Assembly (NCBI GenBank): GCA_050084515.1
Contig: CM114271.1
Span: 43,648,001-43,712,000 of the forward strand
Direction: 5' to 3'
Length of the DNA: 64,000 bases
Origin: Blasia pusilla
Taxonomy: Eukaryota
The stretch's first letter is position 1. Each line of letters begins with the position of its first letter. Made by a program: the position numbers and the translations under genes. The notes below the pieces were generated by a model. The model saw only the letters and a list, made by a program, of their open reading frames with translations. It was not told the origin of the DNA and did not search any database. This document shows positions 1 to 64,000 of the stretch, one piece after another.

Positions 1-158
1 CCTCAATATGGCTCGAAATGAGCCGAAACGAAGGGGAAACCTGCTCTCTCCAGTGTCCCGTGGCCTCAACAGGTCATCCTTGACCTATTGAGCTTGTCCT
101 CCGTTACTCATGAAGGCGCTCTACTAGATCTCACCGATCTATCGTAAGAGACGTGACA
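1..158 (-). mobile_element. Partial LTR of the DNMT-gypsy family (cut by window edge)
   Basis: Ends in ...gatctcaccgatctatcgtaagagacgtgaca, the reverse complement of the LTR start TGTCACGTC at 25558; colinear with about 12675-12832. Confidence 0.85.
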
Positions 159-2503
159 AAGATCTCTTTAAATTTTGATTTTCTTCATTTCCCCTAAAAT
201 TTGCACAGATTTCCTACTCCTTTTGATCCTACGGAAATGCTTGATTTTAAATTTTTCTTTCTTGCGGAAGCTTTAAAAACATTGTGCTATTTTAGTGAAG
301 AAAAAAGCACACCGAACGAAAATAGAACAAGTTTTCTTCATTGGAACATCTCCAATGTAAGTTCATTTGATACTCAACTTTCCATTCAATCAATAGGTCA
401 AAAGTTTCCTTTCACATTATTTTTTACATATCTTCAATAATTATTTATTTATAAATTTTTCATATTGTTCCAGGCTTATGATCCATCAAATCTTGTAGAT
501 ATATATTTTTTGGAAGGTTTTGTATGGCGAAGCCCAAAAACAAAAACATGCTAATTGCTCTCATAAGATGGCAGTTCTAAAACCAAAAACTAGACCTACC
601 AACAAGAGTATAAAAGAAGAAGGAAATCATGGTTGACAATCCAAGTCCATTTATAAGTTATACTTAAATATAAATGTCCCTATTTAGATAACTTTCTTAT
701 TTTTTTGTTTTTCTAGATCTTTGCTTATGAGGATTCACCATTCATATCGTTGCATTGTCTATTCACATAACTTTTGGATCTTATTTCAAGCCTTTGAGCG
801 AGGATGCAATTACGGATGTGATAGATCATGGTGTTCATCTTGGAGCTAGGAAAGATGAATTTATTTAAGATGATTCTATACTTTAAGTGAGAGGTTGCCA
901 CTTATGTATCATCAAGAGTTCAGCAACTTAACATCACATCCTATGAAGTTTTTGGAGAATGCTTTTGCAATTGGGCCAACTACTTATGTACTACATAGAG
1001 TTGAGATATCTACCATTACCCCTACTATTCACGATGATTTCTTCACACATATAGATGAAGTCATTGAGAATGCGTCTATACTTTGTATAACTCAAGATGA
1101 AGTTATCTTAAGAGTTGATCAAATGTCTTCTATAATTCATGGAATTGTGTCACAAATACAAAGTGCCACCATACCATATGCTTCTATAATTTATATTTCG
1201 TCTAATATTAATATAGTTTTAAGAGTAAGAAAATAACTTCCTTGAAAGTGGTGTAGGAAATTTGCAATTACAAAGATTTTGGATCAAATAAGTGGTTCTC
1301 ATATCTTGAAGCCATCTTTTGCATTCTTGAAATCATTGATTTCAGGTGTTGATCCTTGAAGCTTTCATTTTCTTACTCATGTCTTGGCTTATAATTTTAC
1401 ACTTCAACTAGCTTCTACACAATAGAGTGCAAATAAATGAGCAAGTTGGTAGATACAAAGATACACAACCACACCATGGCTAGCTGAATGTGCTCACATT
1501 CTGAAAATCATCAATAGAGAACCGAACATGATTTCCTTCATCAAAAGAAAAGAATTGCCGTTTTTTCAACCAATGTCCGGGTCCAACTAGTGCATTCCAT
1601 GAAAAATTTCATTACTCAGATATGATGAGATTCAATCCTAGAAAGAGAGAATGAACATGGTAAGAGAATACCTCAGAACCCACAAGCAAGATGCAGGGAG
1701 AGTCCCACACAAAACTAAATTCAATTCCTTCAACAGGATTTGAACGAGCAAGATATTCTAGTACAAAACCCTGCCGGAAGTTTCCCATGTGTGTGGGCTC
1801 AATAAAATATCTATTTCATATTCCCCATAGCAGCAGTGCTGTTTGGAACAAGGGCGCAATAACTAACCTTCATATTACAAGTTGCCAAAGCACTTTACTG
1901 TCCAATGATGAAACGGTAGTTGTTTGAAAGGGAGCTCATTGAAGGAAAATTCACAATGATTCAGGATTCGCCAGTATTCCTTATGAAAGAACACAAAATT
2001 CTGGGCTGGAGAAGGCTCTGGTCAAAGAGGCTGCAATTGTCAGCTCTCCTAAAAATTGGATCTACATCTCTGTTTCAGGAGGCATCCAAACAATAGTAAC
2101 TCTAATGTTGTGTTTCGAGTATCAGTGATCTTTACTAGCCCATTACATTCAAGGCAGGAAATCTCAAGCACACAACACGCTGACGAATACAGAATGGCCA
2201 ACTACTATGACAGAACAAAAAAACAAAAAATGGCAACCTCCTCCAAGTGATATTTCTCATGCCGTCACCTTACTTACCAAGTGCTCTCTCTAGTTCTACA
2301 GGCATCTCTTGAAGTCACAAGGAATCAGTTGGCCCAGTATATTAGGATGTGGGTGATGACTAAATGATCCTCACATGACAGTAAATCGAGGCACGTTCTC
2401 ACATATCTGGTTGAAAATTATATCAGCTCTCACTCCAAATGTTCCCTGCTGCAAAATTTCTCGCATTTCAAATAGCAGAAATGAATTCATGCACCCCCAC
2501 ACC

Positions 2504-7973
<5,470 letters not shown>

Positions 7974-10729
7974 AGCTGGAGCTCCACAGATGACGATGAT
8001 CTAAATTCCTTCCGACATTGGGACCGCTTCCTTTACCCTTCACAGCTTTCGTTTCTCCTACTCTAGTCCCATTCCGTTTCATCAGAATCTGTAATTTTTG
8101 GGTTTTTTTAATGTTGATGGGAGGACAATTAATTAAATTTCTACATTATACAATCTCCTTCGTCTCCTGCACCTGTCAATACCATTTTATATCTTATCTT
8201 GAGCGAACATAACAGACTAGCGATGATTATATGAAAAAATATATTAATACTAAGGGAGTGGAAACACTAGGAAAAAAATACTAACTCACATCACAAAGCA
8301 TAATAAAATGGATAGGAGAGTAAGTGGATAAAAATGATTGATACTAAAATAAATTTTAATACCCAAGGGAAAATGAGGTGGAATAAAGTGGATTAGTAGA
8401 CAAATGCTAACATGGAGTGAAATAAATCCAAAAGTCATTAGTACGTGACTCCGAGCTCCATTCACATTTATGGTTAAAAAGTTTTTACAAAATAGCTTTC
8501 ATTGTGGAGACCGGGCACTACAAATCGACTTAGCACCCATATGCCATCATAAGCATGCATAGCACTAGGAGATAGAAAACTTATTAATATGTCTTGGTAG
8601 TAGGGGCCGTAACAATTTTTTTTCACGTAAATACGGGAAAGAGATGTAAAAGGTAAATGGATGAGTTCTATATGTCATTTAGTTGGTTATTGAGTAAACA
8701 TAAGTGATTTTATTTTTCCCTTTCAAAAATGTTAGCAATGTCTAGTAAATGAATTTATTTGGTCACCTACATAAGTGACTTTCAATTATTGGATGATGTG
8801 GTGGTACTTACTTGGTATCTTCATAAAAAAAAAAATTATCGGTCCATGCAATAACTCAAACAAACTTGTGAACTCTTCTTCCTATCAGTACAGTGGTTCA
8901 GAGGTTCCACCTATTTTCTTCACTGACTTGGTGCATGTTAGATAAGAAAGGAAAATATATATGAGATCCAACACAAATATTATCACCGGACAAGGCACAC
9001 GCTTGGGAGCTTAGCACAAATTCACTATTGGACTTATAAACCTTGAGGTCCGCTAAGGAGCGAAGAATGGATTAAGTCATATCCAATATAAATATGAACA
9101 AATGTAGGATTGATTCCATCGCTATAGTTGTTAATCAAATATTTTGATGCATACTTAGTCTGGAGCTTTTGCACACTCATAACGTTATAAATCAATTTTT
9201 CTGTCAATATTTCTATCTCTAAGAATGTTATGTTTAAACTCAACTCTGAATAGCTTTGGAAATGGGGTTATAAGTTTACCATAGTTAAAGTTCACTCTGT
9301 TTTATTTCCTTGTTATTGCTTAGCTCTTTGTGTTTCTATCTCTATTTGATTAGTCCTACTCTTGTTATGCTTGTATGCTCGGGGTGTGTTGTCTTGGTCC
9401 CCTTGAGCGGACCTACTCTGGTTGTTTTGTATCTTCTATGTAAGACTTGACATTGGGTAATGACTAGTATAAATTTGATTAAAAGCATTCATACTTGACA
9501 GTAGAAGGTGATCCCTTGGAGGAGTTGTCTCCTGAAGCCGTAACTATTCAAGCATAACTGAGGAATTTTTGGTGAGTTTTGCACAAATGCTCCACTCCTG
9601 GTTGATTATTGAGCTTCCACACATGAAGTCTAGTTTGATCCCGTTTGCTTAGGTGTCACCTATAAGGAGGTGGCATTGCTGTTAGAGGAGATTTTGTAGT
9701 CTCCTCTCTAAACCCTTTCATGGGTGGTGTTCACGAGGATCTGTGATCTTGTAGACAAGGTTAATATAATGCACGTTCATTTCCTTTTTCTGCATTACAA
9801 CAACTCTTGAATACATGCACGACGTTGATTGATTGTATATAGAATTACTCTCGAATTTCCAAAATTCTGCCTCCTTCTCTCTATTGGGTAAATTTCTTTT
9901 CTGTTGTCTTTTGATTCACTTCTACCTCATGCCTACTCAGGTCTAAAGTCTTGAGATTTGCTCCTATACACACCTAAACTTCTCTTGGTATCCGGTCAAC
10001 CAAGAAGGAGATGTACATTGGCCTGGAGGGTGCTCTAATACCGTTCTGTCACATACTCTTGCATCTTTCTTCCAATCACTCATTCTGGTCTTGTAAATAC
10101 TAATAGGATAATGTTCTATCAAGAAGCCCACACTCAATAGAAGATTCATAATAGTTTTGCATGCAATCCATTTCAAATTCAATGTCCCAAGGTCCACCCT
10201 CTCGTATATGGTTCTCTTGAGTATCATGTTGAGATATGCTCTCTACATCTGCTTTTAAAGTCTTCAAAGTCCGTTTTGAGAGAAATACAACTCTGATTTC
10301 AACACACCCTAGCTTGCACAATCCACATCTTCAAGGTTTCTAAAACCTTCAACATAATGTGAATAGTTTTCCTTGAATTAGGATAAGATTTGTATGACTT
10401 AAATAAGGTATTGTAGGGTAGCCAAAGAGGGACGAGAATCTAGTACACAACAATACAAATTCCAAAATCCATTATCCCTTTCTAACATAAATATAAGCAC
10501 GCCTGCACCCATGCATCGCATGAACATCGAGCACAATTCGATCATTAACATAGATTGTCATAGTATAATGAGAGGGGACTTCAGATTGGAAACTCCAGAA
10601 AAAATAATACACGGCAATAAAGGCATGAAGATGTCAAAATATGCACAAAATGAAATACTCTAAACTTATTAAAAAACTATGACATCACAGACGAGAATAA
10701 CTTCATTAGAAGATGAGATGATCATTATG

Positions 10730-11510
10730 CACTAGAAGAAATCTTGGTTTATATGACTAGGTCGAGTCATTCTTCATGGTAAATGACTCACAATGACTCA
10801 TAACCAACAGAGTCATATAAACCAAGTCATTTATTGGAAATGACTTAAACTACCCGGAAGGTAAATGATTGACTCATTACTTACTTAGTCATTGATGTAT
10901 GACTAGGATATCATACGTGAGGGTGCTTTCATAGTGCCACGTTGGCACATGACATGGCAAGAATATTTTTGTTTTGCCTCTTAGATTGACACGTGTATGA
11001 AATGACTTAGTCATAAATCCACTTTACAAATCATCAAATGATGTGGCATAGTTACAAGGATTTGAACACCCTATCACATATGACCACGTGTCATCACATG
11101 TTAATGAATAATTTTAGTTAAATAATCATGAATTTCTATGTGTAATAATATTGTCAAATTATTTTTTGACTCATGGCTTTAATGACTCAGTCATATAAAA
11201 TGACTGAGTCATTTAAGTTACTTGTATTTATGACTAAGTGAGTCATTATATCTTACTATGTTTGTCATTTTACACGACCGTAAGAGCCATAGATGTAGGC
11301 AAGGACTGGGCTAGTCATATACAATGACTCAGGTAGTAATTAATTTTTATTTTTTTAGAAAGAATTAGTTTTGAGTCATTTTAAATTACTGAAGTTGTTG
11401 TTTACACGACTATGTCTAGTCATATTAATTATTGTGTTCAATCATGACATGCCAATTTGAGTTCTTGATTTGGGTGTTTTAGTCTCATCGATGACTCCAT
11501 GAGTCAATAT
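10730..11510 (+). mobile_element. CACTA/En-Spm-like transposon end with subterminal repeats
   Basis: Starts CACTAGAAGAAA, followed by about 780 bp dense in TGACT/AGTCA motifs in both orientations. No matching opposite TIR or transposase found. Confidence 0.55.
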
Positions 11511-12189
11511 TAATAATTGCATCAGACATAGCAAACCTATGTCCAGAGCCATTTGGGTTCGCTAGATAATTTTAATCTCTTCTTGATGGGCTCTGAATTG
11601 TCCAAACGACACAATTCAAGGACATTGGCAATTGAGGTAGTTTGCAATCATGCCCTAATTTAGCTTGGGGCGAGGGAGCGAGTGGAAATCCTAGGTGGCT
11701 GAAGTGAGGAGTACAACGGCTGCCAATGATGCCGTAGATAGAGCTTGTATAGAGTGGGTGGCTTCCCTTACAATCTCAGGTAGTTCCAAAGACCTTCTTG
11801 TCCCAATTCTTGTCTGACGGCTTAAAACACATGTGTCCAACCTGCAACCACATTGCAACCCTAGTTAGATATGGAGTTTTGCAAATATGGATTGGCACGT
11901 ATATTTCCATTGATTACACTTCTCATATTCAGAGGTACTAGTCCAACCTATCAATCATCCAAAACCACTTGAAGACTCTCACAAAAGTGGACCGACTTTG
12001 TAATGAACAACATTGTCAATAGAATGACTTAAGGTAGAAACACACCTCTAGCAAAAGAAGGTTAGTGCAGAGTCCATAAAGAAACTAATAAAGGTCAATC
12101 AGCCATGATGGAGCCAGGGGTCTTCCCCTCTAAGACTACTCCATTAACTACAATCTTCAAAGATTGCAAAACCAATTAAAAGTGAGAAA

Positions 12190-12832
12190 TATCGTGCGCA
12201 TACACATCGCTACAAAACATATATCATTGTCACCGAAAACACACACAAACACGCACGATCCCATGCTAACTCATGGCATCCAAACAACGAGACAAGAAGT
12301 ACCAAAATATCTCCAATAAATCAAGATCCAATTTCTCTCAACACCATAGTTCTCAAATGTGTGCACTCTCACATGTCTCTCTCAATGTCAAACCAAACCC
12401 ACTCTCCTAATGAGAGGCTTGGGTCACACACACAAGGCAAGCAAGACCATAGCTCCGCCGCCTCATACCAAGAGGTTCAACAAATAGAGAATGAGCTCTC
12501 AAGCTCTCTCTCCTTGAGGTATACCCCTCCCCTCCCCCAAGCTCTCTCCATGGTAACCTATGCTCCTAAGTCACCTCCTTGGTTCTTGAACTGATATAGG
12601 AGGTCAAGGGCCACTTACCAAAAATATAAAGTTGACCATATACTCAGACTGGTACTTACCTAAAATAGTAAGTTCCTCAATATGGCTCCAAATGAGCCAA
12701 AACGAAGCGCAAACCTGCTCTCTCAGATTTCTCGGGGCCTCAGTTGGTCTTCCGCAACCTCTTGAGTCTGTCCTTCACTAATCGCAAAGGCACTCTACTA
12801 GATCTCACCGATCTATCCTAGAAGACATGACA
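12190..12832 (-). repeat. Full-length LTR (about 643 bp) of the DNMT-gypsy family, followed by a tandem partial LTR at 12835-12962
   Basis: Minus strand begins TGTCATGTC at 12832 and ends ...GCACGATA; homologous to 25558-26074 and 34718-35310. Confidence 0.85.
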
Positions 12833-13148
12833 TTTATCGTGCGCATACACATCGCTACACAACATACATGGCTGCCATCGAACACACACACAAATACGCA
12901 CGATCCCATGCTAACTCATGGCATCCGAAAAATGAGGCAAGAAGTACCAAAATATCTCCAATCGCCCCCCTAGCTGATGGTTAGATCCCTCTAACTCTAG
13001 ATAGCCATCTATCCCTACCTACCATGATATACATCTCTCGGACGCTAAGAGCAAGAAGGCCGACTACTCATATGGCCCCATCGTTAATCGCCTTCTTGTC
13101 ATCCATGTCACAAACACAAGTCGGAATGTAGAACAACCTACTCTATGT

Positions 13149-13283
13149 ACATCTAGGGCACATCTATCGTCCCTGAGGAACCCTAGTGAGAGGTGGTGTC
13201 AAGCATGCCATATGTCATCCTCTCGAACATCCATTACAGACTAGCATAGTGGCTGCACTACGGGCAGAACCACACAACATACA
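13149..13283 (-). pseudogene. PHD finger at the C-terminus of the gypsy integrase
   Basis: In-frame translation CMLCGSARSAATMLVCNGCSRG*HMACLTPPLTRVPQGR*MCPRC gives a C4HC3 PHD pattern; both stops (TGA, TAG) are one base from TGG at positions where PHD fingers have aromatic residues. Confidence 0.85.
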
Positions 13284-14608
13284 TTGCAAGCATGCAGGAA
13301 GTACTGCTAAGCTTGGATCAATTGTATTGTCAACGTTTGTGAGGTCACATGGCGCACAATTACGCACGTGGTCCTTCCAAACCATACCATAGCGTCCCTC
13401 CAATAAGAGAAAATCTTATGGCAAAACCTCACACACTCTCAAGATGGTGCGTCCTGCACCATCTTGCAGGATGTCGTCTTGCTACAAGTAGACATAGTCT
13501 CCTTGATGAAACCTCTGGATAGTAGGTGGATAACTACCTCCCAAAATAGTCGCATACCTCAATGTATCCTGATGCTGCAAAATCGCCAAGTTCTCAAACT
13601 CCATGGGCATCACTCTCCGAAACAACTCAACCCTCTGAGAACATGCTCGCATTCATACATCAAGGTCATCAAGGTTCAACACCTCACCAACATCTCGACG
13701 AATGGTTGTAGGTCAATCTGGCTCTCGGCCATACAAAAGCAAGTACGGTGACAAAGACGCTAAGGATGCCTGCCTGCTGAATCTATAACCCATCGCCAAC
13801 CACGGCAACTGGAGGTCCCAATATCCTAGGTGACCTCTCTGCAAGCCATACTTGTGTAATCCTCTCTTCACCATCTACACAACCCTCTCTGCTAGTCCAT
13901 CCGCCTCAGGATGATCTCGTGAAGTGGTGCGGTGGTCGATCAAGGCGTGATCACACAAGGCCTGAAACTCTATACCCTAGTCTATCAACACTTCAGCTGG
14001 TGCATCGTAATGACTCAGCACTCAAACTAGGAAGGCATACGCTACTCCCTCACTTGCTTTGTCACGAAATGCAACCAACTCTATCCACTTCGAGAAGTGC
14101 ACGACCATCACCAACACATAACAACTATGGCTCTTCGTCATAGATAAAGATCCTACAAAATCCAAATTCCATCTAAAACCTAAACCGATTATTGGAAGTG
14201 GATGCAGATGTGGAGCATTGACAGTTTCTTGCACTCGATCACACACCATGCATGTGGCAACAAACTGCTGAAAGTCAGTCTGCATGCCTCGCCACCAATA
14301 CTGTATCTGGAGCAAGTTGTACGTCCGCTTTACTCCCAAATAACCCAACTCCTCATGGGCATGACGCACCAAACGTGCTCTCTGCAAAGGATGAGGCACT
14401 ACACGCACTCTACCATCCTCCCAAACTCACAACACATGTATCCCCTCCCACCGGAACCGTCGGGCTCATTGTAATATCCGATCCTACTCTCTAACATCCA
14501 CTGTGATCGCGACGTTTCCAATACGCAGATACTCAAGACCACTCCATTGTCGTGAATGTCACGACCACCTGTCGTCTCCTCACCGGCCTTTCGATCTAAG
14601 GACTCTCC

Positions 14609-14811
14609 GACTCAACTCCTTTCAAGTCTTGTTCCACGTTTGGTCCAGGTTTCTCAATCGCGACCATAACAACTGAAACGCGAAGCCTCGCTTGCGTCCC
14701 GTCTCTTGTCTCTCCTTCGAGACCACTCCAATGCACAAACCATCTTAGCGTGAGCCCGCTAATGTTCCAAAGTTCCGCTTTGGCACTCGTTTGATCATGA
14801 GGATCGCGATA
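14609..14811 (-). mobile_element. Terminal fragment of a second LTR family (same family as solo LTR 27016-28016)
   Basis: Reverse complement matches about 27016-27215 (tgtcgcgacccttatgaccaaacgagtgcc...). Confidence 0.8.
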
Positions 14812-17800
14812 TTATCTCTAGCCACTATCCAGATTAGTATATAGTTTGGGGCTTGAATAAACATCATACTTGAAGTTCTCCATAAAGTTTAGACGTAGCT
14901 TTACCATTGTATCATTGCCATTATGTATATATCTCTCATATATTTCTAACAAGTTATGGGCCTGAATGGGAATCACGATGGTTTCCATGTTGGAATCTTT
15001 GATGGTTCTGACTGGAAAGAGTGGAAGAATCGTGTTCACAATCTTCTTGTTTACAGAGATTTATGGGACGCAGTTGCTAAACGGGTATATAATACATTTG
15101 TGCCAGATGCGTCACCTACCTCTCCTTCTGAAATTGCAGATAAAGCACCTCAAGTATATGTTCGTCAACGTGTACTTCAAACACGGACTATTCAGCAGAA
15201 TGAAAAGTTAGAAAATCAGGCTCGCTTTCTAATTTGTTAACATTTGACAGGAGAACCTCTGGCTCTAACAGAACATCTTGATATAGCTCAAGAAGTATGG
15301 GCCTGCCTATGTCGTAATTATGTTACGACAGTTCATTCTCTGTACTACACTTACAAGCGTCCATGTACAAACTCACTGTTGAATCTTGTAGATCACCTCG
15401 AGATTTTCTGTCACAACTCAAGATTATTGCAAATAATCTTGCATCCCAGAGATCTCCTGTTTTGCACACACATCTATTCACTTTTGCTATTAGCAAATAT
15501 CCTGCTGAATACAAATCTCTCATTCACGTATTGATGCGAGAAAGATAAACCTTCTTTGACGATCTTCAAACCGAGGATCTTGTATGATTCTGAACTAGAT
15601 AAACCTTCAAAATTTGAAAGTATTCTAGTTTCCAATTCTTTTCATAATTCTACCATGAAACGTCCATTTCAATCTATGACTACTTAGTATCAAAGAAATA
15701 TTCCTCAGAGGAATGCCAAACAGCCTTACTCTTACATTTGTAACGAGAAAGATCACATCTCAAGCAAATGTCCTAACAGAAAATTTCTCAAGAAATTCCG
15801 CGAGTATTGCAAAACTCAAACAGAAGATAGCTCATCTTTGCTAGTCAATACTTCACCTATCACTCAAGTATTAGCATGCTCCACATGTGAGGAGCTACAA
15901 CCATATGAACCACTCTATCTGTTCATGATACAAAGACCTTCTACATCTACTTTCCCAGATATTTCCAAACTTTGGATCCTTGATTCTGGTTCAAATTCCC
16001 ATGTTTGCTGTCGAGGAGAATTGTTCTCTAATTTCCTTCCTATTTCTCCAATTCTCATTTTTGGAATACGCAATGGCAAAATATATGCTATAGCTACTGG
16101 GAATGTTCAATTAAAGCTTGTTGTCAAAGGCTCTTACGAATTACATACTCTTTCCAATATTCTATTCATTCCTACAAGACAACACAATATTGTTTTTGTG
16201 AAGAAACTTGCCGAAAACTCTATAGATACCTTTTCTATTCTCACAATATGTCTTTTGAACTCATCAAACAAGGTCATTGTTTAGGTACAGGTTTTGCCAG
16301 GCATGGCATGTATCTAATTGAATATCAATCTTGTACTCCATCGATAATTTTGATAGCCAGAAGTTCATCCAATCTCTGGCACAATCGTATGGGACATCTC
16401 AACAATCAGCATTTATTGCAACTACATCAACAAAAAATGGTTCAAGGTCTAGATCATATCGATGATCTCAATTTCTGTACAAGTTGTGCTAAAGGCAAGC
16501 TCATCAGGCAACATATCACTGGAGATGGACAAGATCTTCCTGTTCAAAAGGCTCTAGATCTTATTCACAGTGATCTGGCAGGACCAATGAAGACACCCAG
16601 TATTGGAAACGCCTACTATTTCTGTACTTTTCTTGACCAATATACAAAGAAATCCTTTGTCCATATTCTTCACAAGAAGTCAGATGTCTTTTCTACATTC
16701 CAGAAGTTCAAATTCATGGTTCAAAAAGAAACAGGTCTGCAGATTCGTGTTCTCAGAACAGATGGAGGTGGTGAATACATAGACTCTTCTTTCCAAGTCT
16801 TTCTTCAAACTTTTGGTATTCTTCATCAACGCACAGGAAGAGATTCTCCTATGTAGAATGGATCTGCTGAAAGACTCAACCGCACACTATAGGAAAAGGC
16901 AAGATGTATGCTCATTCACATGCGCCTTCCTATATTATTTTGGGGAGAAGCAATTGTTACAGCTAACTATCTTCGAAACTTGAGTCCTACTCAAACTCTT
17001 TCAACAACACCTTCTGAAGCTTGGAGTGGTCTCAAACCTACTCTCACACATCTTTGAGTGTTTGGATGTCAAGCATTTGCTCTCATTCCAGCTGAGAGAA
17101 GAAGAAAGATGGATTCTACGGGTGAAGAATGTATATTACTTGGTTATCAGATTGGTTCTAGATGTTATAAACTTTTCAATCCCAATACAAAACATGTTTT
17201 TCTTAGCAAAGATGTTGTCTTCAATGAAGATACTCCTTTCTCCTTCTCTCATGTTGTTCCCTCTACTTATTCTCCATTTTTTTATTCTTTCCCAGTAGAA
17301 AACTCTGAACCGATAATTGTCCCTAAAGCAGTAAAAAAAAAAAAAAACTACAGTTCAGACAAATATTGAAATAGTGGGAGATACTTCAAGAAAAATAGGT
17401 GTTGTTGCTTTAGAGAAATCCATGGGACATCTGCCCACGTCTTTTCATCCTAGGCGATCATCACGAACATCTGTACCAGTACATATGTATGATGCTGCTT
17501 GCTCAAACATTCTTCTCTCTTCTTGTACCCAATCTGATCCACTCACTAGAACAAAAGCCCTCTCTAGATCAGATTCTCATGAATGGCAAACTGTTATGGA
17601 AGCTGAAATTGCCTCTCTTCATGAAAACAAAACCTGGATTCTTGTGACAAATCCTAAAAAGTGCAACTCATTCACAGATACTACCAATATAGTCTCTTGT
17701 AAATGGGTTTTTATGATCAAGCGGTCTTCTTCAGGAAGTATTCTCAAGTACAAAGCGAGGCTGGTAGCCAAAGGTTATTCACAGAAAGAAGGAATTTTTT

Positions 17801-19547
17801 ACAAAGAAACATTTTCTCTTGTCATAAATATCACTTCTCTCCGGATGCTGCTTTCCATTGCTACTGTTCGCAACGCTGAACTACATCAAATGGATGTCAA
17901 GACTACTTTTCTTCATGATGATCTACAAGAAATCATATACATGCATCAACCTCCCGGTTTTGAGGTAACTGATCAAGGTCCACAGGTATGTCTTCTCAAG
18001 AAAGATCTTTATGGCTTGAAGCAATCCTCTCGAGCTTGGTATCAAAAGATGGATGGATATTTGACTTCTGCAAGTTTTCTCAGAAGTACTTATGATCCTT
18101 GTTTGTATCACAAACAATCTTCTACAGATCAATTACTCATAATTGATGTATATGTAGATGATCTTGCTATTCTATCAGATAATCTCATTCAGCTACAACA
18201 ATTTCAAATTCATGTTCAATCCATTTTTAAAATGGTTGACATGGGAGAGCTTCATCACTTGTTAGGACTTCAGGTGGTAAGAGACAGGGCACGTCACAAG
18301 ATTTCTTTGCATCAACAAAGGTATATCTGTGAAAAACTTGTAGAATTCGGTATGAAAGGTTGTCATACAGTTTCTACCCCTTCTTTGCCTGGGACAACAT
18401 TGTCCAAGCCCACATCTGCTCCTACAAGTGATGATCTTGCTCATTTTCAGTAATATCCATATGCTACGATAGTTGGAAGTCTTATGTATGCTTCAACCAT
18501 GACTCGTCCCGACATCTCTTTTTTGTCGGCCGATTATGCAAATACATGTCCAACTATTCTATTGAGCATTGGCAAGCTGCCATGCATGTTCTAAGGTATT
18601 TGAAGGGAACTTCCAATATAGGTATCACCTTTGATGGTTCCACCCATGATATGCACATGCCAGTTTCGCTTCTTCTAAAGATGATAGAAAATCTATTTCA
18701 GGATTTGTTCTTATCATGGCAGGAGGTGCAGTACATTGGGCCTCAAGGAAGCGGGACAATTCTTCGCACGTCTACTCTGAAGCTGAATATATAGCCCTTA
18801 ATGAGGCCACCAAAGAAATACTTTGGATTCGACATTTACTTGCTTTGAGATTGGTTTTTTCACAAAAACTCCAACAATTTTTACGAAGACAATCAAGTCT
18901 GCAATTCAACTATCAAATATTTTTGTTCCAATTCCAAAATCCGACATTTGGAACTAAAATTCTTCTTCATATAGAACACATTCAACAACAAAATATTCGT
19001 CTACAAGAATGTAGATCTTGATTCAGTCTTTGATGTTTTGACTAAAAGTCTATCTAAAGACCAACATCATTTTTTACTCCAAATATTAGGATGTAGGATA
19101 TGCAATTGAGTGGGAGATACGACACTTTTCGAGTAGACAGCTTCATGTTCCTCGAGCTAGATTATCCTAGCTCAGTGGGAGTGTTAGATAAATACATTTT
19201 AGATAAAGGTGTTCGACTTAAAATGTGTTAAAGGAACTACCTAAATGCTGCTACTCTTAGGAGTCCGACATCTAACCTAAGACACTTGATCACTTGACTA
19301 AAAGGGCCACTTGGACATTTGGCTACTTGGCCACTTGACCACTTGGCTAAAAGGGCCACTTGGCCACTTGGTCAGTTGGGTACTTGGCCACTCAACCACA
19401 GACTATCTTATCTCTAGCCACTATCCAGATTAGTATATAGTCTGGGGCTTGAATAAACATCATACTTGAAGTTCTCCATAAAGTTAAGACACAACTTTAC
19501 CATTGTATCATTGCCATTGTGTATACATCTCTCATATATTTCTAACA
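14812..19547 (+). mobile_element. Ty1/copia LTR retrotransposon, degenerate (stops and frameshifts), 5' LTR truncated
   Basis: gag (FDGSDWKEWK), protease WILDSGSNSH, LWHNRMGH and rve integrase (HSDLAGP, RTDGGGEY), RT (YKARLVAKGYSQ, HQMDVKTTFL, YGLKQS, YVDDL), RNaseH in copia order. 3' LTR 19182-19547 (TGTTAGA...TCTAACA) after PPT agtgggag; 5' LTR remnant 14812-14951 matches 19408-19547. Confidence 0.95.
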
Positions 19548-20452
19548 CATCGCTTGACCCAAGACATGACGTCGTGATGCCTCTAGTAGTGACGGTAGTG
19601 TCGTCACTCCTATGGGGAATCCCATCGCTCGCTCTTGCTCATCACCGTTAGGCTCCCCCAACCTCTACACCTTGTCATCCCAAACCAAGCGAGATACGGC
19701 CTCCTTGAATACATAAAAAGCGGGAAAACTCACCAATGTGGGAAAGGCTGCTCGTGGCATGCCAATCCTGTTGACCACAGTCAATGGTGGTCGATCATCG
19801 TACCTCACTGCCTGTGATTGACGGTCCGGATCCAATATAGAATCCATCAACAAATCAAAGGGACACTCCACTCTTGTATAAGCCCTCCGTAACACCTCAT
19901 GTGGCACCAAGTTGGTCCACCAAAGACAAGGGCGATGTGCTCGTAAACCCACACTCGCCGCATCCAACAAAACTGTCGGGCTGATCCACGCACTTGATGT
20001 GCACTCGTCACCACACGGGACCTCGAATCGGCACATTCTCCAGAATTTATGCATGAGGACTAGATTGATGCTCTTGCAAGTGTCGCAAGATCCCCATCAT
20101 TTCCCAAAATAACTTGGACCAAGAGTCAACTAATCCACTACCCCGTCCATCACTCAACTGGCCCCGACATGGCCAACCAGCAATGACCAAGTTTATGGTC
20201 CCTACCCGCTCCAAGTCCTGCACCCCCAACAATGAAATATCCGTTGGTAGGGAGCTCTGGTTACCCTGAATGGCAGACGCACACAACAAGTCGGGAAAAT
20301 GGAGGCATAACTGCGCCACATGGTGAAGTAAAGCGCCCCTTGCAACATCATCAATCTCCACATATAGAAACTATTGCACGCGCACTCTAGCTTGCAAAAA
20401 AACAACTAACCCTGTGTTGATCCCTCCAAAGAGATCCAACACCCAAATACCC
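19548..20452 (-). pseudogene. C5 cytosine methyltransferase domain of gypsy copy A
   Basis: VLDLFGGINTG (motif I), MEIDD (II), DI (III), LVIAGWPCRG (IV), SKLFWE, ILENV (VI), RAHRPCLWWTNL (VIII); cut within motif X by the copia 3' LTR. Confidence 0.88.
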
Positions 20453-23400
20453 TCCTCTGGGATACACCACACAATCGGGGTGGTGTCCAAAGGGGTCAAA
20501 GGAGAACTCATGGCTACCAGGGGGTTCCTTTGACCCATCACACTCTAGTGCAAGTATCTCGCTCCACGTGGTCTGCACATGCTCAATGGCTAAGCATCGG
20601 TTTTTTTGCCTTTTTTTTGTCTAACAGTCCCCCTGGGGCCCTATCTGACAAGGCCCTTGGGGGGATTGTCATGAAGCTCCTCAGTCAAACCCCAAAGGGG
20701 CACCTCTCCTGCACAGACTAATGCCGCTATCATGACACTCCTCTCCATAGAAATGTCAGGAACGGGAGTATCCTCTACATGGACATGTCCCTCAATCAAA
20801 TCACTAGGCTAAGTGATGGCATTGCTAAATACTGCTAAGGTCGCCATCTCTCATGGCTGTTGCTCGATCACTGCACGTGTGAATCGAATGGGTAATGAGC
20901 TAAGGCGCCCCTCACCTGACTACCATCCTGGTATGTAGGATGATGACTCCTCCCAATAATCCAGGGAAATCCCATCGGGTATAACACTGCTCCACCAACC
21001 AAGACGTCGTAGGACTCTACATTAGTCACTATCGCCTTGGCTCACACTAGTGACTCATCTATAGGATGTCCCGGGTGAATCCTCACCACGACCTCCTATC
21101 GGGTGATATATTATATGGTACTCACTCCACCCAAGGATGTATGTATCCGGAATGGACAACGCTCCACATCGGCTCTCGTCAAGCCCAATCCTCTGAATGA
21201 CGCTTTCCCAACATCAGGGGTCGCACTCCTGAATCCAACAAAACGTGTTGCGGACTAAAAGCTCTACCTCCGGGACTCGCCAACTAGAAGACCTCTCCCC
21301 GGTTTTCTAGTAACACAACATCACAAGAAGCCATGGCACGCTCTATTGCGGGTCTAGCGAGCATCTCCGCCATCCTAGTAGCCGCAACCTGTTATGAATT
21401 TGACGTGGAGGGCCTGAGCATCCACTCCAAGGGCAGGTCCATCACCTCCTCTGCAATCACCTCTGAACGTGATGCAGGAACTCCAACTCCACGCTCACAT
21501 AGCGAAGCGGCGAGCCAGAACATCTCGGTGGGTGTACCTCCCAATGTCATAACATTGGAAGCAGAAAATAGCAGAGCACCATACACCATCGTGGCCGTCC
21601 CCAACATCGTACTCGATACATGCTCCTCATGAGCATCAACAATAGGAGTCGTCGCACTCATTTCTCCCATTTCCCTCCGTGCCTGCACACCAATAACATC
21701 ACCTACTCAACGGAAACTCTGATCATGACCCATCAATGGGGTCCTCATTGCCTCGGACAACGTGAAAGACTGAGGAAGCCTGGTTTGTTTCTTGGCTCCC
21801 CTTGGATGTGGACCCAACTCTGCAGCTGCTCCACATGTCATAACTGCGGCGGCCTCCATCTAGGCAACTCCGCACATCCAACCATGATCTTCCATATCTC
21901 TGGTTGCTCCATATGATGTCGATGCCACGGATCCGGCATTGGGTAACAGGAATGCCATAGCGGAAATCTGCTCCTATAGCTACGGTATGTGAGCAGCCAT
22001 CCTAGCCTCACGCCCGGCGTCTTCCTCTGTCGGGAAACTCCAGCTCCTCGTCCCCCAATGGGACCACCTGGTGCACGATGTCTAGCCCACCCGGATCGGA
22101 TACTCGCTCTAGTGCCCTTTTTGGCCCTTGGTCCGGACGTAACTGAGGGTGTAAATTGAAACACCTGGCGCATGTGTGACCATAACTCTGAAAATAGTCA
22201 CATTGATAACCTCCTGATGCAACACCATCTCCTCCTCCATGTTGAGGCACACGTCCTTGATCTTGACGAGTGCAATCGCGCTGATGATGGGCTCCACCAC
22301 ATGACCAACAAGTAATCGTAGGCAGTTGCTGTTGAGCCGCATATGAAGGCGCATGTCTCTGTGGCATGGCCTCCCGGTATCCTCCTTAAGTTCTTGGTGC
22401 CACAGTCAACCTATCTTGGAGTCCACGTTGCTGCACTAGTGGTGTAGGCAATCGTGACTGCTCTCGCCCAAAACCCATGGTGGCTACACTCTCCTCCGCC
22501 ATGTTGCGCTCAATATTCTCAGCGGTCCTAAAAACATCTCTCAACGTAGGTGAGATGTTCATAAGAAGTACCCCTTCCCGCACCCGTGTCCGCAGGTCCA
22601 GTCCAGCATCGCGTACCATAATTGGATAGCATGAGCCTCTGTCATCCCCTGAGTGATGTTGATCAACCGGTGCAAGCCATTGTAAGCCTCACGCAAACTC
22701 TCACCCAGGCACCTCTAGAAGTCGTGGATGCTCCGCAACTTCTCCGTCTGTACCCCATGGTAGCTCGCCCTCAACTGAACGAAGAACTCAACCATGGGGT
22801 TGAACCGGGACGAACCCGACTGGACGGTGCAACTGCTCCAGTGCGAGTTACCCCTCCTATAACATCACTGGTGGAAGAGGAAGTAGCCTATCCTGACTCC
22901 TTCTCCTCATCTGGAACGGACCCGTCCATGACACATAGTGTGGGTCATAGTAGAATCGCCATGCCTCAATCTCTTGGGCATATATGTGGGAAAAATCATG
23001 GTAATCGTCCATAGGTGCCCCTCTAGATGCTGGAGCATACCGTTCCATGCTGTAAATGGGTTGAACTATCTAGAGTTCCTAGCCCGCTGTGAGTCGCACC
23101 AACCCCTAAACTCCATGATGAAGTCGTGCAACTCTATCGTGCCTACTGCATTTGAGAACCTATGCGGTCCTCTTCCCCGGTCGTCCATCTTGTACGCCCA
23201 AGAAATAGAACTACTCAATGTTAGTGGCTAAGCATTACTTAACTCCTCTACACCCTCCTCCTTGTTTGAAGATGACATAGAAGGAGATCGAGGTGGTCCC
23301 GCACGTGGAGACCCTCGAAACCTCGCGCCACTCCGTGTAAATCCTCTAGAGCTACTCTTCGGTCCACCACCTCGCCTCTCAAAGTCTTGAAAGGACGTCG

Positions 23401-26400
23401 TGATGACCCTCCTGCCCCCCTCACACAATCACTCTCAACCTCGCGAGTAATCACGCAATCACTTAATCTAACATGCGGCACTCAAGCTACAGTCTCTCAT
23501 CGAGACGTGAACTATGCAGCAACAAGCGGCATGGTGCGAAAAATCAACTGATCTATAGTCTCATCGATAAACCATCCTCAACTCTGGACATCCCACACAG
23601 GTCTATGTGCCCTCAACCCATACGTCATCGATACTCTCAACATCAGCACGAAACCCAATATCCCAAATAACTTCACGATACCCGAAATTCCCTCATACGT
23701 GTAGGGTAAGAGACCAGAATGGGTAACCAAACAATAATCTCGATGTCGTTCCTCGCCAACTACAAATCTTGACCCCACCTTGGTCGTGAAGACAACTCCT
23801 CCTTAGCAAGTCATACTCCTCTCTTACTGATTCTGCTCAAACCTCCTCAAGATGTGGTGCGGATCCAACAGTACGATGCAGCACTAGCGGCACGGAACCG
23901 CTACAGAATGGCACAACACTCGATAATGGGATGCGGCACTCCGCGGCATACCCTCCGCAATCAGCAATTCACATGCTCTGCTCCTTAGTGAAGGAGCAGC
24001 TCTGCGATCGAGATGGTGCAGCGCGGCCACGAGCGGCATGGCGTGGCAATCGGCGGCGCGTTGCGGATACGGGCGTCATGGCACGGCACTCGATCGTCGT
24101 TGAGCGGCTAACAATCACAACATAGCAAACTGAAATGAAAACTCAAACACCATAATCCGAGGTCACCTAACATCATTGGTTGATGACAAAACTACGATGA
24201 CAATGGCGGCCAAAAAAAATTACGTGGTGTGGGTGCAAGTCAGAGAATCAACAGTCGTCGTGGAAGACCCTCCACTCCGTAATGGGGGCAATAGCAACCA
24301 AGGGTGGACAACGGCCGAACGCGGCTCTGAGCAGCGCTAGGTGAAAGCGGCGAACGAAGATGGACGGTGGACCATTGATGATAATGATGGACCTTTGACA
24401 CTGAAAATTGATCGTTGATGGTGATAGTTAACTGTTGACATTGACTATGATGGAAACGGCCACCGCCGGCACGGCAGCTAGTTTAGGGTTTGAACAATTT
24501 TACACTAAAAATTTCCTAGCAATGGAAATTTTGCAAAATTGACTATAACTTTTTGCTCACAACTCCAAATTATGTACAGTTTATTGCACACATGCACAGC
24601 TTCATGATCTACGACAATATCAAAAAATATTTTGAATCAAACATTCCAGTAAAAATTGACAGGGATTGTCGTAAAGCCCAACATCTCTTTCTCCTACACA
24701 AAATTTGGCAGCGCTTCCGCGCAGATTTCTCCCAAAAAAATGTAAAACCTATGAAAACACAAATCAACAAGCTACATGGTGCTCCCAAGAGCATCGGCAT
24801 GGGGAAATTCCCTCCCATACTCAATCCCTATAAAAAATTGGGCAGCACTTCCGCACGCCCAATTCTACACGAAAAATCAGCAAAAGAAACATAAAAAAAT
24901 GAGCGGCTCCAACTCCGGTGAGCAATCCCATGAACCGCTCAACGGGGAATACGATCCCCAACCTGAAGCATAAATAATTAGGAAATGATAATATATGTAA
25001 TAAAAAATATCCATAAAATAATACATTCTTGAGTACGTCCGAGAAAGAAGCACCTAACCTAATATAGGTAGATCAACAGTTCATTGAAAAAGAACAAACA
25101 AAAGAGTACAATATTCACAAATAATAATGATAAATAAATAAGGATATTCTAATGATACTTTTAATACTTAAACGTAAAAAATGCCTTATTATTAATTTGT
25201 GTGATTTTTTAAATGACAAAAATAAAATCAATAACCAAATTATCTAAAGTAGTGAGAGTGTGAGCAAAGACGTGAATGAAGAGAGGGCGGGCCATGAGTT
25301 CATAGACAAGACTACTTGTGAACAAAGAGAGGCGGGGCCGCAAGGGCATGAGTTTAGAGATGGCGCGAACGAGGAGAGAGGTTGACGGGAGAGCGCAATT
25401 AGGAGGGGGCGGGGGCGCGAGTTTGGAGACTAAATAGAACTGGGTGAGACAAGTTTCGCAAGTGGCGGAAGAGTAGGTACCTTGATATTCAAGAGTGAAA
25501 GAAGAGGGTGAGATTAGGGCAAAGGGCGAGTTAGGCTTATTCAAATCAAAGCTCAAGTGTCACGTCTTTTAGGATAGATCGGTGAGATCTAATAGAGCGC
25601 CTTTGTGAGTAATAGAAGACAGGCTCAATAGGTCGATGATGACGTGCTGAGGCCTCGAGAAACTTGAGAGAGCAGGTTCCCCCTTCGTTTCGCCTCATTT
25701 GGAGCCATATTCATAAACTTACTATTTTAGATAAGTACCATTTTGAGTATATGATCGACTTTATATTTTTGGTAAGTGGCCCTTGACCTCCTACATCAGG
25801 TCAAGAGCCAAGGAGGTGACTTGGGAGCATAGGTTACCATGGAGAGAGTTTGGGAGAGGGGAGGGGTATACCTCAAGGAGAGAGAGCTTAAGAGCTCATT
25901 CTCTCCTTATTGAACCTCTTGGCATAAGGCGGCAGAGCTACGGTCTTGCTTGCCTTGTGTGTGTAACCCAAGCCTCTCATTAGGAGAGTGGGTTTGATTT
26001 GATATTGAGAGAGATGTGTGAGAGTGCACACATGTGAGAACTATGATGTTGTGAGAGATATTGGATCTTATTTTACAAAGAGAGAATTAGTGAGTGAGAA
26101 AGCTTCATGGGGGAGCTTGCTGGTCACTCGTTGGTTTTTCAAGTTGGGGATCATATTCCCGGTTCAGCGGTTCATGGGAGTGCTCACCGGACCAAGAGCC
26201 GCTTACTTGTGATGTTGCCTTTGCCAATTTTTTGTGTGGAAGAGTGGCGTGCGGAAGCGCTGCCCGATTTTTGTAGGGATTGAGTATGGGGGCGAATTTC
26301 CCCATACTGGTGCTCTCGAGAGCACCGTGTAGCTTTTTGATTTTTATTTTCACACGTTATATATTTTCCTTGGGAGAAATCAACACAGAAGCACTGCCAA

Positions 26401-27015
26401 AATTTATGTAGGAGAAAGAGACGTTGGATTTTACGACAATCCTTGTAAGTTTTTACTCAAATTTCTCCTTCAAAATATTTTTTAACGTTGTTGTAGATCG
26501 TGAAGCTTCGCAGGCTGTGCAACAAACGGTGCATAGGGGACATAGACTTGTGTGGGATGTCTATAGTTGAGGATGGTATATCAATGAGACGATAGATCAG
26601 TTGATTTTCCGCACCACGCCACCTGTTGTTGCACAATACAGGTATAGTGAGAGAGTGTAGATTGAGTACCGCATGTTTAGTTTGAGTGATTGAGGGATTA
26701 CTCGCGAGATTGAGAGTGATCGTGTGAAAGGGGCACGAGGGCCATCACGACGTTCTTTCGTGATTTTGAGAGGCAAGGTAGTGGACCCGAGAATAGCTTT
26801 GAAGGGTTTACCCAAAGTGGTGTGAGGTTTTGAGGGTCTCCACGTGAGAGACCACCTTGATCTTCTTTTGTGTCGTCTTCAGACAAGGGGGAGCATGTAG
26901 AGGATTGTGTTAGTGATCCACCCTCCATATTGAGTGGTCCTACCAGTTGGGCGTACGAGAGGCAAGACCGAGATAGAGGACCGCATAGGTTTTCGGGTAT
27001 TGTAGACACTATAGA

Positions 27016-28016
27016 TGTCGCGACCCTTATGACCAAACGAGTGCCAAGCGGAACATCGGAACATTAGCGGGCTCACGCTAAGATGGTTTGCGCGTTGGAG
27101 TAGTCTCAAAGAGGAGACAAGAGATGAGACGCGAGTGAGGCTTCGCGTTTCAGATGTTGTGGTCGCGATCAAGAAACCTGGACCAAACGCGAATGAGACT
27201 TGAAAGAAGTCGAGTCTAGGAAGTGGGTTGCCAAAGGAAGGATCCGGATTTGGAACACCACTAGCGTTTAAGAGTTTCCGATTGTATTTATGGCCATAAC
27301 TTTTAGCGCCAAGATGCGTTTGGATTAAATAAGGGTGCGTTGGAAATCTTGTAGAAAGCCGGTTCAAACACACCAAAGAATGCTGGAAACGCATAAGCAG
27401 CGGCTGAGAAAAAACCCGGAAACGATTGTAAGTGGAGTCGGGTTGAGGGCCACAATGAAGGGCCCGACCCTCCTTTTCCAAAGGGGGGGGTTATTGGAGA
27501 ACCCCAGAAGTACTAGTAAGGGGGAAGGTCTTCGAGAGTGCTTGGAACCCAAACCCCACTTTGGGCGCCGCGGGGCGGCTCAAGGGCATGGAACGGAACG
27601 CGAGTTTGGGGGTTGGGTTGGAAAACCTGCACCAAGTCCATTGAGGTGATTTTAGACATCCCTCTTGGATTTCACCCCGCGACTCAATTACTTGGGTCTC
27701 GGTTTGGAACTCCCACGAGGACTGTTGAACAGTTGGGATCGCTAGGCGCGCGGGTGCCATTTCAGATCCCTGGACTATCTAGGAAGTCTGTTCCAAGTCT
27801 TGAAGGACTTGCCATGTTTTGGAAACTAGGACCTAAGGAAGGTTGAGCTTGATGAGACGCCGAGTTGAGGACTCGGTGGGTTGGAACGCTGGTCGACCCA
27901 GACCCGACTAACGAGAGTGCGTGTTTGGGTGCAGATCGGCGATGAGTTCGTGACCTACTGAACGTACGCTTCCGAAACACTAAAGATTGACGTTCAAGGA
28001 GAGTAGGGGCACGACA
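27016..28016. mobile_element. Solo LTR (1001 bp) inserted in gag of gypsy copy B
   Basis: TGTCGCG...CACGACA termini, exact 5-bp target duplication ATAGA (27011-27015 and 28017-28021); the site is empty in copy A (about 23130). Confidence 0.92.
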
Positions 28017-30678
28017 ATAGAGCTATATGACTTCACTGCAGAGTTTAGAGTTGGTGTGACTCACAACGGGCTAGGAACTCTAGAAAGTTCAACCTATTTA
28101 TTGCATGGAACGGTATGTTCCAGCATTTAGAGGGGGAACCCATGGACGATTACCATGAGTTCTCCCATAGATATACCTAGGAGATTGAGGCATGGCGACT
28201 CTACTATGACCCACACTATGTGTCATGGATAGTGCCGTTTCCAGATGAGGAGGAGGAGTCAAGAGAGGCTACTTCCTCTTCCACTAGTGATGTTTTGGGA
28301 GGGGTCACTCGCACTAGAGCAGTTGCACCATCTAGTCGGGTTCATCCCACATTTACCCCCGTGGTTGAGTTCTTCGCTGAGTTGAGGGCGAGCTACCAAG
28401 GGGTACGGACGGAAAAGTTACAGAGCATCCATGACTTCCAGAGGCGCCCGGGTGAGAGTTTGCCTGAGGCTTACACTCGCTTACGTTGGTTGATCAACGT
28501 CACTTAGGGGATGATAGAGGCTCAGGCTATCTAGATGGTACACGATGCTGGAAGGGACCCTACGGACACGGGTGCGGGAGGGGTGCTTCTTATCAACACC
28601 TCCCCTACATTGAGAGATGGTTTTAGGACCGCCGAGAATATTGATCGCAACATGGCGGAGGAGAGCATAGCATCCATGGGTTCTGGGCGAGAGCCATCAC
28701 GATTGTCTGCACCACAAGTGCATCAACGTGGACTCCGAGATAGGTCAACTATGGCACCACGAGCTTAGGGAGGATATCGGGAGGCCGTGCCACAAGGACT
28801 TGCGCTTGCATATGCGGCTCAGCAGCAGCCACCTACAATTGCTTGTTGGTCATGTGGTGGAGCCCATCATCAGCGTGATTGCAGTCGTCAAGATCATGGA
28901 CGTATTCCTCAGTATGGAGGAGGAGACGGTGTTGCACCAGGAGATTATCAATGTGAGTGTTGTCAGAGGTATGGTCACACATGCGTCAGGTGTTTCAATT
29001 TACACCTTGAGTTATGTCCGGACGGAGGGCCAGAGAGGGCACTAGAGCGAGTAGTCGGTCCGGTGGGCTAGAGATTGTGCATTAGGTGGTCCCGTTGGGG
29101 GACGAGGACCTAGAGTAACCCGACAGGGTGGTGGAGTTGCCCGTGGAGGAGGTAGAGTCCCACCACCTAGAGGCATTGAGGGAGATGCCGGACGTGAGGC
29201 TGGGATGGCTGCTCATATATAGCAGCTACAAGAGCATATTGCCACTATGGCATTGAGGTTACCCGATGCTAGATCCATGGCATCAACATCATATGGAGCA
29301 GCCAAAGATATGGAGGATCTTGGTTGGATGTGGGGGGTTGCCCAGATGGAGGCCGCCGCAGTTGTGACGCGTGGAGCAGTCGTAGAGTTGGATCCACAGT
29401 GAGGGGAAGCCAGGAAATAGACGAGGCTTCCTTAGTCTTTCACGTTGTTTGAGGCAATGAGGATCCCATCGATGGGTCGTGATCAGAGTTCCTAGAGAGT
29501 TCATGATGTTATTGGTGTGCAAGCACGGAGAAAGATGGGAGAAACGAGTGCGAAGACTCCTATTACTGATGTTCAGGAGGAGCATGTGTCAAGCACGTTG
29601 TTGGAGGCGGCCACTATTGTGTACCAGGCTCCTTTGTTTTCTCCTTCCGATGTTATGAGGTTGGGAATTACGCCCGCGGAGGTTTCCTGGCTGGCCGCTA
29701 CGCTATGTGAGCATGGAGTTGGAGTTCCTACATCATGTTCAGAGGTGATTGCAGAGGAGGTGATGGACCTGTTCTTGGAGCGGATGCTCGGGCCATCCAC
29801 GTCAGATTCATGGTAGGCTGCGGTTGCTAGGATGGCGGAGATGCCCGCTAGACCCGCGATAGAGCGGGCTATGGCTTCTCCTGGTGTTGTGTTGCTGGAT
29901 AACCAGGGAGATGTCTTCCAGTTGGCGAGTCTAGGAGGTAGAGCTTTTAGTCCGCAACGCGTCTTGTTGGATTCAAGAGCGCAACCCCTGATGTTGGGGA
30001 AAGCATCATTCAAAGGATTGGGCTTGACGAGAGCCGATATGGAGCATGGTCCATTCTGGATACACACATCCTTGGGTGGAGCAAATACCACACAGTATAT
30101 CACCCGACATGAGATTATGGTGAGGATTCGCCGAGATATCCTATAGATGAGTCCGTGGTGGGAGCCAAGGCGATAGTGACCAATGCAGAGTCCTACGACG
30201 TCTTGGTTGGTGAAGCACTGTTGTACCCAATGGGGTTTTCCCTGGATTACTGGGAGGAGTCAGCATCCTATAGACCAAGATGGCAATTGGTGATGATCGA
30301 ATTTGTTCATTACTTGTTCGATTCACAGGTGGAATGGTCGATTGACGGCTAGGAGAGATGGCAACTTTAGCAGCATTTAGGAGTGTCATCACGTGGCCTT
30401 CTAATTTGATTGAGGGGCATGTCCATTTAGAGGATATCCCCGCGCCTACCACTTCTAGGAAGAGGAGTGTCATGATACCCGCATCATTCCTTGGAGGAGA
30501 GGTGCCGCTATGGGGCTCGACTGAGGAGCTCCGACGTTTATCTGATGAGCATGTGCAGACCGCGTGGAGTGAGGCGTTTGCATCTGAGCATGACAGATTA
30601 GAGGAACCCGAGGTAGCCAGGAGTGCTGCTATAACCCCTTTGGACACCACCCCGATTGTGTGGTGCATCCTAGAGAAG

Positions 30679-31620
30679 GGTATTTGCGTGCTGGTTCTCT
30701 TTGGAGGGATCAACACTGGTTTAATTGTTGTTTTACAGGCAGGAGTGTGCATGCAACCGTACCTATACGTTGAGATTGATGATGTTGCAAGGCGCGCTTC
30801 ACTTCACCATGTGGCGCAGTTATGCCTTCGATTTCTCGACTTGTTGTCTGCGTCCGCCATCCAGAGATACCAGAGTTCCCTACTGAGCGACATTTCATTG
30901 CTGGGGGCGCACGACTTGGAGCGGGTAGGGGCCATAGAGTTGGTCATTGCTGGTTGGCCGTGTCAAGGCCAATCGAGTGCTGGACGAGGTAGCGGGTTTG
31001 CTGATACTCGGTCCAGGTTGTTTTGGGAGATTATGCAGATTTTACGACACTTGAAGGAGCATCAATCTCGTTCTCCAACATACATTTTGGAGAATGTGCA
31101 GCTTTTGGGCGATTCGAGGTCCCGCGTGGTGACGAGTGTACATCAGGTGCGCGCATGGATTGGCCCGGCAGTGTTTTTTGATGTGGTGAGTGTAGGTTCT
31201 AGAGCATACCGCCTGCGTCTTTGGTAGACCAACTTGGTCCCACATGAGATTTTGCGCAGGGCGTAAGCTAGAGTGGAGCGCCCCTCCGATTTGTTGGTGG
31301 ATTCTATTATGGATCCAGGTCATTGATCACAAGCAATGAGGCACAATGATCAATTGCCATTGACTATGGTCAACATGATTGGTATGCCAAGGGAATACTT
31401 TCCCACATTTGTGAGTTTTCTTGCTTCCTATACATTCAAGGAGGCCAAACCTAGCTTGGTTTGGGATGACCATGTATAGAGGTTGGTGGAGCCCAATGCC
31501 GATGAGCAAGAGCAAGTGATGGGATTCCCCACCAGAGTGATGGCAATACCATCACTATCAGAGGCATCACGACGTCATGTCTTGGGTCATGCGATGGACC
31601 TAAACTGCTTAACATGGACT
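30679..31620 (+). pseudogene. C5 cytosine methyltransferase domain (DNMT3/DRM-like motifs, non-permuted order) of gypsy copy B
   Basis: One reading frame: LFGGINTG (I), YVEIDD (II), SDI (III), LVIAGWPCQGQS (IV, catalytic Cys), RSRLFWE, ILENV (VI), RAYRLRLW*TNL (VIII), EQEQVMGFP (IX), SRRHVLGHAMD (X). Four in-frame stops (31225, 31264, 31324, 31477) and no frameshift. Confidence 0.92.
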
Positions 31621-34173
31621 TTCAGCTTAATTAGGAGTAGTTGAGCAATATCGTTTACGGATGCAACAGATCACAGCTATTGCGTTGGTGAGCCCCATGC
31701 CTACCAAGACAGTTGAGGCAATGGTTGGGGGCAAGATCCGAGGACATCGACACACCAGGGATGATCAAGAGAGACACCCTTGGACTTCTTGGGATGTTTT
31801 GCAGGTATGTCAGGAGATGGTAACCACAATATCGAGCGTGGTTTTGGGTACTGCATATGGAGATGAGAGTTATATTATTCGAGACAGGGTTGCACCATAG
31901 CAACCACCAACACCCGCATCGGAGAGTCCTACCGTAGTCACGATGGAGACTTGGGATCCAGATATGGGCCCTAAGTTAACAGAAGGAGAGCGATGCCGGA
32001 TTCATCAGTTCCTGAGGAGTTATAGGAGTTGGTTTGCATTTAGCATGCAGGATTTGGGTACGTTGAAGGATCCTTGGATCCACATTGAGTTATCAAGTGA
32101 CACGCCGATCTTCCAACGATCCTACAGGTATAGTGACATGGAGAGAATTCTGATTCAGAGTAGGAACTAGGACTTGGTTGGAGCAAGACTAGTGGAGATG
32201 TCACATGGAGAGTATGCATTTGCCACTGTCATGCCCGCCAAGAAGGTGTTGCATGGCAACTGGACGGATAGGCGGATGTGTGGAGATTACCGACCTATCA
32301 ATCGGCAGAAAAAGTCCGATTGGTATGCCATGTCCACTCTTGAGGAGATCTTTGATGCTATTGGGCATGCAAAGGTCTTCAGTTTGTTAGATCTTCGAGT
32401 CGGATACCATCAACTACCTACCACATTGGAGGACAGACAGACGGCATTTTGGGGCATCGATCCTCAAAGGAAGGATTGCTTGTACCAGTGGCGGTTCTTT
32501 CCATTTGGGTTAAAGAATATGCCGGCTGAGTTTTAGAGGGTCATGGATAGGATCTTGGCAGGTTTGGATTTTGCTAGATATTATATTGATGACATCGTAG
32601 TCTTTAGCGCCATGATTGAGGAGCATGAGCGACATCTAGAGAAGGTGTTCCGACGATTACAATTACATGGGGTGAAGCTACATCCAGGCAAGTGCAAGTT
32701 CTTCTACGACCACACTGAGTATTTGGGTCAAACGATATACCCATGTGGCCTTGGTGTACAACAGATGAAGGTAGAGGCTATTTCACGCATTCTACACCCT
32801 ACAGATATGAGTGGAGTTCATGCATTCATGGGATTGGCTAACTTCTATCAACAGTACGTCAAGGGTTTTACCTCGATTGTGCAACCGCTGACCTTCTTGA
32901 CCAAGATGGATCAAGAGTGGTACTAGGAGGATGAGCATGAGAGAGCATTTCAGATGCTCAAGGACAAATTGACGTCCACGCCCATATTGAGGAGCTTGAT
33001 CAGGGGACGTCCTTTCCAGTTGCATACCGATTGGAGCATGTTGGGGCTTGGAGCTATGCTCATCCAACATGACGATGATGGTAGAGAGTTCATGGTGGCT
33101 TACGGTAGTCGCTCGAGCAAAGTTGTAGAGGCAAAGTATAGCTTGTATGAGGGTGAGTGCTTGGCTATGGTGTGGGTTGTGGCACACTTCAGGTATTATC
33201 TATTTGGCAACCCCTTTATCATCATTATTGATCATTAGGCACTTAAGTGGTTGATGGAGTCCGACAAGTTTACAAGGAAGCTTGCAATGTGGGCTCTTTT
33301 GTTGTAGGAGCATGACTTCGAGGTGGTGCATAGACGTGGGACTCTCAACCAAGATACATATGGTTTGAGCCGTAACCCATGCCCGAGTCAGCGAGATGCG
33401 ATTGGAGCTCATTGGCATGGTGAAAGTGATGAGGAGTTGGTGCTAGGATGGCATGCGTCAGCCTATTTGGGCTTGTTGTCTATGGAGAGCCAGATTGTTG
33501 AGACTTCCATGGCGAGGTCTGATGGAGAGTCCTTAGATCTAGAGGCCGGTCAGGCGACGACAGGTGGCCAAGATATTCACAACGATGGAGTGGTCTTGGA
33601 GTACTTGCGTACTGACAGTGTCGCGAGCACAGTGGATGCTAGGGAGTGGGATCGGATCCTACAGCAAGCCAGACGATTTGGGTCGGAGGGCACACATGTG
33701 TTGCGAGTGTGGGAGGATGATAGAGTGCATGTAGTGCCTCATCCTTCGCAAAGAGTACGTTTGGTGCGTCATGCCCACGAGGAGTTGGGTCATTTTGGAG
33801 TGAAGCGGATGTACATCTTGCTCCAGATTTACTATTGGTGGCGAGGCATGCAGACTGACGTTCAGCAGTTTGTTGCCAAATGCATGCTCCGACTTCACAG
33901 TTGCATCCACTTCCGATCATCGGTTTAGTTTCTAGATGGATTTTGGATTTTGCAAGACCTTTACCTTTGACGGTGCGCCATAGTCATTATGTGTTGTTGA
34001 TGGTCGAGCACTTCTCGAAGTGGATAGAGTTGGTTGCATTGTCTGACAAAGCGAGTGAGGGAGGAAGTAGCGTATGCCTTCCTAGATCGAGTGCTGAGTC
34101 ATTACCCTGCACCAGCTGAGGTGTTGACAAACCAAGGTACAAAGTTTTACGGGGAGTTTCAGGCCTTGTAAGA

Positions 34174-34206
34174 TTAGGGTTTAGGGTTTAGGGTTTAGGG
34201 TTTAGG
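34174..34206 (+). repeat. Interstitial plant telomeric repeat (TTTAGGG), about 4.7 units
   Basis: ttaggg tttaggg tttaggg tttaggg tttagg read directly. Confidence 0.9.
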
Positions 34207-37200
34207 CTTTGCAAGATTATCCTGAGGCGGATGAACTAACGGAGAGGGTTGTGCAGACGGTGAAGAAAGAACTACGCAAGTATGGCTTGTAGAGAGGCCA
34301 CCTAGGAGATTGGGACCTTCAGTTGCCGTATTCAACAGGTAGGCATCCTTAGCGTCTTTCTCATCGTACTTGTTGCTTTATGGATGTGAGCCAGATTTAC
34401 CTACGACCATTCGTCGAGATGTTGGTGAGGTGTTGAACCTTGATAACTTGATGTATGGATGAGAGCATGTTCATAGAGGGCTGAGTTGTTCCAAAGAGTC
34501 ATGCCCATGGCGTTTGAGAACTTGGTGATTGCGCAACATCGGGATACATTGAGGTATGCGACTATTCGGGGGGGGTGGTTATCAACCTACTATCAGGAGA
34601 TTTCATCAGGGAGACTATGTCTACTTGCAGCAAACAACATCCACTACGTTGGATGTGACTGCAAGGTGCACCATCTTGAGAGTGCGTGACTTGAGGTGCA
34701 CCATCTTGAGAGTGCGTACCTTCACGAGTAGTGGAGGACATGCTCAAGAGGTTGAGGATGACCTACTAAGGCCCTGGGAAACTTGAGAGAGTAGGTTTCC
34801 CCTTCGTTTCGGCTCATTTGGAGCAATATTGAGGAACTTACTATTTTAGGCAAGTATCATTTTGAGTATATGGTCGATTTATATTTTTCGTAATTGGCCT
34901 TTGACCTCCTACATCAGGTCAAGAGCCAAGGAGGTGACTTGGGAGCATAGGTTACCATGAAGAGAGAGCTTGGGAGAGGTGAGGGGTATACCTCAAGGAG
35001 AGAGAGCTTGAGAGCTCATTCTCTCTTTGTTGAACCTCTTGGCATGAGGCGGAAAAGCTATGGTCTTGCTTGCCTTGTGTGTGTAACCGAAGCCTCTCAT
35101 TAGGAGAGCGGGTTTGGTTTGATATTGAGAGAGATATGTGAAAGTGCACACATTTGAGAGCAATGGTGTTGAGAGAGATTGGATCTTGATTTATTGGAGA
35201 TATTTTGGTACTTCTTATCTCCTTGTTTGGATACCATGAGTTAGCATGGGATCGTGTGTGTTTGTGTGTGTGTTCGGTGAAAGCGATGTATGTTGTGTAT
35301 GCTCACGACATGCTCTAGTCAAAACAACATTTTCAGTAAATTGTGTTATCTTTTATTTTTGTTACTTTCTCCTTTCGATAATCCCATTCACATTTTGTGC
35401 ACAATTCAGAATATTCCTGCCACATTATCGATTTTTCCAATTAGGTTCCACTTACTATCACATTACTCTAGCTAGCATATTGCATTTGAGTTCTTCGTCC
35501 CACTACCACTAACACTACCTTCAACATTAACTAATGTTATTGTCCATTTCTTCAACCAACTATTGTTAACAATCACAACACAAACTCCTTCCCGTTCCCA
35601 CTCAATTTCATTCAGTTTTACCATATCTTACGCCAATAAGTTCCTCGTACTCCACCTCAATTTACACTGCTCTTCACATATACCTACTTTTCAAGGGTTC
35701 TTCTAAGATGCATTACTAATACTACTCTTCCACTTTGTCAGTCCCTTTGGTCACGATTGCCAAAGTATTTAATTTTCCTTGCATTCGTCAACCTTACATT
35801 TCCCATGATCCTTTTTCACTCTTCTACAATTTTGCCTACAATTCCAATAGACACATTTTACAATTCGCTCCAATGCTTCAAACATAACTTCTAATCTCTT
35901 ACATCTCTTCACACATTCATGTTCAATTATCCATATCAACCTACTAACAAATTAAAATTAACTTTTCCTACCTTTTGTTACAACTTTCTGATCCTTTTAT
36001 AATAACAGAGCGTTACAAGAAATTACTATTTTACCAACATATGTTCATCATAATGTCCTATAGCACCTTATATTTTCCTCGTTTAGTAGTCCATTATAAC
36101 TTTTGGCTGCACATTGGTTGGATTTGGGGTATTGCGTATGTCGGCCCTGTTTTGTTACATGAGTTCATGAGAGTGAATGGAAGAGGGATAGAAACACCCT
36201 GAAGGATTCTTGAGTTGTGGGGGTGCGAGACATTGGAAGGGCTCGCTTTTCCGTGGATGTAAAACTCCATATTCTAAGGGCGCGATTCCATGGCTCAAAT
36301 TGTATTGGAGACGGTGGTAGTTAGCTAGATCTAAAACATCGTATGGTCTACTTACTTTTGAAACAATCAGAGTAATGAGTTCTTTTTGTCGGCGTCAATG
36401 GTTTTGGGCGGGGTCGTTGGAATTCTTGGGAAGACAAATTTTGGGCGCAAGAAGTCCGCATCGTCCTAGCGCCCTGCCATACCTTCCAATGCCGGTTTGT
36501 TATATGAAAACAAACTGGTTCTTCAAGTTTGTTTCGATAAGCGGCTTTCCGTTCTATTGTGGGTGCACTCGGGTTTCTTGTGTCCATTTTGTGTGTTCGG
36601 TTGCATGTGCGCTCAGTCCTCGATTATGGAGCTACCTGCCGGCAACCGGCGGAAATTCGCAGGACCCCTTATCCGGCTGTTGGAGCCGAATAAGGGGTTT
36701 CAGGGTGGCACGCGACCCCAAGATCCCTGCCAACTCGCAGTCGAGGTCGCCGCGATCATGTCACAGAAGGTGTGTTAGAAATAGGTGGTAATACCGTCAC
36801 AAACTTTGCGACGTTCATTGAATACTATCCGTAGGATCCGGAATCCGGGGTCGGGTCAGGTCATGACGATCTCGGCCGCATGGGACCGATGATTCGGGCG
36901 ACCGAGCTGGATCAGCGGAAGGATCTTGCGTTCTTGCTGCGGACGAAGACGGACGACTACGGTGCAATCACAGGGATTGCCACGCAACTGTCCTGAAGAA
37001 GGAGAAGACGGATTTCGGATTGAATCGCTGCGTCGGAGCATGTTTCTGGTTGCAGAAATCACAACAAATTGTCAACAGGAGACGGTGGCGCGTGTTTGAT
37101 GATTGGCAGGGGTGAAACTGTGAAGAAGAAGAAGGTGGAGGAGGAGGCAGGGTTGGATTGAACTTCTGCCGCGGAAGTTGTTTTCGGTTGCAGAAATCGC

Positions 37201-37460
37201 CAGAAATTCTCAGCACTATAGGCGGGACGATATCCCATTGCTGGGAATTACAATGCGATGCAGGAGGCTTTGTGAAGCCCAATATTATATGCTGCATTGC
37301 ATTGGTATTCAGGTCGCACCCAACTTGGATAAGCCTTGTGGCTAGTTGTCGTAGAGATCGGGATCAATGGCGGCCCGCTGTCCTTAACATCGCTGGTCCG
37401 CAGTGTTTTTAATCAGCAAAGGCTGGGGGCGTGAAACATTGCTCCTTTGGCATCGCAGCG

Positions 37461-38141
37461 ATGGATTCACCCCAAAAGCAGACGGCACCGCCACATTCTG
37501 GTGCGCTGCAAACTGTGGATCAATTTGACAAGCATCTGTCCGTGAGGGTGCATTCGTTGGGTCTACAGGTGCCCCGATGGACTCTCCGCTTGCTGGAGTA
37601 CTCGGGAGACGGGCTTTTCTGGATTCCCATCACAGCGGCCATATGGTTGGCTCCAGTGCTGCACGAACTCCCGGAGCTTCGCAGCTTTCTGTTGAACTTG
37701 TTCGTGGCGTTCATGTTTGACCTGATCTTCATTGGGACTATGAAGAGCATAATTCGTCGCCCTCGTCCAGTGTACAACAAGGGTATGTACGTAGTTGTTC
37801 CTGTGGATCACTGGTCCTTCCCCAGCGGCCACTCCTCCAGGGCCTTGTTGATTGCTGCATTCTTTTGGTTCTACCTGCCATTGTGGAAAAGTCTCATCTC
37901 CCAACGCCTGGTTCCATTAGCTGCTCCTATGGCAGCATGTGTACTGTCCTTGTGGGCCGTGTCTACTGCCTGTTCTCGGGTATTACTCGGTCGACATTAC
38001 GTCATGGATGTGGTGGTGGGATCCGGATTGGGTGTTCTCGAGGCCGTATTTGTACACGAGTTTCTTCACATCTCTGCGGGTGCATCTCAAGCAATTTATC
38101 ACTCCTTGCTACCCACAGTCTGGCAAATGGGAAGGATGTGA
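37461..38141 (+). CDS. PAP2-family lipid phosphate phosphatase (LPP-beta/PLPP6-like), intronless
   Basis: Three PAP2 motifs KSIIRRPRP, SFPSGH and SRVLLGRHYVMDV with hydrophobic helices; first ATG at 37461. Confidence 0.92.
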   Translation: MDSPQKQTAPPHSGALQTVDQFDKHLSVRVHSLGLQVPRWTLRLLEYSGDGLFWIPITAAIWLAPVLHELPELRSFLLNLFVAFMFDLIFIGTMKSIIRRPRPVYNKGMYVVVPVDHWSFPSGHSSRALLIAAFFWFYLPLWKSLISQRLVPLAAPMAACVLSLWAVSTACSRVLLGRHYVMDVVVGSGLGVLEAVFVHEFLHISAGASQAIYHSLLPTVWQMGRM

Positions 38142-39379
38142 TCAACAATGGGCTCTGCAGTGTCCTCACACTCGATCTGAACGGGACTCACTGTCTATTG
38201 GTGTCCAATCGGAAAGAAGATAGACTTCTTACAGAGGACGTTCGTTACAGAGCATGACCGACTCCTATAACTTTTACTTGCAACTCCATGGAGGGGCATA
38301 TGCTTGAAGAAAATAGAGGTTTGGCAGAATAGATTCGTGTAGGAACACCCCAATAACTCTCGTCTCCATAACAGTAACAGGTGAACTCTGCAGTAGCTTC
38401 CGCTTGGTGATTGCTGAACTCGAATCTGCGAGGTTGGTTGGTACGATGGGGGATTGGCGTACATCTTGCTCATTGCGTAATACAGTCCGGAGCACGAGCA
38501 CCTGCTTCATGCGTGGATTAGGAACAATCTTCGATTAGTTAGAGATGAACTCAGCTGCAAACTGAATGAAGGTAAAAGTGTTCTTCAAGAAGTCACACTC
38601 CATAACTCACGATTTCAAATGCCGCAGATGCGTATACCAATAGGCCATCAGAGTCACAAACCCCAAGGCATATTTTGATGCAGCAATTTGTCAATTTCCG
38701 TGTGGAACCTACGCCTGCAAAACTCAAGCAGCTTCTGGCCTGCGTCTCTACAGAGGTGAAATGTCCAGTAATGATTGTCACAAGTCGAGAGTACCTTATA
38801 TGAATGACCCACTGACAAGCTGCAAATAGTTTGTAGCTTGTTGCTTGCATTTTGGTGGCTTACGCGACACATCTCCCACCACCGAAGAGGAAATTTCTCA
38901 GATGGGTCTTTTCCATGACTCAGAACAGGTTGGAGGTTCAAAAAGTACGGGTGCTGATATCTGCCCGTTGATTATGATACTCCGGAAAGTTCATATTCAA
39001 GACCGTTTTGTAGTGTATGTGGTATTATCATTTGATTTGTACAGATAATGGGTGAAGACAGTGGAAAGTCACTAGAAGCCCAACAATAACCCAATTGACA
39101 CCTATGAAATAAAGTAACCAGTAGCCAAAATAGAATTCTATGGAGTCCGACCCATCAGTGACAGGAAAACTGTTGTGTTGGCACTAGGGGATCCTAGTAG
39201 GAACCGTCCATAAATGGCGTAAACTACAGACGAGCCACAATGAATCGTGCTAACATTAAAGGAGATTGATTCTGAATCCTGGTGTGTGTACAATTCAAGT
39301 CTGCTAACTTCAAAATTGTGTATTAGTTTATCTAATTCTAAACCCCATTCAGCCTCACTTTACAACTGCCGACGAGGAT

Positions 39380-42300
39380 TTAAGTATTATTACGTGACGG
39401 ACAGGCATTTGACCAATGAGAGGAATCGCCACAGATGAAGCAACTTCCTCTGGTCGCAGTGCCCGTGGCTCCCCTGGCTGATTGCCCTCTCCGCCCTCTG
39501 CTAGTGGTGGCTTGGCCGCCACGCGCAGTTCCCCTGGTAATAGTTCTTGCACTTCCTCTTGAATTTGGCCTGGACCCCGCTTGATTTTGATTTGTGCCGG
39601 TTGACCTTTGGCCTCGACTGCTATTGCTGCTTGAATTGCCCCTTTGTGTGACGGTTGATTGAGGTGTTCTTCCAGAGTTCCCAGGATCTTCCCACCTGCC
39701 AATAAAGCCAATTAATTACTAGTACTCTACTGATGGAATATCACACATTCTCCCGAAATCGCGGGTCTCAAACCTGGACTGTCGGAAATCATCCACAAAT
39801 TATCGGTCTGATAGAAGCCGCTATTGTCATGCTCCTGAGTGCTACCACATCCAGTAACTTATACGAAAACTAATCACTCCGACCAACTTACATGAAAAAG
39901 TCGCATGTTCGTGATGGACATCGATAAAATTGTCTGCCACGATTGGCCTCGGTGTTGGCTGTTAGCAGAACACACTGCTCGTTGCAGTTGCACCGAATAT
40001 CTTCGCTTGAACCTGAGAAAACAAGGTTCGAAGCTAAGCCCTCCCTAAAATTTAAAGTCCCAGGTCTTGATTAGGAGAGTAGCTGGGCTCAAGGGTTCGG
40101 AACTTCCCTAGGAGAAAATTCTGAACACAGATGGATCATCTAGAAGTAGCTCTTGGAATTCTCCTTGGTCCTGTCGATTGGTCTTTAATAGCTAGCACGC
40201 GACGGAATTATGCTATTCACCAAACATGTGCACATAGAAACGGGAACGCAAGAATGGAGTCGGTGCTAAACCTGTAACTGTGCTTCGAATCCGTCCACCT
40301 TGTCTCCGTGGACAGTCAGTAGAATAGTGCCCTAGCTGCCCACAATCTGAGCATGCTCGCGAACTTGACACGCTACCATTATTCGTACGTTCTGCGCCTC
40401 TCTGATTTGTAGTGCGCCGTCCTGTTGCTTGCACCCCATTGTGTCCCTGACCAGCTGCAATACTTGATGGTGAGATTCACCTAACTAACTAGGGACTACT
40501 TGATTGTAAAATTCCAGTGTTTCCCCGCGGAGACATGTGTCCTAAAATTTTGGGAGAAAAATGATGGAAAGTTGACTACTTCTGACGTCACTCCTGGAAT
40601 TGTTAATATCAGCACAAGAATTACCTGTTGACGACCGAGATCCGGTTCCACACATTTCGATTATCTCTTTCAGAATATCATCGCAGCCACCTGTACAACC
40701 TGAAGACCAGACCAACTGCAGGCGTGAGGAGTCTGAAACTAACCACTTCTTCTCATTTGGCTGTTGGGAGGCCTTCTTGGGATCGCATCAACTTAGAATG
40801 GGCAGTAAAAAATCAAGTAGTAGAGGGACATATACATGATTTGAATATTGAGTGAAAATATAGATGAAATATCAGCTCATCTGGTACATGAGGGGGTTGT
40901 TTCACATAGAAAATAAGAAATCAATAGATAACAACCGTGGGTTCTTGTTGAAAGCCCTCCTAATCCAACAGTTCTTTTGAATATTTAGCTCAGAGAGGAA
41001 TGCGTGCCATGTCGGTTTAGCTTGTACAAATACTTGACTCGACCTAGTCCTTCAATTAGGGCTTGCATGCAACTTCTGAGCCATTCTGCAGGATTGAATT
41101 GGACCCTGCGAATGAGAGTCATAGACTCTGAAGGCTTGAGAAGCCAGAAATAACCTGTATGATCAGTACTATATTGGGGAGGTATTTCGGCTCTCCTGAA
41201 CTTGAATCGAATTTTGAAGACTTCGCCTGAAAGGAAAATTCACTGCACATCAGCTCTAGCAATCGTACAACGAGAACACCCAAGATTACATCGGTTAAAA
41301 AACTACATTATTTAAATGCATTCAAACATTTCAATCCTGTTCTTACTTATGTTAGAATGACATTCCAATCCTGTTCTTGCTTATATTAGAATAGTTGGTT
41401 TGTGGCATCCACACTCGTCCACATGCTTAACTCAGATTCGATAAAATCTGTATCTCCAGACACATCTGCTAGAAGTTCAGGCGTGAATATGACTTTTGTA
41501 ATGACCAGTTCATTATCTTTAGCAGGGTGAACCATTTAGCGAATGTGTTCATAGAGAGGCACACCGTTCCCCAACCATCAGTACATTGTAGGAAGAGACC
41601 AAGAGGTTTCTCTAGGATCCATTGCAGGAGCAACTCACTCTTCTGTAGATGGATCCAGATCTGTTGGTCGTTGGCCAATCAAGGGGCAGGATTGTTGTGA
41701 CATGGATACGTCCAATAATCCTGTGGTGTAAACCAAGTGTCTGATCAGGGACTGAGAGACGCAGCTCTCATAGAAGAATTATGACTGTTGGTGAACCGAT
41801 GTGATCCACAGCTTAGTATCGAGTGGTTAGGGCTTATGTAGCCAATAAGGAGGACAGTCTCTTTATTCTATTGAAATCAGAGGAGCCTCATCTCCTCTAT
41901 GCTCTGTGTGTTTGATCGTGTTCTTTATCCTCAATCTTCAATCTGTATTACAGACAGAGTGAATTCTAACAACATCAACCAGCATGACAGCTCAACCATT
42001 CATGACAATGCAAACACCAAATAAGTAACCATTAATTGTTCATAAGGGACATCCGTGACTAGCATGAAGCACGTTGTAGGTTTGAAAGCCATCTGACATT
42101 GTAGCTAACCCCAACTGAACTTGAGGTCCTACCTGGTCCACACAAATTGCATGTTTGAGTTGTGACAGATGCCTCTGCGATGACACCAGGTAGCCAAACA
42201 ACACTTCTGCACTGAGATACCCACAAAATGATGTCATATGAAGTCCTTGAAAGAGACGGAAAGATCGTTGTCTGAGAAATATTTGCAGCTCTACTTGGAT

Positions 42301-45300
42301 GGTACATTTGGAAACATAATAAATCAATTGAAATGTCTTCTAGGAGTTATCTAACTGTAGAAAACTATCAAGCAGTTTTTAGTATAGAATGACACCCTGA
42401 AGTTTCCATGATGAAAATTTTCAACTAAAGATCAGACCCTTGAAAGGATCATGAGTTTCTCCGATCAAAGTGATTTCATGTCAACCAACATCATCCTATT
42501 TCTCTTCATTCCAGACAAGAATGCCAAGAGGAAGATTTGGGGTGTGAAGTGAATGACTTACACGAGGATAGCCTGAACAACCCACAAAGAAACTCCCATC
42601 CTGGTTGCAAGCAACACTAGATACTTAAAACTTGAATTTTAAACAGTGGGACTTTCCTACTCCAGTGGTTCTTTACAAACAGATGAGAAAGAAATACCAA
42701 TCAGCTATTGGCAGTAGACTTCGATGAAGGACCATATTAACAAAAAGACACGCAGCAACCTTGGGCACAAAAGACTCGACAAAATCTACAACTATGACTC
42801 CAAATATTCAGAGGGAAAGATTAAGAACACAGAGTTAACCAGCTATTCAGAGTTACATTGCTTAGTTCAGGTGTTAACAACCTTCAGCCATACACAAATA
42901 TTTTAGCCTGAATATTAGGTCAAATACAACCTCATCAATGGCTCCTGTCTACAGCCACAATCATACTCAATTCCCTCAGGGTAAGATAGGTGAAATGTTC
43001 GAGAGCCTCTCTATTAAGGCAGCAGGTCAATCAGGAGTGTGCAGGAAGTAAATACCTGTCTCTTCTTTAGCATCATGTTAGACTGCTGGCAAGCAGGACA
43101 AAGACGGACCATCTCCCCAATAGGATCACCTCCTTGCGTCCTACCTCCTTGTGTTCTGGCTACCAAACGAAACTAGAATTAGCTTTGAATAGACAATCTG
43201 ACAACAAAATCATATCTGATCACAAGCGAGAACGTAGCTGACTTTGATGTGCTGAACACTACCTCATTCATTAGTAGCAAGTAGAGATTTATGAGAAATC
43301 AAAAAGAATTTCAAATTTGAAAATGATAATGAGGACTTGTAACACATATAAGGCTTGCAAACTATGGTCAGAATACACCCTAGCAGGTGGACAATTTAGA
43401 AGCAAACATTAATGCTACATAGGATGTCGGATGATGTAAATTGGGCGTGTCAACTCTCTAAACAGCAGGTACAAGATTCAAACTCAGTCACTCTTGGAAC
43501 CTGGTACTGACACTTGCCCTAACCAAAAAGAGGAGATTCAGCTCGAACACTACAAGGAACAATTTACATATGAAGCAAGCATCAAACTCAAGACCATCAC
43601 AAAAGAAACATGCCAGAAAACGTACTACAGGGTGTGCTCACAAAAACCTGTACACCTCATCAGCAAACAAGACACAGCATATGATCACAGACTTGAAAGT
43701 TATATGTACATCCGGCCAACTGAAGTACAAAAGACTAACAGCAGATGACAAGCTGGATAAAAAAAAACAATGTATGTAAGTGGAGACGCCTACATTGCAG
43801 CAGTTATCATTTAATAAGACCATACATACCTTTCAAAGAAAAGTTCCATGGCCTCAAACAGCTTCTCCTTTTGTTGTCTTGCCTGTAATAGAACAACTTG
43901 TATTTTGGTTAACCATGAACCCTCCAATTCCTTCAAGCACCAGTTTCTGGTGCACATTATGCCATTGTCACTTCTCCAGTCTTGAGATGCATACTCAATT
44001 CCAGAAAAGAAACGGCAAGTCAGGATATCATAACAATGGAAATACAAATTCCAATCCTGAGATATGTGAACAAGGCCTCAACTAATCCCCACAGAGTCCT
44101 CCAGTGAATCAGCAGGAGGCCATTGGGGCTCAAATAACTGTATTAGACTGGGTAAGCCACACTCATTGAAGAGGAGAATACAAGTACTACAGAGTCAAGT
44201 TCATCGAGAAACGTCTTTGCACCTATGAAAAAGAAAAAAAGTCTTACATAGTCTTAAAGTCAATAACTACCAAGGATAGTGTGAAACACAGGAATTTTGT
44301 GCATGAAGATGGAACTCTCAGAAAGACTCACGACCAAATCTGCACAGGAAAACTACTCATGATGATGGGTCAAGTGACATACATCAACAAAGCAGTCCTT
44401 CATTTGCTGGAGACACGCACCCAAAACCTGCGCCTTGCTTTTGGTCCCCTCACTAACAGCCTTCATGTCATTCTCCATCATCGCTCGCAGATAGGGTTTC
44501 CACAATTCGTATCTGTTCCAATTGTGGTGTAACAGACCAAGTTCCTAAGTTCATTTGAAAATTTTGACTTTCTAGAGTTTAATAATGACCATGTGAAATT
44601 CTCTTCTGAACCAGGTTAAAATAGGTGAACAATTATTACATCATTGAGTGAGAACTACAGTAGAACAACTACTACATTTTGTTTCCTAGGGCACCCCAGG
44701 CCTTTTCTGCTGTTACTTGTAATATAGGACAGAGGCATTTCTGTTGACTCACTGCATGGGACTAGAAAAGGGTGTCCATTGTCAGTGAGTAGGCTGGAAT
44801 GGACGTGAATTCCATTCAGTTCAGTAAGGTCACGACTGTGTTCAAGCGAAGGGAGGTTTCAGGGGTCCTTGAGTGTAAATGAGCTGGCTGCAAACTACAT
44901 GCCATACAGATGCAAGTTGGTCTATTTCTGTCTCCTTTATTGATCAGTTTAGTCATCTGATTTCCTACATTACTTTTTGAGTCTTGTATGATCTGGCCTA
45001 TGTACGGACTGCAGAAAGTGTAAGTTCAAGTCCCATAGCTCTCATGGAGCCAAGGGACCCCAAAGACAATTCAACCAGTCCATTAATTCATTCGTAGCAA
45101 GTAAATCGTTCAAGTCATTTGAAAACATAAGGCAACAAAAGAAATGAAACACGAGTCTCTGGTAGAATATACCTTGATACTCATGTGCTTCCATGAACAC
45201 GCTTACTTGCGTCAGTGATTTTTAGTTTCCAGTTCACCTTGATTGATATTTCTGCAAATTGTTATGTTAATGTATTCAGGATGTGCAGCTCAAACTCCAG

Positions 45301-48300
45301 ACCAGATCAAGATCTGGTGATAGCACACATAAAATATGCCTATAAACTTATTCTAACCATTCTTGGTTATAACTGGGTCTATGTTAGTGCCAACAAGTGG
45401 AATCTACTTCACAACAGGCTCAATTGCGTCCAAACTTGATGTTACCTTTTTAAACTTGTAGATGTTGATTAAAAGCAAGGCAGACATCCTTTTCCAACAT
45501 AGCTTTCTGATATTTAATAATCCTTGTTGAAATTTATTAATATCTAGTTTATTCATGCCCTAAAGTAGTTGGTAGAATACTAACTTAGCTGGATACTAAC
45601 TTAGTCAGCTGGAGACAACTTAGAGCTCTTCTATCTTTTTAGGGTTATCATGATTTAAGGCTAGCCACCACCAGGTATTTAGGGCATCGATTCAAGAAGA
45701 TCTAAGCGTCATAAATGCTCACCCTCATGTATGCATTGTCTCTGCATAGAGTCAGAAGAAAATTGGACATTATGCACAGCTTTTGGTTAGGACTCCGGAG
45801 GCACTTGGTGTGTCGTACAGCACTGACCCTTTTGCAGAGTGATCTGAGAGAAGGAAGAGGAGATTGAGACTAAGTTCTGTCCTTACTAGAGCCTCACTGG
45901 AAGGCAGATCGTTTTGTCTAGATAGTTGATGGAGATTGTTTGTGCTCAGTGATGTGAGCCATGCATGATTTTTGAGCTGGTGACATCTGAGGATCTGTGT
46001 TGTGAGTGCAGGTGTGACTCTGTAGAATCCTCCTTACTATCTGATAGATAACGAAGGAGAGTCACATCATGGTAGGGCTCTGATTTGACGAGTGAGTTTG
46101 AAACTGATTTGCTGATTGTTTACACGCTGAAATCATAGATGATTTAGTTGATCCTAGTTTTGACCTTGTAGAAGGAGATACTTCTGCTGGTCAATCTTTC
46201 TCATACCCAGCCCCTTATGAACCTCCCTTGATAAAAGATGGCAATTGGGTCTATGTCAGGGACAATATGTCCAGCTTACTTCAGAGAATGATTCTATAAG
46301 TTTATAATTTCATATCCTAAGTTAAAACAAATTTAGCTCTTTGTTGAAATTTGTTAATATCTAATTTGGTCATGCCCTAAAAGTAGTTAGTCAAATACTA
46401 ATTTAGTTGGATACTAATTTAGTTAGCTACAGATAACTCAGTGTTCCTCTACCTTTTAGGGTAACCTCGAATTAGGGCAATTCTCGAGTTAGGGCTAGTC
46501 ACCATCTGATATTTAGGGTATGGATCTGTTCAAGAAGATCTAAGGGCCAGAAATGCTCACCCTCATTTATATATTGTCTCTGCTTAGAGTCAGAATGCAA
46601 TTCTGCAGTATGCACAGGTTTTGGTGAGGACTCCTGAGGCTCTCAGTGTGTCCTCCAGCACTGGCCCTGCTGCAGAGTGATCTGAGAGAAGGAAGAGGAG
46701 ATTGAGACTAACTTCTGTGCTTGCTAGAGCCTCATTGAAAGGCATGTCGTTTTGTCTAGTATGCTGATGGAGATTGTTTGTGTTCGAAGATGTGAGCCAT
46801 GTCTGATCTCTGAGCTGATGACATGGGAAGATCTGTTGTGTGAGTGCAAGGTGTGACTGTGTAGAATCCTTCTTAGTATCTGTTAGATAATAAGAAGAGT
46901 CACATCATGGTAGGGCTCTGATTTGGCAATAGAGATAGAAACTGATTTGCTGATTGTGTACAAGCTGAAATCAAGGATGGTCTAGCTGATGCTAGTTCTG
47001 ATATTGTAAAAGGAGATACTTCTGCTGGTCAATCCTTTTCACATCCTTGAGTTGGTTAAAGTCGAGGCAAACGTCCCCTTTTACTATTGAGGAGGGTGAA
47101 GTATTATACCCCATTGCATCATATCCCATGACCAGAGCTTCACCCTGCAATTGACAATAGAAAGACTCAGAGCTAAACATGGAAAGTTTCCGTCTCCAAA
47201 AAAATCCATGAGAGCCTCCAGAACAATTGGTACACTTGGTAGCTTACCAGCTTCGTTGGAGAGAACCGAGTGTTGGCTTCCTTTGTGGCATAGTAACGGT
47301 CGAGAATTCTTTTAATGTGGTCGTGCATAGTTGCATCTGTGCCAATACCAGCCTGCATTTCAAACTAAATGTTAGGGATAAAGGGTGCAAAACCTCATGC
47401 CGTACAGTTCAAGTGATTAACATTAGACAATCTACCAAATTCAGAGACATAGAAGACTTTATATGGCTCTCAAATAGTGCGATAGAATGCAATACAGCTT
47501 ACAACAGGGAGAATATACGGATTGAAGAACCATAGCGAATTACTATGCATCTTGTATACACTTGACCGTCTCCCAGCAAACTATGTTAGAACCTATGTTC
47601 TTTACCACCCATGGAAATACTTCCTCTACATGCTAGTCAACCAGAAGTGGATCTAGCTGCTGATGGTCACAGAAATATCAAAAGTCATCCATTGATGGAC
47701 TAACAATTCAACCTTGTCCATTAAACTGATCAAATCAGCTTCACTTAGTAAGGGTGGTGGCATGGTCATCCCCGAGTCAAGAGTCAACCTATCAGGAATA
47801 AACTGTGACATTGACAACCACTCATGTAAGTGAACGATTTGAGTCATCTCAACAACCACCAGCGATTTTTTGTGATCCGGATGGAAAGCAGGTAAGACTG
47901 ACGTGTATGATTTAAAGAGAAATAAAAGCAACACTAGGATTTGTCATATACTTGCCATGGTAAATACAAAGTTTCCAGAAAGTCATTCATGAAACCCTTA
48001 CACTAGTTACAGAATTTACAGAATTTCTTTACAATTTTCACAGTTTAGTGCATTCTTTCCATAAGAACCTAACCATCTTGTGCAGGCTCTGACCTGCTGG
48101 CCAATCTCAAATGTTGGAAGGGTGGATGCACCCCATGAATCATAAGTGTATATTTCCAGGTAATTTTTCTGCCAGAAGAAAAACAGTGAGCAAGTGTCGC
48201 AAGTAGGTCCTTCCCTAGTGCTACATCTTTACAGAAAAGGAAAGTTCTTTACCATAACGTGTCACTAAACATTATAATGTATCCATTGATTATTTCAGAA

Positions 48301-51300
48301 AATGTACACAACCTCCCCTGAAACGCAACATTCCAGCCATAAATCCTGTCATATGACTCCTAATCCTCATGGTGGACACAATCTCCTTGACTCTCCTGAT
48401 ACCTTTTGCACATCAGAGAATACAACAATCTATGTAGAATTGAGAAGCTTACAGCTGTTATCATGAGGCCTGTTGCTGTAAATGTTTCTCCAGCAATATC
48501 AATGGTTGCTGAAGTTTTGTATCCAATGGCTGGCTGTGAAACACACGCTAGAAAATGGCGAACAACCAACTCATACAGTCTCTGCACATCACAATGAACA
48601 AGCATTTGTCAGAATTGAGCACAAAAGAAAATACTGAACGTGCATAGAGAGACAGGTTAAAAAATGCACATTGATTTCATTGTTCCAACACTATGTGCCA
48701 CAGATCAAATCCAACAACAGTGCCCATTAGTGACATTGGACAGTACCAAAGGTACAGTTGTGATTGATTAACAAGAAGCTGTGCCTAGCATACGCTTATC
48801 AAAATTATGCTGCACAGAGAGACGAGCATAAGACAGAACAGGGCTTACTTTATGATCATTTGACCAGTTTGATTCACCTTCAGAATAGCGAGCAGGATGA
48901 ATAGGTGGGTGAGCTTTATCATTATGGCCACCATTACTAGGTTGTCGCCACAAGTTGGATGCTGGATCCAGAAGACGCTGTGCATATGCACCCCACGTGG
49001 AATGTCGTGTTTGTTCTCCAACCATGCCCTGCTCCACTGAAGTACTTATGAGTCAAGGGAAGCCACAAAAAAGTAAATAGGCCACACACACTTCGATGGT
49101 ACTGAGAAACAATTATGGCCACAATTATTTTTTGTGAGCTTGAGTGAAACATACTAAGTTGACCTTATTGCTTCTACTCTGATTATGTTCTTTCCAAAGG
49201 AAACGTGAGCAAAGTACCGTGACATGAACTTTCAGTGGGTTTACTTCTACACATATAATACTTAGGCCCAATAAATGATATCAGGCTGCCACTGCAAATT
49301 ACTGACCTGAAGATCAGTATTAGCAGTGAAGGAATCAGTTTCGGTTCTTGGATAGCTAATGAACCCAGACTGATAGAGTTCCTCTGCAACCTGATGAAAA
49401 ATATGAAGAAATATGACAATTGTTAAGATCTAATCCCTTGAACTTTAATCCAGAAGGTAGGAAAAGACCTAAGCATCTAGTGTCATTCACTTCCTACTTT
49501 CCAAGACTAATAGCAGGACTAAAAATCCAGAGGAACATGTCCCAGAGTAATTAGTGTAACAGTAGAGTGATTGAACCAAGGCCTCATAGCCACCAGTCAC
49601 GAAATTCAGGTAAGATACACTATTTCAGATCATGTCATGTTTGGGAGTGAAATCTAGCTTCTTCTGTGAGTTTCATAACTCTTCACAGAGCAACCAAAAC
49701 TATTCATTATAAACTCTAACAAATGTACTTTTCATTCACAACAACTAAAATTGCAAATTTTATAAAAAAAAGTCTCCAGTCTGAAACCATGCAAGATAAA
49801 ATGTCCCACTTCCTACTACCCACTTTTTGTCCCCTTCCTATTAGATTGACCCAGATAGGCGGGGCTGAACAGGTCAATCATTTCTCACTTTTCCACTCAA
49901 GACTCATGTTTTACTTTTCTCAAGTTCTGACATTAGTAAGTGGGTGGTATAGAATTTGGCTTCTATTGCTGTCCTAGTCATGCATGGCCTGGGCTAACCA
50001 AGTACCGCACAGCTTGTTATTTCAATTCCAATGACCCTATTTGGTTCCTAGAGACAATAAATGAATTCGTTTCTTCATTCCTTATGTCTGACTCATAATC
50101 ATTTCTGAAATAACCTTTTACTTCCTCGACGAAGGACTTAATAAAATCCTAGTAAAGAGTTAATACAAATTTTGGGCCTTACCCATGTGTGTAGAATAAA
50201 AGGTAAGCAAAAAAATTAATTAAATGGATCATAGACCTAGAAAGCCCATGCAGTTCTCACCTTCATTGTCTGCTCTGAACCCATCCGAAAGAATCGGGAG
50301 CATCGTTTTTGCAGTTCGACAGTGTTTAAAGGATGGGGTGGAAATTTCTGCGTCTCAGTGCCAGTGACTTGCAAGACCTGTCTAGTTTTGACATCACAAG
50401 AAGGAGAAGATGAATTATTGCTTTGTTGACCTTTTGTGACCCAAGGAAGGTGTAAAAGCCAAGGACTGGCCCGTCAGCTAAAGCCCCAATTTGCGGCCTC
50501 GAGCACTGTAAAACAGAACGAATTTGAGGAACGGGAATCTTGATGGATTACGATCTTAGTCAAACAAATCCACATATGGAAAGGTGGTGGGAGATCAGAC
50601 ATACCGTGGCAGTTGGTTCTTCCACGCACATTTCATAAATGGCCAAGGCAGCCAGATGATCAAATAACCTTCCGCGCCTGCCACCTCAAAAAATTCTCAG
50701 TAGAAAGTAATAGGGAAAGCCTCAAATCACTTTGGCTCTCAAGAGTACTAAATTCAAGCACTATTCCATCATCGCCTTTCACAAAAAATGAAACCCTGCG
50801 AAAGACTGTTTGCTGCCTATGAAAGACTAGCTACAGGAGATTCTAGTGAAAAGAGGTAGTGGACATAAATCACAAGAAACAAGATACCGGGTAGATAAAT
50901 ACGTTTTAGATAAAGGTTCCAGACTTGGCTAATGTCTGTTGAGGGAACTAACTGACGCTGCTACTCATAGTGACTCATGAGGGTGAGAGTCATTGGGCTA
51001 GTCACTCATTCCCCTTGAGCCACCAGATTACTGACTCTTACAAACATGTCAGAGATACCTGATTGTTGGACACATGTCAGAAATTTAGTGTGCTGCTTGC
51101 CCACAGGCCCATAGTGGGGTCACAAGGATGTGGGCCATTTCCCCACTTGCCAAGTGACACTACCATACCGTAGGTTAGCTTGTCTTAGCAACCATCCAGC
51201 CTAGATGGAGCACAGATGAGATAGTTTACGAAGTTTCAGAATGTGTCCAAGCACCTCTGATGACACATCATTTATCTCTTACTTTCAACGATACTTACAT

Positions 51301-52973
51301 CCAAGCAAACTGAGTAGAACCTTCATCAGAGCTATAAGAGCAATTGATTGTCCAAAATTCTTCAGGAATATGTGCTTGAACTTGCCAATAGCGCTCCACC
51401 ACAAAACCCAACGTTGGAAACTGATCGAGAGAATGAAAAGAAAGTTTAATGAAACTGGTGGTGACGCTCAACGAAAAAACGAAACGCTATGATACAACGC
51501 TTTGAAATCAATCCAGGTGGGGATATCAGCGCTCTAAACCCAGGTGTAAGAACTGCAAATGAACTCGGCCTCCATAAACCTCTTGAAGTAAACGTAGATG
51601 AATAACAGAGATGTCACCCAAGGAAATCAAATTCTTCTTTCTTCTTTAAGAGAGAAACTTAAAATGGAAAGCATAGACAGACCTGGCATGGACCGTAACT
51701 GAGTACCATATTCCTCTCTTCATCACCAAAAGGAAACATGAAGGAATCTTGCAGCAGCATGGTCTGGAAGCGAGTGAAAGATGCACCGATACGAAGGTCG
51801 ATTTCCTGTATGAATAGTGAACATCTGGTGAATCTCAAGAAATCCAGCAGCGCAACTCCAGCCGTGGTGAGAAGCTAATGCCTACATCACATTTGAGGGA
51901 TCTGTCAAAAAAATTTCAAATAAATTCACACTTACCTGGCGTGCATCTACAGCATCTGCATACAGTTGATTAGGGCGTCCGAGATGCTCAGCTGCATGAT
52001 GTATATCCCTGAGAGATCGAAAAAAAATTACTGCCATATCAAAGTTTCATCCATGAAACCAGACATTTATTACTGTGCATGCCACCTTCCTAATGCTTCT
52101 TAATCTGAGATGTTGGTTGGATTCAGCTGTGCCACCGATGTAAACAGCTACATTTCAGGAGCCTTCCTTAGGCTACAGGAACAGCTTCTTCCACCTATTC
52201 ATCACTAGGACACGGATATTAGCTAATCAGGTAGCGTGATGCAGGAATTGTCACTAATTATCTTACGTGGACACAGCAGAATGTTGCGCTGGTTGAGTTT
52301 TCTTTACTAAAAAAAAAACTGCGCAAATGCTTTGCTTAATCACCACTTTCATGCTCACATTCACGGTGATTACCTTTCAATTAGAGCAGAGAAGTGGGCT
52401 CGCCAAATATCTAAGCGGGGATTACTGGCCCGACACACCTCCACAACTTCGTAAGCAATATTCTCCCCCTCCCGATCGCAATCCAGCCAAAGCACCAGCT
52501 TCTGACATTGTCTGGCTTCCTCTTGCAAGGTCCTCTGCAAAGCCAATTTATCCTGCAATTCCCTTTTTCATTTTTCACGTTGCCACAAAAGTAGAATATG
52601 TAATTGAAGGAAGGCATCAACGCAGCTAATTACACTTCATCAACTACGTATAAATTAAGACATCAGATCATGCGTACGAGAAGGGCCCTACTTCCGGGAC
52701 TCGCTTCCGTACTGGTGCTTGATAGAGAATTGCAGGATCACAGGAACTCCATTTACGATACTGCTCCTCAAACTCAAGCTCCATCAAATGACCGCTGACT
52801 GATGTCATCAACATCAGACATTGCTGACCATTCAAATTATATGAGAATTCAAAAATCTTGTTGTAAGGGGAGCGTCCCTCTCGCACCCGAACATTGTTAT
52901 GAGATAGAATCCCTGCAACAGCCTTTGCGACTGAGGGCTTCTCTGCAACATTTAGGACGCGCATAATAGCCAT
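39380..52973 (-). CDS. TOP3A: DNA topoisomerase III alpha, multi-exon (internal exon boundaries not all mapped)
   Basis: [19 protein letters not shown] (TOPRIM), [12 protein letters not shown], catalytic [10 protein letters not shown] (about 49340), [52 protein letters not shown], then C-terminal CCHC (about 40320), GRF finger (about 39900-40000) and final [14 protein letters not shown]; stop at 39380-39382. Confidence 0.95.
45525..47043. mobile_element. Two direct LTR-like repeats of about 690 bp (45525-46205, 46342-47043) with a short non-coding spacer, inside a TOP3A intron
   Basis: Both start TGTTGAAATTT and end ...CTGCTGGTCAATC..CA(C/T)A; the whole unit is flanked by TCCT on both sides. 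Confidence 0.75.
50889..51290 (+). mobile_element. Solo LTR related to the copia LTR, in a TOP3A intron
   Basis: Start tagataaatacgttttagataaaggt...gaacta...gctgctactc matches 19182-19260; flanks ATACC and ATACT; terminal dinucleotides are mutated. Confidence 0.65.
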
Positions 52974-53284
52974 CCCTCATCCCTGCTCAAATGTCTACAA
53001 GCAATAAGAATTTGAATTTCCTGTACAATCACTCATCTGGAGCCCTTCTGATAATTCAAAATACGCCGGAGGAGTTAAATTGGCAGCAAGTCCATCTAAC
53101 TATCCTCACCGATTATCTCTCTCTATCTCCCTCTCTCTCTCACGGAACTTTCCTCCCCGTCTTCCTCCAGCAAGGGCACGAGGCCTATTGTCGCAAAGCG
53201 AAGCTACGACAGCCGCATTCCGACTGCCTCGAAACTTGAGATCTCGTCTATCCTCTTCCATCGGAGATAAAGTGAGCATACGAA

Positions 53285-53536
53285 TTTCGAGCTCTCGCTG
53301 AAGCTAACTCGCATCCAGAACGGCCCATTACAACCGTCTTATCTTTTCGTATCCTCACTTCAAAATTCTAAACAATTGAAACTCTGTGCGCCCCGCGTAT
53401 CCGCACACGAGTTTCTGGCTCTCGCTCAAGCTGACTCGTAGTCAGAATGGTTCATTACACTCGTCTTCTCTGTTCGTATCGCCACTTCAAAATTCCAAGC
53501 AATTGAAACGCTGACAGCACCGCGAATCCGACACAA
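53285..53536. repeat. Two diverged tandem units of about 127 bp just upstream of TOP3A
   Basis: Units starting at 53285 and 53412 share gctctcgct..aagct.actcg, cattaca, ttcgtatc, cacttcaaaattc, caattgaaac. Confidence 0.8.
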
Positions 53537-53675
53537 CGTGCATCTTGGGCGTCCAACCTCTACGGCGAATGCAAAGATGTGCTCGCGTCAGCTCCCGCTG
53601 TTAGCGGGCGGGAGGTGCTTTGGCTCACGGAAGGCGGGAGAACATGAAAAGTGATGCTGAAACTAAGTATGCCTA

Positions 53676-54206
53676 CTAGTACTACGATGTGCGTTGCACC
53701 GGGCCCGATATGCAATAATATATTAAGACTACTAATGAGTGTGAACATGGGTGGGGTTGGGGTACTAAGAGGAAACAAATCCATACCTCCATATGGTGCT
53801 TATGCTTGCAAGATGTCAAAGAAAGGGTTAACTGAGTTTTTTTTTTACAAAATTACATGTGATTACATTTGGTTTGTTAAACGACCCATCATTACCCAAC
53901 ATAATTTTAATGGCATTCCGATTACATACTCTAGATAATGTAACATATAGTTGACCGTGGAAAAAGACATGTGTTATGTGTTGGTAAGTATAAGCCTACA
54001 TTTCGTAAAGTTTGGCCTTGTGACTTATTAATAGTCATGGCAAAGGCGAGGCGAATAGGGAATTGGAATCTCCTCAAATTGAATGGTAACCCAGAATCAC
54101 TTGCAATCAAGGGGATACGGGAAATAAAAATCCTAGCGCCAATGTTTTTCCCAGTTATTTTTCTACATCTATAATTGACCATATCAAGCCACGCACAACC
54201 ACTCAA
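53676..54206 (-). mobile_element. Helitron 3' remnant (PIF1-like helicase C-terminus and 3' end)
   Basis: RIPL..LPF.LRRFQFPIRLAFAMTINKSQGQTL..VGLYL, then frameshifted VFFHGQLYVTLSR; downstream on the minus strand a degenerate hairpin ccggtgcaacgcac followed by CTAG|T. Confidence 0.8.
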
Positions 54207-54715
54207 GTTCAGTTTGCTTGTCCTCTCAACCCATTCATGGAGCTACTCAAATGTTGCTCCATGGAACTTTGTCATCGCCTTATGTTAATCTACTACCAAC
54301 AAAAATAAGCAGAAAATAGGTAATGTTTCCGCGGCTTCTCCTATGACCTTCCAAATGAATATGCAAAAAACTAAAAAAACACTCAAAGGGGCTCTTCCTT
54401 GAGGCAACGGAATTGCCTCAAGGAAGGTCCCACTTGTGCCTATCTAGCTTTCTCATGTAGAATCAAGGTAAAAATGGCTCATACAACTAATCCCACTCTC
54501 AAATCTACATATAATTATAAAAAATGCATGATGGATTTGATAAGTATGTTTAGATTCGAGATTCAAATCTACATATAATTATAAAAAAATACATTATGCA
54601 TAATACATGGCATAAGATGACCATTTACTCAGTGAACATATCACATGCATGAAATTGGAAAAGTAGAGGAACGCTAATCCCAATTAGCCAAAAATATAAT
54701 CGACCTCATTTGATT

Positions 54716-56554
54716 TTTCGTGCTCATATACATCGCTACACAACCTACATCGCTGATCTCATCTACACACCACACAACACCAATCTTCCCAACACACGGG
54801 TCGATCTATCCATAAAAAATACACTTACACATATATATCAAGACCACACAATAAAATTAGAGTAAAAATTGCTCACCCAATATGGTGTCGAGAGCTTTTC
54901 TTTGAGTAAGGAAGAACCTTCTAGTTACGACACACGTTGATGCAAGATGAACTCTCTAAGAAGTTCTCCTTTGCAATATATAATTACTATATAAACTATC
55001 CATTCTCTCATGTCAAGAATCACGTACGGTAGTGCTGAGACGATCACTTCTTCCTAACATCTAACCCCAAAATTCCTAACTATGAAGTCCTTGTAAATTA
55101 CTTTACGTTTGTACACAAGAAAAATGACACAACTAGTATTTAACCCTATTCGAGCGCGCTATTAACATCCATAGATCGTTATATGAGGATGTACAAAGTG
55201 CAATCCCACATCCTTCCGTACGTGACAATAAGAAGTATCACTGGAATTGGAGATTGCATTATTTGGTTTATGAAATGCTTATCCAAAGTGGTAGACTAGA
55301 TAACGAGTAAACCAATGTCTATCTAAAAAGAGAATCTTAACGTGGTATGGATTGAGAAAAGGAAAATCGTATATAATTCGTGCTCCATCCCTATCCATGA
55401 TTGACGGACATTCTCTATTCTCCTCAAGAATCGGTTTTGGCGCAGTTGCTCCCCCAAGATGGGTACTCCACTCTCATTGGAAAAATAACAAGCCAAAAAC
55501 CATCCACTATCCCTAGTATGACAAGGACTCTCCTAAGATGACAAATCTCTCCAAATAACCATCTCCACACATATTAGACTCTCGAAACTCTTGAAGAATA
55601 GATCTTAGCCAAATCACTCTCCCACTAAGGGTAATCCAGTCTCATAGGAAGAGCAAGCAAACCCAATTTCATCCACTCAAGAGTAACAAGGGAGATTTAA
55701 GAAATTAAGTCGAAGATGATGAACCCTTGAAAGTCCCTCACAAGGGATCCACAAAAATACAAAATAGGACTAATATTATCTTGTGCCACATGGCTTCCTC
55801 TCAAGGCTTAGCCAATCCCATTTGATACAAGTATATTACATGCTATCTCTTCCAAAATATCCTCATTAACTCACTTCATATCCTTCAAATTACCCCAACT
55901 ACCTTAGCATCCAACCAAGATTACTTTAATTTTATTTTCATTAATACACCAATTCACTACTTTACTTTTATACTCTCATACTTACTTACCGCACATAAGA
56001 AATACCATAAAGAGGTTTAAACATGTAAAATTTATTTTCCTAAGCTAATTTACTTAATACGTATAAAATTCTCTCTAATATTAATAAGATAGAAGTTTAT
56101 ACAATGGATAATTTTACTATATGACAACGGCCTAAAACTCCACTCTTGAATCTACATCCGCATATCGACCCAAATCCAGACGCTAGCATCCTAGTTCCTA
56201 CACACACAGCCAAGAGAGATGCTCTTAAGGCTCAACATGAGAAAGATGACTTGGGAAAGCCATCTCTCCATCTCTTATATCCTTGGGAAGAGGAAAAAGG
56301 CTTTTTCTCCAAAAATAGCCATCCCAACAATAACCTACATGCATAAGTTACCGGATCACCGTCGACTCGGTCAATGGGTCACCTAACTGACTAAGACCAA
56401 AATAGGAAAATCGCCATAAATTTCGTTCTTGACGCAAAAGACAGGTTGCCAACCTCCTCCGACATCTCACGACGAAGTTACATCCAAACAACCTTCTGAC
56501 TCTCTATATCGTCGACACGATAGAACTCTACCTACGTCTAACTAAGATGAGACA
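54716..56554 (-). mobile_element. Solo LTR (third family) split by a nested TG...CA insertion of about 1.24 kb (54886-56126)
   Basis: 54716-54885 plus 56127-56554 is the reverse complement of 58040-58631; the nested piece TGTCGAG...ATGACA is flanked by ATGG and ACGG. Confidence 0.65.
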
Positions 56555-58039
56555 GATCACTTAAGTCCAATGAGGTTGGGTTTAGGGATAACCCTAAACT
56601 TAAAAATAGATTTGACACAATTACTAATGGTTGATGGAATGTAAATGGATGATGTGGAGAGTTTTAGCTTAATATATCAAAGTCCATTCATATGCTTGTT
56701 AGAAAGAAATAGACATGCATTGTTGATAGTAATGATAAAGAGATCTAGAAGACTACAAAAAGGACAAGTTAACTAATCTGAACGTAATGATAAGTGAATG
56801 TTTTGAGGAAATATTCAATGATATTCGTAAGTGGCTACATAATTATGCTATGAAAGGACTAAAATCATTAATTTTATATCTCAACATATAACTTAATTCT
56901 TTGTGATTCTTGGGGTTGCATCAATTAAAAATCTTTTTTTTTGCTAGACTAAAAAAATATTTCTAAATGTGTATGAATGGCTTCCATTCCATGTTCAAAC
57001 AAGAATAAATTGACTTGGCTCTAACCTAGAATTACTTGATAAAGGGAGATTTCTTGTATTATTGAGGGTAGAATATATAAGTGCTCTTCTCTTATATATT
57101 ACATACATTCTATTATGCTGTGTAGATTTGATTTCTTCTTTAATCATAGCATGTATACCCATTCCTTCATATCCATCATCTTCATACGCACATTAAGGAA
57201 TATGGATATGCTCTTCATAAATATGCTCCATATGGATACAATTAGATATAATTAGAAGAGAAGGGTTAGGAACTCCAAGACTTAGCCATAATGTTGTTAA
57301 GAATCTATCGTGGGAAGAAAATTGGTAGAATACAAGGATTTATGACGATATAAGAGCCCTCTCTCAAACTTACACGTGAAGGTAGACAAGATCAGTAATT
57401 GTATCTGTAGAGAGAATGCTAAAAATAAAATTTCCCCTCTAACATGTCATAAAAATGCTTGAATAATGTTTGAACAAACAAATCGATATGAGAACTTAGA
57501 GAACAAATTTCTCAAAAGAATTCCTAAATTTGTGGGTATTGGCTCCAAGAATCAAGGGCTCATATGCACTACAAGGGACTGAGGATTCCTTGAGGCTTGA
57601 GTGAATTTTTTTTCCTTTCTAAGGATGGCTAATTTTTTAGTCCATTGTTACTTCCTATTTGTAAGTCCATTTGGTGCGACTCGATTGTGAGTCATTTTTT
57701 GTTTACAAGTCTGGACAACCATTTTGCCATTGCGATTTGTATCGCGTTTGCAACTGACTAGCAATTTATGGCTTCATTTATGTCTACAAGGGGCTCGCAT
57801 TGGAGTCTCAAGAGACTCAAAACTTGCAAGTCTCAGAACTTGTAAACCAACATTTGCGAGTACTTACACCAAATTCTTGGCCATAATTTCACCTTTTGCC
57901 TCCAAATTGCTCCATTTTCAATTTTTACTTGTAACTTTCTAAGACTTCACTCTTCACTTTGCAACTAATTCTCTTCATAGCGTAGATAAGTCTTGAAATT
58001 TTTTGGGGGGGATTTTTTTTATGTTGAGGGTTACTAAGA

Positions 58040-58631
58040 TGTCACATCTTACTCAGCCGATTGGTAGAATTCTATCACATCGATGACATAGAGGGTCAAT
58101 AATATTTATGGGTGTAACTTCGTCTTAAGATGTCGGATGAGGTTAGCGATAGGTCCATTGTGTCGGGAATATCGTTTTGGGCGATGTCCCTTCTTTGCAA
58201 TTCCTAGCAAAGTGACCTGTTGATTGAGTCAATGCTCACTCGATAACATGTGCATGAAGGCTATTTTTTGGAGGATATTTTTGGGGGAAGAACCTTTTGG
58301 CTCTTCCCAAGGCTATAAGAGAGGGAGAAATGGCTTTCCGAAGCCATCTTCCTTATGTTGGGCCTAAGGAGCACCTCTTTTGCTTTGTGTGTAGTAGGAA
58401 CTAGGGTCCTAGCGTCAGATTCCCTCATTGCGGAGGATGGATGTGGCTCGACATGCCGATATAGATTCTATAGTGGAGTTGGCCGTGTGAGCCATTTTTA
58501 ATTTGATTTTGTTATGTGGTCTTGATGTATATGTGTGAGTATATTTTGGTTATGAGTGCATTAACCAGTGTGTTGGGACGATCGGTGTTGTGTGATGTAG
58601 ATGTAACCAACAATGTGAATTGTGTACGAAA
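58040..58631 (+). mobile_element. Solo LTR (third family)
   Basis: Starts TGTCACATC, ends ...TACGAAA, flanked by AAGA on both sides; homologous to the split copy at 54716-56554. Confidence 0.7.
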
Positions 58632-60348
58632 AAGATGAGTGAAATTCATTGTATCAATTTTTTCTTTCTAAAATTCTTGAAGTGAAGGAGGAACAAAAAA
58701 TTGGAAGGAGCCAAATACCCCTTGAAATATGTGTTATAGACCCAAAAAAGGGCCAAGCGTAATAAAAGAGTACAAAAAACAACTTGATTGCGAGTGCAAA
58801 AAACCACTACCTTGTGGGTCCACAATGACTACTTAGACTTCCAAGTTTGTGACAAATTTTCTATTCAAATTTTGCAACTATAGAAACTTACAAGTTAGAT
58901 GCTTTTCACAAGCAAGCTACGAGTTTCTTGTGGTTATCTTGCGAGTCGTTGAGATTTTCTCATGAGTGTAATAAAATGGAACTTTAGAGTTGCAAAATGT
59001 ATGTCCAATTCTTTATTGTGTGAGTCCTTATCATCATCATCATACTATGAAATTAGTATGATGATGATGATGATGGGTGCCTGATATGCATAGAAAGAAC
59101 ACACGAATGGAATAAGATTCCTCAATTGCCATTCAAAATTACGTAATATAGACTTGAGTTTCCAAATTGAGTCTATAATTTTTTTTCTTGTACAATGCCC
59201 TAGTCAAATGGATGGAAATGAAAAGACCCCGTGAAAGGATTAGATATTCTTGGCAGGATATTCTTGATGAAAGAAATTTGACTTGGAAATGTTTTTGGTT
59301 AGATATTTTTGGCAAGACCAAAAAATGAATAGCTATAATGTGAAGCCATTGGACACACGTTGAATTTCTAGACATTCAAGTGAAAAAAAACGATGTTAAA
59401 CAGTAAAAATGGATTTCCTATTGAATATTAATGACAATGAAATTCTAAATATTTACACATTTAAATATTTTCAAATATGGAAAAGTAATAATAAGAGGGA
59501 GAACTTCGGAATATTATGTGAAGATCTTTAATGATTGAGGTAAAAGCAAATGCCTCTTTCCCAACCCCCATCTCACCCTCTACACATAAAATCGACTAAG
59601 GCTTTGAAGAAAAAAAATTGCACCATTATTCTCCTATTTCCTTAATTTGATACAAAAAATCAAAATAAAATAATCATTCATAAAATTATTTTAACTTAGC
59701 ATAAGATAAAATTAAGAGGATATTAAAATTATAAATAGACTTAACTTGGTGTTCATATAAATAGACTACAAGTAATAGCACAATCATGGTTTAGTAGGTT
59801 TTGGATTTTTAATATGTAAAAGACTTCATTTTCTAATAAGGAAAGTCAAAAATTTATACAACTAGTTCGTGCTCCGCAAAGGTGAATGAAAATGAATTCG
59901 AATTTCAAAAGATGTTAGAAGGGAAAACGACACAAGTCAATCTATTAGAGGTCAAAAAAGATAGGTGTCAATAAGAGGGATGACATCTCACATAAAAGCT
60001 CTTCCATAATAATATAGATTTCATAATTTGAGATGAAAAAAACTTTAGAAAACTAAAAGAATAAATTGAGATAAATTTTCAAAAAAAACCCAACCCCTCC
60101 CTAAAATAACTCAACTCATCTTATTTTTAAAATATGAAAAAAGAAAAATCTAATCCTCGGAGGACTATTAAATTTAGAAACAAAGAGCACCGTCACTCTC
60201 CTCCCCTCTCCTGTCCCTTTCACCGGTGTCAACCACCCGCCCCCTCCTCCCCTCCCTCAATTTTAATAGAAAATGATGTCTCTTAAAATCGTATTAAAAC
60301 TCCAAAACCTACTAAACCATGCTATTATTTGTAATAGCTCTCTTTTTG

Positions 60349-60467
60349 TGATGCGGTCATACCAGGGCTACTACACCAGATCCCATCAGAACTCTGCAGT
60401 TAAGCGCCCTTGGGCCGGAATAGTACTGGGATGGGTGACCTCCCGGGAAGTCCCGGTGCTGCATCCA
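60349..60467 (+). rRNA. 5S rRNA, single copy
   Basis: 119 nt (T)GATGCGGTCATACCAGGGCTACTACACCAGATCCCATCAGAACTC...AGTTAAGCG...AGTACTGGGATGGGTGACCTCCCGGGAAGTCCCGGTGCTGCATCCA with box A and box C; T4 at 60477-60480. Confidence 0.95.
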
Positions 60468-61114
60468 ACCTCTTCCTTTTGAATGCCCCCTTCTTCCTTT
60501 TCTGGTCGTGTTGTGGCCTTCAGGTTTTGACTCTTTGAGTCCCCCTCTTTTGTACTTCCGATGGGTTTTCCATCACTCGTTTTTATCGAAGTGCATCTTT
60601 GCCTTCCTTTTTGAATGAGATTTTATTAGAGGTGGGTAAAGCCTGTAAGGTACACGGACCACCGAGAGGTACGATTTCTCTGAGGCTTACACGTTGCGGT
60701 CAACCCCACAGCCGTACGTACGTATTTTGGAGGATTTGACAGTCTTTTGTAGTCCCCCCACTATTCAACACGGTGTGCTTAGCACTAGAGATCTACGCCT
60801 AGGCACATGTCGCAAAGTGCAGACTAGTATCGCAAGTGTTGTGAATGTTGTTTCCGTGCAGTCTGGGACGCCAGCAGAATTTCACACGACGGCATTCTCC
60901 ACCGGATCAAACAGGTCATTCTTGTTCCAGATGTAGATATTTATTCACGCGGTTTCACTTGTAGGCGCCTGCCCTCTCTATGCGCAAGAGGAATTGGAAG
61001 CGTTGAATCTCGCATGCGACGATCTTGGTGGCGTGCGGATCCGTGGAGGATGATTTGCCGCACTCGACCTGTGTAGAAGCAGCATGTGGATTGCTTAGAA
61101 TTGCACGTCGAGGG

Positions 61115-63194
61115 ATGTCAAACTTGGAGATCGAGGGTGTGGTGTTGGTGGTGGGAGGCTCAGGTTACCTGGGTCTTCATCTGCTGCAATATCTCGCCAC
61201 GAACACCAAGTTTAAGCTCGCCTACACTTTCCACAAAAGCGAGTCGCCCCCTTCGCACGAGTTTCTTAAAGATATTCAAGCGTTTCGAGTGGATCTGCGC
61301 ACAGGTGCAGGTCTGGACAAGATTTCGTCAAGTCTGGGACCAGTAAGTATCCATTGTCCCCGGAAGAGTTGCCCCTCTTGCTCCCAAGATCAGCGTCTAT
61401 TCCCCTTTGTTGATGAAGTACGTTCCTGCTGTCCTGCTGTGTAGAGTCTCGCGATTTGTATTTACGCTCAGACAGGACTTCAAATCTAACTCGAACTGTC
61501 ATGGAAGAAGGGTCGTGTTCTTTCTTGGAGTTGAGAGTCTTGTGAGTCGCGCCTTCCTGTCCTCAACGAGTGTAGTTGACGCTTGTTTGAGAGGCCTTGG
61601 CAAGCTCTCATCCTTTTTCCTATTTTAGTCTTCCTGAATTTCCATCGTTGGATGGACGTCCGTTCATCTTGCGCGTGCATTCAAATTGCTCAACATAGCA
61701 GCTTTGTAAACCATTGTGCTCCCACTCACAGCAGACCGACGAGCTGACTCGAATGGAGTGTTTGGGGTGAAGCCCGCTGCTGTTGTAAACTGTGCAGCGC
61801 TCTCGATCCCTCGAGAATGTGAAGAGGATCCAAAACTGGCTCATTTGGTCAATGTTCCCAGATTTCTCATCAATTGGCTGAAATCGTTTGCTCACAACAA
61901 ACCTCTACTCATCCATCTTTCCACCGATCAAGGTACGTTCAGTTTCTCTTGGTAGTAGACGTGGATTACTTCTTGCTGAACTTCATTCCTTGTCTTCATT
62001 TGCATCTCTTTGAGTGAGAACTTCGCCAATTACCGTTCTATGTCTCATCCACAGTATTCGAGGGCACAAAGTCGTTCTACAAGGAAGAGGATGAAACGAA
62101 GCCTATCAACGCCTACGGTATCTCGAAAGTCGAAGCAGAGCGGCACATTAGAGCCAATTGGCCGAATTATGCCGTACTACGGAGCAGCATCATCTATGGG
62201 CCGCAGCCAATTGTTCCTGTGCAAAAATCGCTTCCTGTACAGGTTTGTCTCGTTTGTGTGGAACCTCTCTACAGCTCCCTCCAAGCTCTGCCTGCCTCTA
62301 GTCCTTCGTTTTCAGACGGACCGGGAAGTTCGTGCCGCTGCCTTGCTCTGCGTACTGAACTTTATGGTGTCCGATTCAGTGGATTGACAGCACTCTCGCG
62401 ACAGGCAAGAAGACAGACTTTTTTGAAGACGAGTTCAGATGCCCGGTCTACGTGGAGGATGTCGTCACGGTGATTTTGTTAGTTATTGCGAACTTAACTA
62501 CAGGTTCAAATTCACTTCCTCAACCTGCATCAGATGACAAGCACCTCTCATGTTATTTCCTCTGTGTACACTTTCCAGGTCATCGTACCGCTTTCTCATT
62601 CTTCTCCTGCATTGCCCGCGTTTTCGCGCCATACTATTGGTGGCCAGAAAATTCACAGTAAGAATTTTTAAGCTCAATTTGGATTTGTTTGGACAAGATT
62701 GAGTAAAGATTGTTATACTTACTTGGATACAGAGGGAGGGTTTGCGCAGCTTGTGCTCAATGTTGGCGGGCCAGAGCGGCTATCCCGAGCTGAGATGGCT
62801 GAGGTGGTAGCTCGAGTAAGAGGATACGACTTGTCATTAATAAATCATGTGAAAGCATCAACGGTACGTACTTCCGTAAATTCCATCTCTGCATATGTAC
62901 TCAGGGATATGGACTGCACATCTGTTATTCAATCTTTGATACACAATCAGTCTTCATCTCCATTTCATCGTGACAACTCATATAGATAAGTATAATCTTC
63001 CTCCGTTAATACTGACGGGGGTGATCACTTTGGATGATCTTCAGGTAAACCGAGGTGTTCACAGCCCACCTGACATATCTATGGATATTTCCAAATTGGT
63101 GTCGTTGTCTAAGATGAATATGACACGGTTTGCCGACGGTGTACGGCGAACTTTGGAAGTTAATAGCCCGGGGGAAAGCGGATTACAAGCATGA
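61115..63194 (+). CDS. RmlD-like / methionine adenosyltransferase 2 beta-like extended SDR protein, about 6 exons
   Basis: VLVVGGSGYLG Rossmann motif, VVNCAALS, LIHLSTDQVFEG, YGISK (YxxxK), LRSSIIYG, DEFRCPVYVEDV, LNVGGPERLSR, SPPDISMD. Exons approximately 61115-61342, 61773-61932, 62055-62242, 62380-62503, 62732-62864, 63045-63194. Confidence 0.9.
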
Positions 63195-64000
63195 GAAATG
63201 CTTTCCTTTCCAAGGTTCACATTTACTCTGATGGGGTTCTGGTACCGTATAACACAGAATTTGTCCTGATATCTACTGTCACATTCACTCTTCTGTTCCT
63301 TTTTATCGTTTTGGGTGGCAGGAAATATGTGGAACTGGTGCATCTGATTTAAATGTTCATATATCTGGATGTTCGTGTAGCAATTTGACCGTCTCCTGTG
63401 TATGGTAAACTATCAAGAGATCTGTTAGTGTTCCGAGTATGGCAATCATAACGTCTATTCGCTGTAAGTTCCAGTTCTTCATTCGAAGTAATGATTTGTG
63501 TTGGGCTACGGAAGTTAAGATCCAAAGTAGAGAAACCCAAAGTATTGAGATTAAATAGAACTTTGCAGAGGTTGTTGGGTAAACTCGTTCCACCCAAGAG
63601 CTCCAAAGCTTGTGCATCGAGCAGTTTACTTTGACAGCGCAAGCTCTCCTCAATTTGTTATGCAAAAACATAATATACATTTTGAAGTTTGTCACATGAG
63701 GAATGACTGCCAAGAAGCTGAGAAAAGCAACGAAACGGTGCTTGGTCCTTCCCTTCAATTCAAAGCAACGAGCTTTTTCCAATCGACCAAAGAGTCGGGT
63801 TCAATGTCTGCGAAGTTCGAGGTCTCGCGCAACTTCTGCCCTCTTATCAAATATTTTTTCTGAAAAGATCTCCGGGGACATAGTATGCGATGGCCTGCCC
63901 TCCTGAGGTGTTTTTGAGATAGTTCTTCTTGAACCAGATTCAGGAAATTCCTTCAGGCCATGAAATCGCCGTTCTGAAGTAATCGTGAATCCACCATCGG

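Follow-up and report, generated by a model that had tools for sequence, protein, structure and literature searches.

Does one family of retrotransposons carry both a reader of chromatin and a writer of DNA methylation, and is the reader part of its integrase? The question is raised by a stretch of 64,000 nucleotides from Blasia pusilla (NCBI GenBank assembly GCA_050084515.1, contig CM114271.1, positions 43,648,001 to 43,712,000 of the forward strand), which is called the window throughout. Retrotransposons with chromatin readers or DNA methyltransferases (DNMTs) show mobile DNA adapting to the host epigenome; here, both modules are found in one element family that reaches land plants, with liverworts and a moss as the closest named relatives. 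By self-alignment, the window holds two copies of one element, A and B, which face each other head to head. Copy A extends from approximately nt 24967 down to nt 12190 on the minus strand, and a first-pass annotation of the sequence had claimed that it encodes a C4HC3 PHD finger downstream of its integrase core. This is confirmed: the finger sits at the integrase end of a decayed element that also bears a DNMT and truly belongs to a family already described in part. The features of copy A and of the element that interrupts it are as follows.

20675..24967, minus strand: upstream part of copy A (leader, gag, protease), collinear with copy B and with protease and gag matches
19548..20460, minus strand: Dnmt3-like cytosine methyltransferase domain, truncated on its 3′ side at the Copia boundary (matched by P0278 and P0164 in tblastn)
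14809..19547, plus strand: Copia-type retrotransposon at the place expected for the reverse transcriptase (RT) and RNase H of copy A (terminal repeats and ORFs)
13146..14546, minus strand: remaining 3′ half of ORF2 (pol), a single frame of 467 codons interrupted by 12 stops (tblastn)
14229..14384, minus strand: integrase zinc-binding domain, H2C2 (Pfam PF17921, E 2.9e-15, 56.6 bits)
13911..14174, minus strand: integrase catalytic core (rve), decayed (Pfam PF00665, E 3.5e-6, 27.7 bits, below the cut-off of 32.6)
13284..13910, minus strand: integrase C-terminal region from catalytic core to PHD finger, matched together with the finger as one stretch, with conserved blocks
13149..13283, minus strand: C4HC3 PHD finger that closes the integrase (Pfam PF00628)
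13143..13145, minus strand: natural stop codon of ORF2, one codon past the last Cys of the finger; intact relatives end 0–13 residues away
12190..12962, minus strand: 3′ terminal repeats, comprising X (12962-12835), body (12835-12317) and X (12317-12190) (self-alignment)

The finger was detected in window:12960-14798, minus strand, which was read in one frame with X at stops for the Pfam scan. Here, PF00628 matched residues 506–550 of the translation, corresponding to nt 13283-13149, with an E of 6.8e-8 and 32.9 bits against a cut-off of 24, X standing at two stops. The stretch reads CMLCGSARSAATMLVCNGCSRGxHMACLTPPLTRVPQGRxMCPRC, followed by T and then by a stop codon. All eight zinc ligands are kept, with the spacing C-x2-C-x11-C-x2-C-x4-H-x2-C-x14-C-x2-C, and in a 20-sequence alignment of relatives the ligands at the matching positions vary little or not at all. 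The two in-frame stops lie at nt 13215-13217 and nt 13164-13166, and at each of these positions seven of seven compared relatives have Trp. The finger ends one codon before the stop, at the point where intact relatives end too. Both the coordinates and the ligand pattern of the original annotation were thus right.

The remainder of the integrase is joined to the finger, as the H2C2, rve and PHD matches all fall in the same reading frame of copy A. Alignments of relatives (tblastn) span the rve region despite its sub-cut-off Pfam score. Five of these relatives (P0356, P0357, P0359, P0361 and P0362) each match nt 14546-13146 in one unbroken alignment in frame -3, with 55–68% identity, so that no frameshift is needed in this segment, which ends 0–13 residues from the C-termini of its relatives. 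The two stops counted by the first-pass annotation are correct for the PHD finger alone; the frame has 12 within nt 14546-13146 and 19 in the 613 codons of the scanned segment. Each of the 12 falls at a conserved sense residue common to the relatives compared. The Chromo family is absent from copy A (Pfam, E<=1). Copy A is dead, having in-frame stops and a Copia insertion and having lost RT and RNase H.

Because copy A is heavily decayed and its Cys/His pattern is broken by two stops, the pattern might be a chance match, or a host exon captured by this copy alone. A query of 167 residues, comprising the integrase C-terminus and the finger, was compared with 1.84 billion cluster representatives. 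Matches at E<=1e-3 numbered 3867, of which 642 reached E<=1e-10 and 53 reached E<=1e-30, the best standing at 1e-47, and nearly all of the best 150 relatives match query residues 1–165 as one stretch. With 642 representatives at E<=1e-10, the likeness is far beyond chance. The domain occupies this same position in hundreds of relatives, the finger of copy A passes the Pfam cut-off in spite of its stops, and the closest relatives, with 66–75% identity, end 1–13 residues after the finger. Chance and exon capture are therefore ruled out, with a probability that we consider negligible.

The domain content of the relatives shows how the finger and the methyltransferase are combined. The finger is above the Pfam cut-off downstream of rve in 23 of 23 long relatives, seven of which also have DNA_methylase at E<=1e-4. 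Integrase and finger are thus in one frame in intact, DNMT-bearing relatives, which is how the first-pass annotation had proposed to check its claim; neither of the outcomes that it had named as refuting was observed. A region homologous to the methyltransferase of the window was found in 32 of the best 150 relatives when they were compared by BLAST with the frames of the window. Longer proteins were collected by a word-index search with the closest representative, P0002, and 16 were scanned with Pfam. Six of the 16 (P0164, P0191, P0195, P0196, P0186 and P0201) contain a single ORF in the order protease-DNMT-RT-RNase H-integrase-PHD, which is the domain order of the window, and four of these six have a zinc knuckle above cut-off. 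Two others, P0202 and P0224, have a different order, RT-RNase H-DNMT-integrase-PHD, and in P0199, P0203 and P0255 the finger is present and Pfam finds no DNMT.

The remaining five of the 16 (P0169, P0252, P0259, P0262 and P0263) share the order of the six without a PHD match. P0169 stops just short of the expected start of the finger. The other four form a DNMT-bearing subgroup with a different C-terminus and no finger, so that PHD is dispensable for the persistence of that lineage. The view that the DNMT-bearing family carries PHD consequently holds for many intact relatives and fails for this subgroup. Uninterrupted ORFs for RT-RNase H-integrase-PHD were also present in three metagenome contigs (L005, L008 and L011), two of which (L005 and L011) have a DNMT match at E<=1e-3 that is below the Pfam cut-off. 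Viral contigs gave no match. Chromo was absent from the 23 and the 16 relatives scanned with Pfam, and P0441, a more distant relative, is listed with both Chromo and PHD. The finger travels with the methyltransferase in this family of elements, and the architecture is an arrangement common to many intact relatives in green algae and bryophytes.

In the subfamily to which the window belongs, the arrangement takes a particular form that is best read from copy B.

25555..35299, plus strand: copy B, gag-protease-DNMT-RT-RNase H-integrase, PHD deleted (Pfam, tblastn, repeats)
25555-26075, plus strand: 5′ repeat body of copy B (self-alignment)
30598-31641, plus strand: DNMT of copy B, frame 1 (Pfam DNA_methylase, 1e-11)
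from about nt 31907, plus strand: start of ORF2 of copy B in frame 2; this ORF carries RT, RNase H and the integrase H2C2 domain (tblastn)
34716-35193 and 35193-35299, plus strand: 3′ body and X of copy B, respectively (self-alignment)

The closest relatives of the integrase-PHD segment of copy A have 57–75% identity to it. Those that are named come from Calypogeia fissa, Marchantia polymorpha (Mp_7g09570), Riccia sorocarpa and Sphagnum fallax. P0359, P0361 and P0362 are intact RT-RNase H-integrase-PHD proteins of approximately 1035 residues; in frame 2 of copy B, their second residue falls at nt 31907-31913. In turn, P0271, P0272 and P0278 (1330–1451 residues) correspond to copy B nt 28049-31641 and comprise gag, protease and DNMT, the last of these in frame 1. 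As the intact relatives map to separate frames, this subfamily has two overlapping ORFs, with the methyltransferase in ORF1 and the finger ending ORF2. The finger is followed by only 1–13 residues in all nine of the close relatives compared within this subfamily (P0356-P0399). It follows that the proposal of reader and writer in one polyprotein is correct for the single-ORF relatives, whereas in the subfamily of the window it would require translation to join the two frames. Protease cleavage may separate the two domains in any case.

Copy B provides what copy A has lost. Its pol domains match Pfam in the order RVT_1 (4.6e-24), RT_RNaseH (7.7e-29) and Integrase_H2C2 (1.9e-13), which together with direct terminal repeats gives the Ty3/gypsy layout. 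Its methyltransferase has a readable Pro-Cys and Glu-Asn-Val, which we take to be motifs IV and VI, respectively, named by eye. No Pfam family was found in nt 26001-29000 of copy B; a CCHC-type Cys/His motif in gag is visible by eye only, as Pfam zf-CCHC has no match at E<=0.01, and the protease motif, also read by eye, is backed by tblastn matches of the protease region. The alignment of copy B to copy A stops at A nt 13429, beyond which copy B enters its terminal repeat, and A nt 13428-12836 is without a counterpart. Copy B has therefore lost the integrase end, the finger, the purine run and the first X. The first-pass annotation was right that this segment was removed by deletion and, as the alignment of A with B bears out, that both copies must be combined to give the full architecture. 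Taking the evidence together, it is practically certain that nt 14546-13146 is the decayed 3′ pol half of a Ty3/gypsy-type element that encodes a Dnmt3-like DNMT and an integrase ending in a canonical PHD finger.

Constraint on the finger was measured in relatives whose ORFs are uninterrupted. Ten pairs of ORFs from environmental loci, distant relatives of the subfamily of the window, were compared at 75–99% amino-acid identity. In nine of the ten, dN was 0.04–0.08 for the integrase C-terminus plus PHD vs 0.10–0.17 for the whole ORF, where dS was saturated at 1.6 or more or was not computable. The tenth pair (L014/L015) is near-identical, with a whole-ORF dN of 0.005 and dS of 0.089. The low dN indicates that the finger is at least as constrained as the rest of pol. 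In live relatives, it is evidently kept by selection as part of the integrase polypeptide.

What might such a finger bind? The consensus of 20 aligned family sequences is ...MLLCDxCxxGWHxxCLxPPLxxVPxGxWxCPxC. A family profile matched 116 sequences of solved chains, and among the best 60 the best matches were both fingers of CHD4, KMT2C/KMT2D, PHF12, KDM5/Lid PHD1, WSTF, ATXR5, DPF2/3, BAZ2A/B, UHRF1, KAT6A/B, ORC1b, PHF21A, Rco1 and AIRE. Most of these matched fingers read the unmodified H3 tail. ING, BPTF and TAF3 are methyl-lysine cage readers, and none of them was among the best 60 of the 116. Cage readers generally have Trp two residues before the His; the family consensus has Gly at this position. 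The unmethylated H3 tail is, on this resemblance, the best guess for the ligand.

The finger might instead tether the integrase to another mark or partner, such as methylated H3K4 at promoters, H3K9me3, acyl-lysine or a non-histone protein, and the targets would then differ. PHD fingers in general recognise a variety of states. Among the nearest solved fingers, several come from double-PHD modules with other specificities: CHD4 PHD2 reads H3K9me3 and DPF reads acyl-lysine. A domain co-occurrence survey lists cnidarian retrotransposons with PYGO-like PHDs that are said to recognise H3K4me (10.1101/2021.11.30.470311). Against this, the family consensus aligns best with fingers of the CHD4, KDM5 PHD1, PHF21A and AIRE type, and the residue two before the His is Gly rather than Trp. 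A different ligand is therefore improbable, the most improbable of the readings that accept a real finger.

The reading that is preferred is one of tethering. Here, the PHD finger would hold the integrase-cDNA complex on nucleosomes by way of the N-terminal tail of histone H3, most likely in the state that is unmethylated at Lys4. This would steer insertions off active promoters, as the chromodomain does for chromoviruses. Separately, the element's own methyltransferase would methylate DNA. We infer the effect on target choice and any cooperation with the methyltransferase, as well as the ligand, and PHD-based targeting, taken by itself, is favoured by a slight margin over its negation. The explanation as a whole, that is, the identity of the element plus tethering of its integrase by the finger, is probable, with some reserve.

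Alternatively, the finger could be real and have no part in directing integration, serving the methyltransferase or some other step after integration. It could, for example, bring the DNMT to nucleosomes with unmodified H3, as the ADD domain does for host DNMT3, or recruit host chromatin factors. Such a role is suggested by the co-occurrence of the two domains in most relatives: among 102 homologues of the DNMT region of P0164, counted by hand, 65 list PF00628 and 77 list PF00665. It is also suggested by the methyltransferase adjoining the integrase in the RT-RNase H-DNMT-integrase-PHD arrangement, an order found in 21 of the 21 DNMT-bearing relatives, among the best 150, that show RT or RNase H. 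However, the finger is always at the C-terminus of the integrase, where it adjoins the domain by which retroviral and Ty3-type integrases touch target chromatin. The finger is also found without a methyltransferase beside the integrase. In P0002, P0003, P0134 and P0136, all among the best 150, RT, RNase H and integrase are contiguous with no DNMT between RT/RNase H and integrase, and the finger is present; in P0203 and P0255, Pfam finds no DNMT anywhere. Moreover, the methyltransferase lies in a different ORF in the subfamily of the window. A role confined to the time after integration is thus unlikely, and tethering of the integrase remains the better account.

The element can be placed among several known systems. 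KnitGypsy-Dnmt3 of Klebsormidium nitens is a Gypsy element whose Pol contains a Dnmt3-like domain and whose repeats follow a DIRS-like layout, A-coding-B-A-B (de Mendoza et al. 2018, PMC5890265). The same study assayed other retrotransposon DNMTs in yeast for de novo methylation. The element of the window is likewise of Gypsy type with a Dnmt3-like domain within its coding region. Its 5′ body and 3′ X-body-X match the same repeat layout as a composite, copy A contributing X-body-X at the 3′ end and copy B a body at the 5′ end and body-X at the 3′ end; a composite is needed because the first X of copy B went with the deletion. In copy A, X is 128 bp and the body approximately 520 bp, with a purine run, AGGGGGG, at about nt 12972-12965 just upstream of the first X. 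An integrase-PHD protein of K. nitens, KFL_015960010, is 47% identical to copy A, a kinship to a protein of that species rather than to KnitGypsy-Dnmt3 as such; among the relatives that have names, those of liverworts and a moss are closer. The family fits the published Gypsy-Dnmt3 kind, its unusual repeat layout included. The word PHD is absent from the text and three supplements of PMC5890265, figures aside.

The methyltransferase itself is closest, among solved chains, to DNMT3A/3B/3C (E about 1e-8), followed by plant DRM2 and then by M.HhaI. The element resembles host DNMT3 with its ADD domain in combining a Dnmt3-type catalytic domain with a zinc-finger reader whose probable preference is for an unmodified H3 tail. 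Unlike host DNMT3, the reader is a canonical PHD finger on the integrase and not an ADD beside the catalytic domain. No ADD or PWWP was matched in copy B or the scanned relatives, in which the catalytic domain is all that is present of a host DNMT3, within a retrotransposon ORF; the ADD and/or PWWP beside the catalytic domain and the intron-bearing cellular gene that mark host DNMT3 are both lacking. ADD was not among the best 60 of the 116 solved chains matched by the finger. As the nearest solved fingers are canonical ones (CHD4, KMT2C/D, PHF12, KDM5), the likeness to DNMT3 and ADD is a functional analogy only.

Fusion of a reader to the integrase has a precedent in chromoviruses, the Ty3/gypsy elements whose integrase has a C-terminal chromodomain (Gao et al. 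2008, as cited in PMC6673714). The logic of tethering to a chromatin state would be the same, with a PHD finger in place of the chromodomain. PHD fingers in retrotransposons are known in general (PMC6673714, PMC8557442, PMC9940879 and 10.1101/2021.11.30.470311), and the finger of the window fits this habit of carrying chromatin readers.

The green lineage offers closer cases. REM1 of Chlamydomonas is said to be a PHD-bearing retrotransposon, reportedly described by Perez-Alegre in 2005. Gypsy-7a_cRei is another Chlamydomonas element with PHD, according to a figure legend (PMC9940879). Like the element of the window, these are Gypsy elements with the finger in pol, and the C. reinhardtii protein CHLRE_09g398141v5 has the order RT-RNase H-integrase-PHD. 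In contrast, the available descriptions of REM1 and Gypsy-7a_cRei mention no methyltransferase. CHLRE_09g398141v5 nevertheless has a DNMT-homologous stretch between RNase H and integrase (25–29% identity, E 1e-23 to 4e-27) in which Pfam finds no DNMT. The chlorophyte forms also differ in having 220–320 residues after the finger vs 1–13 in the subfamily of the window. The idea that 'Chlamyvir' elements had been described with PHD was not borne out: the word has zero occurrences in the REXdb paper, and the literature containing both terms is, by title and the start of the abstract, unrelated to the point.

A reader and a DNA methyltransferase are combined in one further type of LTR element, the EpiLTRs, in which a chromodomain is accompanied by adenine and cytosine methyltransferases (10.64898/2026.05.21.726589). 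EpiLTRs differ from the element of the window in having a chromodomain, a DNMT4-related enzyme and a DAM domain; the preprint that introduces them has 'PhD' in its acknowledgements alone, and it names 'streptophytes (Gypsy-DNMT3)' as a separate, earlier case. No description of PHD and DNMT in one element was found in the literature searched in full text, as judged from titles, the openings of abstracts and selected passages, figures and most subscription journals aside. The pairing and its reach into bryophytes appear not yet to have been spelled out in print.

A broader picture can be drawn, one that is possible although doubtful. An old and widespread Ty3 clade of the green lineage, from chlorophytes through Klebsormidium to liverworts and mosses, would pair a Dnmt3-like writer with an integrase-fused PHD that reads unmethylated H3K4, thereby rebuilding the ADD-plus-methyltransferase logic of host DNMT3. 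Such elements might insert at unmethylated H3K4 and methylate their own new copies, a form of self-silencing that would spare the host. The methyltransferase would have moved between two places in the polyprotein. The clade would also be missing from the plant LTR retrotransposon reference classification that was searched, the main text of which has zero occurrences of 'PHD' and of 'methyltransferase' (PMC6317226). As the closest named relatives are in liverworts and a moss, the idea can be tested in tractable bryophyte models that have chromatin maps. The value lies in the family and not in the locus, since the window's own copies are dead.

The fate of those copies adds some detail. The methyltransferase of copy A is collinear with copy B nt 30546-31596, and no 5′ repeat body was found for copy A by self-alignment. 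The Copia element lies between the methyltransferase and the integrase of copy A; it has terminal repeats of 143 bp with 94% identity (nt 14809-14951 and nt 19405-19547) and an ORF at nt 15688-16284 with a CCHC-type Cys/His motif, its domains being named by eye and not by Pfam. A simple insertion of this element was rejected as the cause of the loss of RT and RNase H, as no matching target duplication was found at its flanks (nt 14809-19547) and these flanks join non-adjacent parts of the element of copy A. The surroundings of the copies in the window are rich in repeats, as would be expected of insertion into silent chromatin, but so few dead copies (two or three) are no proof. Copies A and B differ by 532 transitions and 266 transversions, a ratio of 2.0, and 187 of the transitions lie at CpG; this spectrum is read as ordinary decay with no special signature.

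The Dnmt3-like methyltransferase (DNMT) occupies one of two positions in polyproteins related to the window's element family. In the single-ORF relatives P0164, P0191, P0195, P0196, P0186 and P0201, it lies between the protease and the RT, which is the placement of the window's type. The second placement, between RNase H and the integrase, is found in the database proteins P0015, P0041, P0106, P0202 and P0224 and in the environmental loci L005 and L011. This is the commoner type, is both chlorophyte and environmental in origin, and includes a G-patch in some members. Between the two types, DNMT identity is 36–37% (P0164 DNMT versus Haematococcus and Monoraphidium proteins). Among the environmental loci, two have a very long upstream or neighbouring ORF:

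L005:1419–9632, 2738 residues, in which Pfam finds a zinc knuckle only
L008:5883–12341, 2153 residues, in which Pfam finds no family

Several relatives are named or unusual. Pfam assigns RT, RNase H, integrase and PHD domains to P0199, a protein from the reference genome of Chlamydomonas reinhardtii (CHLRE_09g398141v5), leaving undetected a stretch at residues 1223–1533 which is homologous to retrotransposon DNMTs (25–29% identity, E 1e-23 to 4e-27). The precomputed domains of P0441, a more distant integrase relative, include a chromodomain (PF00385) as well as a PHD finger (PF00628). Finally, P0383 (Marchantia polymorpha Mp_7g09570) is annotated as a 612-residue 'PHD-type domain' gene model. 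It aligns to the element piecewise, in a protease-DNMT part and an integrase-PHD part, and looks like a gene model drawn over a decayed copy of the window's element family.

Copy A, the decayed copy that is without RT and RNase H, is interrupted by a second type of retrotransposon:

nt 14809–19547, Copia-type retrotransposon with 143-bp terminal repeats that are 94% identical

The long ORFs of this element are read from their translation as putative gag/protease, integrase and RT, where a CCHC-type Cys/His motif is the sole domain sign seen by eye. The element sits at the junction joining parts of copy A that are not adjacent, and no matching target duplication was found at its flanks. Because of these two features, recombination and not simple insertion may have been involved in the loss of RT-RNaseH from copy A. 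Directly upstream of copy A's integrase is a 204-bp segment (nt 14609–14812), which is 87% identical to nt 27015–27216 in the 5' leader of copy B, the second copy. The latter forms the edge of a 1-kb stretch of copy B (nt 27015–28014) that is missing from copy A at the corresponding place.

The two copies are arranged head-to-head (nt 24967–26075), and the only 5' repeat body between them is that of copy B (nt 25555–26075). The 588 bp at the expected site of copy A's 5' body (nt 24967–25555) have no match elsewhere in the window. A further fragment of the repeat body, the main part of the terminal repeats, lies at the window's left edge, and therefore the element has a third copy, or a solo repeat, at that place:

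nt 1–158, repeat-body fragment, 80–87% identical to nt 12675–12832, 25558–25711 and 34719–34834

The sense strand of copies A and B is markedly richer in G than in C, with a GC skew of +0.17 to +0.23 (nt 13146–14546, 19548–23140 and 28014–34690), and has slightly more T than A. The Copia-type element is without a G excess (GC skew -0.105), which is also absent in four of five distant relatives, the exception being L008 (+0.28). The G-over-C bias may be inherent in the window's subfamily.

One other ORF fragment may belong to the host:

nt 7635–8000, minus strand, ORF fragment with a 21-residue stretch (letters not shown)

This fragment looks like an exon of a host gene, putatively of the isopropylmalate or isocitrate dehydrogenase type.

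What the first reader, a model, noticed from the sequence alone, without database searches (positions are those of the whole stretch)
29832..32926. Ty3/gypsy retrotransposon encoding its own C5 DNA methyltransferase between protease and reverse transcriptase
Seen: a complete C5-MTase motif set (FGG, EID, GWPCQG, ENV, RxRLW-TNL, MGFP, RHVLGxAMD) in one frame, on the same strand as pol, between the aspartic protease and RT. The same domain follows the protease in copy A (19548-20452), so it is part of the family and not a one-off capture. Known: motif wording resembles DNMT3/DRM enzymes, but in the non-permuted order of DNMT3. From memory, DNMT-bearing retrotransposons have been reported in dinoflagellates and the charophyte Klebsormidium; I know of no description in a land plant but cannot check. 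Inference: the enzyme would be released from the polyprotein and could methylate the element's cDNA or its target site.
Basis: partly seen in the sequence, partly recalled or inferred. Interest (0 to 1): 0.93.

Follow-up and report, generated by a model that had tools for sequence, protein, structure and literature searches.

The report
Dead liverwort retrotransposon carrying a DNA methyltransferase
Two decayed copies of a jumping gene in a liverwort genome carry their own DNA-methylating enzyme domain, a kind of element reported so far from algae but which turns out to have many relatives in liverworts and peat mosses.

Summary
Window 30346-31623 (+) reads in one frame, with four stops, as a C5 cytosine methyltransferase (PF00145, 47.3 bits against a cut-off of 22). 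All motifs are in the non-permuted order. It lies between the protease and RT of a 9.7-kb Ty3/gypsy LTR element (25555-35299). An inverted second copy (12211-24967) carries the same domain. Both copies are dead.

The host is a liverwort, judged from a neighbouring PAP2 gene. Relatives with the same gag-PR-DNMT-RT order occur in Marchantia polymorpha (open 1,278-1,281-aa ORFs), Calypogeia, Sphagnum and Closterium, and on 77 metagenome loci. The domain is DNMT3-like by sequence and by fold. dN/dS is 0.13-0.39.

One new detail: the DNMT ends ORF1. A conserved in-frame stop separates it from RT-RH-INT. In the window this stop reads TAG CAA CCA, which fits the UAG_CAR_YYA readthrough motif.

The kind is known: KnitGypsy-Dnmt3 of Klebsormidium (PMC5890265). 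My ten literature searches found no land-plant description. Verdict: a new member of a known kind. Catalytic activity and its target are untested.

The parts
25555..35299 (+). Copy B: full-length but degenerate Ty3/gypsy LTR retrotransposon with a DNMT domain
   Evidence: Direct repeats 9.1 kb apart. Collinear with Marchantia P0003 and P0005 and Closterium P0180 by tblastn.
25555..26075 (+). 5' LTR of copy B; its 3' end differs from the other LTR copies
   Evidence: 88.7% identical to 34726-35193 over 471 nt. Alignment of the LTR copies.
34716..35299 (+). 3' LTR of copy B
   Evidence: It is 89.6% identical to the copy A LTR at 12211-12793.
28049..29026 (+). gag-like region of copy B (4 stops)
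   Evidence: tblastn with P0003 residues 32-358, 40.6% identity. A C-x2-C-x4-H-x4-C knuckle is visible in ORF 28769-29071.
29196..30286 (+). Protease region of copy B, in two frames with 6 stops. The active-site triplet reads DSR where intact relatives have DSG.
   Evidence: tblastn with P0003 residues 395-744. Translation compared with P0003.
30346..31623 (+). DNMT reading frame of copy B. The catalytic domain is about 30631-31623. In-frame stops lie at 31225-27, 31264-66, 31324-26 and 31477-79.
   Evidence: PF00145, 47.3 bits; gap-free alignment; DNMT3A/B/C are the best PDB matches.
31631..31897 (+). Linker after the DNMT, the tail of ORF1. It is shifted by one base relative to the DNMT frame in this copy.
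   Evidence: Matches P0003 residues 1196-1243 in frame 2. In 39 of 49 loci compared, the DNMT and RT share one frame.
31898..31906 (+). Conserved in-frame stop between ORF1 (gag-PR-DNMT) and RT-RH-INT. It reads TAG CAA CCA, which fits UAG_CAR_YYA.
   Evidence: Motif definition from PMC3542737 (passage read). The homologous stop separates two intact same-frame ORFs in L046.
31952..34403 (+). RT, RNase H and integrase region of copy B, with more than 10 stops and one frame change
   Evidence: Pfam RVT_1, RT_RNaseH and Integrase_H2C2 on the read-through P0002. tblastn with P0005 and P0180.
12211..24967 (-). Copy A: inverted, more degraded copy. It lacks its 5' LTR and its RT-RNase H part.
   Evidence: 79-89% identical pieces; no LTR sequence upstream of the shared leader.
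19548..20585 (-). DNMT domain of copy A. It has a 74-bp insertion, 10-bp and 4-bp deletions and a 1-bp insertion, and ends inside motif X.
   Evidence: Nucleotide alignment. tblastn with P0003.
14809..19547 (+). Nested Ty1/copia element inside copy A, taking the place of RT-RNase H
   Evidence: 143-nt direct repeats at both ends (family D6). Pfam RVT_2, gag_pre-integrs, rve and Pol_BBD.
1..158 (-). Fragment of a third LTR of the same family, cut by the window edge
   Evidence: 85-87% identical to the LTRs of copy B.

Best explanation
The window holds two old, inactivated, head-to-head copies of a Ty3/gypsy LTR retrotransposon family of a liverwort. The family's first open reading frame encodes Gag, an aspartic protease and, at its C-terminus, a DNMT3-like C5 cytosine DNA methyltransferase. 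RT, RNase H and integrase follow in the same frame behind one conserved stop codon.

Shown here: the domain identity, its position, its presence across a large green-lineage family, its DNMT3-like sequence and fold, invariant catalytic residues, purifying selection on the domain, and the conserved in-frame stop.

Inferred: in live family members Gag-PR-DNMT is the main translation product, and Gag-PR-DNMT-RT-RH-INT is made by occasional readthrough of the UAG. The protease would release the DNMT inside the virus-like particle or the pre-integration complex. There it would methylate the newly made cDNA, or DNA at the insertion site, using SAM. The element would then enter the genome already carrying the host's own mark. 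I rate that last step at roughly 40%. The two copies in this window can no longer make any of these proteins.
For: - **Domain identity:** PF00145 at 47.3 bits on the window's own frame, with motifs I-X in order.
- **Collinearity:** the domain aligns without gaps to intact homologues.
- **Same order in relatives:** Marchantia P0005 has PR, DNMT 460-529, RT 833-919 and RH. Closterium P0180 has CCHC 323, DNMT 689-761, RT 1091 and INT 1547-1713. The order is also seen on DNA in metagenome loci.
- **Architecture counts:** of 245 family proteins, 82 show PR-DNMT-RT-type order, 101 show RT-RH-DNMT-INT, 55 hold the DNMT alone and 7 gave no DNMT hit.
- **Family size:** 382 50%-identity clusters at E<=1e-30.
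- **DNMT3-like sequence:** a PDB profile search ranks DNMT3A/B/C at about 60 bits, DRM at 33-35, M.HhaI at 29 and DNMT2 at 21-23. DNMT1 is not listed.
- **DNMT3-like fold:** an AlphaFold model of the Marchantia domain has pLDDT 93.6. Its best PDB folds are DNMT3A/3B/3C, E 3e-18, target TM 0.81.
- **Catalytic residues:** the Cys of PCQ, the Glu of ENV and one Arg of the RxR motif are invariant in 26 diverse domains.
- **Purifying selection:** dN/dS is 0.39 (bootstrap 0.27-0.57) between window copies A and B, 0.16 for L005 and L003 versus L024, and 0.13 for L046 versus L045.
- **Conserved stop:** L046 has ORF1 of 1,369 aa and ORF2 of 1,047 aa in one frame, separated only by TAG. In 46 of 52 loci, window copy B included, the nearest in-frame stop upstream of RT is followed by CAA or CAG.
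- **ORF1 length in Marchantia:** five proteins of 1,278-1,281 aa.
- **Readthrough motif:** the UAG_CAR_YYA definition comes from PMC3542737.
- **Precedent:** PMC5890265 reports that SymbioDIRS-Dnmt3 domains methylate CG de novo in yeast, and proposes self-methylation of cDNA (passages read).
Against: - **No activity data:** no catalytic activity has been shown for any member of this family.
- **Closest published relative:** the KnitGypsy-Dnmt3 domain gave no methylation in yeast. The authors call that result inconclusive.
- **Dead copies:** both window copies are dead.
- **Decay in relatives:** only 3 of 36 metagenome loci with a one-piece DNMT hit lack stops. L003 versus L005 gives dN/dS 0.82, as expected for neutral decay between close copies.
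- **Weaker stop context in most loci:** 38 of 52 loci read CAA CCC after the stop. That fits CAR but not the final A of YYA, and 13 of 52 have TAA. Readthrough is therefore an inference from conservation.
- **Departures from DNMT3:** motif IV is PCQ here, whereas the DNMT3A chain aligned has PCN. No PWWP or ADD domain is found. 'DNMT3-like' is therefore not the same as 'a DNMT3'.
- **No phylogeny:** no tree with named reference DNMT classes could be built.
Confidence: 0.8

Rival explanations
1. The DNMT domain is catalytically active, but its substrate is not the element's own cDNA. It could methylate host DNA around the insertion site or genome-wide, altering host silencing. It could instead methylate the element's RNA.
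For: The catalytic residues are conserved and under purifying selection, which fits any catalytic role. PMC5890265 raises RNA methylation as a possibility for the LINE-borne DNMT (passage read).
Against: The best sequence and fold matches are the de novo DNA methyltransferases DNMT3A/B/C. The tRNA enzyme DNMT2 scores far lower, 21-23 bits against about 60, and the fold search agrees. Synthesis as part of the Gag-PR polyprotein argues for action inside the particle, but this is inference.
Confidence: 0.25
2. The domain is kept as a non-catalytic module. It would bind DNA or chromatin and steer integration, much as chromodomains do in chromoviruses.
For: An earlier scan note (e1-2850094, unchecked) describes a diatom gypsy element with a methyltransferase fold that lacks catalytic residues. 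In the sister architecture the DNMT sits next to the integrase and a PHD finger.
Against: In this family the nucleophile Cys, the ENV Glu and one Arg of the RxR motif are invariant across 26 diverse domains. The FxGxG SAM motif is intact in the five sequences. Such conservation is not expected for a mere binding module.
Confidence: 0.1
3. The domain is a one-off capture of a host DNMT3 gene fragment, or an assembly chimera, with no meaning for the element family.
For: Nothing beyond the prior that degenerate TEs often hold captured fragments.
Against: It is present at the same place in both window copies. It is present in 73 database proteins and 77 metagenome loci. It is collinear with open 1,278-1,281-aa Marchantia ORFs and under purifying selection.
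Confidence: 0.01

Closest known systems
KnitGypsy-Dnmt3 of the charophyte alga Klebsormidium nitens (de Mendoza et al. 2018, PMC5890265; passages read)
   Same: It has the gypsy domain set with an intronless, non-permuted Dnmt3-related domain inside the polyprotein. Key catalytic residues are kept, and purifying selection acts on the domain: Ka/Ks below 0.2 there, 0.13-0.39 here.
   Different: The host there is an alga; here it is a liverwort, with relatives in other liverworts, Sphagnum, Closterium and Scenedesmus. The paper's figure legend says the repeats are arranged as in DIRS elements. Here and in relatives they are plain direct LTRs. I obtained no K. nitens sequence, and the figure showing its domain order is not held. 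Common descent and the position of its DNMT are therefore untested.
SymbioDIRS-Dnmt3 and SymbioLINE-Dnmt of Symbiodinium (same paper)
   Same: They are retrotransposon-encoded C5 methyltransferases. The DIRS-borne one is Dnmt3-related and methylates CG de novo in yeast.
   Different: They belong to other retrotransposon classes (DIRS, LINE) and another eukaryotic supergroup. The authors regard the acquisitions as independent.
Catalytic domain of animal DNMT3A/3B/3C (PDB 6f57, 6w89, 6u8p, 8tci)
   Same: These are the best sequence matches (E about 1e-15) and the best fold matches (E 3e-18, target TM 0.81). The motif order is the same.
   Different: Identity is only 20-23%. Motif IV is PCQ here and PCN in DNMT3A (alignment). 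The segment between motifs VIII and IX is longer here. There are no PWWP or ADD domains. The domain is fused to Gag-PR.
Plant DRM2 (PDB 7l4c, 4onj)
   Same: It is a plant de novo methyltransferase related to DNMT3.
   Different: DRM is circularly permuted. It matches only profile positions 15-144, mapping to chain positions 225-351, and scores 33-35 bits against about 60 for DNMT3.
EpiLTRs of Cymbomonas and Euglena (bioRxiv 10.64898/2026.05.21.726589; passages read)
   Same: They are Ty3/gypsy-type LTR elements that carry a cytosine DNMT.
   Different: There the DNMT is DNMT4-related, appended to the 3' end of pol, and accompanied by an adenine methyltransferase and a chromodomain. None of these is seen here.
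Type I stop-codon readthrough, UAG_CAR_YYA, of tobamoviruses (Firth and Brierley 2012, PMC3542737; passage read)
   Same: An in-frame UAG is followed by CAA CCA in the window, and by CAG TTA, CAA CTA or CAA CCA in five metagenome loci. The polymerase part lies downstream of the stop.
   Different: This is a retrotransposon, not an RNA virus. Most relatives read CAA CCC, and some have TAA. Readthrough has not been measured.

Membership tests
C-5 cytosine DNA methyltransferase (Pfam PF00145) | Profile match above the curated cut-off | tested here: met
   E 2.5e-12 and 47.3 bits against a cut-off of 22, on the window's own read-through frame.
C-5 cytosine DNA methyltransferase (Pfam PF00145) | Conserved motifs: I (FxGxG), IV (PC nucleophile), VI (ENV), VIII (RxR), IX and X | tested here: met
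   All are visible in order. They align without gaps to intact homologues. The Cys, the Glu and one Arg are invariant in 26 domains.
C-5 cytosine DNA methyltransferase (Pfam PF00145) | An open reading frame able to give an enzyme | tested here: not met
   Copy B has 4 in-frame stops. Copy A has frameshifts and a truncation. Relatives have open frames: L003, L005, L024, L045, L046 and the Marchantia proteins.
DNMT3 family | Closest to DNMT3 among characterised methyltransferases, by sequence and by fold, with non-permuted motif order | tested here: met
   for sequence. for fold, using the model of the Marchantia homologue.
DNMT3 family | Placement inside the DNMT3 clade in a phylogeny with DRM, DNMT1/MET1, CMT, DNMT2, DNMT4-6 and bacterial enzymes | not tested
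Only PDB score ranking is available.
DNMT3 family | N-terminal chromatin-reading domains (PWWP, ADD) of animal DNMT3s (recalled) | tested here: not met
   Pfam finds none in the window frames or in the 11 relatives scanned. The N-terminal partners are Gag and PR.
DNMT3 family | Motif IV reading PCN, as seen in the DNMT3A chain aligned | tested here: not met
   The family has GWPCQG in all five sequences. The Q is nearly invariant.
Ty3/gypsy (Metaviridae) LTR retrotransposon | Direct LTRs flanking gag, and pol in the order PR-RT-RH-INT | tested here: met
   LTRs. Pfam RVT_1, RT_RNaseH and Integrase_H2C2 in that order. tblastn map. Relatives have LTRs 8.7 kb apart.
Ty3/gypsy (Metaviridae) LTR retrotransposon | Primer binding site, polypurine tract and target-site duplication | tested here: inconclusive
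   The inner end of copy B's 5' LTR is rearranged and copy A lacks its 5' LTR. I recognised no tRNA-complementary site.
KnitGypsy-Dnmt3 lineage (PMC5890265) | Sequence relatedness to the K. nitens copies | not testable with these tools
   None of the organism-named hits among the 73 proteins is from Klebsormidium. Of 20 representatives looked up, only 2 carried an organism name, and neither was Klebsormidium. The paper's supplements are closed.
KnitGypsy-Dnmt3 lineage (PMC5890265) | DIRS-like arrangement of the terminal repeats (figure legend) | tested here: not met
   The window copy and the relatives L005 and L051 have plain direct LTRs.
Type I programmed readthrough (UAG_CAR_YYA) | UAG followed by CAR YYA, in frame with a downstream coding region | tested here: met
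   The window reads TAG CAA CCA at 31898-31906, in frame with RT. Six of 52 loci fit the full motif and 46 of 52 fit stop+CAR.
Type I programmed readthrough (UAG_CAR_YYA) | Measured readthrough product | not testable with these tools
   This needs a reporter assay or proteomics.

The most novel reading that the evidence does not exclude
A green-lineage clade of Ty3/gypsy elements, still carrying open frames in the model liverwort Marchantia polymorpha, makes Gag-PR-DNMT3-like as its major protein. It makes RT-RH-INT only by UAG readthrough. The methyltransferase would therefore be packed into particles at Gag-like amounts and would methylate the cDNA before integration. This would be the first transposon-encoded cytosine methyltransferase described in land plants. 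A sister architecture (RT-RH-DNMT-INT-PHD) in chlorophytes shows that the module was repositioned once within the lineage.
Probability: 0.3. Interest if true: 0.75.

Novelty: new member of a known kind. Interest (0 to 1): 0.55.

Why it matters
Cytosine methylation is the main way plants silence transposons, so a transposon that brings its own de novo methyltransferase runs against expectation. The one published streptophyte case is from an alga, and its activity test was inconclusive.

The same kind of element is common in liverworts and peat mosses. In Marchantia polymorpha, a transformable haploid model, it has open 1,278-1,281-aa gag-PR-DNMT frames. That makes two questions directly testable: what the enzyme methylates, and whether it helps the element or the host.

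The conserved stop between DNMT and RT also suggests an unusual expression plan, in which protease and methyltransferase are made in excess over RT and integrase.

The two copies in this window are only fossils.

Tried and rejected
- **Whole genome:** none is held for this window. I could not search the host for intact copies or count the family.
- **Sequencing runs:** 21 runs were listed. No holder is on record as RNA, and the best DNA holder has 0.22 of the words.
- **Laying reads:** Nothing was laid, so I have no expression or copy-number data.
- **Exact look-up of the neighbouring PAP2 protein:** not in the collection.
- **Earlier scan notes:** there are none for this genome or this sequence.
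- **Finding Klebsormidium relatives:** no organism-named hit is from Klebsormidium. Of 20 representatives looked up, only 2 carried organism names (Scenedesmus, Closterium). The relation to KnitGypsy-Dnmt3 stays open.
- **Reference phylogeny:** a tree with named DNMT classes was not possible, because I had no admissible reference sequences. PDB score and fold ranking were used instead.
- **Primer binding site and target-site duplication:** not recognisable, because the LTR ends are rearranged.
- **L046 repeats:** no terminal repeats are found on its 9.3-kb contig, so that intact relative's LTRs were not seen.
- **Literature:** ten searches and passages from nine papers turned up no description of a DNMT-bearing retrotransposon in a land plant. 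Supplementary files, which may list such copies, are closed. Subscription journals are not covered.
- **One-off capture or assembly chimera:** considered and rejected (see rivals).

Full report
**1. The observation**

I read window 30346-31623 (+) through with X at the stops. This gives 426 codons in one frame with four stops, at 31225-27, 31264-66, 31324-26 and 31477-79.

The reading shows LFGGINTGL, YVEIDD, IAGWPCQG, YILENV, RAYRLRLW-X-TNL, VMGFP and RRHVLGHAMD. This is the full C5-methyltransferase motif set in the non-permuted order. Pfam PF00145 matches at E 2.5e-12 and 47.3 bits, against a curated cut-off of 22.

The frame that follows, 31631-34000 read through nine stops, holds RVT_1 (E 3e-24), RT_RNaseH (5e-29) and Integrase_H2C2 (1.5e-13).

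**2. The two elements**

Copy B spans 25555-35299 (+).
- Its LTRs lie about 9.1 kb apart and are 88.7% identical over 471 nt.
- By tblastn it is collinear with three relatives:
  - Marchantia polymorpha P0003 (gag-PR-DNMT) covers 28049-31798.
  - M. polymorpha P0005 (RT-RH) covers 31952-33706.
  - Closterium P0180 (integrase) extends the match to 34403.
- It is thoroughly dead. The ORF1 part falls into five pieces in frames 2, 3, 2, 1, 2, with 15 stops. The RT-RH-INT part has more than ten further stops.
- The protease triplet reads DSR where Marchantia has DSG.

Copy A spans 12211-24967 (-) and lies head to head with B.
- It has the same gag, PR and DNMT at 79-83% DNA identity.
- Its DNMT (19548-20585) carries a 74-bp insertion, 10-bp and 4-bp deletions and a 1-bp insertion. 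It ends inside motif X at 19548.
- A Ty1/copia element is nested there at 14809-19547, with RVT_2, gag_pre-integrs and rve. It takes the place of RT-RNase H.
- Copy A also lacks its 5' LTR.

A fragment of a third LTR lies at 1-158.

**3. The host**

The intronless PAP2 gene 2 kb downstream of copy B (37461-38138; PF01569) finds liverwort proteins as its five best named hits.

| Hit | Identity |
|---|---|
| M. polymorpha | 62% |
| M. paleacea | 60% |
| Riccia fluitans | 59% |
| R. sorocarpa | 56% |
| Calypogeia fissa | 56% |
| a lycophyte | 53% |
| Sphagnum | 42% |

The host is therefore a land plant. By inference it is a liverwort not close to Marchantia. Other host genes are isopropylmalate-dehydrogenase exons and RmlD-like exons.

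**4. The family**

A search with the window's domain among longer proteins gave 14 hits from 2,901 candidates. Eleven were M. polymorpha 'hypothetical proteins' (49-61% identical), two were unnamed and one was from Sphagnum fallax.

The 90% cluster of P0003 has 18 members. Five of them are 1,278-1,281 aa long, including copies on the V chromosome.

A profile of five domains (A1, gap-free) found 73 proteins among the 8,000 candidates scored. These add Calypogeia fissa, Sphagnum troendelagicum and Closterium NIES-53 and NIES-54.

Against 1.84 billion cluster representatives the profile found 7,738 proteins at E<=1e-3, 1,550 at <=1e-10 and 382 at <=1e-30. Of 20 representatives looked up, only two carried organism names: 'pol' of Scenedesmus sp. 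and a Closterium NIES-68 protein.

A scan of metagenome contigs gave 77 loci.

**5. Two architectures**

I located the PR, DNMT, RT, RH and INT domains with phmmer in 245 family proteins. These were all the hits then held, leaving out the PAP2 hits.

| Domain order | Proteins |
|---|---|
| DNMT after PR and/or before RT (type 1) | 82 |
| DNMT after RT-RH and/or directly before INT (type 2) | 101 |
| DNMT alone | 55 |
| No DNMT hit | 7 |

Pfam confirms both types. Type 1 is seen in Marchantia P0005 and Closterium P0180. Type 2, often with a C-terminal PHD finger, is seen in P0179, P0182 and P0184. Scenedesmus is type 2.

I built a FastTree of 172 DNMT domains. I left out near-identical Marchantia proteins, extra cluster members, and unnamed domains shorter than 270 aa. 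On this tree the type 1 / type 2 label needs a single change, with DNMT-only rows not counted.

The window's domain sits in a 100%-supported group of nine type 1 rows: two Sphagnum, two Marchantia, one Calypogeia, three unnamed and the window itself.

**6. What kind of methyltransferase**

Against all PDB sequences the profile ranks as follows (the single window sequence gives the same order).

| PDB family | E-value | Bits |
|---|---|---|
| DNMT3A/3B/3C | about 1e-15 | 58-61 |
| DRM | 1e-7 to 8e-7 | 31-35 |
| M.HhaI | 5e-6 | 29 |
| DNMT2 | 3e-4 to 3e-3 | 20-23 |
| DNMT1 | not listed | |

An AlphaFold model of the Marchantia domain, built with a 26-row alignment, has pLDDT 93.6 and pTM 0.92. 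Its best PDB folds are DNMT3A, 3B and 3C, at E 3e-18, target TM 0.78-0.81 and 20-23% identity.

The Cys of PCQ, the Glu of ENV and one Arg of the RxR motif are invariant in those 26 domains.

It differs from canonical DNMT3 in three ways. Motif IV is PCQ, not the PCN seen in the DNMT3A chain. The stretch between motifs VIII and IX is longer. No PWWP or ADD domain is present. I therefore call it DNMT3-like. Clade membership needs a phylogeny that I could not build.

**7. Selection**

| Comparison (DNMT domain) | dN/dS |
|---|---|
| Window copies A vs B, 322 codons | 0.39 (bootstrap 0.27-0.57) |
| L046 vs L045, both with open DNMT frames (dN 0.033, dS 0.262) | 0.13 |
| L005 vs L024 and L003 vs L024 (dS near saturation) | 0.16 |
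| L003 vs L005, close copies | 0.82 |

The A-versus-B value means part of their divergence arose while the domain was under constraint. The L003-versus-L005 value is what neutral decay gives.

Most copies are fossils. Of 36 loci with a one-piece DNMT hit, only three have no stop.

**8. The stop between DNMT and RT**

In locus L046, ORF1 (976-5082; 1,369 aa; gag-PR-DNMT) and ORF2 (5086-8226; 1,047 aa; RT-RH-INT) are in the same frame. A single TAG followed by CAG TTA separates them.

In 39 of 49 loci compared, the end of the DNMT and the start of RT share a frame.

I examined 52 loci with an RT start and enough upstream sequence, window copy B included. In 46 of them the nearest in-frame stop upstream of RT is followed by CAA or CAG.

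| Stop and context | Loci |
|---|---|
| TAG CAA CCC | 27 |
| TAA CAA CCC | 11 |
| TAG CAA CCA | 2 |
| TAG CAA CTA | 2 |
| TAG CAG TTA | 2 |
| TAG CAA CTC | 1 |
| TAA CAA CTC | 1 |

The window reads TAG CAA CCA at 31898-31906. This fits UAG_CAR_YYA, the type I readthrough motif of tobamoviruses (PMC3542737, passage read).

The 1,278-1,281-aa length of the open Marchantia proteins agrees with ORF1 ending there. One of the nine stops is thus probably native.

I infer that Gag-PR-DNMT is the main product and that RT-RH-INT is made by readthrough. This has not been measured, and most relatives lack the final A of the motif.

**9. Mechanism and rivals**

The best-supported reading is that live members make an active, SAM-dependent, DNMT3-like enzyme as part of the Gag-PR polyprotein. 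It would act on the element's cDNA, or at the insertion site, as proposed for other retrotransposon DNMTs in PMC5890265.

Conservation of the catalytic residues and purifying selection support catalysis. The fold supports DNA rather than RNA as the substrate. Co-translation with Gag supports action in the particle. All three are inferences.

Against this, no member has been assayed. The KnitGypsy-Dnmt3 domain gave no methylation in yeast, which the authors call inconclusive.

The rivals are action on host DNA or on RNA, a non-catalytic tethering role, and a chance capture. The last is refuted by the calls above.

**10. Comparison with what is known, and novelty**

Retrotransposon-borne DNMTs are established for Symbiodinium (DIRS, LINE) and for K. 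nitens (Gypsy) (PMC5890265). A 2026 preprint lists these as the known cases and adds DNMT4-like 'EpiLTRs'. [quoted passage not shown]

Ten full-text searches found no paper that describes such an element in a land plant. These include a search for six Marchantia gene identifiers. The main text of PMC5890265 does not mention Marchantia. Supplements are closed and subscription journals are not covered, so the absence is provisional. The proteins themselves are public, as hypothetical proteins.

I file the finding as a new member of a known kind. Three points may be new:
- the occurrence in embryophytes, including a genetic model;
- the ORF1-terminal position ahead of a conserved leaky-type stop;
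- the clean split into two architectures.

The copies in this window are fossils.

**11. What is missing**

Noticed in passing
P0179, P0182, P0184, P0197, P0274 (Scenedesmus sp.) and L060:1-5541: A sister architecture places the same DNMT3-like domain between RNase H and integrase, often with a C-terminal PHD finger: 101 of 245 proteins. On the DNMT tree it separates from the PR-DNMT-RT type with a single change. I found no description of it in my searches.
   Followed up: partly
window 31477-31479 (copy B) and the aligned codon of copy A near 19665-19667: Both dead copies carry TAG at the same DNMT codon. Either their common source was already defective there or the site mutated twice in parallel.
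   Followed up: no
window 30346-34000: The stops in copy B are biased to TAG: 2 of 4 in the DNMT frame and 7 of 9 in the RT-RH-INT frame, one of which is probably native. Differences between copies A and B in the DNMT are 111 transitions against 58 transversions. This may reflect deamination of methylated cytosines.
   Followed up: partly
window 14809-19547: A Ty1/copia element with RVT_2, gag_pre-integrs, rve and Pol_BBD, flanked by 143-nt direct repeats that are 94% identical. It is nested in copy A exactly at the end of the DNMT.
   Followed up: partly
window 27015-27216 and 14609-14812: A 200-nt piece of copy B's long leader, upstream of gag, recurs in copy A directly next to the integrase end at 87% identity. 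This points to rearrangement or a shared inserted fragment. Copy B's leader is about 0.9 kb longer than in relatives such as L005.
   Followed up: no
P0016 and P0069 (Sphagnum fallax): The Sphagnum fallax family member is gene BDL97_09G086500, and the Sphagnum PAP2 homologue is BDL97_09G087500 on the same chromosome. In the window the element also sits next to the PAP2 gene. This is probably coincidence.
   Followed up: no
P0016 versus P0003: The Sphagnum fallax protein aligns with the Marchantia one from the first residue of Gag onwards, at 49.6% identity over 1,261 columns, many of them gaps in the Sphagnum gene model. Moss and liverwort DNMT domains share a 100%-supported clade. Whether this reflects vertical descent or transfer between bryophytes is open.
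   Followed up: no
P0017, P0018, P0019, P0022 (Marchantia polymorpha): Several members of the Marchantia cluster lie on the male sex chromosome V (gene names Mp_Vg...), including two full-length 1,281-aa proteins.
   Followed up: no
window 45686-47046: A tandem duplication with a period of about 838 bp, in two blocks 84-85% identical (families D1 and D4). Its nature is unknown.
   Followed up: no
window 39358-39715 (-): An ORF with a CCHC-like zinc knuckle and Arg/Gly-rich repeats, probably a gag fragment of another retroelement. It has no Pfam match.
   Followed up: partly
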